Assembly (NCBI GenBank): GCA_050084515.1
Contig: CM114271.1
Coordinates: forward strand, 23,188,001-23,252,000
Origin: Blasia pusilla
Taxonomy: Eukaryota
Direction: 5' to 3'
Length of the DNA: 64,000 nt
Part shown: positions 1-64,000 of the stretch, one piece after another
Position numbering within the stretch: the stretch's first letter is position 1
Layout of the letters: each line of letters opens with the position of its first letter
The notes under the pieces: generated by a model
The model's input: the letters and a program-made list of their open reading frames with translations, nothing else
Told to the model about the DNA's origin: nothing
Databases searched by the model: none
Position numbers and translations under genes: made by a program

Positions 1-157
1 CTGGAGTAAAGAGGGACTGATAAAAAAGAAAACGTGATCAGACAAGACGATAATTGAAGCAAAAGATATTTAGCTGTTAGGAGTAAAGAGGAACTGGCGC
101 ACCCATGTCCCTTCATTTAGATCCTAAATTTGAGAATCCGAGAAGCTGCACCCCTCC

Positions 158-3100
158 CAACCCGTCGGAATTCGACAGGTTGCAACTCTTGCAACCCGTC
201 GGAATCGGATGGGTTGCACCCCTTGCAAGCAAGCTCACCATAACAAAAGAAGGATTTTGAGAAGTGATTCCATTCGGCCCTGCACCCTTTGAGAATCCAA
301 TAGGATGGGAATCCCAAATGGCAATCCGACAGGTAGTAGGAATCCAACACGTCTTAGAGAAGAGAAAAGCCTAAGACTCGTTTGACGATAATATGGGAAC
401 GAGCCAAAAGTGAAGAAGCCCGTCAGAATGCCTCAAAAGTTGGACTAACAGTGAAAGAGTCCGATCACTCAAGCAGCCAACCTGTCGGAATCCGACAGGT
501 TGCCTGAAAGTGGTTAAAATATTGTGAGAAGTTGCAACCCGTCGGAATCAGACGAGTTGCAAAATAAACAGTCTGAGTAGATAGACCAACACAATCGACA
601 AGACCAAAAAAGATATTCAGAAAAATTTTACAAACACCATCATGGATCAAAAAATTCTTGTCCTTTATTACATCCGAGGGAAGCTCGGAAATGTACATTT
701 GATCTAGTCTATGATTGCTTCATCCTCGTCACCTGCAAATTTACTCCTAACTCTCCTAGGTTCCTATACAAAAGGAATGTCCTGGGATACAAGTGGCTCC
801 TTTGGCCGATTGTAGACGGGGATCGAAAATGTTGGGGAATTCGAGCGCCTTGGCTCCCCCTAGGTACACCATAACGGTCCCATGTAACCTGATTTGAGTC
901 CCACCGCCTTCCTTGGCAGTAAATATTGTACGCTCTACAAGGTGACACCCATCCCGTATCAATATGTGCTTCGTCATAAAAAACCAATCCCTTCTCCAAA
1001 ACGCTTCACTCAAGCTGGGTCCTTTAGTTCTTTGAACTCACTTGTCATTTTCCGAGAGCTCTTCTAGAATTACTATCGGCCTTGCTCTCCCGATTTTCAG
1101 AATAGTGGAAAGTGACGATGGTGTCACTACCAATAGTGGGTCTAGAATCGGAGCTCTCAGCTTTGGAGGAGAGTTGTATATTCCCTTCCTCCAAGTAAGG
1201 GGGTCCTATCTTGCATGTAAATTCCCGGGGGGGGGGATTGTATAAACTATCTAAGATGTACCCATCGGAGCATGGATCGACTGGATCCAAGATCCGGAAT
1301 ACTTAGAAGTTGTGCTTGGGCCTTACAAAACAATAAACAAAGAAGTGGTCCATCTGTAAAGAAGCACGTTGGAAACAACGCCAACAAAAAGAAAGAGCTA
1401 CTTGACCGTTGGTCGACTCTCAATATGGTGACACAATGTGCAACACGTCCATAGTGCATTCTAGTCCCTGTTGATTACTAATCCATAAGAACTTGGCCTA
1501 AAGTCCTAACAGTAGAGCAACTTGTCGGAGTCCGACGGGTTGTTTTACAAGTGTAATTGTTTTTTTTTGCCATGAGCAACCCGTCGGAAGCCGACAAGTT
1601 TCTGGCTTAGAGCAACCCATGGTTGGCTAAGAGCAACCCGTCGCTTTCAGACGGGTTGCATCACTCCAGAAACACAAGGAAAAGCACAAGTACCCGTCGG
1701 TTTCCGCTGGGTTGCACTCACTCAGTGGAGACTTATGGTAAATTTGCAACCCGTCGCTTTTAGACAGATTGCAACACCGCAGCCACAAGCTCTTGGGATC
1801 CGATGGGTTGCATGTAGAGATGCAACCCGTCAAAGCCCGATGAATTGAATTTTGATTAAGATCCCTTACCCGGACTTGATTCGTCGCCGATCGGAGTGGA
1901 TACTCGTTCTTGATGACCTATGATTGCGCCGTCCTCCACTTCAGCGACCTCTTCACGCATTGAAGGTTGAAGAGCTCATCCTCGCTCCCTCTAGTCAAGA
2001 CCAAGAAACAACCCCTGTCACTCAGATAAGCGTCTGCAAAAGAAAACAAGTGCGCGATCTGGTCATAGGTAAGAGGGACATTCCAGTCTGGGACAAGTGT
2101 TAGACGGATTGTTGTCCCACAAGCAAAACCTAGAGGGCAAATATGCAATGAGGAGATCCACCGCCACCTCCTTAACCACCCCATGGACCGTCTAGGGAGC
2201 ATGCCCGTTTTGTTGAAGTTTTCGTCCCAGCATGGTCAATTTTTTGATGGCGGGTATCGACTCCTGAAATTGAAGCTTTGCAGCTCATCCACAAGATTCG
2301 TGAAGTGAATGAGGACCTTTGTCCTGGTTGTTGTTTCTCTATGTTTTCCCAAGGATGATGGAGTGTATTCCGCATCCTTAAATGCTCCTTGGAACGAACC
2401 AGGCGCCTCCCGCTTTCGCTTCTCCCAAGTCTGCGGTCGGCTTGTGGGAGTCTTTGTTACCTCAGACTCAAATGGAGTTTTCTTGGCAGAGGATTTGGTC
2501 TGGCCCTCTCGCCCCGCTCGCCTGGACGATTCCGCCTCTTGCCTTGAGATCTCAACCTCTTTTCTGGAAGAGTCGGCCTCAGAATTTTTCCACGTACCTG
2601 CATTCTTACAATTGATGAGGTACCTGTACACCATCCGTTGGGCAGCTCTTTGTTGAGATGAATCGGCCGCCTGCTCCTGAAGATCCCGCTTCTTCTTTGC
2701 AAAATCCCTTTTTTTGGCCTCAATTTCTTCATCCAGGTCTGTCTGAGGGAGGATGTGATTCTTGAACATCATCTTGAAGTCTGGGTTTTTCGTGTTTTTC
2801 GTGGGCTTGTCTCGGATGTCATCAAGCCATAGTTCAAAATCTTTTGCACTCTCTAGGTTTGCTTCCTTCGGAACTGGCTCTATCTTCTTCAGCTCTGCTT
2901 GAAGACCCACGAGCATGGACTTCCCGAGAAGCCACAACACGTCCCAAAATGACCATTCACGTAGCCAATGGGAGATCACTGGATCAGAAACTCCCGGAGG
3001 ATGGTGTGCCGCCCTCTTTTGGGCCTATGTGCCCTCGAGACTGATTTTCATCAGTCGGATTCTCCTAAACTCAGAAATTCCAAACAGTGCAAATGTGTGA

Positions 3101-4322
3101 ACGCGATCCAGAGACACTTTCTCGCCGATCCGACCATGTGGATCTTTGTCTCTCTTCCGCTGGCACTTGATCATCGCCTTGAGCTTCTTGTAGAATTTCG
3201 GGCCAAGTTTGGGGTTCAGAATGGAAATATAGCGCTATATCTTGCTTGCAGTGTATTTCGTAGCTGCAAAAAGTGCAACCTGGTTAAACTTTGCACGTTC
3301 AGATGCACACACGTTCTCCCTTTGCTCTTGTTCCAATGAAGCGCTCTTCTTTGCGGCCTGGATCTTCGACCAACAAAGGATTGTGACGGCTGCATCTTGG
3401 GAAATGAAGGTATTTGCCCAAGTCTTCATTTTAATTTGAGTCCCCTTTGCCACCATCTCATTTACCAGAGCGTCGTCCAAGAACCCCTTGTACTTTGCCA
3501 GGTGCGTCGTAAGCACCTTTTTCATCTTGTCGCAATCATGGATCCAGTGGTGGGTGACGTTCCCCTTGGATACAATCTTGCACATCCAAACACACGCTAA
3601 GAATTGTTGCAAGCTACAGGGTTCCTGCAACCCGTCGGACTCCGACTGGTCGCAACACCTGGTGATCGAAATGGTAGCACAGAGAAAAATATTGCAACCC
3701 GTCGGGGTCTGACGGGTCGCAACACCTTTTTTCTGTTTCACTTATTGCAACACTGACGCAAATTTTGAGAGATAATTGCAACCCATCGGAGTCCGACGGA
3801 TTGCACTCGGATTTTTGATTGTCTAGTTACAACCCGTCAGACTCCGACGGGTTGTAAGATGATTTCGATTCGAAGACTGGTTTCCAGGAAAAAACTACAC
3901 ATATCAACCCGTCAGAGTCCGACAGGTTGCGCAATTTTTAGTATAGCTAGAATTGGATGCCTAAAAGCAAGCTCTCTTACTCTGACCACCTACCCGTGGG
4001 GGCAAATGCAACGCGTCAGAGTCCGATGAGTTGCTTTCGGCCAAAAATATCCCAAAAATAGCGGACAGTCTAGCAACTTGTCGGACTTCGACGGGTTGCT
4101 TTAAGGCATCCGATGATTTTTTACCACTAGTTTAATAACTCGTCGAAGTCCGATAGTTTGCAGAACATATACATCATGCACTCATTTTTACACCCGTTGA
4201 TGGTGGAGTGGTTTCGGTATCCCGGCTTTCTCTAGTGTGCTTGGCCACCAAGAAACCCGTCGGACTCCGACGGTTTGCTTGAAGCTTTCCAATTATGCAA
4301 CCCGTCTGACACCGACGGGTTG
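158..4322. repeat. Dispersed 29-bp palindromic repeat, consensus TGCAACCCGTCGGAnTCCGACGGGTTGCA, about 20 degenerate copies in clusters at 158-561, 1517-1847 and 3626-4322
   Basis: Copies read directly, e.g. 191-218 gcaacccgtcggaatcggatgggttgca, 533-561, 1632-1659, 3626-3654, 3693-3721, 3777-3805, 4073-4099, 4296-4322. Spacers are unique and irregular. Confidence 0.93.
1040..3620 (-). pseudogene. Decayed spliced gene with a long N-terminal coiled/low-complexity region and a C-terminal beta-class N6-adenine/N4-cytosine DNA methyltransferase-like domain, probably TE cargo
   Basis: Manual translation across frameshifts gives VDLLIAYLPS (2132-2161, motif IV-like), then PDWNVPLTYDQIAHLFSFADAYLSDRGCFLV, an in-phase GT-AG intron 1869-1354, HAR*DPL (1197-1217, motif X-like), ILDP/TIGSDT (1120-1148, motif I-like) and KIGRARPIVILE. 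The order IV..X-I-II is that of beta-class MTases. Confidence 0.5.
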
Positions 4323-4354
4323 AAGCAATCAAAATTAAGGAAGAGGAAACTTAC

Positions 4355-6635
4355 GTATTCATGGCATGCAAAGGATTACAAGTCCTTTGAGGCCTCTATC
4401 TCTGTGAGAGAGAAGTATCCAACCTTTCAAGAGTTAGTTCCTCTGTTGATCAGTGAAGAGATGCGCCTAGTAGGCAACGGTAGCTCGTCTAGTCTGCAAG
4501 AGAGTGCGCTATTTGCAAGTTATGGATCAAACACAGGCAGGGATCGTGGCATAAACTTCCATGGTCGTGGTGGATATCAAGCATATGGAGGAAGAGACAC
4601 TCAATATAACGTCACTCAATCAACTACGAACCAGTATCAAACACAATCACAAGGTGGTGATGGTGGAAACCGTTGGGGTTGAGGTCAGCAGCAGAGGGTC
4701 CTTGGATCTTGCAATTACTATAAGATAAAGGGTCACTATGCAAAGTTTTGCTTCAAGAAGAAGTTAGATATGAGAACAGGAGCCTTGCAGCAACAAAACT
4801 ATGTGGAGCAACAACACCAAGAGCAGTACCAAGAACAACAACATTCACAAACGGAGCATCTCTTGGTCATGACTCATCATATAGGAGCAATGGTCAAGAA
4901 AGACTCGACAATAGATTAGTACATTGACTCTGGTGCATTAAATCATATGACCTCACAAGCTAAATAATTCAATAGTTTGGAGCCGATGAAAGATCCTGCA
5001 ATTGTGCTCAGAGGAGATGACACTCAACATCATATCACGCATACCGGTAAAGTTCCAATAGCATCAGATGGTCTTTGTGCTCTTGAAAATGTTCTCTATG
5101 TTCCTACCATTGCAAGAAATCTGATCTCTGTAGGACACATAGTAGAACAAGGTTATCAAGTGAAGTTTAACGTAGATGGTTGTTTCATTGAAACAATAGA
5201 TGACCAGACTACGATATCCAAAGGAACTAGATCTAGCAGAATGTTCAAATTAGATGTTTCTATGCCAGTGATTCAAACAACAAGGAATGGTCAAATCCGC
5301 CAACAAGTCACAGATCTAAATGGTCGGCATAAAAGAATTGGACATATGAATCTTCAAAGATTACAAAGTCTTTCATCATCTAATATAGTAATAGAACTCC
5401 CTAAATTAGCGAGTCTTGCTACGTTATAGGTATGTCCTGCTTGCCTATTTGGAAAACAAGCTAGATTTCCTTTTCCAAAGCAAGATAGAAGAGCATCCAA
5501 CATATTGGAGTTGATCCACAGTGATGTGTGGACAACATCACAACATAGCCTTAGTGATTGCTAGTACTTTGTTTCACTTATTGATGACTTCTCTAGATAT
5601 ATAGGGGTATACTTTCTGAAAGCCAAGTCATAGGTATTCTCAGTGTTCCAAACATTCAGAGTTCTAGTAGAGAAGCACACTGGACAACACATTCTGAAAT
5701 TGCGTTGTGATGGAGGATGAGAGTATCTTTCAACAGAGTTTGATGACTATTTTCATCAGAATGGCATCTAACGTCAAGTGACTTGCCGTTACACTCCACA
5801 ACAAAATGGAGTGGCTGAGAGGAAGAATCGAAATATTATTGAAGCGGCACGAGCTATGCTGAATGAGAAGAACATGCCTAAGGTGTATTGGTTAGAGGCT
5901 GTAGCATGTGCAGTCTTCTTAATAAACCAAACTCCTACAACAAGAGTTCATAATAAAACTCCATTTGAAGTCTTCACAGGAAGTAAACTTGATTTTTCCT
6001 TCTTGAAAGTATTTGGCTGTATTTGTTATGCTCATGTTCCTTCTCAGAGACGTCAGAAATTAGACCCCAAGTCTGAAAGATGTATCTTCATTGGTTATGC
6101 TTATGGAACTAAGGGATATAAGTGCTACATTCTATGCTCTAAGCATCTTATTATTAGTCGGGATGTTGTCTTTGATGAGCTAAAGTCACGGTATGCTCCA
6201 TCTGAGCCTATTCCACCTCTAAACTTGTCTGGTGAGGGGGAGAATATGACTACAAACCAAAAAACATTATCTTCAACTTCCCTAAGTACTAGTGCAGGAT
6301 TAGGAGAGGTCCTGGATTCATAAGTTAAATCTATGAGTCCATGGACGGGAAGAGTACATATTCAGTCTGTTGACACTAGTCAGAGCTCGGGTCAGGTGTC
6401 AGAGGCATCTACCTCTGAACAACAACTTCGTAGATCAAGTAGAGTTACACATCTAGTTCATAGATTCATAAATGAAGGTTTCCTTGCGACATATCATGCA
6501 TATATGATGACTATCCTTCAAGAGCAGCAACCGAGTTTTTCTGAAGAAGCTGCGAGTAAAGCCGAATGGATTGAAGCTATGGAGGAAGAGCTTGCTGCAT
6601 GAAGACATCAACAAACATGGGAGCTGATTGATATA
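4355..6635 (+). mobile_element. Ty1/Copia retrotransposon fragment (gag C-terminus, protease, integrase, start of RT), inactivated by stops
   Basis: Zinc knuckle CNYYKIKGHYAKFC; protease *YIDSGALNHMT; HKRIGHMN; IHSDVW, DDFSRY, TPQQNGVAERKNR; KLDPKSERCIFIGY; WIEAMEEELAA*RHQQTWEL. PR-INT-RT order is Copia. Confidence 0.95.
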
Positions 6636-6877
6636 TCTTCCGTCAGCTTCCTTCCCATTTTGTCTAACTCGATACTATGGTTAAGGGTAGGGTTAGGGTT
6701 GCTTGTACATACCCTATATAATTGAGAAGAGGACCAACCTCCACTCAATTTCTCTCATTGGAAATTTCGTTCTCCATGGTGGTCTATCTGTGTGAGAGCC
6801 GTTTTCCACCAATTATGCTTGTTTAGCAGTTTTCCATACTAGGGAGCGGGATCAAATCCTTCAGCGAGCCTGGAGAT

Positions 6878-7866
6878 TCATGTGGGAGGGGACTCACATT
6901 TTTTGGGTATGGGGAGATGGTAGGATATGAGTGGTACCTCATCCTTCTCAACGAGCACGTGTAGTGCGACATGCCCATGAGGAGTTGGGACATTTTGGAG
7001 TGAAGCGTACTTACAACTTACTCCAGATTCAGTATTGGTGGCGCGACATGCATACTGGGGTACAGAAGTTTGTGGCCAGATGTACGATATGTGACAGAGT
7101 GCGAGCATCCTTCAATGCTCCCACTCCGCAGTTACATCCTTTTCCGATTATGGGTTTAGGTTCTCGGTGAAGTTTAGACTTTGCAGGACCTTTGCCATTG
7201 ACGGGGCGTCATCACATATACGTGTTGGTCATGGTGGAGCATTTCTCCAAGTGGATAGAGTTGGTGGCACTACCGGACAAGGCGAGCGAGGGAAAAACTT
7301 ATGCGTTTCTAGATCGTGTGCTTAGTAACTTTGGTGCACCGGCGGAGGTGTTAACTGACCAGGGTACCGAGTTCAGGGGAGAGTTTCAGGCCTTCTGTGA
7401 TCAAGCACTGATAGATCACCGCACCACGTCCAGAGATCATCCTGAGGCGGATGGGTTGGCGGAGAGAGTAGTACAGACGGTGAAGAGAGGATTGCGCAAG
7501 TATGGCTTGCAACAAGGATAGTTGAGGGAGTGGGACCTACAGTTGCCATGGTTGGCTATGGGTTATCGCTTTAGTCGACAGGCATCCTTGGCGTCATTTT
7601 CACCATAGTTTTTGCTCTTTGGGAGAGAGCCAGATTTACCTGCAGCTATTCGAGGTGACATGGCAAAGGTGTTAGATCTTGATGATCCAGATGTGTGGGT
7701 ACAAGCGTGTTCTCAGAGGGCAGAGATTTTTTGTAGAGTTATGCCTATGGCCTTTGAGAACTTAGCTATTGCTCAGCATAGAGATACATTGAGGTACGCG
7801 ACCATTCGTGGAGGAGGTTATCGTCTGGGGATTAGGAGATTTCATCCTGGAGATTACGTGTATTGA
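6878..7866 (+). mobile_element. Ty3/Gypsy integrase fragment (HHCC zinc domain, DDE core, C-terminal region)
   Basis: HEELGHFG..YWW..CTICDR; SLDFAGP; VEHFSKW; VLTDQGTEF; HPEADGLAERVVQTVK; LLFGREPDLP. The C-terminal part is highly similar to 52230-52560 (minus). Confidence 0.93.
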
Positions 7867-7905
7867 CACGTAATCTCCAGGATTACGTGTATTTACACGT
7901 AATTA

Positions 7906-8400
7906 CGTAGCCGATAGGCCGAGATCTATCGTGGATAGGGCGTAGGAGCCAGCGGAATATCTTGAGTGTAACTTTGTCCCGCGGTGTCGGATGAGGTTGA
8001 GGTTAGGTCCATTGTGTCAGGAACGTTGTTTCTAACAACTTTCCTGTTGAGGTCTTTCACAACCGGGTGACTTGTTGACCAGGTCACTCGCCCTTGGTAA
8101 CCTGTGCACGCAGTTTACCAAGGGGATGGCTATTTTTAGGGGAAGAGCCTTTTGGCTCTTTCCAACCCTATATAAGAGAGGAGGATGGATTTCCTAAGCC
8201 ATCTTTCTCATGTTGGGCCGTTGGAGTACCTCTCTTGTATGTGTGTGAGATAGGACTAGGGTGCTAGCGTCTGGATTCCTTGATAGTAGATGGTGGACGA
8301 GGCTCGATATGCTGATGTAGATTGAAGAGTGGAGTTTTAGGCTGTGTGTGCCATTTTTACTACTTTTTATTTTGTTGTGTGATCTACATGTATATGTATG
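7906..8400 (+). repeat. LTR fragment of Gypsy family B
   Basis: High-identity direct match to 62046-62510 (gtagccgataggccgagatctatcgtggatagggcgtaggagc..., with tatataagagag) and inverted match to about 24090-24500. Confidence 0.8.
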
Positions 8401-10070
8401 AGTTGATTTTTATACATGTGTGGATCGACCGTGTGTGGGGAAGATCGATGTTGTGTGGTGTAGATGTGACCAGCGATGTATGTTGTGTAGCGATATGTAT
8501 GAGCACGACAACATGCATGAGTTCATTTCTTGCATGTGTGTGGATCTATCCGTATTTTGGGAAGATTGGTGTTGTGTTGTGTGGATGTGACGAGCGATGT
8601 GTATTGTGTAGCCATGTGTATGCACATGAGATAGTGTTATGAGGCAACTAGAGCACAATTGGATTGTTAGACACATGAAAATTCCATGAGAGGACAATTG
8701 GAAATGGTAATTAGGTTTTAAAAATTGAAGAAAAACCTTATTTTTGGAGCATTTTTTTAAAGGTAAATTTTAAAAAATTAAGAATTTCATATTTTAACTA
8801 GCTCTATGTACTGTTAACTCCTTATCTTCCCTCCGGATCTCCTAGAATTTTGATGCAATCCAAAACTAGTCACTATATTGGAGTGTAAGGTTGTTCGTAA
8901 TTGGATGAGTAGTAAAAAGTTGAGATCATTGGAAAAAGACATGACTATTTGCTGGTTTGCACCCCACCTCATTGGGTTTATTTTTTTCAGTTTCAATATC
9001 TTGACTTACCTTCATTAGTAGTATAGCATACTCTAGGACTTTCCACTTTCATGCTTATTGCATGACTTTCACTTTCCTTTGTTTGCCTCCTTGAGAAAGT
9101 TGGCCATTAGATTTCGTGGCACATTTTATCCCAAAGAAAATCTAAATTGCACCTTTACACGCCTTCTAGGAGTTCTAGGAGTTTAAAAGGAGAGAATTCA
9201 CACATGTGAGCTTCAACAACTCATCCAAGTAAGTCAAATGGGAATATATAATTTTTCTTCTTCCCATAAAACCTCAAATTGAAGCTTATATCTTTGGCCA
9301 TGATGATTTGAGGCTTTAAGGGTACAAGTTTCACGCATGCCACTATCTACTTCTTTACAACTCAAGAGACTAAGGTGAGTTGGGAGTGGTTTTTTCAATG
9401 CCAATACAGAAATAAAGTGAAACCTTTATTATCTAGAAAACTGGACCCAAATTCATATCCATACAATTAATAGAGCATGGCTTCTTGATTTTCAAGAGTT
9501 TCCCTTCTTGACACATGGCATTCGAATAGGAAGAAAATGTTTCCATAACAAGAAAATATTCTTACAAGTGGCATGACCCTTAACTCCCTACATAGCAATG
9601 GCTCTATTTTGGAGGACTCTCGTAGTTGGGGTCGAGAGAAGCACCCAATATTCCCAACTTCCATTTCCCCCCCATTGGGTTACTCCTCACTTCTCCTCCC
9701 ATGTCCTTTGTTTCTTCATTTCCATTAGGTGATGATGGATTGTTAATTTGTACAATGTTTAGGGTCAAGAAAATTGAAGATTTTGAAATAAATACCTCAT
9801 AGACCTCCTCAAAGTTAACAGCTTAAGAGCACTACGTTCTTATTCCTCCCTTTGTGCATTTCTGATTTTCGGAAGTAGTAGTATCTTAGAACTTTCTTCC
9901 GTGAAATATTTCTGATTTGCATAGTGCACACATTTGGCAGGAAGGTGTGCAGCACAACGCTTAGGCCTTCCATTGAGAGTGCTAGCTTTGCTGACGAGCA
10001 GAGCCTGGCGATTCTCAGTTGGTGTCGGTTTCGATCGTCTTGGAATGGAACATGCGAGTTTGCGCTGCTG

Positions 10071-12059
10071 TCAGATTCGGAGTTTCTTTGGAGTCAAGCC
10101 ATCCTCTTGAGCCCTTTTGATGTCGAGCTCTCTCACGGTCCACTGTAGAATGTAGAAGACCACAGTTTTCAGGCACCAGATGAGTCCCGAGGTTGATTCA
10201 GTGACCTAGCAGATGTGTTTTGCGCGGATGTTTCGAATTGCAGAGGAATCGAAAGTTGATGGGGAAGAAGGAGAATCTGGTGTGTTTTTTGAGGTTGGAG
10301 TTTGAGAGTGAGATGGGATTGAGCTATAGGCGGGAATACCATGTCAAGAAGGAGTTGGTATTTGAAGTCCAATAAGTTCCATCGCTCTTTGAGTTCTTTC
10401 ATCTCTTCTCTCTGCGCTGTGTACTTATCCAACTCCTTCTTCTGCAATCTCGCCATCATCACGACACCATTGGAGGGCAGAGCATTCAGTCCCTGAATCG
10501 ACATTATGACAGACCTAACGTTTTTCTTCGTGTTTCACACTGATTCACTCTCTCTGCCCCTTCTTTCTGATGTCATTGGCTGGTAGAAATTGCATCAATG
10601 TGTTCGTCTTTGTGCTCCAAATCAAGGATGGCAAGTGCAAAAGAAACTCACTCTTCTGGATTGGATTCGGATCTGCTGGTGAGAGGAAAATCAGGAAGGA
10701 GGATTGCAGGGCCATGGATGGGACATGTTGCAATGTTGTGGTGTGAGTGTAGCGTCTGATCAGAGACTGGGAGATGCAAGTTTCATCGAGGCGCTGTGAC
10801 TGTAGGTCAGTGGACGGCTAGAGTCAACGACTTAGTCTCGAGAGGTCCCAACATCCGTCTAGTCTTTGCCTGTAATGATTTCTGCTCCTCTCAATTTGGA
10901 GCAGGGGAACATTGCCAAAACACCTGTGCTCGCTCGATTTCATTGTGTATGTATCGTCAATCTCGAATCTGTACTATAGACCCAGAGAAATTGTGATATA
11001 GAATGAATGATATCTCGCACAAAACTCAAGCTCGATGGGGATTTTTGAAGCAGAAATCTACAGCTAAGACTGTTTAGTAGGAGTACCGAAACGCACCATC
11101 TTCCGATTCTCTCGCCTTAGCTCGATCACTTCAGCTTCCATAGCCCCTTCACCTTCCGGCATCTCCTCATATTCTACGCAAATTTCTATCCGATGGTCAA
11201 CAACTAGGCAAACTTCGAACTTGAAATATGCATCATAAGATCTCCCACATCCTTTTCAGGATCCAGCACTTCATTTCTAGCTAAACTTTCGAAGTGTACA
11301 TTTCCCTACGTAGATTTTATCTGGCAAAACACCAGTCTCTCCAATTACAACTACATCAAAGGACTTCCTGATGAGAGTGTATGTTATGTGGACTTATTTC
11401 CGAGTTGAATTCTCTACCACCTGTGCTCTTGGAGTCACAGGGTGATAGGAAGTGCTATGGAATCCGACCCCCTCTGATCATAATTTGCTTTCTTCGTTTT
11501 CCTTGATGGGTATCTGGAACATTGGAGTATTCTCTAGAGTCGAGAACAATTGGGAAGACAGGAGATTTTATGACGACCAAAAGAACCATGCCACCATTCT
11601 AGATCTGTGATTAGTGTACGTGCAGACCATCTCTTGCAACTGTGAGTGAGAAAGAATTGGATTTACAAGCAGTGTCCTACATTAGTTGATCTAGACCACG
11701 ATGCAAGTTGAAATTGGGTTGAATTTCAAGTCATCCAGGATTAATTGTCTCGCAGCAGATCGACCTCACGACACATTTTGAAGAATGTACAGCTAGAGAT
11801 GCAGGTCCGACTAACAGCGAGAACTATTTTGATGATTCTAAGTGTACTCTAAGCCAATGTGGGTGCACGGCTCTCCCACCTCATGATGTTTCAGCGCTCC
11901 TCCACAATGGCTGGCGGATGATTAGTCAACAGACGTTTGGGATCGGGTTGTGGCTGTAGGTGGGAGAAGAGTACCTGGTTGCCATTCGCCATGATCGAAG
12001 GTAAGACGATGACCATCTAGTTGGAGTTGTATAGGCCCCAGATCTGCTGCCTCTGCCAT
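10071..12059 (-). CDS. Chibby-family (basal body/ciliogenesis) coiled-coil protein, 111 aa; exons 12059-11975, 11173-11097, 10441-10340, 10142-10071
   Basis: All introns are GT-AG and phase-compatible. Spliced product MAEAADLGPIQLQLDGHRLTFDHGEWQPEYEEMPEGEGAMEAEVIELRRENRKMKKELDKYTAQREEMKELKERWNLLDFKYQLLLDMWTVRELD... resembles the Chibby hallmarks LxGxxLxFxxGxW and NLLxxKxxxLLDM. An extra upstream coding exon is possible. Confidence 0.8.
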
Positions 12060-13169
12060 GGCTGCCTCAGACCTTGGCAGCCTCTTCTTCCTGTCCCAGA
12101 AGTAAGCATGAGAACAGGTACCGTAACCTTTAGCTCTCCAGTGCTCGAAAAGAGAGTTCAACAAGCAATATGGCGATCGAGCAGCTGACGCTCTTCTGTA
12201 GAAGAGTTGAATTGAGTTATGTGTGCATTCCACTCAAATGTCTGAATTCTTCTTGAGCGCAATGGGGATTCACTTTTATTTGAATTTTCTTTGCGTCGAC
12301 TTTCAATGAGAGTTCTGATGGAACCTGAAAATGCCCATGTTGAGCTTTAGAGTTGATGTAATGTCTCCGGAGAGTTATGTTCACTCGAATGACATACGTC
12401 TGGAAATCCCAGCAGAAGTCGATCGGCCTGAAGATGATCGGATAAATCTCTGAGTCCGCGTGTGCAGGGTGGTTCACGGCTATGGAGTGTAATTAAAATT
12501 CTGCTGTTGGCAATCGAGCGATGGTCCGACTCAATCTATCCAGCGGCAGAAGACGTGCGCAATATGTTGGGAGTCAGATGAAGGAGATGGAAAGGCTCTA
12601 ACTAATCCCCATGGACAAGAAATCATTTCGTTCATTCTTTTGTCTCTCAAACTGCAACTTCGGTGACCACAATAGAACAGCCTTCCCGGATGTCTTTCAG
12701 GACCCTGTCATGGGGGTAAGATGAAAGACAAAATTTGGGTACGTGATTGATTTTCTCTACAATTGACCACATGAGAAAGGCATTCCCCGGTGTCTTCCAG
12801 GATGTGGGTGTCACCGTTTTGATTAGGAATGGGAACCAGGTTCATGTTGATGGAAGTAGCTGAATTCTTACAGCAGCGTACGGTGGCAACTCGGGCCTAT
12901 CGTCCGAATCAGTTAGATTTGTAGTATTTCACTGGCCTCCTTGGCTGCCGCAGGTCCTGAACGTTGTCACTTGCTTCGTTGCTGCAAACTTCGTAAATCG
13001 AAGTCCCTCGGCCCTCTTGAGTCCCCGTGGACAAGAGATCTCTTCCTTCATTCTTCTTCTTCTCTCTCTCTCTCTCTCTCTCTCTCTGATCTTCCGACTG
13101 ATCCCCAATTTCACACAATATCCCTGAAACCGATCTGTATCTTCGAACTCCTCGCTGTTTCCTTCTAAC

Positions 13170-13500
13170 CTCACTCTGTGTCATCCGAGTCGCAAGGGTA
13201 CACTACTTAATGAGTACAGTCTGTTGCATCCTCGGCACATGCGAGCGCGACCTCGGAATTCCTCGGCGTTTCCTCAGCACTCTGTGTCATCCGAAGCGCA
13301 TACGAGAGCGACCTCGGAATTCCTGCCTCAGGGTTCCTTCCACTCCCACTCTGTGCCATGCGAGAGCCACCTCCTGCGTTTCCTTCCTTCCGCTCTCAGT
13401 CTGTGCCATCCGAAGCGCACGCGGGAGCGCGACCTCGGAATTCCTTACCGTTTCCTTCCGCTCTCACTCTGCGCCATCCGAAGCGCATGCGAGAGCGGCC
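13170..13500 (+). repeat. Degenerate tandem repeat, roughly 55-60 bp unit (ctctgtgycatccgaagcgcatgcgagcgcgacctcggaattcc), about 5-6 copies
   Basis: Unit cores visible near 13175, 13225, 13280, 13350, 13400 and 13468; followed by (ggtt)n near 13583-13606. Confidence 0.8.
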
Positions 13501-14014
13501 GACCGTTCGAAAATCGCGGATGGAATTCCAGCAACCGCAGACGGACGGACCGACCGCCGGACACACGGACGGAGCACGCGATGGTTGGTTGGTTGGTTGG
13601 TTGGTTGCGCATACCGCCACTTCCCCCCCTGTCACAGGAATGCTGCTCGCGCGGGCCGCGCGGTCCCGACCATAACCGCCCCCACCATCGCTCGGCACTC
13701 ACATTTCTCCAGCTCCCCCACGCACGGCCTATAAGAGAAGCACACCCTATTGTGATCTCCCCACATCACCTCTTTACAATGCTAGCGTTGCCACTTTGCA
13801 GGGGATCATTTTTGAGATTTTAATTTTTTTAAAACTTTTACTTGCGCTTAGCATCTGAAATTTAATTTTTGGTTTGCATTTTGAAATCTATAATATCTTG
13901 AAGGGTGTAAACACGTGTATGTTAGACACGTGTCAATTGGGTAATAAGAAATTGTTTCCCATATTATCGGCAGCAAGATTTTTTTGAATTTGTGTGTATA
14001 TGGTTAGTCTTTCA

Positions 14015-14045
14015 CTCATGTGCATGGCACGGGCTGTGCACTAGT
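14015..14045 (+). mobile_element. Putative Helitron 3' terminus
   Basis: Short gtgc-atg-gcac hairpin followed about 10 nt later by CTAG|T (14041-14045). Confidence 0.45.
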
Positions 14046-14629
14046 CTATGTTGTTATTGGAGAGAACCTTCTTGATTTGCAAACACATGTCCGCTGGACA
14101 CGTGGCAATTGGACAGCAAAAAATGTTTCCCATACTAGGGGCAATGAGAATTAAAAAAAATTGTGCTTTGTTACCTTTCGGCATATTCACAACATCAATC
14201 TTTCATCATATTTTGGTGGTCACGATCTTTCATGAAAATATACTTGTCCTTTTTGCGTTAGGATTTTTATGTGTCAAAAAGTCTCATGAGTGTTGGTTCT
14301 TTCAAATTGAATCTTGAAAAGTTTTTTGATTAAATTTTCACAATCCAAATTTATTGTCACCATGCTAGGTCTAAAATTTCGTAGCCAAGTAGACAATTTT
14401 GTAATTGACCGAGGAGTGAGGCATGGTTGATTCTACTAGCTTCTTGCCAAGTTGCCCATGAGGGCTCTTAATACCTTGTGATATCTTTGAGAAAATAACA
14501 AGTTTTGCACAAACGATCAGCACAATTTAATGCTAGTGGTTATAGAACTATCCACTTGTGAAATACGCTTACTCTACATTGAATTTGCTTAAGAATTTCC
14601 TTACAATAGTGAGAACTAACCATCGACTA

Positions 14630-14990
14630 AAAATGGCCAATAACCTACGAGAAGAATGGTATTTTAGTGAGAAGAAATTGTTTACTTGTTGAGATGGCAA
14701 GGTGCACGTTAAAGGAGTGAGATATCCCTAAATACCTTTGGGCCATTAATATTGCAATATACATCTTGAATAAGTGCCCAACAAGAACTTTGGAGGAGAA
14801 AACACTAGAACAAGTCTTCAATGATATCAAATTGAAATGGATGTTATGGATATGTACCCAAAGAAATCAGAAGAAAACTTGACGATTAAAGTTTACAATG
14901 CGTCTTCATCGTCTAGAAAGATTGAGAGAAAACTTACAATCTCTACTCTCTAGAGAATCTCCAAATATTCTTGAGTCGTGATGTACTCAT
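14630..14990 (+). mobile_element. Small, highly decayed Copia integrase fragment
   Basis: Translates to KNGILVRRNCLLVEMARCTLKE*DIPKYLWAINIAIYILNKCPTRTL. Confidence 0.7.
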
Positions 14991-15709
14991 GTACTTGAGC
15001 ATGACCTCGGGGATGTCACAATACATATGTGTGCCCCATATACTACGCGTGGCTAGGCCCCTATTTGACGTTCCCGCATTTCAATCATTTTAATTAAAAT
15101 ATGCCTATAAAAATACCCTTCAATAGCATTTTGGCTGCTTTAACCCTCCCTTTCTTAATTACAATTTTTTTAATAATCCAAAAGATCATGTGAAGCATAA
15201 GTATTTAACATCTATTAAAAAAATTATGGATTTTTAAATCCAATAAGTTTATTAAAAAATTTCCATCCTGCTCATGTGCTAATCTAATACAAATTTATCG
15301 TGATCATCAAAATGCCAGAGGGTATGTGCATCTTTGAATTCAAGAGTCATGGTTACTAAACAAATAATTGAATTTACATCTATTTTAACTAAATTGTTAG
15401 TGTCATTTAGGAATTTCAGGTTTCTTCGATAAAAAAAAAATATCTAGATATTTTTTTACTTTAGCTCTCGACCAACGGGAGATGACACTCGATCCGAGAG
15501 GGGAGAGGCTCGGAGTGCCCGACCAGCAGGAGAGGCACGTTTATAACCAATAGGTCTAAACCAATTAAACACTTCTCTGTCAAATAATCTAAGTGAATCC
15601 CCAAAAATGGTCCTAAATGCAACAATATTCCCTTGAAATCAATTGGAGAGGGGATCATTGGAAAACAAGCCCACAATACACTAGTATCAATAATTTTGAT
15701 ATTCTATTA

Positions 15710-17200
15710 TTGATTTTTAGGGTAAGAAATCGTCAAATCCTAAACCAGCTGCCTTGCCGCGGTCATAATCCTCGTTGTCTTCGCCATCCCCGTTGCCACT
15801 GTTAGCCACTTCCTCCGCCGCTAGTTATCGCACGCCGCTATTCTGGGCCACGTTCAGCCGCCAACACCATTCAAGGCCATGTCGGGCTGCCGCCGCCGGA
15901 CTTGGGTGAGTCCGTACGCGTTGTTGTCACTTTACACTCTCGACTTTGACAAGGTGACCTTTTCATTCATGGGGTCCTAGTTTTCTTTCCGCTTAGCTAT
16001 GTATTGAGGTTGTAGCTATGCGACGACGATCGAGTACGGTGTCATGCCGCAATGCGCCGCCAATTGCCGCGCCGTGCCGATCATAGCCGCACTGCACCGT
16101 CTCGATCATGGAGTCCACCATCATTGGGAGCAGAGTATGTATTGATGTTGAGGAAGAGGGTATGCTGCATCCCATCACCGAGTGTTGTTTCGTTTGTAGC
16201 CATTTTGTGCCGCACCATATTGCTGGATCTATACCGCATATTGAGGAGATTTGAGAATTATCAGTACCAGAGGAGTATGACTTACTAATTGGAGGAGTTT
16301 GTATAGTTGAGAAGTGACATCAAAATTTATTCAAGTTATCCATTCTGGCCTTTTTCCCTACACGTGTGAGGTAATTTTTGGGTATTTGGATAGTTATTTG
16401 GGGATATTGGGTTTCGTGCAGATGTTGAGAGCATCACTAATGTATGTGGTTTTTGGGACATAGATATGTGTGGAATGTCCAGAGTTGAGGGTATGTTCTA
16501 TCCTTGAGATGATAGAACAAAAGTTGATTTGCCACACCACGCCGCTTGAGAGGGAGTGTAGATTGAGTGCCGCATGTTTGGGTTGAGTGATTGAGGGATT
16601 ACTTATGAGATTGAGAGTGATCACGTGAGAGGGACACGAGGGTCATCACGGCGTCCTTTTGGGACTTTGAGAGGCGGGGTGGTGGACTTGAGAGTAGCTC
16701 TAGAGATTCTAAGGAGAGTCGCACGAGGTTTCGAGGGTCTCCATATGAGAGACCGCCTCGACCTCTTCCTGTGTCGTCATCATACGCGGGGGAGAACGTA
16801 GAGGAGTTTGTTAGTGTATCATCGCACACAGTGAGTGGTCTTGCAGCCTAGGACTACGAGATGGACGATCGGGGTAGAGGACGGCGTAGGTTTTTGGGTG
16901 CTAAAGGAACTATTGAGTTGCACAACTTCATTGCGGAGTTTATGAGTTGGTGTGATTCGCAAGAGGCCAAGAACTCTAGAGATTTCAACATGTTTACAAC
17001 ATGGAATGGAATATTCCAACACTTAGAGGAGGTATCCATGGACAATTTCCATGAGTTCTCTCAGGGATATGCCCATGAGATTAAGGCATGGACAGTCTAC
17101 TATAACCCACTCTATGTATCATGGACTAAGCCATTTCCAGATAAGGAGGAGGAGTTAGGAGAGGCTACTTCCTCTTCCACCAATGATATGTTGGGAGGGA
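15710..17200 (+). mobile_element. Gypsy family A 5' internal region and gag N-terminus (truncated)
   Basis: Inverted homolog of about 57170-58800. ORF 16861-17292 (FQHLEEVSMDNFHEFSQ..ELGEATSSST) matches ORF 57176-57358 (FQHLEGAPMDDYHEFSQ..ESGEATSSST). Confidence 0.85.
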
Positions 17201-19454
17201 TAACTCGAATTGGAGCAGTTGCATCTATGCAGAGTTGCAGACTAGCTACCAAGAGGTGCGGACGGAGAAGTTGCGTAGCATCCACTACTTAAAATTGGGC
17301 TCACATGGAGAGTGATGGATGGATGCTTACAGTGGTATTTTGATGTTGACTTCTTTTTCCAAGCTTGGAAAAAAGAAGGTTAATTTAGGCCCAAATATGG
17401 TCCACTTACTACTCTCTTCTAAATATTTCATGAATTTGAAAGCAAACAAAACAATGTCAAGAAGTTTTGAAGAGAAGAGGCGGATTCTGCTTTTTTTTTT
17501 TTAAGAGAGACTCTCCTCTCTCTCTCTCTCTCTTCCTCTCCTCTCTTCTCTTACTCTCTCCTCCCAGAATACTAGCCCCCGCCTGACGTGTAGGCACTGC
17601 TGGTCGTCGAGGCACCATCAAGGGTGTGTGTAGTGCCTTTGAGAATGTGAATGACTGTGGAACCTTGGCCTGCTGCCCATCGGTCCCCTCTTGTGGTTCA
17701 ATCTCAACCCCATGTCTCCATGGCTCGGGTACTCTTGCACCATCTCGAGTCACCACCGTAGTAGCCTAAACCTGAGCCGCACTATATATGAATCCCATAC
17801 TAGCGAGATCCTCACCCAGATCAGGGTAAGAGGTGGAAGTTGGAGTCACACTAGCTACTCTCGGCTCCGTGCCTTCCCTGAGCTGCATCATCGTCATGGC
17901 AGCAATCCTCTGCTCCAACTGATCGATGCGTGAGAGAAGCATTGGCTCTGGTGCTCCCGCTCCATCTCCTCTAGTTGGTGGTGGTCCTCTCCCACCACGT
18001 TCAGCAACACCTCCTCGGCCTCCTCCAAGACGACCGCCCCAAGGCCCTTGGCCTACCTCTCGACGTGCCTCTCGACGAAGGTCAAAACATCTATCCCTAG
18101 TGTGACCATATTTGTGGCAATAGTCACAATGATACTGTGGTGGGGCCAACCTCTATGGCTCTTGAGCAATCGGAGGTGCTCGTGGTCCTCTTCCATGCTA
18201 TGGGTAATCTCTCTACCTATGGGGCCCACCACATATCCAACAAGACATCATTGGTCCCTATTGGGCAACATACGTAGGCACGGGTCATTGCCTTACAGGC
18301 TCACGGTACCCGCCTTACTCTCTGGGCACACTGGCCTGCTCTCGTGGTACTGGTGCTCGCTGTGGCACCTGCGAGGCTACCGTCGCTCGTGGACATGTCG
18401 ACTCTCGAAAAAATCCAGTGGTCACTACCTACCCTCACTCATCTTAAGATCAATAAGCTCAGACAACTCGAAGACCACCTTAGATGTGAGTTCGCCATGT
18501 GAATAACGACTGCATCTTGAACTCTCTTCCGTAGTTCTCGGTCCAGAACCCTGTACCAATATGAATTGATTGCACCTCAGTCACTCCATAAATAGCAATG
18601 ATCAGCCTCCTCATGCGCGTGAATGCCTCTCTCAAACTCTCACCCGATCATTGCTAAAAATCCTGTAGAATCTTCATCTTGTCGGTGCGTACGCCCTGGT
18701 AGCTCTTCCCCAAATGTAGGAAGAATTCCACTTTGGGACTAAAGCTGGGTGGCCCTCTACCACCAGAGGTCTCGGCCACATCGCATGTATCACTGCTCTC
18801 CTCTCCATCTAGTCTCTGGGCTGATGGTGTGGGTCTCTCTCCTCTCACAATCCCATCATATGCCTCACAACCACAAGTGGATACATACGCCAATGGAGTC
18901 TAATACATCATCCAAGCATCAATCCACGAGTGGTCGGGAGGCATATGATAGGATTGTGAGAGGAGAGACGATGAGAGGATATATTGGACTCCAGTGTATG
19001 TATGCACTAGTGCTCGTGAGGCATATGATGTATGGAGGATGTATTGGAGTCCAATACATTCTCCAGGCATCAATCTCTACTGAATATAGGGATCGGAACT
19101 CCATGTAATCATCCATCGGAAGACCCTCCAAGTGCTGGAACAACCCCTTCCATGCCATGAAAGGGTTGAATCGTGTCGGGATCCGTATCTCCTGGAAGTC
19201 GCACCACGTGTCGAACTCCTAGATGAAGTCATCTAAGTCGATAATGCCCACTGCAGCCGAGGAACGATGTATGCCCCGATGGCTCATGTCGTCCATCTCC
19301 TGCCAAGTAACACTGCCTCTGTCTGCGATCTCATCACCAGACCGGCTATCTAGTGATGACGATCCAACCACGGATGGAAGTCGAGGTGTCTCCTTACTAA
19401 AAACCCCTCCATATCTCATCCCACTTCGTTGTCGTATAGTAAAATCATCCTGTA

Positions 19455-20635
19455 TGTAAACTCCTTCCTCATTAAGTGTTAGATAGAGTTTTACTAGTAT
19501 TAAGTAAATTAGCTTAGGAAAAGGAAACTCCCATGTTTAAACCTCTTTATGGTGCCTCTTTTTGCGGACCCAACTTTAGGAAAAGAGGTAATAAATAAAA
19601 AATAACTTTATAAAAGTAAAATAATGAGGTCGTTGCTTTAATGAAAAGCAAAAGTAGTATTGGTTGGTGACTAGGGTAGTTGGGGTAATTTGGAAAATAT
19701 CAAGTGGATAAAAGAGGATATTTTGGAAGAGATAAGAGGAAATCTACTTGTGTCAAAATGTGATTGGCGAAGCCTTGAGAAGAAGCCATGTGGCACAAGA
19801 TAAGATTAACTCTATTTCGTACTCTTGAGGATCCCTTCTGAGTATATAAAGAGGAGGGACCTTTAAGGATTCATCACCTTCTATTTCACATCTTGAGTCT
19901 CTCGTGTCATTCTTGAGTGTATGACTTTAGGATTGTTTGCTCTTCCAATGAGAGTGGATCACTCCTCTTGGGAGAGTAACTTGACCATGGTCTATTCTTC
20001 GAGAGGTTTCTAGAGTGTGGTGTGTGTGGGGAAGAGAGGCTTGTCACCTTAGAGGAGTTTAGTCATACTAGAATAGTGAATGTTTTGGCTTGTTATTTTC
20101 CCAATGAGAGTGGATTACCCCTCTTGAAAGAATAATTCTGCCAAAGCCCATTCTTGAGGAGAGTATAGAATATGGATCAAGCATGGATAGGGGTGGAGCA
20201 CGAGTTATGCCCGACTTTCCTTTCCTCAATCCTTACCATATCAAGGTACTCTTTGTAGACAGAAACTGGTTCACTGGCTATTTAGTTTATCACTTTGGGA
20301 GGCGTTCATGAACCAGATCATGCAATCTCCAACTCTAGTGATTCTTCCTATTATCACATATGGAAAGACATGGGATTGTACTTTGTATGTCCTTATATAG
20401 CGATCCATGGACGTCAATAGACTTGCTCAAGTAGGGTTTAACACTAGTTGTGCTATCTTCCTCGTGTACAAGCGTAAAGTAGTTTATAGGGATTTTATAG
20501 TTAGGAAATTTGGGGTCCGATGTTTCAAGAAAGTGATCGTCTCGACACTTCCATTTGTGATACTTATCATGAGAGAATGGAGAGTATACATAATAATTTT
20601 GTATTGAAAAAGGAGAACTTCTTAGAGAGTTCACC
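19455..20635. mobile_element. Probable solo LTR (about 1.18 kb) inserted in the family B element
   Basis: Interrupts sequence that is collinear in the 63.7 kb copy. Termini tgtaaactc...gagttcacc are imperfect inverted repeats. Flanks ctgta/ttgca may be a degenerate 5-bp TSD. TATA-like tatataaag near 19843. Confidence 0.55.
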
Positions 20636-21509
20636 TTGCATCGACTATGTCTGCCGCAGCTAGAAGGCCCGCCTTTACTCGAAGAAAGGCTCTCGACATG
20701 ACAACGTGTCGCACCACCACTACAACTTGAACTACCCCATTCTTCCCAACCATGGAAGAACGCCGTGATGATCACCCTCTCACCTGCTCAAACACTCAGA
20801 ATCACCAAGAGTCTCCCGTGCTCCTCACTAGCTCACCTATGCTAATGGTAACCCTGTGATGACACACGCGGCCTCCCGCACACTCCACACTTGAGCTCAT
20901 CTTGAGCCTCCCGACTATCTCACCTAATCACCAACATACGCTCGGGTCATACACTCGACCTCTACTAGGCAACCGCCGTACAAACATGCTACACATGAAA
21001 GAAGTCTACACTCGTCACCATGACTATATCCATCTAGCACGTGCTACTACCCGACCCAACATCCTCAATGACACGAGATAAGTGCGAGAAAAGGGACTCA
21101 AATGGGTAACCTGAATACTCCGCCATCACTCTACCGCATGGTCAACCTTGACTCTTTCATGTAATTCGACAACCTCAACAGTACAACCATATCCTCCCAC
21201 AGCAAGTCGATCCTCTCGTCAGCGGATGCGGACTACTCGTCGACATCAGCACACTAACTCTCAGTTGTCAACTCATCGGTGTAGAGGGTCCATCTTGACC
21301 CCAACCATGTAACTCTCCTAACTACGTAAGGAGCTCCAACATGGTCACCACGCTTTGAACCCTACCATGTCGTCTGGACCTACAGTGCATAACCAACTTC
21401 ACTCCGTCTGGCTAAATTGCAACCGCGTACCTCGGTCCTACCTCGACTGACTCCATCCCCAAACTTGGACACGCCGCCCTATGTGGCAACGTCCCTCCCA
21501 CTTCTCATC

Positions 21510-22350
21510 GCACCACTTACCTACACTATAGCGATGCGGTTCTGATTGGGCCTACCCCAACCATCGGTGGTTGGTTCGACACATTGCGAGTGTTTTCGGA
21601 GTCTAGATCCACTTGGTGTGCATTTGGCACGGTGTCCAGTTGGGGGTGAGAAGATAGCCACTCACGATGCAACGCGGGATATTATGTTCTCCATTGCTCG
21701 GGAGAGTGGATTCCATGTACAGAGAGAGAGGCACTACTCCATGCGGGATTCCCTTATTCATGTTGATCTCTACATGATGAGGGAGTCTGAGGTGGTGGTA
21801 GCGGATGTTGTAGTGACGGATCCTATGCAGGAGGCGGTGCGAGCCCAAGTGGTGGCACAAGGGAGATTGCTACAAGGAGCGGCAGCGGCGGCGGTCAAGA
21901 AGACCCACATTTATAGTTGACTTCATGACGGACCTCAATTTATCCCCCTAGCCATTGAGATGTACGAGGCTATGGGGGAGAGGTTTGACTCGTTTCTTAC
22001 GGATTACGCCCATCATCTCCAATCGAGAAATGAGTTGTCCTTAGCCACTGCGATACTTTATTGTAGGCAACGGGTCTCCATAGCTTTACAGTGTGCCCAG
22101 GAAAATGGGCATTTGCGGCGGGCTCAGGCGGTTGGAGACGCCAATGCTAGAGGCCCTCTTAGTAGTAGTCATAGTTCTCTAAGTGTTGTTGATATTGTCT
22201 GTGTTGTTGGTGATTTCGTTCGTTAGAGGGGAAGGCCCCTTTCTTTCTCCTCGGGGCCGCTTTTGGCCCCTTTTTTTTGGCTCTCTTTGCCCCCTCATTT
22301 GTATCCTCATGGGTTTCCCATCCTATTTTCTATTTATTATTACATTTTCT
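21510..22350 (+). mobile_element. 5'-truncated CRE-clade non-LTR retrotransposon (CCHC finger plus restriction-like endonuclease domain and 3' UTR)
   Basis: LGLP..CEC..LDPLGVHLARC..GGEKIATHDATRD..VDL..ADVVVTDP..KKTHIY..FIPLAIEMYEAMG..RQRVSIALQ in ORFs 21546-21920 and 21960-22226, which share a frame with one stop between them. Confidence 0.8.
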
Positions 22351-22374
22351 CAAACTCGCGCTCGTGTGGCCTGC

Positions 22375-22660
22375 TCCCCTATACCTATACACGTATGTAC
22401 TAGGTACCACCGTACCTGGTCTAGAGCCTTAATGGCTCCTCCCGCATCTCTCCTTCATATCCCCCCATTACGCCCCAGGGTCCGGGGAGTTTTTTCGTGA
22501 CAACCGGTACATTTCCGGTCTACAAAACCGAGCGGAAATTTTTGAAGTTCTCGTCATTCCAACCGGCCAAACAGATACGAGTACAAAAGACACCTTCCCT
22601 GAACCCCTATACCTATACACGTACGTACTAGGTACCACCGTACCTGGTCTAGAGCCTTAG
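22375..22660 (+). repeat. About 55-bp direct repeat pair
   Basis: cccctatacctatacacgtaygtactaggtaccaccgtacctggtctagagcctta at about 22376-22431 and 22604-22659. Confidence 0.9.
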
Positions 22661-24585
22661 GTCGGTAAGTGAATCGGAAATTCTCAAATTCTTCCGGCGA
22701 GCTCAACAGGTAACCCCGGTTCTCCCCGGAGATTGTTACGTCCTCTCTCTCTCTCATGCGCGGCTCCTGTTTACCACAACAATGCCTCTTATGGCTCGAC
22801 TTGGCTCAGCCCTACACTCTCCTACTTTAGCTCCTACGTGCATTTAGGCCACATGTCACCTTAGGCACTTTCCTTCTCTCCCGCCGTTGAGGGTACGCGG
22901 GCCTATGCAGTAGCGACCTAGCCACTGTCTTTTTCCCCCGTTCTTTCACCACGTATAGACACGCCTCTCTCCTAAGTCCCTGTAACGGGTTTGGATTTGT
23001 TGTCCCAACCCCGCCATCATCCTCCACCTCTTGGTGCCCACGTGGCTCCCATTGAGCCCTCCCAAGCTACGTGGCTACTTCATGCCTTCGCGGCCCTGTC
23101 TAATCCCATGCGCAGCTCTCTGGCGCCAGAATAATGCCTTCCTTACACGCCCCGTAGTTGTATATTTGTCTCCAATTAAGGCGCTCCCGCCTTTGTTCAC
23201 GCTATGAACTCCCTTTGCTTACCTTCCGGCGCAGAATCCTACACATGTTTTCCTATGCAAAAGCCCCCAACACGTGGCTCCGTTCCAACTTAGACCTGAC
23301 GTTTACTGGGACGTTGGTCCCTTGGGATGTCTCCACGTACCCCTCCTTGGCGCGGCTCCCTATGAGCCAACCTGTCCTACCCGCATACACACACGGAGGT
23401 CGACTCTTTCACGTTCACAGCCGGGCACATTGCTCCCATCGCCCTTACACGTGGCGTGGCTCCCCATACCACGTACCTCCTTTCAAACCCCGGACCTGTG
23501 TCTCTGGCCTTGCCCCGACCTGCAATCGCTCCCTCACTTTCGACGGCCCTGAATTTATGCTCTGAGCCTGCTCTCCTTACGAACTCTCTCCCCGCTTGCC
23601 GCACACATGACATGATTTTGTGTAGCTCCATTCGGCCCGGATCCCCTTCTTCCCTTTACGCTGACTGATTCTTGCTATGGTCCCTACCTTCTTGGTGTGG
23701 CTGTCTTGACTCTCTCTCAAGCGGCCCTCCCTCTAGCCCTCGTGTGTATTTCCGCTAAACATCCGACTGTGACCGCCCTTGACCAGACCCCTCGGACCAC
23801 GGCTCCAAAACCTCCTTGCTTGAAAACTACCTATTCTCTTCCGGCCACCAAATTTTCTACACAATTCTCAACGCTATACTGGTTGCAACTCTTCCATCAA
23901 TAAGCACTAGCAAATCACCAGAAAATCTCTTGAAGAAGTGAACATCGCTTTCGTGCTTTCGTGAAGGAAAACACCAACACCTGCACAACAATTGCTACAT
24001 GAAAATGCCAAATAGCATCTCCAGAGGCTTCCAATCGAGGCAACTCACTTGCCTTCCTGCAAACAACGAATTCCTCTTGCCCCCTCTCATCTTTCTCATG
24101 TAAAAATAAGAGTAAAAACGGCACACCCGGCCTAAAACTCCACTCCTCAGTCTACATCAACATATTGAACCTCGTCCACCTTGTGCTATCAAGGAATCCA
24201 CACGCTAGCACCCAGTTCTAACTCACACACACGAGCAAGAATGGTACTCCAACGGCCCAACATGAGAAAGATGGTTTGAGAAAGCCATCTCTCTCCTATA
24301 TATAGGTGTGGGAAGAGCCAAAAGGCTCCTCCCCTAAAGATAGCGACCCTCCTAGTAACCTGCGCCCATAGGTTACCAAGGGCGGGTGACCTGCTCAACA
24401 AGTCAATCGGCTGTGAAAGACCCCAAAAGGAAAGTTATCAGAAACAATAGCTGATCGTTGGCTCTGTATGTCGTTGCCGCGATAGATCCCTACCAAACGG
24501 CTACTCGGATGAGACAAATCTGATATCCCAACGATATGGTTCATGTTTATCGATCACCCACACTGCACTAAGGTGATGGAATGCA

Positions 24586-24749
24586 ACCATGCATCTCCAA
24601 TAGGTGACACAATGAGCTCCAACACGGTGAGAGCGGTAGGCTCCTCCCTTCCACCATCCCTGTTGGTAGAGCTCCACCTATTGGAGATGCATGGTGTGGA
24701 AGGGAGGAGCCTACCGCTCTCACCGTGTTGGATCTCATTGTGTCACCTA
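24586..24749. repeat. Near-perfect 53-bp inverted repeat with a second overlapping 21-bp inverted repeat
   Basis: 24601-24653 pairs with 24697-24749 with 1 mismatch; 24586-24606 pairs perfectly with 24675-24695. Confidence 0.92.
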
Positions 24750-26589
24750 GTCTATTGAGTGTTTAGTTCAATATGCTTTCTTGCATATTGAACTTAGGAA
24801 TGGTGTGAGGGTGTAAGTATTAACACACCTCTTGACCTTGAACGTTTCCGACAATCGGAAAAATTTAATGCACTTGGAACACAAGCAAAAAGTCGCTTCT
24901 GTTCCTCAGAGTAGCAGTAATGTATTCACTCCATAGGGTCTCGCCAGAGGGAGGTTTGCAAGGCTGGTTTGTCATGAGGGATCGAACCCTTGCCCATGAA
25001 TGCAGCAAACATGTTCACACTCTACACTGAAATCTGAATTCTGCCCACCTCGATCTCCTTTTTTCAATAAGGCCTATTCAAGGACACAAACAGGCATACA
25101 AGAAGGGATCAAAGAATATTTACCTTCACATTCAAGCACATGCCGAAAATGTAGAGCAACCACTGCAATGCAAAGATAAACTTTGAACATTAACCTGTTG
25201 CCTACTTCAAGTGTTGCAAACGCAGATCCATTCGCAAATTGGCTCTAGCACCAGGCTCTTCTTCTTCTCAGAATGGCTAGTAAATCTCTACTATCATTAC
25301 TCTCATGGACCAGGGCTACTTTGTAACCATGTTGGACCAGGGCTAACCCCTAACACCCTCAGACCTTGTATAGTCCGAGAGGATCCATGTCACTCCTACT
25401 ATACGCTATTGAATACATACAAAAAGGATTATATAAGAATGCATATATATGTCTATATTTGCATTCTTTATATTCATATTTACTGTATGTATAAATATGA
25501 ATATAAAGTATAGACTAGAGGCTGAAGCTTGAGTAATATGTATCGGGTACTAGGTATAGTGGCTAAATGTTATATCAAAATTCCCAAATATATCCACCCT
25601 ACTTTTCTACACATAGATGCCTATGCAGGTCAGGTTGTTGAAGGCAATAATAATTTAGGGAAATTTCGTTTTGGTCGCACTTTTTAGTTTATTATATATA
25701 AATCGTCTCTTGAAAGATAATAATTCCCTTATTTCTTGAATCTTAACTCTTTTCTACTTAATAAAAGAAAACGAATAACTTACTAAGTCTCTCTTGCTCT
25801 TTCAATATTAGCCTCTCTCCTAGGCTCTAGCACAATTCCCTAAAATCAACCATCTCTAAACTTCTCCTTCTATTGAAGGAAAATTGACCAAAAATCATCA
25901 TGATAGGGGCTCGTGAAATAGTCGTGCATGTATGAAAGCTGCATGTATGAGCGGAGCGGATAGGAAGGCGGGCAACTATGGAGGGAGGGAAAGGATGAGA
26001 AGGAGAGGAGAGAGAGGACAGGTAGGGTAATATACCGGAACAAAGAGCGAGTCTTCTTCTTCGTTTTGATCCACACCATGACTCGTATAGTGAGGTTTTT
26101 TATTTTTATTTTTTTTAGACTATGCTTCTATTAGGGTTTCTTGTGTATGCATTAGGTTTCACACGTTGTTATGTGACGACGCTCCCAAGTAATTTCCTTT
26201 CATTCATCCCTCCCTCCCTTCTACGTTCATCTTCATTTGTCACCCTTATTTCTCGCTCATGCTTGATTCATGGTTGTCGTCATCACTTCATCCTTACGTA
26301 GACCCTTTTCCCATCCATTTTCATATGCATTTACCTATTCTCTTCCCACATCCTAGTATTGCCATGAAGCCACTAGTTATGTTTGGGGAGGGGGTTTGGG
26401 ACTAGGAGTCCTAGGTAGTGAAGATAGATGAAATTTTATTCAGGGGGGTCTTTACCGCAGACGGAAAGAGAGTCGATTAACATGACTGCTAGTTCGAACG
26501 GGGAAAATATGGGCGGTTTTAGTGGGATTTGACTTCCATGATTGATGGAGGGGATCTTGTTCTCTTCTTGATAAGCTGTATCCATGCCT

Positions 26590-29500
26590 CGACCCACACC
26601 AATTCCTCGACGAAATCACTAAAATATGTCACAAATCTTGGAATTACAAAGTGGCCTAGTACGTATGTGCGCTCACAGAAGAGCTTTGATGGAACTTGAA
26701 CATGGAGATAACTTGACATACGAAAATGCGATACCGCTGCGGCTCCCGACTATTTCACTACTCGGGAAACTAGGATTTTTTCCCTTCTTTTCTTCATTCC
26801 TATTTATAGAAAAATAGGGTGTCTCCCACCCTGATGCAGTATAGGGTTGGAAAATCCTAGTAACGCTATTCCATAAACCATCAACGCCATATTTCTATGA
26901 CTCCTTCGACGTCTAAGTCAAAAAGGCCAATCTAGGCTTCTCCTCATATAAGGGGGCGATCAGATTAATGGTGGTGAGAGAGAAGTGGATGTTGATAATC
27001 CAAAAATGCGATCATTATACAAGTCAGGAACCTAAAATTGCCCATAATATCTACTTGAGACCATCTTACGTAAGACAAGTCCTCGCTATAAATCCTCTTC
27101 ATCTCCAACTACTTTCTTAATTGACTATCGCATTACCATCATTCAAAAGTATATCAATTTCCACAAGTGTTTTTTCAATGCCATGTCATTCGTGGACTCG
27201 TCTTTAGTTGCATGGAATCTAGATTCTCCTAATGCATCAAACATCCAATGAATTATTGAAGCATTAAAATAATTCATGATATAAGAATAGCTATTAATAA
27301 CCTCTATAAGGATTATAAATGCTTGCTTGAACTAATGAATCCATCCACTGGTCTAGTTATCCTCCCTTGTAGTGTAGTCCATAGTATACTCAAATCATCC
27401 TAGGATGAGGGTCACGTTACACATAGTATGTCATATAATCCTTACCATGCCGAACTTAATATGTTGCAAGATATGACTTATTCCTTACAAGTGCACGTAG
27501 GAGCAATTATTTTGACATATTTGACAACGATTGTCATCTTATTCAAACATGAGGTGAACTTTAGAGAGCCTTTTGATAATTCTCAACAAATTCATCAGGT
27601 GCATCAACTAATAAGAGATTAACCAAAGAAACCAACACATTCCCCTTCCTCTTCCCCTTCTTCAAGGAATTTTTTCCAAGTGTAGGTTCTTTTGCATACC
27701 ATATGAAATTGAGATCCAAATAGTATTCAGCCCTTTCTCACTATACAAGCCCTACCCCTTAAGTTATGCACCAACTAAGACAATCCATCTCTCTATGCTC
27801 TTCATCTTGTTCCTTCATTCTTAATGGAGACCTTGACAATTTAAGGAAAGCTAAACCCCAATTTGCAAAGGAAACCTTATATTATAATTTATCAAAACAC
27901 TCACTCGGTCCTCATCTACTGAATACATTAGCTTGATATCGTAGACCTTTTAAGGATCTCAAAGATATGGTCAATATGTGGGATATGCCATACTTATTCC
28001 TCACCCTTATATCCAATAAAGCCTCAACTACCAAATGGATGGAGAAGTAGAGAATCCAACACAAAAATTCAACACTAAAAAAGGATGCACATACAAAAGA
28101 GCACATTCCTCTCCCAATTAATCTTTTCGAGTTTACAAATCCTTGGTCATATTTTAGCTTATCTATTGAGGTATGAGTTGAAGGGAAGGGGAAGTTTTCA
28201 CTGCCACATGATTTTTTGGGTTGAGAACTTAGATATGATCGTATTGTATCCAAAATTTGTACATACATTCCCATCTATCCATCTTCCTCATCAAGTGCTC
28301 ATTCCACACATGCTAGCTATCAAAGGAAAAATACAATCCTAGCTAATTTTGTAATGAGTAAGCAACTACAATAATATACGTGTTGGAGGCTTGGATTTCC
28401 TACTTATACAAATCTCAATACACAATCATTTATTCACCCAAAAACTATGAGATTGACATACTAAAAAACATCTCAAGTTCATCACAATGTTATTCGCTAC
28501 TATCCTCTAGTTTTACTACTTTGGGGAGTACATATGAATATTCAACGAGTTACACACAAAATTGATCATTCTATCTTATTAAGTATGCACTCAAATCTGA
28601 ACCCAATAGATCCTTGGATATTGACATAGAGCCTGCTAGATGCCTTGGTCCTAAGAGCTGGGTAAGGTTAGACTCCAACTTGTTTGGTGTTGTGTTAAAC
28701 TGTTATCCTTGAACTCCATGCAAATACCTATCATATTTAGGTCTTACTTTGTAAAATACATTGATTTGAACCCTCCATCATATTAGACTTCACTATACAA
28801 GAATGCTTCCCTACCTTGTATTCATCTTGTGGTACTTTACTCAAACAAGCCATCCTCCCTAGAAGATTTATCTTTCAATCAATATTGGTTGAATTATGAT
28901 ATTTGTAGATAAATACTCAAGTATAGTTATTTGGATCGATTCTCTTGTAACTATGTCTATTCCACTTCCAAACTTGTTAGATTTATAGGATTCCATCCAT
29001 TACATCAATGGAACGAGTTCTTTTTATAGCATACTATTACAACATGTTTCATTTAGATCACATGAACTACTTCTTTCTCCAAATTCCTCTGAGGAAACAT
29101 ATCTTCATAAATATCTACATCAAGGTTTGTTAAAACATATGGATTATAGTATATTTCTTAACATTCATGTGTGTTCAAAACGGGTGGAGTATTATCCATG
29201 CATCGAAAATACTATCTAAATGTGCATACATTCTCAAGCTACTTTTTGACATGGATTTGAAATTTTTACTACTTATTTCTACACCTCTCCCACCATAAAA
29301 AGATCAAACACGTACTTAGCAAGACCATGAGCTCAACACAAATGTGCTAAACACATGGCAAGAAAGTCTATTCACAAAGATCAAGGATAGATCTTCATGA
29401 TTTTTTCTTCTTTAGGGAGTTTTGGGTTTTGGGAAAGTGTTTTCATTAATTTCATGTATAAATATTAGAAGTCCAAAGGGCAATCTACTTCTTCTTGTAG

Positions 29501-30870
29501 CTATTTAAATTATTCCAACCATTCAGTTATATATAGGAACAATAATAGTCCAAAATGCCTTCTACATTCCAATATGGGATGACATACCTCATATGCATGC
29601 TACATCTGATGGCCACCATAAGCTAAAGAGAGATGATATTATTACTATAGATGAATTTTCCATGCTCATCCCTTGGCTTATGCAAATTAAAGCCATGAGA
29701 TTAAATGAGCGTAGACCATGTTATGGAAATAATCCATTCTCTAGCAGACTAGTTTTCTTGCAGGGGACATGGCACAACCATGGTTGCACGAGAACGGAGA
29801 AGTCCTTCCCTATGAGGGACATGGACATATGAGTTTGGATATGTCCATGGACATAGATTGCAAGATATGGGATCCACACTTATAGTTCATGACGGAAGGC
29901 AAGGCAAGGGTGCGCGCTTGGGGGTAATAAGGGGGGAGGGAGTGGAGGTGGAGCGAGGAAGAAACATGAGAGTATGGAACACAAAGGCAGTGGGAAGAAT
30001 GAGAAAGAAGGAAAAGGTGGGGCCCATATATCCAAGTCCTTCCATATAACGGATGTAAGTCTGCGGACATGGATATGTCCACGGACATGAACTTTATCCA
30101 CATTCAACCTTAGGGACAACTACCTCTTGTCTACACACCACAAGTTTTTGTAATTTTGGAAATATATGTCATTTACTATCTTTTCCATTTATCAATAGGA
30201 TTGAAAAACTTTAGTTATTTAGACTCATGAGACATGCTAAACGACCTAATTACCTAAAGTTTCTTAACAATCTACTCTTGCCTAAAGGATTTTTTTGTTG
30301 ATGAATCTATTGCTATAGAATTTATTCAAATTAATGCTCTCATAATATATTAGCATCATATTGATGTGCATCTTTCTAACACAAAGTCTCAATAGATTCT
30401 TTGATAAAGCCTCCATTCTTCCAATAGAAGTATTGACCGATGTACAATTTCAACCTAAATTCAACTCTCGGTTAGTAGATGATTACTTCCACCAATTATG
30501 AGATATTTCTATTGGATGTTCTATAATGCTTACTTCCAACGTAAATCTTAGAATTCAAACGAATTGTGACTCTTGTGGAACAATTTCAAATGTGCAATAT
30601 ATAGATCAAGTCGTACATTCCATTAATTTGAAAATTAATTCCTCAATCCACTTTCTCAATATAATTAGATCAAACTTCTCTACACTAAGGTATGGATCTA
30701 ACTATAAGTATTACTGAAAGTACATTTTCACTTACACTTGAGTATGTAATAACATGGCATAAGAGTCGTGATAGTCCATGCTTGGTGCTTGTTGGTCATA
30801 AAATATGCTATTACTATTGGCCTAGTATATGTAATTTTTTCTTGTGTTTAGACTAGGAAATAATTATGTA
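26590..30870 (+). mobile_element. Decayed Helitron RepHel (HUH Rep plus PIF1 helicase)
   Basis: HUH motif RYELKGRGSFHCHMIFW (ORF 28085-28342); helicase IITIDEFSML (about 29640); GDMAQLPLV after MITE removal; IMLTSNVN; FSLTLEYVITWHKS (about 30725-30770); GLVYV. Element ends not resolved. Confidence 0.8.
29779..30112. mobile_element. hAT-type MITE inserted in the Helitron helicase
   Basis: TIR-like ends catggttgca...ttcaacctta; 8-bp TSD ggcacaac/gggacaac; homologous to 31740-32046. Confidence 0.85.
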
Positions 30871-31739
30871 TACTTGGCAAGTTGAGATATAGTGATCTTG
30901 TGACAATTGGTCATCAATTGTAGTCGCTTTGTAACTTTTCCTCCCCATCTACACTATGCAAGATCTCTAACTATGACAACTCATCTAGGACCAAAGATAA
31001 GAAACCAACAGCACTTCTTCAACTATAACCCATACACAACAACTTCAATAGTCATCATTTACTACTCCCCAGCTCTACAATCAAGAGAAAAAATCTCACC
31101 AAAAACACCAATCCAACATAAACAACTCTCAACTTCAAGTAACATCTCTAGAGGTTCACCAATTTATTTCTATATATCATCCATTCTCCTTCTAACCATT
31201 CAATAGATAGCCAAGTTATATGGACTCTGCCTCTATGATACTCCATGACATCTAGAGCATTCCTTAGTCATATATTCCACGCACTATCCAACCCACTTAG
31301 AATCAACAGAGGTTTTGTGACAACCTTTGCTTGTTCCAGCATGGGATACCAAGCTTCCAGATTCAGGCCATTATATCTCAAGGAAAATCATAGGACGAGA
31401 ATTTCCGTATCCTAAACAAGGAAGCCCCTACTACAAGAGAGAATCTTCCTAATCTCTTTCGTGTTTTACATTATGTATGCATTAAAGATGGTTATTTTCT
31501 TTGCATTATTTCCTCTCTATAAAAATAATAGGTGTACAAAAGGAAGCCTTATGCCATAAAAAGATAGATTTCAAGAAGATATCCCTTACCCGATAGTAGG
31601 GAAACAAATTGTTTATAATGGCATCTAGAGGAATTTGTCTCGATTAACTTAGAACCCTACGCCATGAGTTTCATCTCCCATTACTTATGGTCATACACTT
31701 CACTAACTCCAAAGCATCAATTGCATCACACTTGATCAA

Positions 31740-32046
31740 TATGGTTGCACAAAAGTGGACAAGTCCGTCCTTAGGACGGATATGGTTGGAAATTTCCATG
31801 GACATGGATTGTAAAAGATGGGGCCCACACTTATAATTCATAATGGAAGGTAGGAAAAGGGTAGGGCAATAAGGGGTAGAAATCGGGTGTGGAGGGAGGA
31901 AGAAATGGAAAAGTACGGAATACATAGGCAAGTGGGAGGAATGAGAAAGAAGAGGAAGGTGGAGCCTACATGGATAAGTCCTTCCATAAGACAGACGTAA
32001 GTATCGACATGTCCGCACACATGGACTTTATCCATATGCAAACTTG
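31740..32046. mobile_element. hAT-type MITE, second copy
   Basis: Ends tatggttgca...tgcaaacttg; perfect 8-bp TSD ttgatcaa at 31732-31739 and 32047-32054. Confidence 0.88.
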
Positions 32047-34849
32047 TTGATCAATAGGATAAAGCTAGCTAATAATTGTGAAATTATTGAGTTCACACTT
32101 GCTACCACAAGCATTGATATAACACACATTATTCCCATTCTGCCTCATTATGATGACAATCTTGCCACAACCAATACATCTGATCAACCTTATGATCGTC
32201 CTCAATATAAGCCCAACTTTGTTGTTACATCTCAAGTGTACCTAGTACAACCAAGTAAACAACTTTGGCTGCTAAAATTTGTTGATGTTTATTTATTTAT
32301 TTATTACTATCTCCATTCCTTTCATTTTACTATCACCGCTCATTCTCCAGATGTGAATATATTACAGATAATCCATGGTCGAGTTATCTATGACATCAAG
32401 TTTTTTTATGTTCAATGGAACTAAGGAATGGAAGTATCTATCTATATATATATTTTTACAACATATTACATTGATATGTTATATTTGTTTCAACTATTAT
32501 ACATATTTTGGATACCCAATTAGACAGCATATATATCTTAATGGAATTTTTTTATACCTCATTCTATAGATATTTTTTTCTCAGTTGAATTGAATTTGTA
32601 ATTTCTTCCAAACAAAAAATATATATGCATGTCAACTTTTTGTTGTAGTTCTCTATGTACAATCATGTAAGGATTAGTGAATATACATTTGCAATGTTCC
32701 CCTTTTATATATTCTTGATTTATCACATATGTGGAATCCTGGAGTTAGTTCTTTACATATAAATCATATTAATCCTACTTATTGCTTACTTTCGGTGGAC
32801 TTGATTGAAATAGAGCAGTCCTTTATAGCCTCCTTTCTTACAAAGGGCTTCTCCATATATAGTTTGTCATGAAATTTTCTATTACACTTGGTAATGATAT
32901 AACATTTACATTACTTCACATACATGATTTATTTATTCTTCTAAAACTAGAGGTAAACCCTACGCCCAATGAATTTCTCCATTTCCATGTTAAAATCTAA
33001 TTTAATTCAAATCTAACAAGATCTCTTGACATGTTCTTGTAGGATAGGAGAGTTTCAAGGCATTCATCCTATATACCTGTCATTTCATACAAGGTTAAAA
33101 CGATTCAACACTCTTCATCAAGGCCATCACACATTCTAGTTTTTAGTACACATGCAACTACACCATTGCATGCATATGAAGGAGTCATATCCAAATTGGA
33201 AAATGCTCATGATCAGATTGATAGGTTAGAGAGGACTATCAATAACATTAACAATGACTATGTGCTCTCTATGAAGAGAATGATATTCGCATGAACTTGA
33301 TATCATACTTCACTAGTAAGTTAAAGTAAGCACATGCTCAATTTGAAGACTTCATGAGAGAAGTTGAAGCTTTGATAGAGTCTAGTCCCAAGCTGAAAGT
33401 GCAAGTAGCACTCATCCTCATCCAGTCTATGCTATGCCAATACAGATATGCTTATCTACAACATGAAGATTAGTCTTGCTCATCATTTTACTATGATAAA
33501 AGTAAATAATTTTCCTTATGTCAATCATTTACAATAAGTTTTTTAACTAAAATTTCCAATTCTTACAATCTTATTTTCCACTTCGAAAATATTTTTTATA
33601 TATACTATTTGCAGCTAGAATGTAAGCTATAGTCAAGCTCACGTTCGGAATGATTAAGTAGTTCCAAATTCTTGAACGAGTAAAGAATCCAGGACAACAA
33701 GGGCATTTTGTATTCTGACTAGACGACCTACAAGTTCCCTTGTTGTTACCTGCACACATTGAATATGAAAAAATTTCATTTCTGTTAGGGTTTAGGGAAT
33801 GCTTTCCAACCAAACTTGCTTTTGGAGAAAATCCCCCATTGGATCCTGAATTCCTTACTGCCTCTTCTAAACGCTTGTTGGTTTCCAAAAGAAACCCCGA
33901 GATTATCCAATCTTCCAAATATGAAGAGGAGTGAGGATGGTAATGCTTGCAAACTATGTCAGCTAAGGGAAAGTTTGCACTCGACTTGTTGTGAATAATG
34001 GGGCTCACCCATGTTTCAACAGATCCCTGGTTCCCCGATAGGAAACTTGTAACGTTCTCTTATTTTTTAACATTTATTTCTTCTGTCCGCAATCCGCAAG
34101 AATCTAGGAATTTTGGATGGATAGATATGTTGCATGTATCCTCTGGGAAAATGTACCTTCAACCTACCCTTCGTACTAGCTCATGCACGACGTTGGTCGA
34201 TATGTAAAAGTCAAAAAGTAGGCATTCTTCAAGTTCAAGAAAATCTTGCACAATGTGGACATCACACGGTTATCAAATCAAGCAGAGGTGCGGAAATTCA
34301 TAGAGCAATAGCATTGAGGCAAAAATAGGCTCGAAACGAAAGTAGCGAAACAAACCCAAGTGATTTCACAAGCAAGAATGATTTTGATTGTAAAAGATGG
34401 AGATATCGCCCTAAACCCTAAATGTAGAAGCTTAAGCAACCTGCCGTGATTTCACAGCAATGTAACAATTCGACAAAAAATACCCGAATCCACCCAAAAG
34501 GTGGAAACATGCGAATGAATAACACGTCTACGTCGAAAAGCTGCTCTTGCCGCTGATTCCTTTGGGTTCATCAGAGCAAAAGATTAACATCACCAAAGGC
34601 CCGGCGACTTCGGCAAAGCAAAGAGGCGTTAGTAAGACAATAGAGGCAAAGGCAAAGGGAAGCCGAACGACTAAGGTAGCTCAACACTCACTAAATAACG
34701 TTTTTACTGGACTTCACCTTCAAATCACTTTTTCTCTTGTCCTATGCACCAAAATAAAAGGATTTTTTCTTTTCTCACTCCACCAAAGGAAGTTAAAAGA
34801 TTCCGAAAATTTCTACCTTCACATGCTGGATATGGAAACCCCACAAGAG

Positions 34850-35350
34850 TGACCACAAATTTTGAGCTCCAATGTCAAAATTGCACATTGTTTCCTCAAC
34901 AACGTGCACGACTTCATCAAATTATCTTTTTTATCTGACCTTCGATTTGAAATTGGCGGCAACTACGGTGCAGCTCCACTGTCCATGCCAAAAGGTTCAA
35001 TAAAAAAAGAATGAGCTCCAAAGCTCTCTCTTCTTGGATATATCCTTTTCCTCTCCGAAGCTCCATGATAACATATGCTCACATGTCACTTGCTTGGGTC
35101 TTCACATGATATAGAGGTTCAAGGGCCACTTCCCAAAGTGTTAAGTCAACTCTATTCACAATGGTTACTTACAAAACAAAGTAAGTTTCTCTATATAGTT
35201 CCAAATGAGCCGAAATGAAGGGGAAACTGGCTCTCTCAAGCTCTCGAGGGCCTGGCCTTAACACTCCATCCTCAAACTCTTTAGGTTGTCCTCAAATATC
35301 CTTGAAGGGGCTCTACCATAAGCTCGTCGATCTATTCTAAAATACGTGAC
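34850..35350 (-). repeat. Decayed, internally deleted copy of family A LTR-like sequence
   Basis: 34860-34920 resembles 58835-58890, and 35160-35230 resembles 59640-59708, in the same orientation. Confidence 0.6.
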
Positions 35351-37554
35351 ATGTAAATTAAACAAATGTTGGAATAGAGATGCCATTTCTCGTCAAGGTC
35401 ACAAATTTCAACAAGAGATATTTTTTGGCAAAGAGAAAGGAACGTCAAGACATAAGCCAAGTAAGAAAGTGAGATAATTGCCATGAGGAAAGGGGCAATT
35501 TTGATTCAAGTTAGAAAAATGTTAAAATGTCAAAAACTACGGAGAGTGAGGTGCATGTAGGGCTTGATAGTGTGCATGCAACTCAATTATTGTGGGGGTC
35601 GCTGGGAGGGGAGCAAGGGCAAAGGCGGACAACACGCAAATATAGGAGTACAACATCCAATTTTGGGATAATCTCGATAGCAAAGTTTTCCTCAATACAC
35701 TTTGTAGTAAGGTTGGAGGATTGAAATGAACCCAATACAAACATGATATCCAAGAACCTCAAACCATTTTGAAAATTACTAGAAACAAAACCAATTGATT
35801 AACCAAGAGAATTGCTTTTGGACTCTATGTCGGAAGAAGCTAGTTTAGAAATGGAGGAAGTCATGAAAATTAATGAGAGACAAGAGAAAAGGGATATGCA
35901 TTTAGGCCGGTGTGGACCTTAATGGTCACAAGGAGATCCATGCAATGGGTCCATGATTAGAGAGTTTGGAGCATAGTTTTAGGGATGTAGCACCAACCAC
36001 AAGGCATGTTCGCAGCCAACGTAGACAATCATGTAGTTGATTGGATGATATAAGTCCTTGTAGGCCTTTAGGTGGGAACTACATCTACTTACCCCATATA
36101 GAAATAATGGAGATATATACATCCACAACTACCACTTGTGCGTGTTTGTCTAGAGGATGGCGTGGCATGCTAGGTGCATGACAACGACATTGGGTAGGTC
36201 TGTAGTTACAGTAACTCGTCATTTTGTAAACAAGAAATATATTCAATATCCATGCACATTTTTGGGGAACAAGAAGATGGATTATGACATCTAAATATAT
36301 GAATGATATGTTGAATAAAATCTCTTATTTTAATACATTTGCTCCAATCTCTAGTAATTTGCAGAGTTCCACACTCATATTTCAATGAGTTTAGTAATTG
36401 TCATACTTGCAACTTTGTGAGAAAGTTGCTTTTCGCTTGCAAGTAATTTGTGGGTATGCTACAATTGTAGAAATGTGAGCATGAGACTCCAAAATCACTC
36501 ATTTTTTGTGAATATTTTATGATTTTTGTAGTCATGAATTTTGGTATAAGTTTTTGGAGTTTTTGGAGAATAAATATTCACGTAGCGGGAATTTTTTTTG
36601 CCAAGGATTATCAAAATCCCAAAATTTTCTATAGTTAAAAAAAGACCCTTTTAAAATTTTAAATTTTTAATTGATGTTATTTCTTTTATTTTTTCATGAT
36701 CCAAAATCTAAAAAATCCAAAAAATCATTAAAAAAATTTAATTAAAATTTTTCTAGAAGTTTTCAAAGTTGAAAACTTGCATGGAAGAAAATTATAGATT
36801 TAGAAAAGATAAATATAAGGGTATGGCAAAGACATAAAAAGTTGTAAACTAGATAATTTTTTTTGAAAGGAAAAATCCAAATTTAATTTATAAGAATATT
36901 TAAACATAGAGGGATGATATTTTTTAATGAAATTTTTTTCGTGCAATATGATTTTTAACATCTAAATTATTTGTTCCTACTATTAATGATTAGGACTCTA
37001 CCTGTGTGGAAATTTAGATCCTTGAATTTTTGAATCTCCTTTGGAAATTTTCTTTATGGGGTTCCATAAAGTGATTTTTCCGATGGGAGAGATCCAACGG
37101 TGCGAGTAATCGTAGCCGGTTCAATTCAAAAATTACCGATTCATTTAAGACTCGTCGGAAGAAAACTGAGAAGAAATCAAGGGTTTTCTTTGTATGGGAT
37201 ATCTAAAACCCAGTTGGAAATCCAATTTTACCGTTCCCAATTATGAGATTTCGGAAATATTCCCGTTCCCATAGAAAAACTTCTTAGATTATGGATTTGT
37301 CCCTTTATTGATTGAAAAAAGACAATAAGAAGAAGAGTATATTCTAAACCTTTAAGATATTATTCACATAATTGAAAAGTCAAAAGACACATTGAATGAA
37401 TATAACATACATTTTGGGGTAATTTGGAACATGTCTTCAACTAAGGAGTCAAGCTTAATAATTTTGGGTAGTTTTCCAATTTTGACATGTACAAAAGATA
37501 TAGAAACCCAAAGAGATATATGATTCTTGAGAAATCTGAATATGGTTGATGTGA

Positions 37555-40500
37555 CTATGCCTTGGAAACATTTTGTGACTTCAAGATAGAATATTCCTTC
37601 TCGCCGGTATAAGGTGGTAGAATTGTGTATTCCCAAGTGCGAGAATGGAGAACTTTATCAATGAGAGTGTCATCCACGTCAAATCCAACCCTTAAGATTT
37701 CCCAAGGGATACCCAAATATGGTGATTTCTTCCCAGCAAAGAAGGTCATTGTGGGCCTGCAAAAACATTATAAAACAAGTGAGAAAGGTTATTTGGATTT
37801 CAATGTTTAAACAATTTTTATTGACACATGGACGTATATAAAGCATATGTACGTCCATGTGTCCTACGTACCAAGATCCATAGGGATTGCTATTGATAAT
37901 TTCATAAACAAGCTAGACAAGTAAATTAACATATAGAGTCATAAAGGGAAACATTCACATTTCATTCAAGGGTTCCATTCTAAACCTATTGACCACCCTT
38001 TGACTCAATCATGTTGCTTAATAATTTTTTTGCCAAATGCCATGAATGCATAGTAGGGACATAATCCCCCCCAAAAAATGACTACCATGAAGAGGATCAA
38101 AGATTTTTCTAGGCAACGCACTCCTTACTTTCTAATTTATTTTCGCTGAACCACAATTATCTCCAAGTATTTCACTAATAAAATGATCTCTTTCTTGAAT
38201 TCAAAACCAACATTAACTTTTACAACTTCAAAATATGCAGCGTGGAATAAATTTGGGCACTTACTGTGCGTTATCTGAAACGATGAAATGTTGGAGATCA
38301 TCTGCTTCCCTTGCTACAATGAGAAAGCCATATCCTCTCGGAATGGACAATACTTGACCTTCTACAAAATGGATGTCTAGAATTTGCACATTGTTGAAGG
38401 GCTCCACCAACCATACATGGCCTTGACCTTTGATAATATAAATCAGCAAGTTGGCATTTGTGACAAATGCAGGGCCGTACAATGAATTCTGCAAAAAAAA
38501 AAAAACAAACATCCAAACTTTTCCATGTCACTTTGGGAATTCCGCAAATGTTGACATTCACTATACTTATGCCCATTGACATGGAGAACCCCTCCAAAAG
38601 GCTCTTTGTAAGGAATGTATCTTGAGAATTGGTTAGGTGATTTGATAATCATGGTGCTAGATTTAATATGGTCAATCCCATAAAATTCTTCCATGATGTA
38701 AACTTGGTCGTGGAAGGTTTATTTATAAAATAGAAATATTATAAAAAAGTAGGAAAATTTTGACACCATAAATAAAAAAAGATAGCTATTAAGAACATAA
38801 AAATTTGTTCTTATGAACGGATATGAAATATGAAAAGGCATATAGACATAGGCAACTTGAAGGTTTGGAAATGAAATATTTTACTCAATATCTAGAGGAG
38901 ACACTAATTTTTAAATCGATTTTAATGACATAGTAGGAATATAATACGCTACATACCATATTAAGGAAACAAAGAAAGAACTAATAAGGGAATTAAATCT
39001 TCATTCAAACTTTAAGGCAATCCCATAATCATAGACAACATATAACCTAAAGGAATTTCAATACCTCAAATCTTCACTAAGTAGTTACAAAGTATTCACC
39101 TTCAAATAAAACATGGAAAATAAAATTCAAAGTAAATGGGGACATGTACATAAAAGGAGAAAATCATGAAAATACGCTAAATAAAACGGTATGAGAGGGC
39201 CATGCACGTCTATCATATCAAAAGCACGTGTAAAAGTGTATGTAAAGATTTACCTCTCTTTGATAAATGAGCTCTACTCCAAGATTGAATTGGCCCAACA
39301 TCTTGTATTTTTCTTCCTCTGAAGCAACAATAGTCCATTGCTTGCCTCCTCCAGGTATATACACATCGGGCTCTCTTGTGAATGTCTTGAAAACATAGTC
39401 CCCTTTGATGGAGTAGGCCTCGGGATTGTTGAGATATATTTTCATTTCCAACTTCAAGAAGTAGTTCACATTTTGTTGATGAATGAGTCTTTTCGCCATT
39501 CCTTTCTCAATTGCCCATGCATCACCAAGGGTTTGTTCATCAAATCCTAGGTACATGCTACCAGACCCAATAATTGGTAGTACCTACAAAAGTTTCCGAG
39601 CCATCCATTATGTTATGACGTAAAAACTAATCATGTGAAATTGAAGGAAACGAAAATTGCGAAAAAATTCAACACTAAGAGTTAGGAGTTACTATATCAT
39701 TACTTTTTTATTACATATGTACTGAAATAATTTCTTGTGAACTCATACGAAAAGGATTTCATTTTTTCTCTAGCTTTATTTGAGTTTGTTTTGAAAAACT
39801 TTACCGTGATAATCCCGCGTTTGAGAGAATTCGATGTTTCACCAAACGCCACAAATGTGAAGTCCGGAGACCCCTTAGAAACATCGTCGTTGTAAAACCA
39901 GGCTACGGCCTCCTTAGGGATTAGAAAAGCATCTCCTTCTTCAAGAGGAACAAGTTCCACCCAAGTTCCACTTGGATAAACCAATCCCCACTTTGCCGAA
40001 CCTGCATGACCCTTCACACCATTAGGGAGATTTTTTAAATTTTTTTAATGAAAACAGGGATAAGAGATTTCATTAGGGAAAGAAAAAAAATCGATTGAAA
40101 GAATGGAAGTTAAACAAAAACAATATCACACAGTGCAAAGGAGAGGGGGACTTGACTAGGAATATATGAACTGATAAATTTATCATTACTCTCGTGATAC
40201 CTAAGAAGGGACACCTAACTTACCACACCTTTACATAATAATTTCATGGTTTTGTACATGGCAAAGTCTCCTCATCTCTTTCGATGCTTTCTTTACTTAT
40301 GCATGGACGGGAATTTCATGCTTGGTTCTAGCAAGAATTGGGTTCACGGGAGCTCGTGCAAACCCTCGATACGGCTCTCAAGGTATTAGGGGTGTCAAAA
40401 ACCATCCCGGAGCTAGCTTCTCATCAGCCAGCTTGGGTCGATGAGTACATGGAAAATTCGGTACATCCACACTCCTTTTTTAAATCCGGAATGTCACGCT

Positions 40501-41781
40501 TGAAACCATTCCCAAGTATGTCATGGTAGTAGGGCCAATTGTCTACTCTCTAATCTAATACCACTCGTGTGTGGCTGCATGCTGCCCACACATTCCTGGG
40601 TGTCGTGAGAAGAACAGGTGAGGTTTGCAAATGGGAACTTCTGCTCACAAGAGTGCGCATTGGTAAGAGGCGGAAGTCGATAATCTGACTAGGCTCCACT
40701 GGTACTTAAATCCGTGTTCTTAGTTTCCAGTCATAAGCATGAGTTGCTGCATATATTGGGGAGTGCATTACAAGCAGTAGCTCTGTGCTCCTCGAAGTTC
40801 TCTGCTTACGCTCGGTGAAGAGCATATGCAAGGAAAGCCTAAAATGTAACTCGATGCTCTGCAGTCAAGCTCTCCCGCCGACCTCATCCGTAACTAGGCA
40901 TGCCCTATTACGTCTTCCCCTCTACAACTGTCGAACCCTCACTCACTCACTCATTCATTTTGACAAGGAAAGAGGCAACGGTTGACATACATATGCTGGG
41001 CTTAGTCCGTCACAATTGATCGGTGGTAGGTCTGCGTAGAAGGTTTGAGAAAACTCTGATCAAGTCCGAGTTTGCAGGATTTCCCCTGATAATCAAGTCT
41101 AGGCACTCTACAATGGCTCACAATCTGGTGGAACTCTTCCCGAGTCTTCAACTGGAATATGAAGGAGACTCGAAAGGAGAGGTTGTTGGAGCAGCAACGA
41201 CAACAGCATGTAATAAGAATTCCTCCTTCATGGCCTCCTCCACGTGATTTCATTCTTCTAATCCACTCGTCCAGGAAATTCGATTGTCAAGAATTTAGTA
41301 GCGGAACTCTGGGAGTCAACGAAATGAAAGTAGAGAACAAGGAGGACGACAAGCGTGTGACGTGATGTAAACATTAAGGACAAGGCTGCCTAGTAGTTTG
41401 AGATTGGAGTGAAAAGGAAATCAAAATATGCAAAATCCTCTGAGAGAAGTGTTTGGCGAACATCTCCTCGAGTTTCGATGCCCATGTACCTTCCACAACG
41501 TAAGCCACAAGATCGGTGTCGAAGTGGGCCGGCAGAAACACGCTGTTGCCTCCCACCGTAACTTTTATGCCCGCCAGATCGCTGCCTCTTCCATCCCACA
41601 TGCCTAATTTGCCTCCATTGTTCTGGTAGAGAGTCCTGGGATAGTCAGGTCTGAGGTTGATCCCCTCGAGTTGAGACGCAGAGGCCTTGCGGCCGAAGGT
41701 AAGCGAATGTGTCACCGAAAAGAAAGTCAGCTGCAAAAGCAGCACGAAGTGGATCACATGAACATTCCCTCCCCCTGCCAT
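37555..41781 (-). CDS. Secreted bicupin, 11S globulin/legumin-like protein, 414 aa; exons 41781-41490, 40001-39805, 39583-39254, 38488-38265, 37756-37555
   Basis: GT-AG introns with consistent phases (1245 nt CDS). Hydrophobic N-terminal signal. Cupin 1: FLPAHFDTDLVAYVVEGSAKWG..LEEGDAFLIPKEAVAWFYN. Cupin 2: GPAFVTNANLLIYIIKGQG..EGQVLSIPRGY. C-terminal FFAGKKSPYLGIPWEILRVGF. Confidence 0.9.
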
Positions 41782-42529
41782 GGTCGCTCCGCTGTGCAAA
41801 ATACTCGAAAGCGTACAGATCTCACTCTTAGACTAGATCATTTCCATCTCTCTATCTCTCAGATTTTATGATACAGGACTATGATGTGCTCTTCCATATG
41901 CGTGAGTGCTACTCTGGAAATGGCAGCCAACTGCAATTGATCAGTGAGCCAATACCTATTCTTATAACAGGCATTCTGTACGATGTGGGAAAATTGATGC
42001 AGTTCTTCGCAGTGCGATGGTTCTTACAAGTGGAGTCGAATTTGAATTTGCCAACCCATAACCAGTTAAGAGGCATACTGTTAAATCAAGAATCCAGCTC
42101 TTCTGCCCGAGTTTTGCTCATCGGAGATGTCTAGAATGACAAACCCTTTCTAGATCTCTCTTCTTCGAAACGTGAGCGTGTGTATGGATTCTTGCAGGGT
42201 CATGGCAGATCTGTGTGGTCAGGGTTTAGGATATAGAAAATCTATCCCCCACTGATTTTAGCCATTTGAGCTGTAGCATAGACTATTGGATGTCACGAAG
42301 TTAATCCACTCACACATTAAGGTGCTAAAGATACGGAGAGGAATCTGGTTTGTTTGCCAGGCAGGCAGTTCGTCCAGCCCTGATACCGATGAGCTTTAAT
42401 TCGCAGGAAATGCAAGCCAATTTTTGGTCACCTTTAAGTTCCTTGGATTGGTTGTTGCTGAGGGAAACTCCACCCACGTAGGACCTTGTTTGGCAATGCG
42501 AAAAAAGGGTTTGTCCTCTGGCAACCGAA

Positions 42530-42662
42530 ATGAAGATGCACTACGATAAAAACGAGTGATGGAAAACCCATCGGAAGTACAAAAGAGGGGGACTCAAAGA
42601 GTCAAAACCTGAAGGCCACAACAGGACCAGAAAAGGAAGAAGGGGGCATTCCCCCCCTAACG
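42530..42662 (-). mobile_element. Short 3' end of a CRE-related retroelement
   Basis: Reverse complement of 47012-47140 and of 43347-43468. Confidence 0.75.
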
Positions 42663-43348
42663 ACGAAACTTCTCTGTCTTCTGGCAGAGAACGTGAGTCT
42701 CTTCAGGGGATTTGCGAGTTACGCAAGATTTGAGGCATTCGCGCTGTATTTAATGCCACCTCGACTTCGTACGCGTGAGAAACGTGGCGCGGAACAATCC
42801 GCATGAGTTCATCGTCGTCTTAATCATCAACCGTATGGATGGGAGTAGAGACACATCCTATGTTGATTGCTGTCGCACTGTCATCGACACTTAAAACACG
42901 GTGGCAACGAGAACAGTAGTATTTTTGGAATCCAAGGTGGCTGTGAGCCCAAGATCCGTGGGCCTGTTCTTGGTGTACGACACATCTGGATATACCTTCT
43001 TCGTTTCTTCATATCATGACCTAGAATGTCGCCTACGTTGCAGTAGCAGGAGAAATGGCCTCTGGGATTGACCAACCGGTTGCTAATTCGTGACTTTTCG
43101 TCTGAGCTTTTCATCCGTGCACTAATTTCTCTGACTTTAATGCTCGCCTTCACGAATTCTTCCGGAGTGTTATAGATAGAATCATACGTGTGATCATTTC
43201 ACTCATTAAGTGAAAAGTCCTCAGTTATGGGCTTTACAATAATATGTGGCGGCCTTAATTATATGATAACCGGACCGGCCGTAAGGATTTGTTTGTATTG
43301 ATGTTCACCGCTCCCACGTGCACACCCTTGTTAACTCCGTGTAGATGT

Positions 43349-43474
43349 TAGGGGGGGAATGCCCCCTCCTGGTCTTGTTGTGGCCTTCATGTTTTGACTC
43401 TTTGAGTCCCCCTCTTTTGTACTTCCGATGGGTTTTCTATCACACGTTTTTATCGAAGTGCATCTTTATTCCAA
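43349..43474 (+). mobile_element. Short 3' end of a CRE-related retroelement
   Basis: Matches 47012-47140; flanked by gtagatgt at 43341-43348 and 43475-43482, a possible TSD. Confidence 0.75.
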
Positions 43475-46400
43475 GTAGATGTCGATCATCTCTCAGAGTC
43501 GCATCCGGGTCATCCTAGCTGAAGCCCATGGGCCTTTTCATCGTGTGTACAGAAAGAAGCATGTTTGATTACTTGTAGCTATAGTTTCAAACTGAAACAC
43601 AAAGCTTAACAACTAATAACATCCGGAGTCAAAGATTGTCCCGCTGCTCTGGCGGAGCAGTTATCTGAATCTCCCTTCAAATTCCTGTGGCATGGCACGA
43701 CTGGCCTGCGACTCACTGCAGATGCGAAGCACTGACGCACGTAACCAGCAGCAGGTCGTGGGGCAGAATTGGTGGCGCTGGGACCACCTGTAGGACCTCT
43801 GACCGAATCAGACGATACGCTTTCTCAGCAGAGGGATTGCCGGCTCTGCGCGGAAAATATATGATATAACAGCCTGCACATCGCGTAAAATTCAGGACGT
43901 GCGCTTCTCTGCACAGGCATGGCCATATCTGCTCGATTCGTTGCACACCTCGTGCAGGTTTATGGACCACAGCATCAAATGGATGACCTCATGAAACTAT
44001 GGATGAGAGAAATGTTCTACAAGAAGCTGCTGCTTTATCAAATCATCAGTGATTTTGTCCATTTATCTTCCTGAAAGAAAAGAGCTACTTTGTCTTCTCG
44101 TGGCTATACAAGATAGTGTATAGCCACGAGACAATATTAATAATAGCTCATGTCCTGGTTACTTTTGATCTGCTGACCGCATGACTCGAACTCTTGAGCA
44201 GCCCGTCAAGTCTGTGTTACGGTGCACACCTCTTGAATGAAACTTTTATGAGTTTACGAAGCTAGCTAGCTAAAACAACTTCCATTCACCGCTCTGCCTT
44301 GTCAGTGAGATGGAATTCCTGAGCAGGACACGAGTGATGGAGTCCTATATAAGCTTTCATGCAGGAGCAGACGGGCTGCTTGAGAGGGTTTCTTACAATC
44401 AGAGGAAATTATTATCATCGCTAGATTCCTTGCTCTATCCGCAGCACGATGTCTGCGCTGGATCTCGGATTATTTGCTTGTACAGTGGAGTGCTATTAGT
44501 CGAGTGGTGAATTCAGAGTTTTGTTCTGAATCAACTCGTCTTTGGTTCACATCTGTTTTACTTGTGACCTTGTCCTAGGCTGTGTTATCAGAGTCCCAAT
44601 TCCGTGATGAGAACTTGGAAACTGAGATATCCATTCTTTGCATATTTCCTGCCTCGAAGAATTGGTGAGAGTTCTAACAGTCGATGCCGGATCTGGATCT
44701 GCGAGTGTATGTTGTTTCGATTGACGGCTTGCAGGAAAAAAAAAAACTGAGTGTGATTGTTTGTTTAAGCTGATTCTAAATTTTTCTCATGGCCTCGTCC
44801 TTTGCACTTGTTCAGAGGATCAACGGGAATGAAGTCGGAGAATGGAACTGGCAGCGCTTCCACGAGGAACAGATGAGAATGCTTTCTAGAAAGAGACATG
44901 CTTTCATGAAACCTGGAATCAGTGAACTCATTCTATGTGAATGTTTGCTTGCCAGTTGTGCAAGTACCTCTCGCTTTTTGCTAGCTGGCTGTATTGATAT
45001 TTCATTACGATTTGAATGACGCACGCACCTTCTATATTAGTTGGACCTCTCTAGCCTAAATGAGGAATGTCTCAACTGCGAGTCGTGATCTTGAGTCGGT
45101 GACTGTGTAGGTAGTTAACTTCGTAAGTTCTTCACAAAGCCTCAATCCTCGCTTCATTGAAATTGAAATTAAGGGTGTCAGATACGGTCACAAGACATGA
45201 AGATCTGTCAGTGTTATCGTTAGCATGTGGAGGGGGCGAGAATCCGCGAGATACGCTCAGTTGCGTCCAGAAACCTGACAGCGCGGTTCAATGTTCAATG
45301 CGATATCACAGAGATAGCGAGGAGGCTACTGGAGATGCAGATGTTGTCGTTGTCCGCGTCATATCATTCGGACGCAATTTTGTTACTCAGGAACCTGACA
45401 GGTAAACCTCTTTCGGTTTATGTGTTGTAACTTCTAACCTCAAACAGATCACATCCGAGAACGTGGTGAAACCGTGAAACGCCCGGAGCCTCCGATTTAT
45501 AAATAATCAGGGGCAACCACATTTCAGAATCTCGGCCATTAATCTATGAATCGGTTCTGCTGACTTTCCAGAGGCAGATGATGGTTAGTTCAACAACAGC
45601 ACGTATGACTGATGGTGGGCTTCCAAATCTTTCTCTCTTTATTGCTCGACCACATCCACAGTGGACCAGTGCACCAGTGGGCGCTCGCCGAGAAACTTCA
45701 GATGGACAATGCCCGCTAGCGGTGAGTAACAGACGACATGGGGGGCGCTGACAGGATATCACAACTTCACAAGGGACGCCATTGGAGATTGTCTCTGCCA
45801 AGGAGACAAGGCGAAAGAAATGAAATCCCAACGACAATGAGCTCGCTTTCAACAGCTAGAAAGAGCAGCCGAGAGGAAAAAAAAGGATCTCCAGGCTTTC
45901 TTTCAAGTACACAGCTGAGACTATATTGAAAGGATCTCTAGCAGAACGCCTTAACCTTGCGATAGCTTCAAGTGTCTATCCTTGCGATTGGATCCATTAT
46001 TGCGAGCATTTGATGGGTTGCGATTCCGAAAGTCGTCACGTGAACATGAAAGAATCAGGTGACCCACATCTCTCTCGACATCATTACCCAAGTCAGCGCC
46101 GATATTGTGCAGCATAGATCAGCTACCCTTCCAGTGACGCGACTGATTTGGTGCTTTCCCAGAGATTCTGGTTCACAACGGCACCTCGCACATTTGCGTT
46201 GGTTTCGACCTTTAAAACCGCCGAAATTGACCAAGCTGCCGTCTACGTACCCACAATACTCACGAGACTTCGGCTACCCGAAACTTCCTCGAATCATGAA
46301 AGTGGAAGGCAACACACATGGTCCACATTCAAGCAGCAACATCAGATGTCAGTGACCCTAGAGGTCGAGTTTCGACATGACCAGATGAAATGTTCTCTGG

Positions 46401-46637
46401 AATAGGTGCGGTTTAGGGATCCTCTACCCAAAGGTACCGCCTTCAACTCGAAGCCATCGTGTGTACAAAACATTCACAACATGTGTTACTAATCGAATCA
46501 CCCTGATCCATTCGAGCAAAGTATCAGACATGGCCTCTGCTTCCACCACGTGCGGCCTCACTGAGAAGGTATAACAAGTGGAACATTGAATTCTGGGTAT
46601 ATCGTTCTCCTCTCCGCTCTTCTCCGTTGAATGTTCC

Positions 46638-47143
46638 GGGAGAATGTGCAGAGAGAGAGGCACTACTCCATCGGGACATTGTGCCGATCTCTACATCGTG
46701 AGGTGAGGTGGTTTGGGCGTGCGGAGAACGATATTCCCAGAGCCGCTACAAGGAGCGGCGGCAGAAGAAGACACTCGACTACACGAGGGACACATCTTCA
46801 TGCCATAGAGGATATGGGGCTATGGGGAGAGGAGACTCGTTTCGGTTGCGCCCATCATCTCACTAGAAATGGGTTGCCTTTCCTCATCGTTCGAGAAACG
46901 CTGTTGCAGGATGGGATTTTTGGCGGCGGCTCAGTGCTAGAGGCCCACTTAGTAGTAGTCATAGCTCTCTTGTTGTTGCTGATATTGTCTCTGCTGTTGG
47001 TGAGTTTTGAACGTTAGGGGGAGAATGCCCCTTCTTCCTTTTCTGGTCGTGTTGTGACCTTCAGGTTTTGACTCTTTGAGTCCCCTCTTTTGTACTTCCG
47101 ATGGGTTTTCCATCACTCGTTTTTATCGAAGTGCATCTTTGCT
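46638..47143 (+). mobile_element. Internally deleted CRE-derived non-autonomous retroelement with a 20-bp TSD
   Basis: Patches match 21715-22240 (cagagagagaggcactactccat; tgctagaggccc..agtagtagtcatag). TSD tcttctccgttgaatgttcc at 46618-46637 and 47144-47163. Confidence 0.82.
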
Positions 47144-49129
47144 TCTTCTCCGTTGAATGTTCCACTTGTGATACCTTCTCACTGTTCTCAGTGGGAGAAC
47201 GATATTCCCAGAGCCGACAGCATTTATTGCGGCTCGGACTGGTTTCCGCGTGGACACTGTAAGGCAGTGTAAGCGCATGCCTACTAATTGCTGGTGCCAT
47301 CCAACCCTGATCACTTATTGCGTCAGATTCTTCAGAAAGGTACCTTAACGCGGCAACCCTTACATTCGTCTTGTCCAGGAAATGCACATGCGTCCGTCTT
47401 GGGCTAATAATGACAACCTCAGGTCAGATCTGAAACGGTTTGAGGCTTTGATCTATCCGTCATTTGCTCGGAAACTTGGGAAGTTGGGAAGACAACTGAC
47501 ATGAACTCCAGCCTTTTGCCTCCAAAACTCTCCAGAGTCGACGGAAGTATGAGTTGTAGCATTGAATGCGTAGCCCATTTGATTCTCAAACGCTCTCGAT
47601 TCGTGCCTTTCTTTCTTTCTTTCTGCGAAGGGTTCTTCTTCATCCCATCTCTTCCTGTCGATGTAAGACCACGGTCCTCAAGCATGGACATGATACAATT
47701 CTGAAAAACCAGCGATTCTAGAACGAACTTGGGAATGGACTTTGCATTCTGGTTGCGCAGTCATTCGATTAGAGAGTGGGTGAAACTTCTGTGGACCTGC
47801 AGCTCCGAAAATTCGTCTCTTTCATGCAGTTACCTAAAGCTATTCGTCGTTGGATTCCGGAAACAGCCGACACACAATAGTTGAATTCCAACAAGGGCAT
47901 AACAATTTCCAACAAGGGTAATAAATGGATATCGGGTAACATGATGGCAGGGAGTAGGAGGAGGTTGAAAACTCTTTGGTGATGCGGAGATAAGGTTGAA
48001 ACTTAATGTTCATGCAGTTCGATAAGCCATTATTATTTACTACTAGCGTGCTACGCTACGCATGGGTGATACTAATTTTTTTTATTCTCTTATATTATTT
48101 CAATTTTGTCTCCATCAAAGTGACATATCAAAGGGACATCGTACAAGCCCTTAGAATACAGGTGTCAACTGGTTCTCTCAAACCCCGTCCTCTTCTAATT
48201 ATGTAGATTAACATGTTTCATCGGGATCAACATGTTTCAAACACATACAACACTCGGCAACGGACATGCTAAGATACATCGCTTGTGTTCTTTGTTGCTC
48301 ATCGTGCAATGCCAAGTTTGAAGGGAAGCACAACTATTTCTGCACAATTACCATAGGATTTGTGGCTCTCAAATTACCCACATGCAATTTCTAGCATTAA
48401 CTCATGAAACACATCCTTAGAGTGGGGAGTTGCATTTTTTAAGGTGGGGTCATTGGAGGCATGTTTCAAGACCAGATTTAGACTAGGGCAAGCCAATGGT
48501 ATGTATCTGTATACATATGCCAATTTTGAGTACAAAGAAGCATCGCTGAATTGTAGCACTAGACTTCTTGGAGCTTCTTTGTTTGACATTCTTGTGAATG
48601 CTTACTCAATCCATCAACAAAGTGGAATGGATTGTGAAGTTCTTAGCACATTTGGGTCGACGACGTTCATATCAATGACACCATCTAAACAATGATAGCA
48701 CCGCCCAAGTTGTCTTTGATTCACTCTAGTGTTGAATGTAATGATCCTTTGCTTATTTAGAGGTAAAATTTGAATCGTTCAACTTTTGTTGGGATTCAAA
48801 ATGATTCAACGATCAATTCCCAATCCATTCTACAAACCTTTTAGAAATATGTGGTGGATTTGATTTGTTGCGTCTCCTATTGGGGGACGGTGAGTATTTG
48901 CGTTGTGTGTCTCAGAAGGTCTTATTTTGGTCCTAAGAGGTCAAGAATGACTTGTTTAGGACTATGATAATCCCAATTTCATGCTATCCCTAGTTTTGCG
49001 CTCTTCGGGAGCTATATTGAGAAACTTGCTATCCATGTAAATTCCCCATTTTGAGTAGAGTTCACTTTCCCTTCAAGGAGAATGCCCCTTGATCCACTAT
49101 TTTAAGTTAGGGTTGAGGAGATGACATGT

Positions 49130-49456
49130 GCGCCAAGTCACCAAGGAGAGACCTTGGGAAGAGGGATGCCACGTCTTTTAGGATAGATCGGCGAGATAGA
49201 GCAACTTTCAGGATACTCGAAGAAAACCTTAGGAGGTCAAGGATGATGTGGTGAGACTATGGGTAATCTGAGAGAGTAGGTTTCCCCATTGTTTGGCTTA
49301 TTTAATTGGAGCTATGTTGAAAAACTTACTATTTTGGGCAAGTTACCATTTTGAGTATAGTTGGCTTTCCACTTTTGGAAGTGGAAAGCTAGGAGATGAC
49401 CTACAAGCATATGTTACCGTGGAGAGAGCTTTAGAGAGGGAAGGAGGTATACCTCA

Positions 49457-49547
<91 letters not shown>

Positions 49548-50240
49548 AGAGCTCATTCTCTTTTTGTTGAACCTAGCCTCTAGACATGAGACGGTGGAGC
49601 TATGGTCCCCCTTGCCTTGTGTGTGTAACCCAAGCCTCTCACTAGGAGAGTGGGTTTGGTTTGACATGAGAGAGAAATAGTTTTGTGTACCATGGAGACT
49701 TCATTGTAGTTGAGAGTATTACTTGATTTACAAAGAGAGAATGCATGAGTGAGAGGGCTACAATGAAAGAGCTCGCTGATTGCTCGTTTTTGTTGCAGTT
49801 TGGGGACCATGTTCCCTGCTTCATGGCTCATGGGAGTGCTCACACGAGCAAGTGCTATTGGTTTTTGTGCTTTGTTATACCGATTTTTAGTACGGGAGAG
49901 TGACGTGCGCAAGCACTGCTCAATTTTTGGTAGAGATTGAGTATGGGAGTGGGTTGCTCAATGTTGGTGCTCTTGGGAGCACCATGTAGGTCTCACGTTT
50001 TTATTTTTATAGGTGTGAGATTTTTTTTGGGAGTAATAAGCCTGGAAGCGCTGACAAAATTTGTGTAGGAATGAAGATTGAAGATTTGTACGACAGTCAT
50101 CGTCAATTTTTTATGGAAGGTCTAATGGAAAAACCAATTTGATACCATTGTAGATCAGAAATTTGTGCAGACCGTTGAAGAAATGGTGCAAAATTTTGAG
50201 TTTGGAGCACAAAGTTGTGGATGATCTTGCAAGCTGCCAT
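49130..50240 (+). repeat. Family A LTR-like copy, opposite orientation to 58800-59790
   Basis: Collinear reverse-complement matches: 49176-49202 vs 59762-59790, 49543-49675 vs 59368-59495, 50150-50230 vs 58815-58895. Confidence 0.8.
49459..49542 (+). repeat. (GA)42 microsatellite
   Basis: Perfect dinucleotide run counted directly. Confidence 0.97.
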
Positions 50241-51868
50241 GGCCATTGTGTGAGTTGAATTTTGAAATTGCTTTGGTTACTTGTGTGGGCGTAGAAACAA
50301 AATGAAGATATTTTATCTGAGGGGATAGGACAATGGCACATGTCTTGTGAGGTAGAAGTTGAGTGAAAAACTTAAGACCCCTAGCTTGAGGGCACGTTGA
50401 GAGCAAGAATCCAAGTTGGGGCAGATTTAGAAGATAGACCTGAATTTTGCGGGGATTTTTTGAGTAAAAGAGTTGGCAACATCGTTAACCATCAACTGCC
50501 CAAGTGCTGTCAGCTTAGTCTGTGGTTCAACACGCCTTGACGTCCGCACGTAGTCCTAGCCGTGTCCGTGATTGTCGCGTCCTCTGTATGGGCGAGACTT
50601 ACATATGGAACTTGAGCCGGCCTCAATCCCCGTTGTAGTTGCTGCCACTCACACCAGCTACCCACCTTCCACATCTGACTTGCTGCGACACTATAGCCGC
50701 TGCAAGGCACTCCCGGCGAGCCGTGCCTTGACTGTTTACGGACCCCTTTGGCGCCTACACGCGGTCAGACTATTGTCCGATTCACATCGGAACGATATGC
50801 CTTCGTTTGGAGGCATATCCTTGGAATATGCTAACTCTGTTCCCGCTCCACACAAGGTGGGGCGGAACAGAGCTCAAGCCTGATTGAAACGGAGGGCTCT
50901 CTTTCCTCCATTTTGACAAAAAAAGAGGGTTGCGGATAATCTTAGGATGAACGGGCACTCACACATAAGATTTCCATTTTGTGATAGTCTAAGTATTCTA
51001 GAGAGCTCCATTGCCCTTTTTAGAAGGCGAGTTACATAAAATAGTAGTTGTGAGAGTATATTAGACTAAGATAGTCAAATCGCCACATTTTATTCGTAGA
51101 GTCAAAATGACCATAATGAGAAGATCTTGAAACCCATTTAAATTTTTTTTGGATATGTGTCTGCAATATATATTAAAATCTTATATATTTCCGCGTAGAG
51201 TCATTTGTACCATTCAATGAGGATTTGGCTTATATGAAATTGTTTCTATATGCTCTAGATACAAGAAATATCTGCCTTGTCGTGCACATACACATCGCTA
51301 CACAACATACATTGCTATCACCGAACACACACACAAACATGCACGATCCCATGCTAATTCCTGACATCCAAACAACGAGACAAGAAGTACTAAAATATCT
51401 CCAATTAAAGTAAGATCCAATATCTCTCTACACCATCTCACACCATAGCTCTTAAAGGTGTGCACTCTCTCTCATGTCAAACCAAACTCACTCTCCTTAT
51501 GAGAGGCTTGGGTTATACTCACAAGGCAAGGGACCATAGCTTTGCCACTTCATGCCAAGAGGTTCAACAAAGACAGAATGAGCTCTCAAGCTCTCTCTCT
51601 CCTTGAGGTATATCCCTCCCCTCCCCCATGCTAACTCATGGCATCCAGACAACGAGACAAGAAGTACTAAAATATCTCCTATTGCCCCCCTAGTTGGTGG
51701 TTAGGTCCCTCTAACTCCACATAGCCATCTATCCCTACCTACCATGACATACATCTCTCAGATGCTAAGAGCAAGAAGGCCGGATGCTCATGTGGCCCCA
51801 TCGTTAGTCGCCTTCCTGTCATCCATGTCACAGAAAAATTCGGAATTGAAACCTACCTAGTATCTCCT

Positions 51869-52560
51869 CTATGTACATCTGGGACACATCCATCGTCCCC
51901 GAGGAACCCTAGTGAGAGGTGGCGTCAGACATGCCATATGCCAACCTCTCGAACATCCATCACATACTAGCATCGTGGCCGCACCACGGGCAGAACCACA
52001 CAACATACAACGCAAGCGTGCAGAAACTACTGCTAAGCTCGGATCTACTGTACCATCAATGTAAGGAAGGCAAGATGGCGCACAATTACGCACATGGTCC
52101 TTCCATACCCTACCATCGCGTCCCTTCAGCAAGAGAACACCGGATGGCAAAACGTCAGGCACTCTCAGGATAGTGCGCCCTGCAATCACATCCAACGTGA
52201 TCGATGCGTTCTGCTGCAAGCAGACATAATCTCACTGATGAAACGTCCGGATAGTTGGTCGATAACCACCATCTTGAATAGTCGCATACCTCAACGTATC
52301 CCGATGCTACGCAATCGCCAAGTTCTCGAACGCCATGGGCATCACTCTCCTAAACAACTCAGCCCTCTGAGAACATGCTCGCATCCATACATCTGGGTCA
52401 TCAATGTCCACCAACTCACCAGCATCTCGACAAATGGCCGTAGGTAAATCTGGCTCTCGGCCATAAAGTAGCAAGTACGGTGAAAAAGACGCTAAGAATG
52501 CCTGCCTGCTGAATCTGTATCCCATCGCCAACCAAGGAAACTGGAGGTCCCAATCTCCAA
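51869..52560 (-). pseudogene. Integrase C-terminal region ending in a PHD finger
   Basis: WDLQFPWLAMGYRFSRQ..SPYLLLYGREPDLP, then CMLC..MLVCDGCSRGWHMACLTPPLTRVPRGRWMCPRC, a canonical C4HC3 pattern. Confidence 0.92.
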
Positions 52561-52619
52561 CATGCCTAAATAGGCTGACGCGTGCCATGCTGGCACTGAC
52601 CCCTCATCACTCTCTCCAT

Positions 52620-53988
52620 GCCATCGAGCTCCAATCGCATCTCGCTGACTCGGGCATGGATTATGACTCAACCCATCTGCATCTTGATTGAGCATTCCTG
52701 GTCTATGTACCACCTGAAAATCATACTCTTACAACAACAGAGCCCATCTCGCAAGCTTCCCCGTAAGCTTGTCGGACTCCATCAAGCACTTTAGTGGTTG
52801 ATGATCAGTGATGAAGGTAAAGGGATTGCCGAATAACTAACACCTGAAATGCGCGACAGCCCACACTGCAACCAAGAACTCACCCTCATACGAGCTGTAC
52901 TTCGTGTCTGTAGCGATGTTCGAGCAGCTAGCGTAAGCCACCACAAACTCTGTACCCTCATCATCATGTTGGGTGAGCACCGCTCCAAGCCCCAACATGC
53001 TCCAATCTGTGTGCAACTGGAAAGGACGCCCCCTCATCGGACTCCTCAAGATGGGCGCGGACGTCAACCTATCCTTGAGCAACCGAAATGCTTTCTCTTG
53101 CTCATCCCCCCAATGCCACTCGTGATCCACCTTGGTCAGCAAGGTTAGCGGCTTCGCAATCAAACTGAATCCCTTGACGTACCGCCGATAGAAGTTCGCC
53201 AATCCCATGAATGCGCGAACACGGCTCACATCTGTAGGGCGTGGAATGCGTGAGATAGCCTCTACCTTTGTCTGCTGAACACCAAGGCCCCCTCGGTATA
53301 TCGTATGACCCAAGTACTCAATCTGGTCGTAGAAGAACTTGCACTTGCCAGGATGTAGCTTTAGCCCATGTTATTGCAATCGTCAAAACACCTCCTCTAG
53401 ATGTCGCTCATGCTCCTCAACCGTGGCGCTAAAGACTACGATGTAATCAATATAACACCTAGCAAAATCCAAATGAGCCAAGATCCTATCCATGACCCTC
53501 TGAAACTCAACCGGGGCGTTCTTTAACCCAAATGGTAAGAACGGCCACTGGTACAAACAATCCTTCCCGTGAGGATCGATGCCCCTAAATGCCGTCTTCT
53601 GCCTGTCCTCCAATGTGATAGGCAGCTGATGGTATCCGGCTCGCAAATCCAATGAATTGAAAACCTTTGCACACATCCGCCTATCCGTCCAAGTGCCATG
53701 GACATCCTTCTTGGCGGGCATGACAGTGGCAGATGGATACTCCCCATGCAACATCTCCACTAGTCCTGCTCCAACCAAGTCCTGGCTCCTACTCTGAATC
53801 AGAGCCCTGTCCATATCATTGTGCCTATAGGGCCGTCGAAAGATTGGCGTATCACTCGACAACTCAATGCGGATCCCTGGTCCCTTCAACGTACCCAAAT
53901 CCTCCATGCTAAACGCAAAGCAGCTCCTATAACTCCTGAGGAATTGATGTATTCGGCGCCGCTCTCCTCCTCTAAACTTAGGGCCCAT
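52620..53988 (-). pseudogene. Gypsy reverse transcriptase and RNase H
   Basis: LDLRAGYHQ, KTAF, LPFGLKNAP, CYIDYIVVFS (YxDD decayed), FMGLANFYRRYV, LHTDWS..LGAVLTQ, YSSYEGEFL, QDADGLS. Confidence 0.95.
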
Positions 53989-54359
53989 ATCTGGCTCCCA
54001 AGTCTCTATCGTGACTATGGTAGGACTCTCCGGCGCGGATATCAGTGGTTGCTATGGTGCAACCCCGTCTCAAACAACAATACTTGACCGCTCTCTTACA
54101 GCCAACTGTAAACTCTGATCTCCTCTACATGCAGTGCCCGGAACCACGCTCGATGTTGTGGCTATCATCTCCAGGCGTACCTGCAAAACATCCCAAGAAG
54201 TCCAAGGGTGTCTCTCTTGATCTCCCCTAGTGGACCTTCTCGGGTCTTGGCCCCAGCCACTGCCTCCACCGTCTTGGTAGGAATGGGGCTCACCAACACA
54301 ACTGGTGTGATCTGTCGCGATCTCATCCGACGCTGCTCAGCCACTCCCAAGCTAAAGAT

Positions 54360-55290
54360 CCATGTCAAGCAGTTCAGGTCCATCGCCTAACCCAAGACAT
54401 GGCATCGTGATGCCTCTGATACTGATGGTACTGTCGTCACTCTTGTGGGAAATCCCATCGCCCGCTCTCTCTCGTCGGCGTTGGGCTCCACCAACCTCTG
54501 AACCTGGTCATCCCAAACCAAGCCAGGACCAGCCTCCTTGTATGCATAGGAAGCTGGAAAACTCACAAATGTGGGAAAGGTTGCCCGCGGCTTGCCTGCC
54601 CTATTGACCACAGTCAACGGTGGTCGATCATCATGCCTCATTGCGTATGCGCGACGACCTGGATCCAAAATGGAATCCACTAACAAATGGGAGGGGCGCT
54701 CCACTCTCGCATACACCCTCCGTAACACCGCATGGGGCACCAAGTTGGTCCACCATAGACGCCGGTGATGGGCTCTAGAACCTACACTCGCCGCATCCAA
54801 GAACAGTACTGGGCCGATCCAGGCACACACCTGATGAGCACTTGTCACCACCGGTGACCTGGAGTCTCTTAAGATCGGCACATTCTCCAGAATGTAGGTT
54901 GGCGAACGAGACAAGTGCTCCTGCAAGTGCCGTAAGATCCTCAACATCTCCCAAAACAACCTGCAGCCTCGTCCAACACTCGATTGGCCCTAACATGGCC
55001 AACCGGCAATGACCAAATCAATGGTGCCTAACCGCTCTAAGTCCTGCGCCCCCAACAACGAAATATCCCTCGGTAGGGAAATCTGGTATCCCTATACTGT
55101 GGACGTAGACATGTTGGGAAAACGTAGGCATAACTGCGCTACATGTCGTAGTGAGATGCACCTCGCAACATCATCACTCTCCACATACAGGTACTGTTGT
55201 ACTCGCACTCTTGCCTGCAAAACAACAGCTAACCCGGTGCTAATCCCTCCAAAGAGATCTAACACTCAAATACCCTCCTCCGGGGTACAC
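54360..55290 (-). pseudogene. DNMT3/DRM-like C5 cytosine DNA methyltransferase domain inside the retrotransposon polyprotein
   Basis: One reading frame with 4 stops: motif I VLDLFGGI (55242-55265), II YLYVESD, III PRDISLL, IV IDLVIAGWPC*G (PC at 54993-54998), V LFWEMLRIL, VI YILENV, VII LDAASV, VIII AHHRRLWWTNL, IX EPNADERERAMGFP, X RCHVLG*AMDL. Confidence 0.93.
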
Positions 55291-55664
55291 CACACAATGG
55301 GTGTGGTATCCAAGGGTGTCATCGTAGCACTCCCTGCTACCTCGGGTTCCTCAGACCCATCATGCTCCGGTGCAAACGCCTCGCTCCACGCGGTTTGCAC
55401 ATGCTCATCTGCCAATCGTCACAGCTCCTCAGTCGAGCCCCACGGCGGCACCTCTCCTCCACATAATGATGCGGTTACCATAACACTCCTCTCCATAGAA
55501 ATGTCAGGAACGGGAGTATCCTCTGCATGGACATGTCCCTCAATCAAATCACTAGGTCAAGTGATGGCACTGCTAAATTCTGCAAAGTTCGCCATCTCTC
55601 CTGGCCGTTGCTCGATCACTACACATGTGAATCAAACGGGTAATGAGCTAAGGCACCCATCACT

Positions 55665-56027
55665 TCACTGCCATCTTGGTCTATAGCATGCTAACTCTTC
55701 CCAGTAATCCCCGGAAAATCCCATCGGGTATAACACTGCTCCACCAACCAAGATGTCGTAGGACTCTATATAAGTCACTATCGCCTTGGCTCGCACCACG
55801 GACTCATCTGTAGGATGTCCCGGGCGAATCCTCACCACGACCTCCTGTCGGGTGATATACTCCGTGGTACTCGCTCCACCCAAGGATGTCTGTATCCGGA
55901 ATGGACAACGCTCCACATCGGCTCTCGTCAAGCCCAATCCTCTGAATGACGCTTTCCCCAACATCAGGGGTTGCACTCTTGAATCCAACAAGACGTGCTG
56001 CAGACTAAAAGCTCTACCTCCGGACAA
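55665..56027 (-). pseudogene. Retrotransposon aspartic protease-like domain
   Basis: VLLDSRVQPLMLG (LDSG-like) ... YDILVG. Confidence 0.75.
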
Positions 56028-56036
56028 CGTGAAAGA

Positions 56037-57720
56037 CTAGGGAAGCCTAGTTCGTTTCCTGGCTCCCCCTTGTTGTGGATCCAACTCTGCGGCTGCCCCA
56101 CGCGTCACAACTGCGGTAGCCTCCATCTGGGCAACCCGGCACATCCAACCAAGATCCTCCATATCTCCTGGCTGCTCCATATGATGTCGATGCCACGGAT
56201 CCAGCGTCGGTAATCTCAATGCCATAGTGGCAATCTGCTCATGTAGCTGATGTATCTGAGCACCCATCCTAGCCTCACGCCCGGCATCTCCCTCCACGCA
56301 TCTAGGTGGTAGGAGCCTACCTCCTCCACGGGCAGCTCCACCACCCTGTCGGGCAAGTCCAGCTCCTCGTCCACCAACGGGACCACCTGGTGCATAATCT
56401 CTAGGCCCACCCGGACCGGCTACTCGCTCTGGTGCCCTCTCTCGCCCTCGGTCCGGATGTAACTCAGAATGTAAACTGAAATACCTGGCGCGTGTATGAC
56501 CATACCTCTGACAATAGTCACACTGATAACCTCCTGGTGTAGCACCATCTCCTCCTCCATGCTGAGGCACACGTCCATGACCATGACGAGTGCATTCGTG
56601 CTGATGATGGGCTCCACCACATGACCAACAAGTAATAGTAGGCTGCTGTTGAGCCGCATATGAAGGCGCAGGTCTCTATGGTACGGCCTCCTGATACCCT
56701 CCTTGAGCTCGTGGTGCCACAGTCGACCTATCTTGGAGTCCACGTTCTTTGCCACGTAGTCTGCATAATCGTGGATCGCTCTTGCCAGAACCCATGGTGG
56801 CTACGCTCTCCTCCGCCATGTTGCGCTCAATGTTCTCGGCGGTCCTAAAAACATCTCTCAACATAGGGGAGGTGTTCATAAGAAGCACCCCCTCCCGCAC
56901 CCGTGTCCACAGGGTCCGGTCCAGCATCGCATACTATGACTGGATAGCCTGAGCCTCTATCACCCCCTGAGTGACGTTGATCAATCGGCGCAAGCAAGTG
57001 TAAGCCTCACGCAAAATCTCATCCGGGCGCCTCTCGAAGTCGTGGATGCTATGCAACTTCTCCGTCCGTACCCCCTGGTAGCTCACCCTCAACTCAGCAA
57101 AGAACTCAACCACATGGTTGAACGTGGGACAAACCTGACTAGACGGTGCAACTACTCCCGTGCGAGTGACCCCTCCTAAAATGTCACAGTGGAAGAGGAA
57201 GTAGCCTCTCCTGACTCTTCCTTCTCATCTAGGAACGGCTCCGTCCATGACACATAATATGGGTCATAGTAGAGCCTCCATACCTCGATCTCACTTGCAT
57301 ATCTCTGAGAGAACTCATGGTAATCGTCCATGGGCGCCCCCTCTAAATGCTGGAACATACCGTTCCATGTTGTAAACGGGTTGTACTCTCTAGAGTTCCT
57401 GGCCCGTTGGGAGTCGCACTAACTCCTAAACTTTGCTATGAAATCGTGCAACTCTATCGTGCCTACTGCACCTGAAAACCTATGCGGTCCTCTACCCCGA
57501 TCGTCCATCTCGTACGCCCAACTGGTAGGACCACTCACAATGTATGGCGATGTGCTCAAAAAATCCTCTACACGCTCCCCCTTGTCTAAAGATGACACAG
57601 AAGGAGATCGAGGTGGTCTCTCATATGGAGACCCTCGAAACCTCGCACCACTCTGGGTAAACCCTCCAGAGCTACTCTCAGGTCCACTACCTCACCTCTC
57701 AAAATCCTGAAAGGATGCCA
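56037..57720 (-). pseudogene. Gag (capsid-like region, CCHC knuckle, Gly/Arg-rich tail)
   Basis: CDYCQRYGHTRARY knuckle remnant; homologous to the gag pieces at 16.6-17.2 kb, 17.8-19.4 kb and 63.8-64.0 kb. Confidence 0.8.
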
Positions 57721-60018
57721 TGATGGCCCTCATGCCCCTCTCACACGATCATTCTCAACCTCGCGAGTAATCCCTCAATCACTCATCCCAAACATGCAGC
57801 ACTCCATCTACACTCTCCCTCCCCGAGACGGGTAACGTGCGGCAACAAGCGGCGTGGTGCGGTAAATCGACCAGGCTATCATCTCATCGACAACCTACCC
57901 TCAACTCCGGACATCCCACACACGTCTATGTACCCTAAACCACATACATAAATGATGCTCTCAGCATCCACACACCCAATATCCCCAAATAAACTACCCA
58001 AATCCCATAATCCCTCACGTGCAGGGTAAAGGACCAGAATGGGTAACCTGAACACATGTCGATGTCCCTCCTCAGCAATTGCAAATCTCGACCCCAACTC
58101 GGTCATGGAGACAAATCCTCCAATCAGAAAGTCACACTCCTCCCGTACTGACACTGCTTAAAACTCCTTGATGGATAGTGCAGTTCCAGTGGAAAGGTGC
58201 GGCGTTGCAGGCGGCACGGAACGACTACAAACGGCACGGCCCTCGATGGTGGGATGCGGCACTCGGCGGCATACCCTCCTCAATCAACAATAAACCCACA
58301 CTCTGCACCACAATGACGGTGCGGCTCCGCAATCGAGAGGGTGCAGTGCGGCCACGAGCGGCACGACGCGGCAATTGGCGGCCGGTTGCGGCTACAGGCG
58401 TCACGACACGGTACTCAATCGTCGTCGAGCGGCTACCAATCACAACATAGCAGCATGAAATCAAAACTCAAACACCATAACCGGAGGTCATCTACCATCA
58501 CTGGTTGATGACAAAACTGCGATAATGGTGGCGACCAAACCAAAGTACGTGGTGGCGGTGCAAGTGAGAGAATCAACGGTGGTCGTGGGAGATCCTCCAC
58601 TTTGTAATGGCGGCAATAGCAACCAAAGGGTGGACAACGTCCGAATGCAGCTCTGAGCAACGCTGGCCAACTGCAAAGGCCAACGGTAGCTGGAGGACGG
58701 TGGACCATTGACGATGACAGTTGACCATTGATTGGTGATGGTGACTATGATGGCGACGGCCGGTTTAGGGTTGAACAATTTAACCCTAAAAATCACCTAG
58801 CAATGGAAAATTTTCAAGATTGAGCATAACTTTTTACTCGCAACTCCAAATTGTGCACCGTTTGTTGCACAACGTGCACAGATTTATGATCTACAACAAT
58901 GTCAAAAAATATTTGGAATTGGGCATTCCAATAAAACTGACAGGGACTGTTATAAAGCCCAGTGTCTCTTTCTCCTACACAAAATTTGGCAGCGCTTCCG
59001 GGCTGATTTCTCCCAACCAAAATATAAGACCTGTAAAAATACAAATCAGCAAGCTACATGGTACTCTTGAGAGCACCGGTATGGGGCAACATGTCCCCAT
59101 AATTAATCTCTATCAGAAATGGGCAGCGCTTCCGCGCGCCACTCTTCCACACGAAAAATCGGCAAATGCAAAGAACAATCAAAGCAGCCCTTGCTCCGGT
59201 GAGCACTCCCATGAGCCGCTGAACGGGGAACACGGTCCCCAACCTGCAAAAACAGCGAGTGACCAGCGAGCTCCCCCATGAAGCTTTCTCACTCTCTCAT
59301 TCTCTCTTTGTAAAGTAAAATCCAATCTCTCTCTACACCATCTCACACCATAGCTCTCAAAGGTGTGCACTCTCTCTCATGTCAAACCAAACCCACTCTC
59401 CTTATGAGAGGCTTGGGTTACACTCACAAGGCAAGGGACCATAGTTCCGCCGCCTCATGCCAAGAGGTTCAACAAAGAGAGAATGAGCTCTCAAGCTCTC
59501 TCTCCTTGAGGTATATCCCTCCCCTCTCCCAAGCTCTTTCCATGGTAACCTATTCTCCCAAGTCACCTCCTTGGCTCTTGACCTGATGTAGGAGGTCAAG
59601 GGCCACTTGAAAAAAATAAAATTTGATCATATATTCAAAATGGTACTTACCTAAAATAGTAAGTTCCTCAATATGGCTCCAAATGAGCCGAAACGAAGGG
59701 GAAACCTGCACGTCATCATCGACCTATTGAGCGTGTCCTCCACTAATCACGAAAGCGCTCTACTAGATCTCACCGATCTATCCTAAAAGATGTGATAGCC
59801 TACATGGAGAGGACTACCAATGTTTAAGCAAACAGTGTACTATCCGACTCACAAAGAGCTATGACCTCAACCAAGACCAAGAAACAATTTCCCAATATGG
59901 TTTTTTAATACGATTCCAATCCTTCATGTTGCTTCATATGCTTTGTTTGAGGGTTTTTTATGTGATGATGTTGATCACTATGAATTGTGTTGTCTTGATT
60001 TAAGGTCATTCCTCTCTT

Positions 60019-60240
60019 AAAAAACCCAAAATAGAATGGATTTAGGAGAATGAGAGAATATTTCTTGATTTATATGAAGAAAGTTACTTCCACCATTGTA
60101 ATCAAGGTAATGTGAGCCAAAATCAATGGCAATTGCGTGCAATTCTCATGAATGAAAGATGACAAGTATCCATACCATATGAGCCACAAATGTTAAGAAA
60201 AAAAATAGATGGGTTAGTAAAAAAGTAAAAAATGAAACAA
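60019..60240 (+). pseudogene. Decayed Myb/SANT-like (trihelix) domain, probably from a PIF/Harbinger element
   Basis: KKPKIEWI*ENERIFLDLYEESYFHHCNQGNVSQNQWQLRAILMNER, then after a frameshift LRKKIDGLVKK. Confidence 0.5.
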
Positions 60241-60774
60241 GGTCAAACAGGTGCCTAACCAAGTGAGTGGGAATATTATGCTCAAATACACAAGTTTAGA
60301 GGTCCATCACCAAAGGAATCAAGAATACCAAGTGCATGTGATGGTGGTAATAACATCCAAAAATCCATTGCTATGGACGTTTTTGTTCGATTTGAGTGAA
60401 GAATACCTCATTCTATTGAATCTCAACCATCATTTATTCACATTCTATTCGATGAGGATGAGAAATTTGTGGATCAGTTGAGTGATCCACCTATTCATCC
60501 ATTAATATAAAGATACACTATTATGTGAACAAATGTTCCAATAGATATGTCTCGATCCCACACATCCAATATGAATTCAAGTGAAGCTCTACCTATCAAA
60601 AACAGTCCCAAAAGCAAAGCATGTTCCCGACCGAGAATTACAAGACAACCAAACAAAAAAGAAAGTCGAAAGATACTAGTGCCAAGGTTACACAATCAAT
60701 GAATGCCTTTTTTCAAGTTTTGAAGGAGACAAGTGAGAAGAAAGCTCAACAAGAAGATGTGAGAAAATAGAAAG

Positions 60775-61165
60775 TGACGAAATCACTGAAATCTTTACAA
60801 AACTTAGAGATACAAAGTAGCCTAGTCCGTCCGTGCGCTCACAGAAGAGCTTCAATGGAACCTGAACATGGAGATAACTCGGCATACGAGAATGCGCTAC
60901 CGTTGCGGCTCACGACTATTTCACTACTCGGGAAAACTAGGGTTTTTACCTATTTTTCTTTGTTTCTATTAATAGAAAAATTTTGCCCCGCACTCTGATG
61001 CAATATAGGGTAAGATAAACCTAGTAATACTACTCCTAAAACCACCTATATCATATTACTATGACTCCTTCGATGTCTAAGTCGGAACCATCAATCTAGG
61101 CTTCTCCTCATACAAGGGGGCCGATCAGATTAATGGTACTTAGAGAAGTGGATGTTGAGAATCCA
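60775..61165 (+). repeat. About 400-bp direct copy of 26588-27002 (region upstream of the Helitron ORF)
   Basis: Shared strings gtgcgctcacagaagagctt, gactatttcactactcggga and aatctaggcttctcctcata. Confidence 0.88.
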
Positions 61166-62033
61166 ACAGAAGATAAAATATTGGCACTCATATCTCAAAT
61201 TTTTGAACTTTTCCGTACCCCGCCTCAAGCACACAATTGTTTGCTTGAGTATTATGCTCACCTAAGCTACTGATACCCTTGGGTCATACACAAGGCTCCT
61301 ACCCAAAAATCGCCCTGTACCCAAAAATATGATTTAAGCGCAAGAAGTCTATACTCAACACCATGGCTATCCCCATCTAGCAGAAGCTCTACCCAATACC
61401 CATCACCCTCAATGACACGAGACAAGTGTGAGAAAAGATACTGGAATGGGTAACCTAAACATACACGCCATCACTCTATTGTATGGTCGATATTCATTGC
61501 TCCATGTGATGTGGCAACCTCCATAATCTCTAATAATAATCTCCTCGAACAACACGTCAAACCTCCCATAAGCCCATACGGACTAGCCATTGGCATTGGT
61601 GTGTGTCTTCACGTCTACCACTCCGTCGAGGAGCACCCATCTTGCCTCCGGTCAGCAAAGTAGTGGTAGGTCGAAACCGTGTGAACAACTCCATGTGGCT
61701 AGAAAATCTTGCCACCAATGGCAAACCCCAAGAAATGACAAATCGCAAAACAACTCCTCTGCTATGTAATGCCCTCACTGGGTGAGCATCATAGTCTGGC
61801 TATGTTTGTCCTTACCACGTAGCCACCTGAACATACAATCAACTTGATCACATAGCTCAGCTAAAACTCATACCTCCATTGTGCCATGGAGCCTAACTCA
61901 CCATGTCCGACTAGTCCCTTAACTCATGCATTGCAACTACCACATCAATCCACTCGAACCTTGTATCAACATTACCATATCGGCGTGGCCCCATAGTAAT
62001 AGACCGCCGCTACTCTTTTTGCCTTCACTCCTT

Positions 62034-64000
62034 TGTCACATCTGAGTAGCCGATAGGCCGAGATCTATCGTGGATAGGGCGTAGGAGCTAGCGGACTATC
62101 TTGAGTGCAACTTTGTCCCACAGTGTCGGATGAGGTTGAGGATAGGTCCATTGTGTCAGAACGCGTCGTTTCGGCGACTTTCATGTTGAGGTCTTTTACA
62201 GTACCGGGTGACTTGTGGACAGGTCACTGCCCCTGGTAACTGTCTTGCTTGAGTTACCAAGGAAGGGCTATTTTAGGGAAGAGCCTTTTGGCTCTTCCCA
62301 ACCTATATAAGAGAGGAAGATGGCTTTCCTAAGCCATCTTTCTCATGTTGGGCCGTTGGAGCACCTCCCTTGTATGTGTGTGAGCTAGGACTAGGGTGCT
62401 AGCGTCCGGATTCCTTGATAGCACAGGGTGGACGAGGCTCGATATGCCGATGTAGATTGAGGAGTGGAGTTTTAGGCCGGGTGTGCCGTTTTTACTACTC
62501 GTTATTTTTACATGAGAAAGATGTTAGGGGGCTGGTGGGAATTCTTTGTTTGCAGGTAGGCAAACGAGTTGCCTTGGTCGGGAGCCCCTGGAGACGTGTG
62601 TGTGACGTTGTGTGTCATTTTTTCTGTTCGGAAGGCCGTGGGCGGAAGCGCTGTCCATTTTTCTCAGATTTTTCTGGTGAGGATTGATGGGGGACAACAG
62701 CCAAGTGTAGCGTGTGGTGGGGCGTCGGGTGTACGCAAGTAAGGGTGTCGAGAGAGAAGGAAAGGGCAGGTTTGGGTCTTGCAGCCGCAGGGGGCTGTCA
62801 AGTAAAGACGGCTAGGTTAGGTCGCAAAGTTTAGGGTTAGGGCGCGGACGGCTGGGCGCGGACGGGCTGGGCGCGTGACGGCGTGATGGGCGCGTGGCAG
62901 GGCGCGGACGCCTCCCCCTGCATTTAGGGCCCAAGGGGCCCGCATAGGGCCGCGGTCCAAGTTTTTTCCCCCTCTCCGACGTGGTAGCACCGACCATAGT
63001 CGGTCGGACGATTAGCTTGTCGATACGTGGTTGGCAGGACAGACGAGGTTAGTCGGACGAACGTGAGTTGAGATTTTCCGGACATGAGTGGGAGCCGACC
63101 AGGCTTAGTTACGTTACATACCGCGCGTGGGGATAGACAGAGGGGTTTGCGCGACATGATGTTTTGGGGTGCGACAGGGTTGCGAGAGTTTACGATGGAG
63201 GGGCAGTGTGCATGATGCCGACGGGTTGTCGCATCTGTTGACGGGAGGATCGACGTGTTGGTCGAGGGGAGTGTTATGTGGCGGAGATTTTCATATCATG
63301 TGGAGGAGTGCATATTGACGGTGAAGCAGGCTGGAGGGCGTAATCAGGTTACCCTTTCGAGTCCCTTTTCCCGCACTTGTTGTGTGTGATTGAGAGTGCT
63401 GGGTATCGGGTAGTAGCTGGTGCTAGATGGGTGCAATGATGGTGACGAGTGTAGATTCTTTTCATGTGTAGCATGTTGGTGGATATACGGCGGTTGCCAA
63501 GTAGGGGTCGCGTGTATGACCCGAGAGAGTGTCGCTAGGTTAGATGAGTCAGTTGGGAGGCTCATGGTGAGCCCGAGTGTTGAGCGTGCGTGATGCCGGG
63601 TATGTCATCACGGGATTGACGTTAGCATAGGTGAGCTAGTGAGGTGTGTGGGAGACTCTCGGTGAGTCTGAGTGCTTGAGCGGGTGAGACAGGGTTTGTC
63701 ATCACGGCGTTCTTCCAGGGTTCGGAAGAACGGGGTAGTGCGAGCAGTGGTAGTGGTGTGACATGGAGTGGAGTGAGATACCGAGGGGTTACTAGTGAGG
63801 AGCTCCCTCGACATCCATCCGTGACTGGATCGACATCACTGGACACTGGGTCTGGTGACGAGATCACCGACAGAGACAGTAGTACTTGGCAGGAGATGGA
63901 CGACATGGGCCATCGGGGCATGCGTCGTTTCTCGGGTGCTGTGGGCACCATCGACTTACATGATTTCATCCAGGAGTTCGACACATGGTGCGACTTCCAG
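62034..64000 (+). mobile_element. 5' end of a Gypsy family B element (LTR starting TG, leader, gag N-terminus), continuing beyond the window
   Basis: Starts tgtcaca at 62034. LTR matches the 7.9 kb and 24 kb copies. Ends in WQEMDDMGHRGMRRFSGAVGTIDLHDFIQEFDTWCDFQ. Confidence 0.85.

Follow-up and report, generated by a model that had tools for sequence, protein, structure and literature searches.

PF01555-type (beta-class) amino-methyltransferases are very rare in eukaryotes, and the two cases studied there, N4CMT of bdelloid rotifers and MpDN4MT1 of the liverwort Marchantia, each opened a new epigenetic mark. In the bacterial and phage enzymes of this class (M1.HpyAVI, CcrM, M.MboIIA, M.PvuII and M.RsrI), the catalytic-type loop precedes the SAM-binding motif. 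As described in the cited sections of two reports, N4CMT and MpDN4MT1a/b keep an SPPY or TSPPY tetrapeptide, occur in the host as single or tandem genes and are active (PMC8885841; 10.1101/2021.02.12.428880). Land plants have few N6-adenine methyltransferases according to a passage in a 2015 review, which also considers the methyltransferase-like domain of the DIRS1 element inactive (PMC4738411). Dam-carrying LTR retrotransposons have been described as well (10.64898/2026.05.21.726589), and ParB-fold fusions to PF01555 are reported to be common in phages (10.1101/2025.10.10.680097). In the literature searched, we found no description of a multi-copy, transcribed, repeat-borne liverwort family with a beta-class fold; the members of the family considered here are filed as hypothetical proteins or are mis-named.

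We analysed a window of 64,000 nucleotides from Blasia pusilla (assembly GCA_050084515.1, contig CM114271.1, positions 23,188,001 to 23,252,000). On its minus strand, a decayed reading frame runs from about 3630 to 1041 (Table 1), with four in-frame stops in the read-through translation (P0001) and at least one frameshift. We interpret this stretch as a dead, 5'-truncated gene copy from an old, high-copy repeat family, at a probability of roughly 0.78. A sequence-only reading had proposed here a decayed, intron-containing gene for a beta-class DNA methyltransferase from a set of short peptides; the minus strand holds every one of these where expected, the decayed frame contains them and extends beyond them, and the stops and frameshifts confirm the decay. 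Gene decay, intron and domain class thus stand, whereas the attribution of the lost catalytic motif to decay does not (see below). The N-terminal 263 profile positions of the family are absent throughout the 64 kb, as searched with the family HMM in all six frames, and self-comparison of the window revealed no second copy. Eight open reading frame pieces of the window had no relevant Pfam match (none to PF01555 at E ≤ 10), and Pfam scans of 20 other large open reading frames in the window yielded retrotransposon domains only.

Table 1. Features of the decayed gene copy and its surroundings (window coordinates)
Feature	Position	Strand	Remarks
Four palindromes of ~27 nt, GCAACCCGTCGGA-N-TCCGACGGGTTGC type	157..562	.	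pattern search
3' untranslated region	663..1040	-	RNA of paralogous copies
Second exon, putative second half of domain	1041..1353	-	ends at stop 1040-1038
Intron	1354..1869	-	GT 1869-1868, AG 1355-1354; 516 nt; phase 0
Seven palindromes inside intron	1517..1850	.	pattern search
First half of domain, exon ending at donor	1870..2170	-	tblastn, hmmsearch, frameshift-aware alignments
Upstream pseudogene part	2239..3630	-	helical domain (~3630-2800) and K/E/R-rich linker
Eleven palindromes	3627..4325	.	immediately upstream of homology stop
VDLLIAYLPS, motif IV-like	2161-2132	-	open reading frame piece 2191-2066; tetrapeptide YLPS at 2143-2132
W..TYDQIAHLFSFADAYLSDRGCFLV	within piece 2235-1918	-	
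S*VIKN	spans stop 1920-1918	-	
DHFFVYCFVR	within 1419-1303	-	
TIGSDT	within 1302-1045	-	
HAR*DPL, APILDP, KIGRARPIVILE	frame of 1205-1038	-	

With the read-through frame as query, phmmer found 32 matches at E ≤ 10−3 (best 9.5 × 10−18) among 1.84 billion representatives; none was close and no copy from the window species was retrieved as a protein, and a word-based homolog search with the same frame gave no match. All 11 name-bearing proteins that were looked up among the phmmer matches belong to the liverwort Riccia sorocarpa, and a second search with the domain alone as query added 22 further proteins, all from Riccia. The named relatives are only hypothetical proteins of this species, at least 36 in number and up to ~1,200 amino acids long, to which the window is 23-35% identical. 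In a search for a closer full-length relative, residues 330-488 of P0015 retrieved only P0015 itself. Intact members of about 1,200 amino acids consist of an N-terminal region with a W-D-G-N-H-R motif, a conserved helical domain, a long charged linker and a C-terminal domain of ~270 amino acids with a predicted permuted (beta-class, PF01555-like) amino-methyltransferase fold. Such members would serve the repeat by binding SAM and DNA.

In the window, the match to the first half of this domain is highly significant (z about 12). Global frameshift-aware alignment of 2170-1870 to the Riccia profile scored 38.7, compared to −22.2 ± 5.2 for 150 dinucleotide shuffles, of which none reached this score; the local score was 37.1, compared to 13.1 ± 1.7 for shuffled sequences (0/200 reaching it). 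The piece 2235-1921 was matched by hmmsearch at 18.6 bits (E = 1.2 × 10−4), and tblastn with P0015 gave E = 1.4 × 10−10 across two frames. Besides the motif IV-like stretch, the block ..YLSDRGCFLVL.. is found in this exon, which is broken by a frameshift near 2094-2097 and by an in-frame TAG (1920-1918). Whole-genome reads from paralogous copies lack one base at 2095 (71 of 300 reads) and at 2097 (36 of 204), that is, at the site where the alignment requires the shift of frame; a share of the paralogous copies is thus free of this frameshift.

The intron, which starts after a complete codon, is where the sequence-only reading had placed it. Its position in the alignment is that of a retained 34-residue insertion in the Riccia proteins P0050 and P0051, and P0015 ends there. 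In each of three runs, RNA reads of other copies cease to match the window at 1355 (14, 12 and 20 reads). No RNA reads lie over the donor, so splicing of the window copy is predicted from the sequence, and no joint across 1869/1354 is among the RNA joints listed.

The second exon, which contains DHFFVYCFVRPKHNF, APILDP (the proposed start of motif I) and KIGRARPIVILEE (proposed motif II) along with in-frame stops and probable frameshifts, is about 105 codons long and fits the remaining 112 positions of the profile. Global frameshift-aware alignment of 1353-1041 scored −16.2, compared to −32.4 ± 5.9 for the shuffles (1/150 reaching it). Local frameshift-aware alignment of this exon to the Riccia profile was not significant (16 of 200 shuffles reached the score), and local matches frame by frame gave competing placements, in one of which GSDTIVTFHYS was aligned to the G-R-D...N-Y-N block of the family and not to motif I. 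Because of this non-significant alignment and the competing placements, we do not endorse the join of ILDP and TIGSDT into one motif. The C-terminal peptides proposed for the window (HAR*DPL, ILDP/TIGSDT) do exist, then, but their assignment to motifs depends on weak statistics and a putative compensated pair of frameshifts; motif I with the acidic strand after it (APILDP ... IVILEE) may tentatively be placed here from the sequence.

A long N-terminal extension had also been proposed, and the same frame indeed continues up to ~3630. With P0001 as the phmmer query, residues 5-267 formed the best-matching stretch in all but one of the 32 relatives, tblastn matches to the upstream part covered 3630-2590, and the family HMM found three colinear pieces in the window (E = 2.4 × 10−15, 1.3 × 10−11 and 1.4 × 10−7). 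This part is interrupted in frame by two TAG stops (3237-3235 and 3027-3025), with a TGA (2238-2236) just past its lower end. Its helical domain was predicted in the relative P0004 at a pLDDT of 70-92, and the model had no Foldseek match among PDB structures at E ≤ 0.001.

The class of the domain, claimed to be beta-class and PF01555-like, is borne out in the intact relatives by profile matches and by the predicted fold. PF01555 was the top Pfam match in 10 of the 11 relatives that retain the C-terminus (E from 3.3 × 10−6 to 0.11), always at profile positions ~161-219 of 221, that is, in the last quarter only. One of the 11 passes the Pfam gathering score of 26.7 (P0048, 27.6) and nine score 12.9-26.2, whereas no match is seen for P0055, a relative that no longer has motif I. 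DNA methyltransferase profiles of PHROGs (phrog_3008, E = 8.7 × 10−7) and NCBIfam (PRK13699, E = 2.9 × 10−5) were matched as well. Against PDB sequences, the family profile had a single match, M1.HpyAVI, in two colinear blocks (E = 0.86). A model of the P0037 domain retrieved 20 structures with Foldseek at E ≤ 10−3, the best being M1.HpyAVI (10−5), CcrM, M.BceJIV and M.MboIIA, and rotifer N4CMT followed at E = 1.8 × 10−3 (VIA-align Z 7.4). Among 48,161 chains compared independently with VIA-align, ranks 1-19 were all permuted amino-methyltransferases, both beta-class and MT-A70 (Z 9.3 to 7.0, 137-179 residues aligned, rmsd 3.5-5.1). Since the model is poor (mean pLDDT 50.4, pTM 0.52, from an alignment of 19 closely related rows), these matches weigh less than their ranks imply; they predict a class I methyltransferase fold of beta-class topology in the intact relatives. 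An MT-A70 enzyme (METTL3/METTL4/MTA1) was rejected: there is no PF05063 match, the loop is not DPPW, and the METTL3/14 and MTA1 structures rank below PF01555 enzymes.

The order of motifs agrees with this class. In Riccia, the D-x-P-x loop stands ~170 residues before G-D-I-V-I-D-F-A-G-G-W-G, the permuted arrangement also seen in the bacterial and phage enzymes; in the window, the first half of this order is secure and the second half is colinear but weak (1/150 shuffles). The SAM-binding motif of the family is well kept and reads G-D-I-V-I-D-F-A-G-G-W-G-A-S/T, the strand that comes next being followed by an acidic residue; D-[F/L]-x-x-[G/E]-W-G-x-[S/T] followed by ..C-C-I-x-x-E was present in 15/15 relatives that reach the region, and it aligns with motif I of M1.HpyAVI. 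Compared to PF01555 enzymes, which are also the best structural matches, motif I and the acidic strand of the family align to positions ~165-219, but the conserved H-P-x-x-K-P before motif I is replaced by K-C-x-G-F in Riccia, and the domain forms the tail of a ~1,200-residue protein that is eukaryotic, intron-bearing and multi-copy.

Whole-genome reads show how abundant the family is: 23,455 of 12.43 million records match the 4.4 kb at ≥ 85% likeness, with a depth of 170-1170 per bin, mostly at 85-95% identity; only 57 reads are ≥ 99% alike, compared to 13,750 under 90%. This combination of high depth with mostly 85-95% identity indicates an old, high-copy repeat. It is hard to reconcile with the idea that the window holds a pseudogene from a conventional family of host genes, such as trimethylguanosine synthase, in which no repeat or mobile element would be involved. 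UniRef does call P0034, P0036, P0037 and others 'Trimethylguanosine synthase', and a transposase was not seen in the window, but the depth in coding bins far exceeds the ~57 near-identical reads in all, Riccia has dozens of fragmentary gene models of the family, and a cap-methyltransferase Pfam match is absent at E ≤ 10 (at E ≤ 1 in a second set of relatives). Furthermore, motif I of TGS1 is N-terminal to the catalytic loop, the opposite of the order described above. We therefore consider a host-gene origin very improbable.

Paralogs of the window copy are transcribed. Three RNA runs cover positions 589-1323 at a depth of 10-38, with the first mate almost always on the plus strand, and in two runs the RNA molecules start at 663. 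All well-supported sets of RNA reads depart from the window, the cleanest by 2-13 differences. The window copy itself is dead, and its own functional importance is nil; it is ordinary junk, from a family that may be worth a look.

The sequence-only reading had taken the degenerate catalytic residues for decay of the window copy. This is contradicted by the relatives: the motif IV tetrapeptide is Y-L-P-S in the window and D-[L/M/I]-P-[S/T/I] in 19/19 relatives (DLPT 5, DMPT 5, DLPS 5, DMPS 2, DIPT 1 and DMPI 1; in P0015, DLPT is followed by H), so that the variant loop is the family's own. The canonical (D/N/S)-P-P-(Y/F/W) of PF01555 enzymes was found in none of the 19 and not in the window. 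Given that the variant is family-wide, amino-methyltransferase activity is putative for the whole family, not just for the window copy. Compared to N4CMT and MpDN4MT1, with which it shares a PF01555-type domain in a eukaryote, the family differs in its variant loop, in a copy number of dozens to hundreds and in an activity that is putative.

Intact members could be active DNA amino-methyltransferases (6mA or 4mC) whose marks on DNA would benefit the repeat, and the copy here would be a decayed form of such an enzyme, as the sequence-only reading had it; judging from the sequences, we hold this only tentatively. The beta-class fold and the PF01555-type motif I argue for activity, and both motifs persist among Riccia paralogs whose domains share only 50-60% identity, which suggests constraint. 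Horizontally acquired PF01555 enzymes are reported to work in eukaryotes, as in rotifer N4CMT (PMC8885841) and Marchantia MpDN4MT1 (10.1101/2021.02.12.428880). However, the second proline and the aromatic residue of the tetrapeptide are missing in 19/19 relatives, and alanine in place of S and Y of SPPY is stated to have abolished the activity of N4CMT (PMC8885841). The family-wide D-[L/M/I]-P-[S/T/I] argues for a non-catalytic relic, kept by a protein that the repeat encodes as a module for binding SAM or nucleic acid, which by analogy appears quite plausible, if short of even odds. METTL14, with its degenerate motif, offers one such analogy. Another is the methyltransferase-like domain of DIRS1, judged inactive through substitutions of catalytic residues in the review passage that treats it (PMC4738411). 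Conversely, the variant loop and motif I are strictly conserved even in diverged paralogs, which would also fit an altered, still catalytic pocket. Between a genuine base methyltransferase whose pocket is atypical and a non-catalytic binding module, we put the odds at about even. If the intact members are active, they would be candidates for 6mA or 4mC in the repeats of bryophytes; should they be inactive, the family would be the second mobile element, after DIRS1, to retain a dead methyltransferase fold.

Like DIRS1 and the Dam-carrying LTR retrotransposons, the family combines a prokaryote-type adenine-methyltransferase-like domain with a repeated element. In those elements, however, the domains are parts of retrotransposon polyproteins and belong to other methyltransferase groups, whereas here a beta-class domain lies in a separate spliced gene, and neither the family gene in the window nor the relatives scanned have a reverse transcriptase attached. 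Phage ParB-fold/N6_N4 methyltransferase fusions and DUF3723 proteins of fungal Starship elements provide a lead only, through language-model neighbours of the Riccia N-terminus. The W-D-G-N-H-R stretch lies ~800 residues before the methyltransferase-like domain in Riccia; for residues 150-345 of P0036, the nearest clusters were DUF3723 (0.96), with a ParB_N cluster at rank 27 (0.92). No Pfam match to ParB_N (PF02195) or DUF3723 (PF12520) was found at E ≤ 10 in 18 members, and a PDB profile search with the N-terminal alignment gave one chance-level match only. In contrast to ParB and DUF3723 proteins, the window copy has no corresponding N-terminal region, and in the modelled relative this part came out unfolded (P0004, residues 1-253). 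It seems improbable, if conceivable, that liverworts (Riccia and the species of this window) carry an undescribed mobile-element family whose ~1,200-residue protein derives from a phage-type ParB-fold/N6_N4-methyltransferase fusion or from DUF3723 kin and, through a remodelled D-L-P-T pocket, writes or reads a mark on the DNA of the element's own copies. Were the mobile-element reading true, this would be the third independent recruitment of PF01555 into eukaryotic chromatin biology and the first PF01555 enzyme that a DNA repeat of land plants carries.

The sequence-only reading had also thought a large DNA transposon the likely carrier of the gene, which is a putative role. Transposase, terminal repeats and target-site duplication were not recognised in the window, past whose left end the element continues, so that the case for carriage by a mobile element comes down to copy number. 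A palindrome search of the window gave 14 matches at ≤ 3 mismatches, compared to 0 expected, and the palindrome family has 22 copies, all in 157-4325. These arrays could be subterminal protein-binding repeats of the element itself, with the gene inside a foldback- or CACTA-like DNA transposon. All 22 copies flank or interrupt the gene, with zero in the other 59 kb, and the inverted dimer of a 12-nt unit resembles the subterminal repeats of En/Spm elements. However, CACTA/TAGTG termini bounding the clusters were not found, and one array sits in the intron. In many whole-genome reads, the match is confined to the part from 3619 upward, and 393 reads have a loose end there, which indicates that the upstream array also occurs apart from the gene; such reads, with an array but without the adjacent gene, and joints between arrays point to standalone arrays. 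A subterminal role of the palindromes is rather unlikely. The cluster of eleven palindromes adjoins a 5'-truncated Copia-like gag/pol.

A sequence-only reading had placed a decayed, intron-containing beta-class amino-methyltransferase at 1040-2330, and this was largely right: all of its quoted peptides were found on the minus strand at their positions. They are parts of a longer minus-strand frame, from about 3630 down to 1918, interrupted solely by four stops (see table). Comparison with the family HMM shows four colinear window pieces (profile positions 264 to 921). Positions 1-263 have no match in the whole 64 kb, which makes this a 5'-truncated copy. The window locus is a dead copy, in itself unremarkable.

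Coordinates of features in the window
Feature	Position	Strand	Remarks
In-frame stops of the ~3630-1918 frame	3237-3235, 3027-3025, 2238-2236, 1920-1918	minus	sole interruptions
VDLLIAYLPS	2161-2132	minus	frame neighbouring the main one
Proposed intron	GT 1869-1868, AG 1355-1354	minus	516 nt, starts after a complete codon
Palindrome, ~27 nt, 22 copies	157-562, 1517-1850 (inside intron), 3627-4325		clusters; type GCAACCCGTCGGA-N-TCCGACGGGTTGC
Copia-like gag, Pol beta-barrel, gag-pre-integrase and integrase SH3 domains	4236-6323	+	
Gypsy-type reverse transcriptase and RNase H ORFs	52837-54051	minus	

The read-through frame (the copy translated across its stops) had no match in a word-based search. 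Searched exhaustively with phmmer, 1.84 billion representatives yielded 32 proteins at E <= 1e-3 (best 9.5e-18), of which 16 reach E <= 1e-10. Of the 20 relatives looked up, 11 are named, and each of these is a hypothetical protein from Riccia sorocarpa, a liverwort; the other 9 lie on Logan, ENA or JGI contigs 1-7.5 kb in length. The C-terminal domain of one Riccia protein (P0037) retrieved 22 longer proteins, all from Riccia, in which at least 36 gene models of the family, many fragmentary, were counted with cluster mates. The full architecture is seen in the longest members, P0036 (1,207 aa), P0044 (1,244 aa) and P0002 (1,191 aa). The phmmer matches cover a conserved domain, window residues 5-267, whose model in P0004 is all-helical (pLDDT 70-92) and has no PDB match. 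Seven contig proteins (P0010, P0011, P0013, P0020, P0021, P0023 and P0024) are divergent homologs with the helical domain alone (24-30% identity to P0036), and this domain therefore exists beyond Riccia; their common blocks include W-Y-S-x-x-M-T, G-L-D-R-x-R-x-F, Y-H-H-P, W-L-x-x-W-S-x-W, R-x-K-R-x-V-x-R-F and S-M-Y-P. Residues 150-345 of P0036, absent from the window copy, contain W-D-G-N-H-R; the nearest language-model neighbours of this region are fungal DUF3723 clusters (0.96), with a ParB_N cluster ranked 27th (0.92), and neither likeness has profile support. DUF3723 is a conserved Starship cargo family.

Among the 11 relatives with their C-terminus kept, PF01555 was the top Pfam match in 10 (E 3.3e-6 to 0.11), always at about positions 161-219 of 221; one, P0048, passed the gathering score, and a precomputed table lists PF01555 for two relatives. 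PHROGs and NCBIfam place DNA methyltransferase families on the same residues. The sole match of the family profile among PDB sequences, M1.HpyAVI (a beta-class adenine methyltransferase), was weak (E 0.86) and colinear in two blocks, one of them motif I. With the poor AlphaFold model of P0037 (19 rows; pLDDT 50.4, pTM 0.52), the best Foldseek rows were M1.HpyAVI, CcrM, M.BceJIV and M.MboIIA, followed by rotifer N4CMT and METTL3/14. When an independent all-against-representatives aligner was run on 48,161 chains, permuted amino-methyltransferases took the first 19 ranks (Z 9.3-7.0). With the caveat of a weak model, the predicted permuted amino-methyltransferase fold class can be taken as established for the family. 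Identity with TGS1, a name carried by some UniRef entries, and with MT-A70 was rejected.

In 15 of 15 relatives motif I, the SAM-binding motif, reads G-D-I-V-I-D-F-A-G-G-W-G-A-S/T or a slight variant of it and is followed by ..C-C-I-x-x-E. About 170 residues upstream, the catalytic-type loop is DLPT, DMPT, DLPS, DMPS, DIPT or DMPI in 19 of 19 relatives, and the (D/N/S)PP(Y/F/W) tetrapeptide occurs in none of the 19. The catalytic residues of the window copy had been called degenerate, and its YLPS is indeed degraded further; the odd loop, however, is not simply decay but a family trait, since D-x-P-x variants, none canonical, occur in all 19 relatives. According to a passage of PMC8885841, the rotifer enzyme loses its activity once S and Y of SPPY are replaced, and a passage of 10.1101/2021.02.12.428880 has the Marchantia enzymes keeping TSPPY; catalysis by the family is therefore putative.

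Beta-class DNA amino-methyltransferases are the probable ancestors of the family domain, which would work in a similar way. Their defining catalytic tetrapeptide is missing from it and the Pfam threshold is barely grazed, so we label the domain PF01555-like rather than a full member. N4CMT and MpDN4MT1 differ from the family in motif, architecture and copy number, and the methyltransferase domains of mobile elements (DIRS1, Dam-LTR elements) are closest to it in concept. Literature searches found no published description of the family. It represents a new liverwort variant of beta-class-like, putative methyltransferases that is borne by a repeat; unlike the dead copy in the window, it merits biochemical interest.

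With the Riccia singleton P0015 as query, tblastn matched the window in two frames (E 1.4e-10), at 2209-2090 and at 2094-1867. A frameshift-aware alignment bore out the sequence-only reading for the first half, 2170-1870: against the family profile, the local score of 37.1 (shuffle null 13.1 +/- 1.7) was reached by 0 of 200 shuffles and the global score of 38.7 (null -22.2 +/- 5.2) by 0 of 150. Each alignment needs one frameshift near 2094, which fits the paralogous genomic reads, where one base is absent at 2095 (71/300) or at 2097 (36/204). For exon 2, the local alignment was not significant (16 of 200 shuffles reach its score) and per-frame matches have competing placements; aligned end to end, 1353-1041 against profile positions 117-228, it stands out modestly (1 of 150 shuffles), with APILDP opposite D-I-V-I-D-F and KIGRARPIVILEE opposite the strand after motif I. 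The frame switch by which ILDP/TIGSDT had been read is not used in this alignment. A nine-C/G run lies at that switch (1226-1238); two bases are absent at 1227 in 124 of 837 genomic reads, and homopolymer indels therefore vary among copies.

The proposed intron has its GT and AG, and its junction (..NQVR/MDHFF..) falls at the same alignment position as a 34-residue insertion in Riccia P0050 and P0051 and as the end of P0015, features that look like retained or mis-called introns. RNA reads of other copies match exon 2 with matching ends at 1355 in all three runs (14, 12 and 20 reads; agreement 0.99-1.0), and the donor of the window copy is covered by no read in these runs. The non-matching continuation beyond 1355, open by eye in the exon 2 frame, may be the upstream exon of a diverged copy, or it could be a diverged intron.

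In about 1% of a whole-genome run, 23,455 of 12.43 million records match window 1-4400 at >= 85% likeness, and the depth summed over each 147-nt bin is 170-1170; 57 reads are at >= 99%, 1,592 at 95-99%, 8,056 at 90-95% and 13,750 below 90%. If near-identical reads are taken as the locus itself, these counts suggest that, as a rough estimate, about a hundred diverged copies or more exist. RNA reads on the window (235, 305 and 282 in three runs) cluster on 589-1470. Nearly all have their first mate on +, as a minus-strand transcript would give in stranded libraries of the usual kind. Several differences from the window are present in each well-supported RNA read set, so transcription is shown for other copies. 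Most genomic copies have about 36 other letters instead of 715-998 (241 reads), and many genomic reads (227) join 975 back to 318, which points to a 3' region that is rearranged or tandem in other copies.

The palindrome copies, often spaced about 57 nt apart, do not occur in the window beyond its first 4.3 kb; their arrays are highly repeated in genomic reads and also occur detached from the gene. CACTA-type ends were looked for in the window and not found. Overall, the window has a eukaryotic style and is rich in repeats. The Copia-like gag/pol starts near 4370 and its gag ORF begins directly after the last palindrome, so this element appears 5'-truncated or interrupted.

What the first reader, a model, noticed from the sequence alone, without database searches (positions are those of the whole stretch)
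51869..52030. PHD finger at the integrase C-terminus: a chromatin reader paired with a DNA methylation writer in one element
Seen: an intact C4HC3 PHD finger ends the pol frame where chromoviruses carry a chromodomain. Known: PHD fingers read H3 tails, animal DNMT3 uses a PHD-like ADD domain, and PHD-bearing Gypsy elements are known from green algae (Chlamydomonas REM1). Inference: the element may pair histone-guided integration with de novo methylation, and may be related to algal-type Gypsy lineages.
Basis: partly seen in the sequence, partly recalled or inferred. Interest (0 to 1): 0.75.

Follow-up and report, generated by a model that had tools for sequence, protein, structure and literature searches.

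The report
Retrotransposon carrying histone reader and methyltransferase
This is a real histone-binding-type zinc finger on the integrase of a dead copy of a very abundant plant jumping gene that also encodes its own DNA methyltransferase; relatives with the same pairing occur in green algae, liverworts and peat moss.

Summary
The PHD finger is real (PF00628, E 3.5e-12; all eight ligands; stop at 51869-51871). The 8.5-kb copy carrying it is dead: stop codons, and the integrase core is deleted.

It belongs to a Ty3/Gypsy family that matched 16% of a 200-kb genome sample and appears sense-transcribed. Layout: gag-PR-DNMT3-like-RT-RH-INT-PHD, split repeats A…B-A-B, 4-bp target duplications.

Both extra domains are under purifying selection (dN/dS 0.20 and 0.13). 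Of 120 listed relatives, 117 have the PHD just after the integrase and 109 have the methyltransferase, including Klebsormidium and five chlorophyte genera. Matching domain fragments occur in Marchantia, Calypogeia and Sphagnum.

The closest described element is KnitGypsy-Dnmt3. I found no paper reporting its PHD or this range.

The PHD tracks the integrase, not the methyltransferase, so the ADD-domain analogy is weak. It most likely tethers integration to H3 tails while the methyltransferase separately marks the cDNA. Neither activity is shown, and this family's PHD has lost most of the acidic residues that its algal relatives keep.

This scan noted the same kind of element in another genome.

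The parts
51278..59797 (-). Whole decayed retrotransposon copy (8.5 kb; full copies about 10.4 kb)
   Evidence: Ends found with repeat units A and B and the duplication; deletions against copy L031
59798..59801 (-). 4-bp target-site duplication, 5' side
   Evidence: Identical to 51274-51277
51274..51277 (-). 4-bp target-site duplication, 3' side
59311..59797 (-). 5' repeat A1 (514 bp in full copies, TG start); TATA-like word near 59515
59472..59487 (-). 16 nt inside A1 complementary to the bases just after A1 (possible self-primer; inferred)
59296..59311 (-). Primer-binding-site position; complementary to the element's own 5' repeat
56793..57505 (-). gag-like region (broken)
   Evidence: Position and tblastn with copy L031; no Pfam match obtained
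56400..56675 (-). Two zinc-knuckle-like motifs
   Evidence: Read from the translation; tblastn
55680..56021 (-). Aspartic protease region
   Evidence: matches P0004 and P0082, where Pfam finds PF13650/PF13975
54345..55265 (-). DNMT3-like C5 cytosine methyltransferase domain, broken by three stops in this copy
   Evidence: PF00145; a stop-free sister copy matches DNMT3A best by sequence (E 7.5e-14) and by fold (E 1.4e-17)
53265..53837 (-). Reverse transcriptase with an 87-bp internal deletion
   Evidence: PF00078
52681..53100 (-). RNase H
   Evidence: PF17917/PF17919
52048..52558 (-). C-terminal remnant of the integrase; zinc-binding and catalytic core deleted
   Evidence: intact in L031 (PF17921, PF00665)
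51872..52012 (-). PHD finger (C4HC3), last domain of the polyprotein; stop at 51869-51871
51682..51695 (-). Purine-rich tract directly before the first B repeat (approximate limits)
   Evidence: Same position in all copies with a B1 start
51625..51681 (-). Repeat B1, 5' part only (fused to A2 by a deletion)
51406..51641 (-). Repeat A2, 3' part only
51278..51404 (-). Terminal repeat B2 (about 128 bp, CA end)

Best explanation
The stretch is the C-terminal PHD of the integrase of an old green-lineage Ty3/Gypsy clade that includes the Klebsormidium DNMT3-bearing elements. SHOWN: one Gag-Pol reading with PR, DNMT3-like domain, RT, RH, INT and PHD; integrase-type ends and 4-bp duplications; purifying selection on both extra domains; family-wide transcription. 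INFERRED: the protease separates the domains. The PHD stays on the integrase and helps dock the integration complex on nucleosomes through the H3 N-terminus, most likely with K4 unmethylated. The methyltransferase is packaged in the same particle and methylates CG in the new cDNA. Reader and writer thus work in one replication cycle but as separate modules, not as an ADD-like switch. This copy can do neither. Confidence is about 0.97 for identity and 0.55 for the mechanism.
For: PHD 11-19 aa after the integrase C-terminal region in 117 of 120 listed relatives, 104 of them at exactly 12. Methyltransferase before RT in 7, after RH in 99, unplaced in 3. Of the other 11, seven keep a decayed trace and four have none, all with PHD; P0082 has the methyltransferase without PHD. 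dN/dS against a diverged subfamily: PHD 0.20 (5 copies, 230 codons), DNMT 0.13 (3 copies), RT 0.11, INT 0.06. Catalytic Cys 103 of 109, Glu 104, the two Arg 107 and 103. Closest solved PHDs are CHD4, PHF12, KDM5 PHD1, BHC80, BAZ2, ATXR5; that several read unmodified H3K4 is recalled, and some entry titles say so. PHD plus H3(1-30): score 0.42 against best control 0.03; runs agree in at least 89% of contacts; partner pLDDT at least 54. That mark was reached by 51 of 78 solved and 2 of 108 mismatched pairs, but at 0.60 or under by only 5 of the 78 and by all 4 passing mismatches of 180. It is weak and may reflect solved look-alikes. Related dinoflagellate retrotransposon DNMT3s methylate CG in yeast (PMC5890265).
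Against: This family's PHD is basic (+3 to +5 in genome copies). It has no acidic residue in the C2-C3 loop, whereas 99 of 115 relatives in the mostly algal-type set have two or more. Insertion flanks were not significantly repeat-enriched: 10 of 24 against 91 of 300, p 0.26; own family 7 of 24 against 51 of 300, p 0.16. The Klebsormidium element's methyltransferase gave no activity in yeast, which the authors call inconclusive. Most chlorophyte-type relatives have another residue in place of the Pro before the catalytic Cys (E 56, P 37 of 109). Decay in the repeats (C/T per C: CG 0.102, CHG 0.105, CHH 0.037) looks like ordinary host silencing.
Confidence: 0.55

Rival explanations
1. In land plants the PHD no longer reads histone tails. 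It serves as a basic DNA-binding or structural extension of the integrase, while algal relatives keep tail reading.
For: Median net charge -4 in the long, mostly algal-type set, +1 in 64 complete fingers of the short, land-plant-rich set, +4 typical in this genome; no acidic loop residue in 43 of 64. PHD dN/dS (0.20) is the highest of the domains.
Against: The Asp after Cys3 is kept (108 of 117; near-invariant in alignment A2). One land-plant subgroup (Calypogeia P0328) keeps an acidic loop. Weak pass of the H3 fold.
Confidence: 0.25
2. The PHD steers or activates the methyltransferase as ADD does in DNMT3A, so the element writes methylation on host chromatin at or beyond the insertion site.
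For: The two domains co-occur in at least 106 of 120 listed relatives, in 18 of 20 PHD-picked and 19 of 20 DNMT-picked genome copies. In 99 relatives the methyltransferase sits directly before the integrase and could stay fused to it.
Against: C4HC3, no ADD match in Pfam. Each domain occurs without the other. In this family they lie over 1,000 residues apart, with RT and RH between. The co-occurrence count is raised by the length filter (1,377 aa or more).
Confidence: 0.12
3. The methyltransferase-like domain is kept for binding nucleic acid (RNA or the cDNA end junction), not for catalysis, and the PHD is the only chromatin-facing part.
For: No yeast activity for the Klebsormidium domain. Decayed versions are kept at the same place in volvocine relatives.
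Against: Catalytic Cys, Glu and both Arg are kept in over 90% of 109 relatives; DNMT3 fold at pLDDT 83.
Confidence: 0.08

Closest known systems
KnitGypsy-Dnmt3 of Klebsormidium nitens (de Mendoza et al. 2018, PMC5890265; seen: passages, outline, Discussion, term search of 3 supplement files; figures not seen)
   Same: DNMT3-like domain inside Gypsy Pol; DIRS-like repeat layout with a Gypsy domain set. A K. nitens Pol (P0113, KFL_009030040, partial) is 56% identical over 81% of the integrase query and has the methyltransferase before RT.
   Different: 'PHD' occurs 0 times in the main text and in the supplement text, though Fig. 4c may show one. The paper places the capture in the K. nitens lineage; here the pairing runs from chlorophytes to bryophytes, and the family is a large share of a plant genome.
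Chlamydomonas Gypsy-7a_cRei and REM1 (PMC9940879, passages; the REM1 paper was not held, details recalled)
   Same: PHD in a Gypsy Gag-Pol, proposed to affect insertion; intergenic bias reported for Gypsy-7a.
   Different: No methyltransferase is listed for Gypsy-7a in the legend I saw. REM1's PHD is recalled as lying in a separate antisense ORF with a chromodomain. I had neither sequence to compare.
EpiLTRs (bioRxiv 10.64898/2026.05.21.726589; passages and section 8)
   Same: A chromatin reader and a cytosine methyltransferase in one LTR element.
   Different: Their reader is a chromodomain, their DNMT is sister to DNMT4, and they also carry an adenine methylase; the authors call them distinct from 'Gypsy-DNMT3' of streptophytes.
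Chromoviruses, including Tcn1 (REXdb, PMC6317226; passages)
   Same: Reader domain at the integrase C-terminus; Tcn1 is predicted to self-prime.
   Different: PHD instead of chromodomain; only 21-37% identity to chromodomain-bearing elements of the same genome, on a long separate branch.
DIRS/PAT elements with split direct repeats, including SymbioDIRS-Dnmt3 (PMC5890265)
   Same: A-coding-B-A-B ends; DNMT3 in Pol.
   Different: DDE integrase, TG...CA ends and 4-bp duplications; the domain map leaves no tyrosine recombinase gene.

Membership tests
PHD finger (PF00628) | C4HC3 ligand set and PHD fold | tested here: met
ADD domain of DNMT3 | GATA-like finger plus all-Cys PHD joined to the methyltransferase (definition recalled) | tested here: not met
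   His ligand present; no ADD family among 8 Pfam matches; attached to the integrase
H3K4me3-reading PHDs | Aromatic cage with Trp two residues before the His ligand (recalled) | tested here: not met
   Gly at that place in 112 of 117 and in 59 of 64 relatives
Unmodified-H3K4-reading PHDs | Acidic surface for H3R2/K4, and H3 binding (recalled) | tested here: inconclusive
   Closest solved relatives are of this type; acidic residues present in algal-type relatives but mostly lost here; weak predicted binding
Ty3/Gypsy LTR retrotransposons | Order gag-PR-RT-RH-INT with a DDE integrase | tested here: met
Ty3/Gypsy LTR retrotransposons | TG...CA ends and target-site duplication | tested here: met
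   Perfect 4-bp duplication in 22 of 29 paired copies; 3 with one mismatch, 3 lacking the terminal B, 1 with no match
Ty3/Gypsy LTR retrotransposons | Identical LTRs at both ends | tested here: not met
   A at the 5' end, B-A-B at the 3' end
KnitGypsy-Dnmt3 type | DNMT3-like domain in Gypsy Pol | tested here: met
KnitGypsy-Dnmt3 type | A-coding-B-A-B repeats | tested here: met
KnitGypsy-Dnmt3 type | Common descent with the K. nitens elements | tested here: inconclusive
   Same layout and 56% integrase identity; grouped in the midpoint-rooted tree but basal order unresolved (support 33-66) when rooted on chromoviruses; P0113 not proven to be one of the paper's copies
KnitGypsy-Dnmt3 type | Methyltransferase activity | not testable with these tools
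   Motifs conserved; all four motif patterns found in 18 of 36 genome copies
Chromoviruses | Chromodomain at the integrase end and chromovirus RT-RH-INT lineage | tested here: not met
   Stop right after the PHD; long branch from this genome's chromodomain elements
Phygy (REXdb) | NCGN target preference | tested here: not met
   0 of 25 duplications are NCGN (feature)
REXdb lineages (Chlamyvir, Selgy, Athila/Tat) | Placement on REXdb reference trees | not testable with these tools
   No REXdb sequences available; the only outgroup was this genome's chromovirus-type elements
DIRS/PAT | Tyrosine recombinase instead of a DDE integrase | tested here: not met
   DDE integrase and 4-bp duplications
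REM1 | PHD plus chromodomain in an antisense ORF (recalled) | not tested
   Paper not held; the PHD here is sense and in Pol

The most novel reading that the evidence does not exclude
One Gypsy lineage captured DNMT3 and a PHD before chlorophytes and streptophytes split, and still forms up to about a sixth of a land-plant genome. It self-primes, circularises its cDNA and integrates by cutting an internal CA-NN-TG repeat junction rather than the cDNA ends. The PHD docks it on H3K4-unmethylated nucleosomes and its own enzyme pre-methylates each new copy, making it a mobile source of de novo DNA methylation in bryophytes. The single ancient origin alone I rate about 0.65.
Probability: 0.2. Interest if true: 0.82.

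Novelty: new variant of a known kind. Interest (0 to 1): 0.55.

Why it matters
DNMT-carrying Gypsy elements were reported from one charophyte at low copy number. These data suggest an old lineage across green plants that joins a histone reader to the writer. Here it is abundant and transcribed in a plant whose nearest named relatives are bryophytes. Marchantia has close relatives (75-84% identity) and, as I recall, published chromatin and methylation maps, so histone-guided insertion and element-made methylation can be tested with existing data. Eight Marchantia gene models annotated as PHD proteins look like pieces of this element, and similar methyltransferase fragments could inflate DNMT gene counts. 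The split repeats combined with an integrase pose a separate open question about how the cDNA is integrated.

Tried and rejected
Chance Cys cluster: rejected by Pfam, by fold, and by 150 of 150 scored genome matches at 83-100%. Captured host gene beside the element: rejected; it is in frame with the integrase in L031 and in algal relatives. Chromovirus, ADD and Phygy: see the membership tests. Random cutting of a symmetric two-repeat circle: not supported, since 0 of 29 copies have B before A1. Self-priming by folding: the minimum-energy fold of the predicted 5' RNA pairs the primer segment inside A, not with the primer-binding position, so only complementarity supports it. The match was 11 nt or more in 16 of 29 copies, shorter in 5, and not found by the pattern in 8. 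Insertion bias: not significant. Host DNMT3: not recovered, because element copies swamp the PF00145 search, so the donor was not tested. The integrase C-terminal part folded poorly (pLDDT under 50 in residues 1-19 and 51-66). Atlas search of an algal tail: best score 0.82, a lead only. No tRNA gene in the window. The run index listed no RNA holder; raw-read runs were laid instead. No transcription start was seen in the reads. No methylation-spectrum control on other retrotransposons was run.

Full report
OBSERVATION. On the minus strand, 52012-51872 encodes a complete C4HC3 finger followed at once by a stop. Pfam gives PF00628 at E 3.5e-12. An AlphaFold model built on 81 sequences has pLDDT 80-88 over the finger and matches the ATXR5, BHC80 and BAZ2A/B PHDs at 1.0-1.4 A. 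The finger is real. Against the fuller copy L031, the window copy lacks 475 bp before the protease, 87 bp in RT, about 845 bp covering the integrase zinc-binding and catalytic domains (with a frameshift), and part of its 3' repeats. Its methyltransferase domain has three stops. The copy spans 51278-59797 with a 4-bp duplication.

THE FAMILY IN THIS GENOME. The window lies in a 390-Mb assembly of 26 contigs. The PHD region and the methyltransferase each gave 150 matches among 150 scored candidates, out of 11,398 and 12,204 first-look candidates; these are not copy numbers. I fetched 20 of the 150 PHD hits, chosen mostly for long open frames: 18 have the methyltransferase within 10 kb. I fetched 20 of the 150 methyltransferase hits (5 for long frames, 15 from the top of the list): 19 have the PHD downstream, 10 with all ligands and no stop. 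In 20 spaced stretches of about 10 kb, 31,906 of 200,000 bases (16%) matched the element, diverged subfamilies included. L031 reads RH-INT-PHD-stop in one 786-aa frame. Gag, PR and the methyltransferase share a frame in L034, and the methyltransferase and RT-to-PHD share one in L031, so a single Gag-Pol is inferred. The unnamed protein P0004 (2,358 aa) has the whole set in one ORF. Paired A repeats differ by a median 3.0% (0.8-12.9%, 22 pairs). Against a subfamily under 80% identical, dN/dS is 0.20 for the PHD, 0.13 for the methyltransferase, 0.11 RT, 0.10 RH and 0.06 INT, from only 2-6 copies per domain. Within the main subfamily it is 0.33-0.55.

TRANSCRIPTION. Three RNA runs with the same species label laid 5,424 of 10.1 M, 5,658 of 12.0 M and 5,743 of 11.1 M records on a full copy at 88% likeness. 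All 30 bins are covered, mostly by reads 90-95% alike, so many copies contribute. First mates lie mostly on the strand opposite the element in every bin (PHD bin 133 against 6, 155 against 3, 117 against 7). That means sense RNA if the libraries are of the usual stranded kind, which is an assumption. Reads cross the B|A joint (52-84 per run on the main strand) and less often the A|B joint (8-12 per run). This does not show protein or movement.

TERMINAL STRUCTURE. Full copies are A(514)-coding-B(128)-A-B, starting TG and ending CA. Of 29 copies with an A start and a B end, 22 have a perfect 4-bp duplication, 3 have one mismatch, 3 lacked the terminal B and 1 does not match; six more copies gave no pair. 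Two are A-coding-B with a duplication. The purine tract precedes the first B, and the primer-binding position follows the first A. Reverse transcription would therefore define a B-A repeat, while integrase-type ends define A-B. The internal B|A joint is an inverted repeat with a 2-nt spacer, as a cleavable end junction would be. A circular cDNA cut at such a joint would give the observed form (inference). Random choice between two joints is not supported, since 0 of 29 copies start with A-B-A. The bases after A1 are complementary to a site in A 28 nt below a TATA-like word, which suggests Tf1-like self-priming, but folding does not favour that pairing. I found these features before seeing the scan's notes e1-7364823 and e1-7226033, which report them in another genome.

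RELATIVES. A search with the integrase-PHD region among long proteins found 240 hits, 120 listed. Of these, 117 have the PHD and 109 have the methyltransferase, which was not in the query. A profile finds decayed traces in 7 of the other 11. The length filter favours multi-domain proteins. There are two layouts. The methyltransferase lies before RT in 7 (Klebsormidium among them; this genome too) and between RH and INT in 99 (Pleodorina, Tetrabaena, Scenedesmus, Monoraphidium, Astrephomene). The second group, with its DNMT-less members other than P0079, is one clade (support 99). The first is unresolved at the base. All lie on a long branch from this genome's chromodomain elements, the only outgroup I had (35 rows: 27 of the 120 proteins and 8 genome copies). 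One search is midpoint-rooted and used 60 of 100 rows. The methyltransferase tree roughly mirrors this. Shorter searches found the methyltransferase in Calypogeia, Sphagnum, Marchantia and Riccia (50-69%), and the integrase end plus PHD in Marchantia (eight gene models, 75-84%), Calypogeia and Sphagnum. These are separate fragments; I did not see both in one bryophyte element outside this genome. The host is probably a bryophyte (inference from these relatives). A stop-free methyltransferase copy matches DNMT3A far better than DRM2 or bacterial enzymes (E 7.5e-14 against 8e-5 and 2.5e-4), and its model matches the DNMT3A fold. Catalytic residues are kept in over 90% of relatives.

WHAT THE PHD DOES. 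It tracks the integrase: a gap of 12 residues in 104 of 117, while the methyltransferase moves, decays or is lost, and P0082 has the enzyme without the finger. It has no K4me3 cage (recalled criterion), and its closest solved relatives are CHD4, PHF12, KDM5 PHD1, BHC80 and BAZ2. Against simple tail reading, algal-type fingers are acidic (median -4), those of the land-plant-rich set near neutral (+1), and this family's basic. The predicted complex with H3(1-30) scored 0.42 against 0.03 for the best control. That is weak support, untested for peptides, and may come from solved PHD-H3 structures. Flanks of 24 insertions show no significant repeat or GC bias. Best reading: an integrase tether for H3 tails with a separately acting cDNA methyltransferase (0.55). 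Rivals are a non-histone basic domain (0.25), ADD-like coupling (0.12) and a non-catalytic enzyme (0.08).

WHAT IS KNOWN. De Mendoza 2018 (PMC5890265; passages, Discussion, supplement term search) describes KnitGypsy-Dnmt3 with the same repeat layout and assigns the capture to the K. nitens lineage. It does not mention PHD in text; I could not see Fig. 4c. PMC9940879 (passages) reports a PHD in Chlamydomonas Gypsy-7a. PMC6673714 (passages) says many retrotransposons encode PHDs. The 2026 preprint (passages and section 8) describes chromodomain-plus-DNMT EpiLTRs and refers to Gypsy-DNMT3 of streptophytes. PMC12344493 (passages) repeats 'streptophytes and dinoflagellates'. REXdb (PMC6317226; passages) was built from elements with two similar LTRs and has no 'methyltransferase' mention, so it would tend to miss these. 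10.1101/2021.11.30.470311 (passages) lists PHD-transposon fusions in a supplement I did not see. Ten searches found no paper on the PHD-plus-DNMT3 pairing, its chlorophyte and bryophyte range, or its integration route. The library lacks most subscription papers and theses. Scan note e1-7225970 reports the same pairing in another genome.

VERDICT. Real feature, dead copy, a new variant of a described kind. What is new is the pairing, the apparent depth and range of the clade, its abundance and transcription in a land plant, and the loss of the acidic reading surface. Function is untested. Interest 0.55.

Noticed in passing
window 6836-7864 (+), 15996-17285 (+), 34984-35351 (-), 49167-50243 (+): Further, more diverged (70-78%) fragments of the same family: an integrase piece, a 5' internal piece and A repeats. 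In all, 12,228 window bases match the family.
   Followed up: partly
window 4968-6320 (+): Remains of a Copia-type element (PF22936, PF13976, PF25597).
   Followed up: no
P0006, P0007, P0025, P0090 and other algal-type relatives, C-terminal tails: 109 relatives continue 60-500 aa past the PHD. By eye the tails hold a Tudor-like stretch and a Rossmann amino-methyltransferase-like domain; the Atlas gave only weak N6-methylase leads (0.82). If real, these elements carry two methyltransferases plus a PHD.
   Followed up: partly
P0243, P0246, P0252, P0259, P0261, P0288, P0314, P0316: Marchantia gene models (Mp2g13720, Mp1g18210, Mp5g07880, Mp3g00200, Mp2g19240, Mp4g07990, Mp4g23350, Mp2g20450) annotated as PHD-domain proteins match this element's integrase end plus PHD at 75-84%.
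   Followed up: partly
L131-L134 (G000 small contigs C20, C23): Intron-free C5 methyltransferases unlike the element's (24% identity for the C23 one); possibly bacterial, phage or viral contigs in the assembly.
   Followed up: no
L163 positions 55, 143, 179: Many RNA reads leave the reference at fixed places in and beside repeat B and continue with other sequence, suggesting expressed subfamilies with different B repeats.
   Followed up: no
25 insertion sites: Weak symmetric target preference: A or T three bases outside the duplication on each side in 22 of 25.
   Followed up: no
L164-L188: The genome also holds a large chromodomain-bearing Gypsy family (1,636 first-look candidates), a natural control for insertion-site comparisons.
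   Followed up: partly
L040 and L035 flanks: One copy sits in degenerate telomere-like repeats and one in a tandem repeat.
   Followed up: no

Follow-up and report, generated by a model that had tools for sequence, protein, structure and literature searches.

A decayed Ty3/Gypsy-type retrotransposon with a DNMT3-like methyltransferase domain and split direct repeats in Blasia pusilla

Organization of the element and its methyltransferase domain

The window analyzed here is a stretch of 64,000 nucleotides of Blasia pusilla DNA. On its minus strand it contains an element of 8,520 bp (59797-51278), in which a methyltransferase domain is located between a protease (PR) and a reverse transcriptase (RT). 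From the 5' to the 3' end of the element, the following features were identified.

59798..59801, minus strand: target-site duplication of the 5' side, AGGC in the minus-strand reading; the same four bases lie at 51274-51277
59311..59797, minus strand: repeat A1, 487 nt, at the 5' end of the element (59797); a partner of its inner 227 nt (59535-59311) survives in A2
56040..57691, minus strand: gag remnant with two CCHC-type knuckles, in two frames (stops and a frameshift), resembling the N-terminal parts of Marchantia gag-PR-DNMT proteins
55665..56036, minus strand: aspartic protease remnant in the frame of the methyltransferase, aligned by eye to the protease part of relatives
54330..55310, minus strand: DNMT3-like C5 cytosine methyltransferase domain, interrupted by four in-frame stops and lacking 7 residues, without loss of frame, immediately past motif IV
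54052..54054, minus strand: TAG, a candidate leaky stop, which separates the gag-PR-DNMT frame from that of RT-RH-INT; the next bases are CAA CCA
53383..54051, minus strand: reverse transcriptase remnant that has lost internal sequence near 53670 and whose YxDD box is altered
52723..53112, minus strand: RNase H (RH) domain (Pfam RT_RNaseH, E 3.3e-27; RT_RNaseH_2, E 9.7e-27)
52307..52728, minus strand: integrase (INT) remnant, recognizable only past the catalytic core; the zinc-binding and core domains are missing
51875..52009, minus strand: PHD finger, C-terminal in the pol frame (Pfam PF00628, E 6.4e-11)
51685..51691, minus strand: G-rich purine tract AGGGGGG, a candidate primer site for the plus strand, immediately preceding B1
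51625..51683, minus strand: repeat B1, 3'-truncated, 91.5% identical to 51348-51406
51406..51632, minus strand: repeat A2, a 5'-truncated copy of A1, with 93.4% identity to 59311-59535
51278..51406, minus strand: repeat B2, 129 nt, ending in ...GCACGACA; the 3' end of the element is 51278, followed by AGGC at 51274-51277

The domain order PR-RT-RH-INT of Ty3/Gypsy elements, together with a zinc-knuckle gag and with the methyltransferase following PR, was found in three relatives (P0056, L031 and L045), and the RT, RH and integrase remnants of the window copy succeed each other in the Gypsy order. The initial annotation had described a Gypsy-type polyprotein with the methyltransferase between protease and RT, and this placement is confirmed by the protease ORF at 56036-55665 and the RT at 54051-53383. 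The protease remnant of the window copy gave no Pfam match, whereas its relatives give Asp_protease_2. RVT_1 was matched at 53673-53299 (E 1.5e-25) over model positions 66-205 only, and the reads of other copies diverge at 53670, running on into sequence unlike that of the window. Similarly, neither rve nor Integrase_H2C2 was matched in any frame of the window copy, while both were found in relatives, and a PHD finger occupies the equivalent place in L031, L045, L009 and P0032. Further gag fragments of the family are present elsewhere in the window, as is a fragment resembling the integrase remnant (7528-7773). A cupin gene neighbours the element; it points to a streptophyte, although a search with its exon found no homologue, and a land-plant host is likely.

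The region from the protease to the end of the methyltransferase domain is interrupted by 8 in-frame stops. An additional TGA lies at 54072-54070, close to the candidate leaky stop, and a frameshift private to the window copy is found near 54232-54238, where RNA reads carry insertions. With these stops and frameshifts, with sequence lost from both the catalytic loop and RT, and with no integrase core, the window copy is a dead fossil without function, as had been proposed from the sequence at first sight.

Within the domain, the minus-strand translation of 55310-54330 displays VLDLFGGI, DLVIAGWPC, ENV, HRRLWWTNL, ERERAMGFP and VLG-stop-AMD in canonical order and in one frame, exactly as the initial annotation had reported; it had also been right that the ORF track is partial, ORF 54387-54989 representing only the portion past motif IV. 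Inside the domain the frame is broken by four stops, three of them TAG and the other TGA. When they were read as X, the read-through translation matched PF00145, the test that had been suggested for it, with an E-value of 3.2e-5 and 23.9 bits, a narrow pass little above the curated cut-off of 22, and intact relatives reach 35-51 bits against the same model. Motifs I, IV (PC), VI (ENV) and VIII are all found in the window copy, but it cannot be active, since PC is followed by a stop and the loop lacks 7 residues. No second DNMT domain was found elsewhere in the 64,000-nt window.

The DNMT3-like assignment made initially is upheld by the solved structures, among which DNMT3A (5e-8) is the best match of the window domain, followed by DNMT3C and DNMT3B, with DRM2 reaching only 0.02. 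The alignment with DNMT3A is collinear (query positions 13-224 and 280-319), and the motif order I-X is unpermuted, as expected for a non-rearranged domain. A profile built from 14 family domains matched DNMT3A (4e-23), DNMT3B (5e-21) and DNMT3C (6e-21), then tobacco DRM (2e-14), DRM2 (1.6e-11), DNMT2 (4e-7), and HaeIII and HhaI (both approximately 1e-6), and DNMT1 was not among the matches listed for this profile. The DRM chains align to it via the motif I-V half only, at the C-terminus of the chain. In addition, the predicted model of an intact relative (P0191, pLDDT 92.5) retrieved exclusively DNMT3A/B/C among the Foldseek matches listed, down to rank 50 (top E 2.3e-19, TM 0.84). The catalytic motifs are invariant or at least 90% conserved in alignments of 14 and of 40 family members, including the glycines in motif I, PC in motif IV, ENV in motif VI and the arginines in motif VIII. 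The companion reader domains of host-type DNMT3 were searched for in the upstream frame of relatives, where Pfam gives only the protease and PF00145. The domain is a DNMT3-type catalytic domain without host-type reader domains. Its function is presumably catalytic.

Ends and split repeats

The outer boundary of A1 was set by two other partial copies in the window, by the conserved start motif of relatives and by the target duplication, and the truncation of B1 is inferred because the full B2 and the relatives show a longer repeat. A like purine tract directly precedes B1 in L009, L045 and L055, and the end motif of B2 is common to L009, L045, L055 and L071. Throughout the family the layout is A1...B1-A2-B2, the similarity between copies starting at the start of A1 and ending at the end of B2. 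The termini of three relatives from metagenome contigs (L045, L055 and L071) read TGTCATG...CACGACA, with target duplications GGTC, CCAA and TTTT, respectively, so that a 4-bp duplication was present in all four copies with both ends examined (the window copy included). No terminal repeats were seen in L031 within its contig, which extends only about 1 kb beyond the ORFs on each side.

These TG..CA termini and short target duplications are those of an integrase-type insertion, but the element does not carry two identical LTRs at its ends, its direct repeats being split. The initial description as a Gypsy element thus holds for the domain order and not for the terminal structure, which is not that of a textbook LTR element. 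Two other readings of the ends were discarded. The pair 59311-59535/51406-51632 is not a 227-bp LTR, given the A1...B1-A2-B2 limits of the relatives and the true ends at 59797 and 51278. The apparent DIRS1-type inverted terminal repeats (58973-59705 versus 50070-49278) correspond to the 5' part of another, truncated copy.

Relatives, host copies and selection

Related proteins are numerous: 42 longer ones were retrieved, including sequences from Calypogeia, Marchantia (many) and Sphagnum, and 220 of near-full length, adding Riccia and Marchantia paleacea. At E <= 1e-30 there are 164 cluster representatives, and Scenedesmus sp. was the one source named for 30 representatives. Among the named relatives, those from liverworts and mosses are the closest, and Klebsormidium was absent among the named family matches; the family tree was built from family members only. 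L031, from a metagenome contig, is intact and consists of ORF1 (gag-PR-DNMT, 1369 aa), a TAG and ORF2 (RT-RH-INT-PHD, 1047 aa) in the same frame, while P0056 encodes CCHC-PR-DNMT-RT-RH-INT as a single ORF. A single in-frame TAG followed by CAG TTA is found at the DNMT/RT boundary of L031 and L032, and TAA CAA CCC in L003; judging from this sequence context, the stop before RT is likely leaky.

In the host, 55,551 and 9,684 pieces of DNA contigs (two runs) fell on 53300-56100, covering every bin of the DNMT domain. Stranded RNA depth was 32-134 versus 0-14, in the sense direction under the usual stranded-library convention. Almost all of the RNA reads are less than 95% alike to the window copy and so derive from other copies. 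The family is thus high-copy and sense-transcribed in its host.

The dN between the window copy and 27 loci is 0.26-0.51, with dS saturated in 20 of the 27 comparisons and omega values of 0.06-0.19 in the other 7. Among recent copies, omega is approximately 0.49 (283 pairs, dS 0.1-0.3), a value expected from post-insertion decay and by itself no sign of constraint; stops or frameshifts were present in 32 of the 36 related loci checked. The dN/dS comparison that the initial annotation had called for thus indicates purifying selection on the domain, and the sister copies expected to carry it do so, both in host DNA and RNA reads and in intact polyproteins elsewhere. The domain is a component that the family conserves under selection rather than an accident of the window copy, and we regard the identity of the element and its membership in this family with high confidence. 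The initial reading needs one correction here: annotated bryophyte genomes already contain this family, although under no name, so that the window copy is a family member and not a first.

It could still be supposed that a single copy took up a host DNMT3 fragment, or that another element inserted there, and that the domain never served the retroelement, since there is a single DNMT domain in the window, although the family has left several fragments of gag and of integrase there, and the copy is heavily decayed. However, many independent copies, from many species, have the domain in the same slot and frame of an intact ORF, thousands of host DNA contig pieces together cover all of it, dN is 0.26-0.51 with dS saturated, and the domain itself is bracketed by neither repeats nor a target duplication. 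Relatives, host copies and selection together refute such a one-off capture, which we consider extremely improbable. The same holds for domestication, in which the plant would now use a DNMT that came from a retroelement: public annotations label some relatives as "DNA (cytosine-5-)-methyltransferase" and the family is transcribed, but the window copy, with its terminal repeats and target duplications, is one among thousands of copies. These features, with the 8 in-frame stops from the protease to the end of the domain, refute domestication at this locus, and the stops and frameshifts in most related loci leave it hardly any probability.

A third alternative deserves more weight, although we judge it rather unlikely: the domain may be kept for another role, such as methylation of RNA (the genomic RNA or a primer), action on host chromatin in trans, or a non-catalytic DNA-binding or oligomerization module like DNMT3L. 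Its placement upstream of the stop, implying a Gag-like abundance, would also fit a structural or RNA-handling job. In passages of PMC5890265, the domain of a Klebsormidium retrotransposon gave no DNA methylation in yeast, and RNA methylation is raised for another class. Nevertheless, the fold and the nearest relatives are those of the DNA-acting DNMT3A/B/C, with DNMT2 far weaker. Moreover, the near-invariance of the catalytic motifs in both family alignments counts against a non-catalytic module; DNMT3L-like dead paralogues lose them.

Proposed mechanism and relation to known systems

Taken as a whole, 59797-51278 is best explained, and quite probably so, as an old, inactivated insertion of a Ty3/Gypsy-type family encoding gag-PR-DNMT3-like, one in-frame stop and RT-RH-INT-PHD. 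In live copies of such a family, the methyltransferase, encoded ahead of the leaky stop, would be produced together with Gag and could thus be present at Gag stoichiometry and carried in the particle, where it may methylate the new cDNA of the element or its insertion site. This self-methylation seems to us a possibility somewhat short of an even chance. The PHD finger of the integrase might read histone tails and thereby steer integration.

More tentatively, and in our judgment doubtfully, the family could represent an old, green-lineage-wide group of integrase-bearing elements, from chlorophytes to bryophytes, combining a permuted two-repeat circle with a packaged de novo methyltransferase. 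The cDNA would be made as (B-A)-internal-(B-A) and then circularized, and the integrase would open the circle at a palindromic ...CACGACA-NN-TGTCATG... junction within one repeat, yielding A-internal-B-A-B with TG..CA ends. With the packaged methyltransferase, the elements would set their own methylation state, either ahead of integration or in the course of it. Such a family would be alive (transcribed) in land plants, including its relatives in Marchantia.

DNA methylation is the main weapon of the host against transposons, and a transposon-borne de novo methyltransferase therefore runs counter to expectation. To our knowledge, nobody has shown since 2018 what benefit the enzyme brings to the element. 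Bryophytes carry this architecture widely and in conserved form, and dozens of the annotated proteins of Marchantia polymorpha belong to it; the question thereby moves to organisms with routine methylomes, mutants and transformation. In addition, the combination of split repeats with integrase-type ends presents a mechanistic puzzle regarding the replication of the element.

Several parts of the element have counterparts in other systems. Chromoviruses are Ty3/Gypsy elements whose integrase bears a chromodomain; in both them and the present family, the C-terminus of the integrase carries a domain of the histone-reader type that presumably serves targeting, although it is a PHD finger here. No description of a PHD finger on the integrase of an LTR element was found in a limited full-text literature search. 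Expression of pol through a leaky stop is known from gag-pol of murine leukaemia virus, and the UAG CAR YYA context from tobacco mosaic virus. The family likewise has a single in-frame TAG between its frames, followed by CAG TTA in L031 and L032 and by CAA CCA in the window copy, but here the candidate stop comes only after the protease and the methyltransferase. Regarding the host de novo methyltransferases (DNMT3A/B/C, plant DNMT3 and DRM), the retroelement domain shares their catalytic fold and the DNMT3 motif order, but it is embedded in a polyprotein and flanked by retroelement parts. It lacks the PWWP and ADD of animal DNMT3, is not circularly permuted as in DRM, and lacks the companion domain of plant DNMT3, a domain of unknown function mentioned in a passage of PMC12344493.

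The layout A1 - internal - B1 A2 B2 is shared with PAT/Ngaro-type DIRS elements, while the present family has an integrase, TG..CA ends and 4-bp duplications. The DIRS class is defined by a tyrosine recombinase, and PAT/Ngaro-type elements integrate by means of it, producing no target duplication. The B-A-B wording for such repeats is that of the Fig. 1 legend of PMC5890265. In passages of the same source, the domain of SymbioDIRS-Dnmt3 from Symbiodinium, considered an independent acquisition, was active on CG in yeast; it resembles the present case in being a retroelement-borne DNMT3-type domain, with split direct repeats and a proposed self-methylation of cDNA. However, that element is a DIRS element, in contrast to the DDE integrase, TG..CA ends and 4-bp target duplications found here.

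A limited search of openly accessible full-text literature found no description of a DNMT-bearing retrotransposon in Marchantia or other land plants, and in full-text literature the name Gypsy-DNMT3 was found only in de Mendoza et al. (2018) and a 2026 preprint. The precedent of DNMT-carrying retrotransposons invoked initially does exist: the closest in architecture is KnitGypsy-Dnmt3 of the charophyte Klebsormidium nitens, described in passages of de Mendoza et al. (2018; PMC5890265), on which the following comparison draws. Both have the Gypsy-type domain set with a polyprotein that includes a non-rearranged DNMT3-type domain; in both, the copies are intronless and selection is purifying (Ka/Ks < 0.2 there). 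The repeats of KnitGypsy-Dnmt3 are given in the Fig. 4c legend as those of a DIRS retrotransposon, matching A1...B1-A2-B2 here. In yeast, its domain, the one streptophyte example assayed, produced no de novo methylation, in an assay that its authors judged inconclusive. KnitGypsy-Dnmt3 has few copies and its acquisition is placed in the K. nitens lineage, whereas the present family is high-copy and widespread, with liverworts and mosses as its nearest named relatives. The window element presents the Gypsy set, the DNMT3 domain and the DIRS-like repeats that characterize KnitGypsy-Dnmt3, a kinship drawn from architecture and a one-line legend, and it is a member of a kind already described in an alga in 2018.

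Anatomy and decay of the window copy

The methyltransferase lies in a decayed Gypsy-type retroelement, whose parts were delimited from frame translations and Pfam searches of the three minus-strand frames.

About 57691-56040 (-): gag with two CCHC-type knuckles, split between two frames
56036-55665 (-): protease (PR) remnant, in the frame shared with the methyltransferase
55310-54330 (-): methyltransferase, with four stops and one deletion
54054-54052 (-): TAG followed by CAA CCA, frame boundary
54051-53383 (-): reverse transcriptase (RT; Pfam RVT_1, E 1.5e-25)
53112-52723 (-): RNase H (Pfam, E 3.3e-27)
52728-52307 (-): integrase tail without zinc-binding and core domains
52009-51875 (-): PHD finger (Pfam, E 6.4e-11)

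These translations and Pfam matches confirm the initial annotation, which had placed the domain between protease and RT with motifs I-X in order. A single frame at 55310-54330 (-) encodes the full C5 cytosine methyltransferase motif set in canonical order, interrupted by four stops, three of them TAG; the stops split the frame, as had been noted, and the open reading frame at 54387-54989 covers solely the part past motif IV. When read through with X at the stops, the domain matches Pfam PF00145 (E 3.2e-5), narrowly clearing the cut-off of 22 bits with 23.9.

The copy is dead, as first proposed. There are eight in-frame stops from the protease start to the methyltransferase end, an in-frame gap of 7 residues after motif IV, and a frameshift near 54232-54238, where RNA reads from other copies have insertions. 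The RT has an internal deletion at ~53670, at which point reads of other copies continue differently, and its translated YxDD box is altered; the integrase core is absent from the element (Pfam, three minus-strand frames). Among the 40 private differences with the best support, about half have T/A in this copy and C/G in the family; these, together with the TAG stops, are consistent with deamination of methylated cytosines.

Transposon debris makes up most of the window. The sole evident host gene near the element, at about 37.5-41.8 kb (37560-41830) (-), has several exons and encodes a cupin with a signal peptide (Pfam Cupin_1, E 4.5e-8) that resembles streptophyte glycinin-like cupins. Open reading frames at about 4236-6323 (+) look, by eye from translations, like Ty1/Copia-type gag and integrase parts. 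At 13102-13823 (+), three open frames (153-231 residues) overlap one another and have repetitive low-complexity translations; Tandem Repeats Finder at score 80 reports no array there. Gag, integrase and 3'-end fragments of this family or a sister family lie at 16046-17310 (+), 17658-19428 (-), 63734-63999 (+), and 7528-7773 (+) with 8472-8622; their identity to the main copy is 30-77% in protein or 76-92% in DNA, and none of them contains a methyltransferase part.

Split repeats and target duplication

Direct repeats at 59311-59535 and 51406-51632 (227 bp, 93.4% identical) were considered as short LTRs and rejected, as relatives have split repeats arranged A1...B1-A2-B2. In the related metagenome loci L045 and L055, A1 forms the 5' end and B1-A2-B2 the 3' end, and homology among independent copies starts exactly at the A1 start and reaches its limit at the B2 end. 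L009, from the subfamily nearest to the window, has the identical layout, and similarity between copies of that subfamily likewise begins at the A1 start. The family termini read TGTCATG... and ...CACGACA, flanked by 4-bp duplications (GGTC in L045, CCAA in L055, TTTT in L071). Guided by these terminal motifs, we set the window element at 59797 to 51278 (8,520 bp; terminal sequence ...GCACGACA), with AGGC on either flank. Its B2 is whole (51406-51278), and a single deletion took the tail of B1 together with the initial ~260 nt of A2. The TG..CA ends and 4-bp duplications show that integration is integrase-type.

The true 5' end was fixed with the help of further copies of the family 5' terminal region at 49170-50070 (+ orientation of the element) and 34984-35349 (-), which comprise the A repeat and the sequence after it and are 68-85% identical to 58973-59797. 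The former also holds a pure (GA)42 array (49459-49543). Two other loci, L013 and L010 (about 6225-6475), start with an inverted piece of the family 3' region instead of A1, representing either an alternative 5' end or a rearrangement.

Textbook LTR replication does not explain the split repeats. A G-rich purine tract immediately precedes B1 in the window, L009, L045 and L055, suggesting that the cDNA would take the form (B-A)-internal-(B-A). The B1/A2 junction reads CACGACA-NN-TGTCATG in three of five copies examined (L045, L055, L046, L071 and L009); the remaining two carry mutated versions. At this near palindrome, which looks like a circle junction, the two termini of the element meet head to tail across 2 nt. 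Some retroviral integrases cut palindromic circle junctions. Our working model is permuted-circle replication, in which a two-repeat circle would be opened at one palindromic B/A junction, giving exactly A-internal-B-A-B with TG..CA ends.

Type, distribution and selection of the methyltransferase

The solved structures nearest to the window domain are DNMT3A (5e-8), then DNMT3C and DNMT3B, and the match to DRM2 is weak (0.02). A profile built from 14 domains of the family places DNMT3A (4e-23), DNMT3B (5e-21) and DNMT3C (6e-21) ahead of tobacco DRM (2e-14), Arabidopsis DRM2 (1.6e-11; limited to the motif I-V half, the C-terminus of DRM chains), DNMT2 (4e-7) and bacterial enzymes (about 1e-6); DNMT1 is not among the profile matches listed. 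The AlphaFold model of an intact relative (P0191; pLDDT 92.5, pTM 0.90) retrieves exclusively DNMT3A/B/C catalytic domains among the Foldseek matches listed down to rank 50 (best E 2.3e-19, target-normalised TM 0.84). Pfam found no PWWP, ADD or other reader domain beside the methyltransferase in relatives. By profile and fold, this is a DNMT3-type catalytic domain and not a host-type DNMT3 protein.

Sister copies carry the domain, and a one-off capture does not hold. Searches of longer proteins retrieved 42 relatives, including Calypogeia fissa (64% identity), many from Marchantia polymorpha (52-61%) and Sphagnum; near-length proteins gave 220 more, adding Riccia sorocarpa and Marchantia paleacea. 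When cluster representatives were searched exhaustively, 1,284 matched at E <= 1e-3 and, at the stricter E <= 1e-30, 164; many lie within proteins of 1,000-3,400 residues, and one is annotated 'pol [Scenedesmus sp. PABB004]'. Metagenome contigs supplied 599 candidate stretches, 315 of which encode relatives; 80 loci were retained. The domain is uninterrupted in 4 of the 36 loci checked and has stops or frameshifts in 32.

Two Marchantia proteins (P0003, P0006) are gag-PR-DNMT and stop past the domain, and another relative (P0056) is a single CCHC-PR-DNMT-RT-RH-INT frame. The intact L031 has a gag-PR-DNMT ORF1 (1369 aa), one TAG, and an RT-RH-INT-PHD ORF2 (1047 aa) in the same frame. Downstream of the stop, L031 and L032 have CAG TTA, and the window copy has CAA CCA. 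The tobacco-mosaic-virus-type leaky context is UAG CAR YYA; the stop before RT fits it and may be read through.

In 104 proteins of at least 900 residues carrying the domain, it lies past the protease, as in the window, in 34, between RNase H and integrase in 66, and by itself in 4. The RNase H/integrase group comes almost entirely from metagenome contigs, plus the Scenedesmus 'pol'. A FastTree reconstruction of 179 domain sequences (from 312 proteins, leaving out 126 with partial domains and 7 duplicates) needs a single change between the two arrangements over 112 labelled tips. The window domain groups with Calypogeia, Marchantia and moss-like metagenome sequences in a clade of 21 rows (local support 100).

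Codon-aligned comparison of the window domain with 27 loci gave dN of 0.26-0.51. Synonymous sites were saturated in 20 comparisons; the remaining 7 (dS 2.1-6.3) gave omega of 0.06-0.19, bearing out the purifying selection at issue in the initial annotation. These values are conservative, since post-insertion decay of the window copy inflates dN. Close copies (dS 0.1-0.3, 283 pairs) have a median omega of 0.49, as expected if their divergence is mostly neutral decay of dead insertions. The methyltransferase belongs to the upstream polyprotein, in frame, conserved and under selection.

Two host DNA runs and two stranded RNA runs were mapped to 53300-56100 at >= 80% likeness. The DNA runs gave 55,551 and 9,684 contig pieces, covering each methyltransferase bin, with methyltransferase depth in run X3 at ~half that of RT bins. 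RNA pairs with the first mate on the + strand reached depths of 32-134, versus 0-14 in the other direction, which means minus-strand, sense transcripts, assuming usual stranded libraries. Reads at least 99% like the window copy number 0-1 per RNA run and most are below 95%; thus other family copies are expressed and the window copy is not.

Possible roles and known systems

With its domain encoded ahead of the stop, the methyltransferase would be made with each Gag-PR molecule and would probably be packaged into the particle. Nascent cDNA could then be methylated by it, either in the particle or in the pre-integration complex. Self-methylation of the cDNA or insertion site is a tentative reading, to which we give somewhat less than an even chance. 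In the parts of de Mendoza et al. (2018; PMC5890265) available to us, cDNA self-methylation is proposed for the DIRS elements of Symbiodinium, and CG methylation by their domains was observed in yeast; no activity was seen for the Klebsormidium domain in that assay, a result the authors deemed inconclusive. An RNA-directed, trans-acting or non-catalytic role seems less likely than self-methylation.

Chromoviruses carry chromodomains, an analogue for histone-tail targeting. The integrase here bears a PHD finger in place of a chromodomain and, by analogy, this finger probably steers integration through histone tails.

As far as the accessible text goes, de Mendoza et al. (2018; PMC5890265) placed the acquisition in 'the K. 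nitens lineage', and two later works (PMC12344493; preprint 10.64898/2026.05.21.726589) name 'streptophytes', one citing the 2018 paper and the other without citation there. Among the open-access main texts searched, we found no description of DNMT3-bearing elements from liverworts, mosses or other land plants; such elements may already appear in a survey table of DNMTs, and their land-plant presence is apparently unreported. The candidate leaky stop, target duplication, junction palindrome and two slots were not found in the accessible parts of published descriptions. Because of the 2018 precedent, we file the window element with the known DNMT3-bearing kind: the repeat layout in the one-line description of the Klebsormidium nitens element KnitGypsy-Dnmt3 (PMC5890265, Fig. 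4c legend), as far as that legend goes, is that of the window family.
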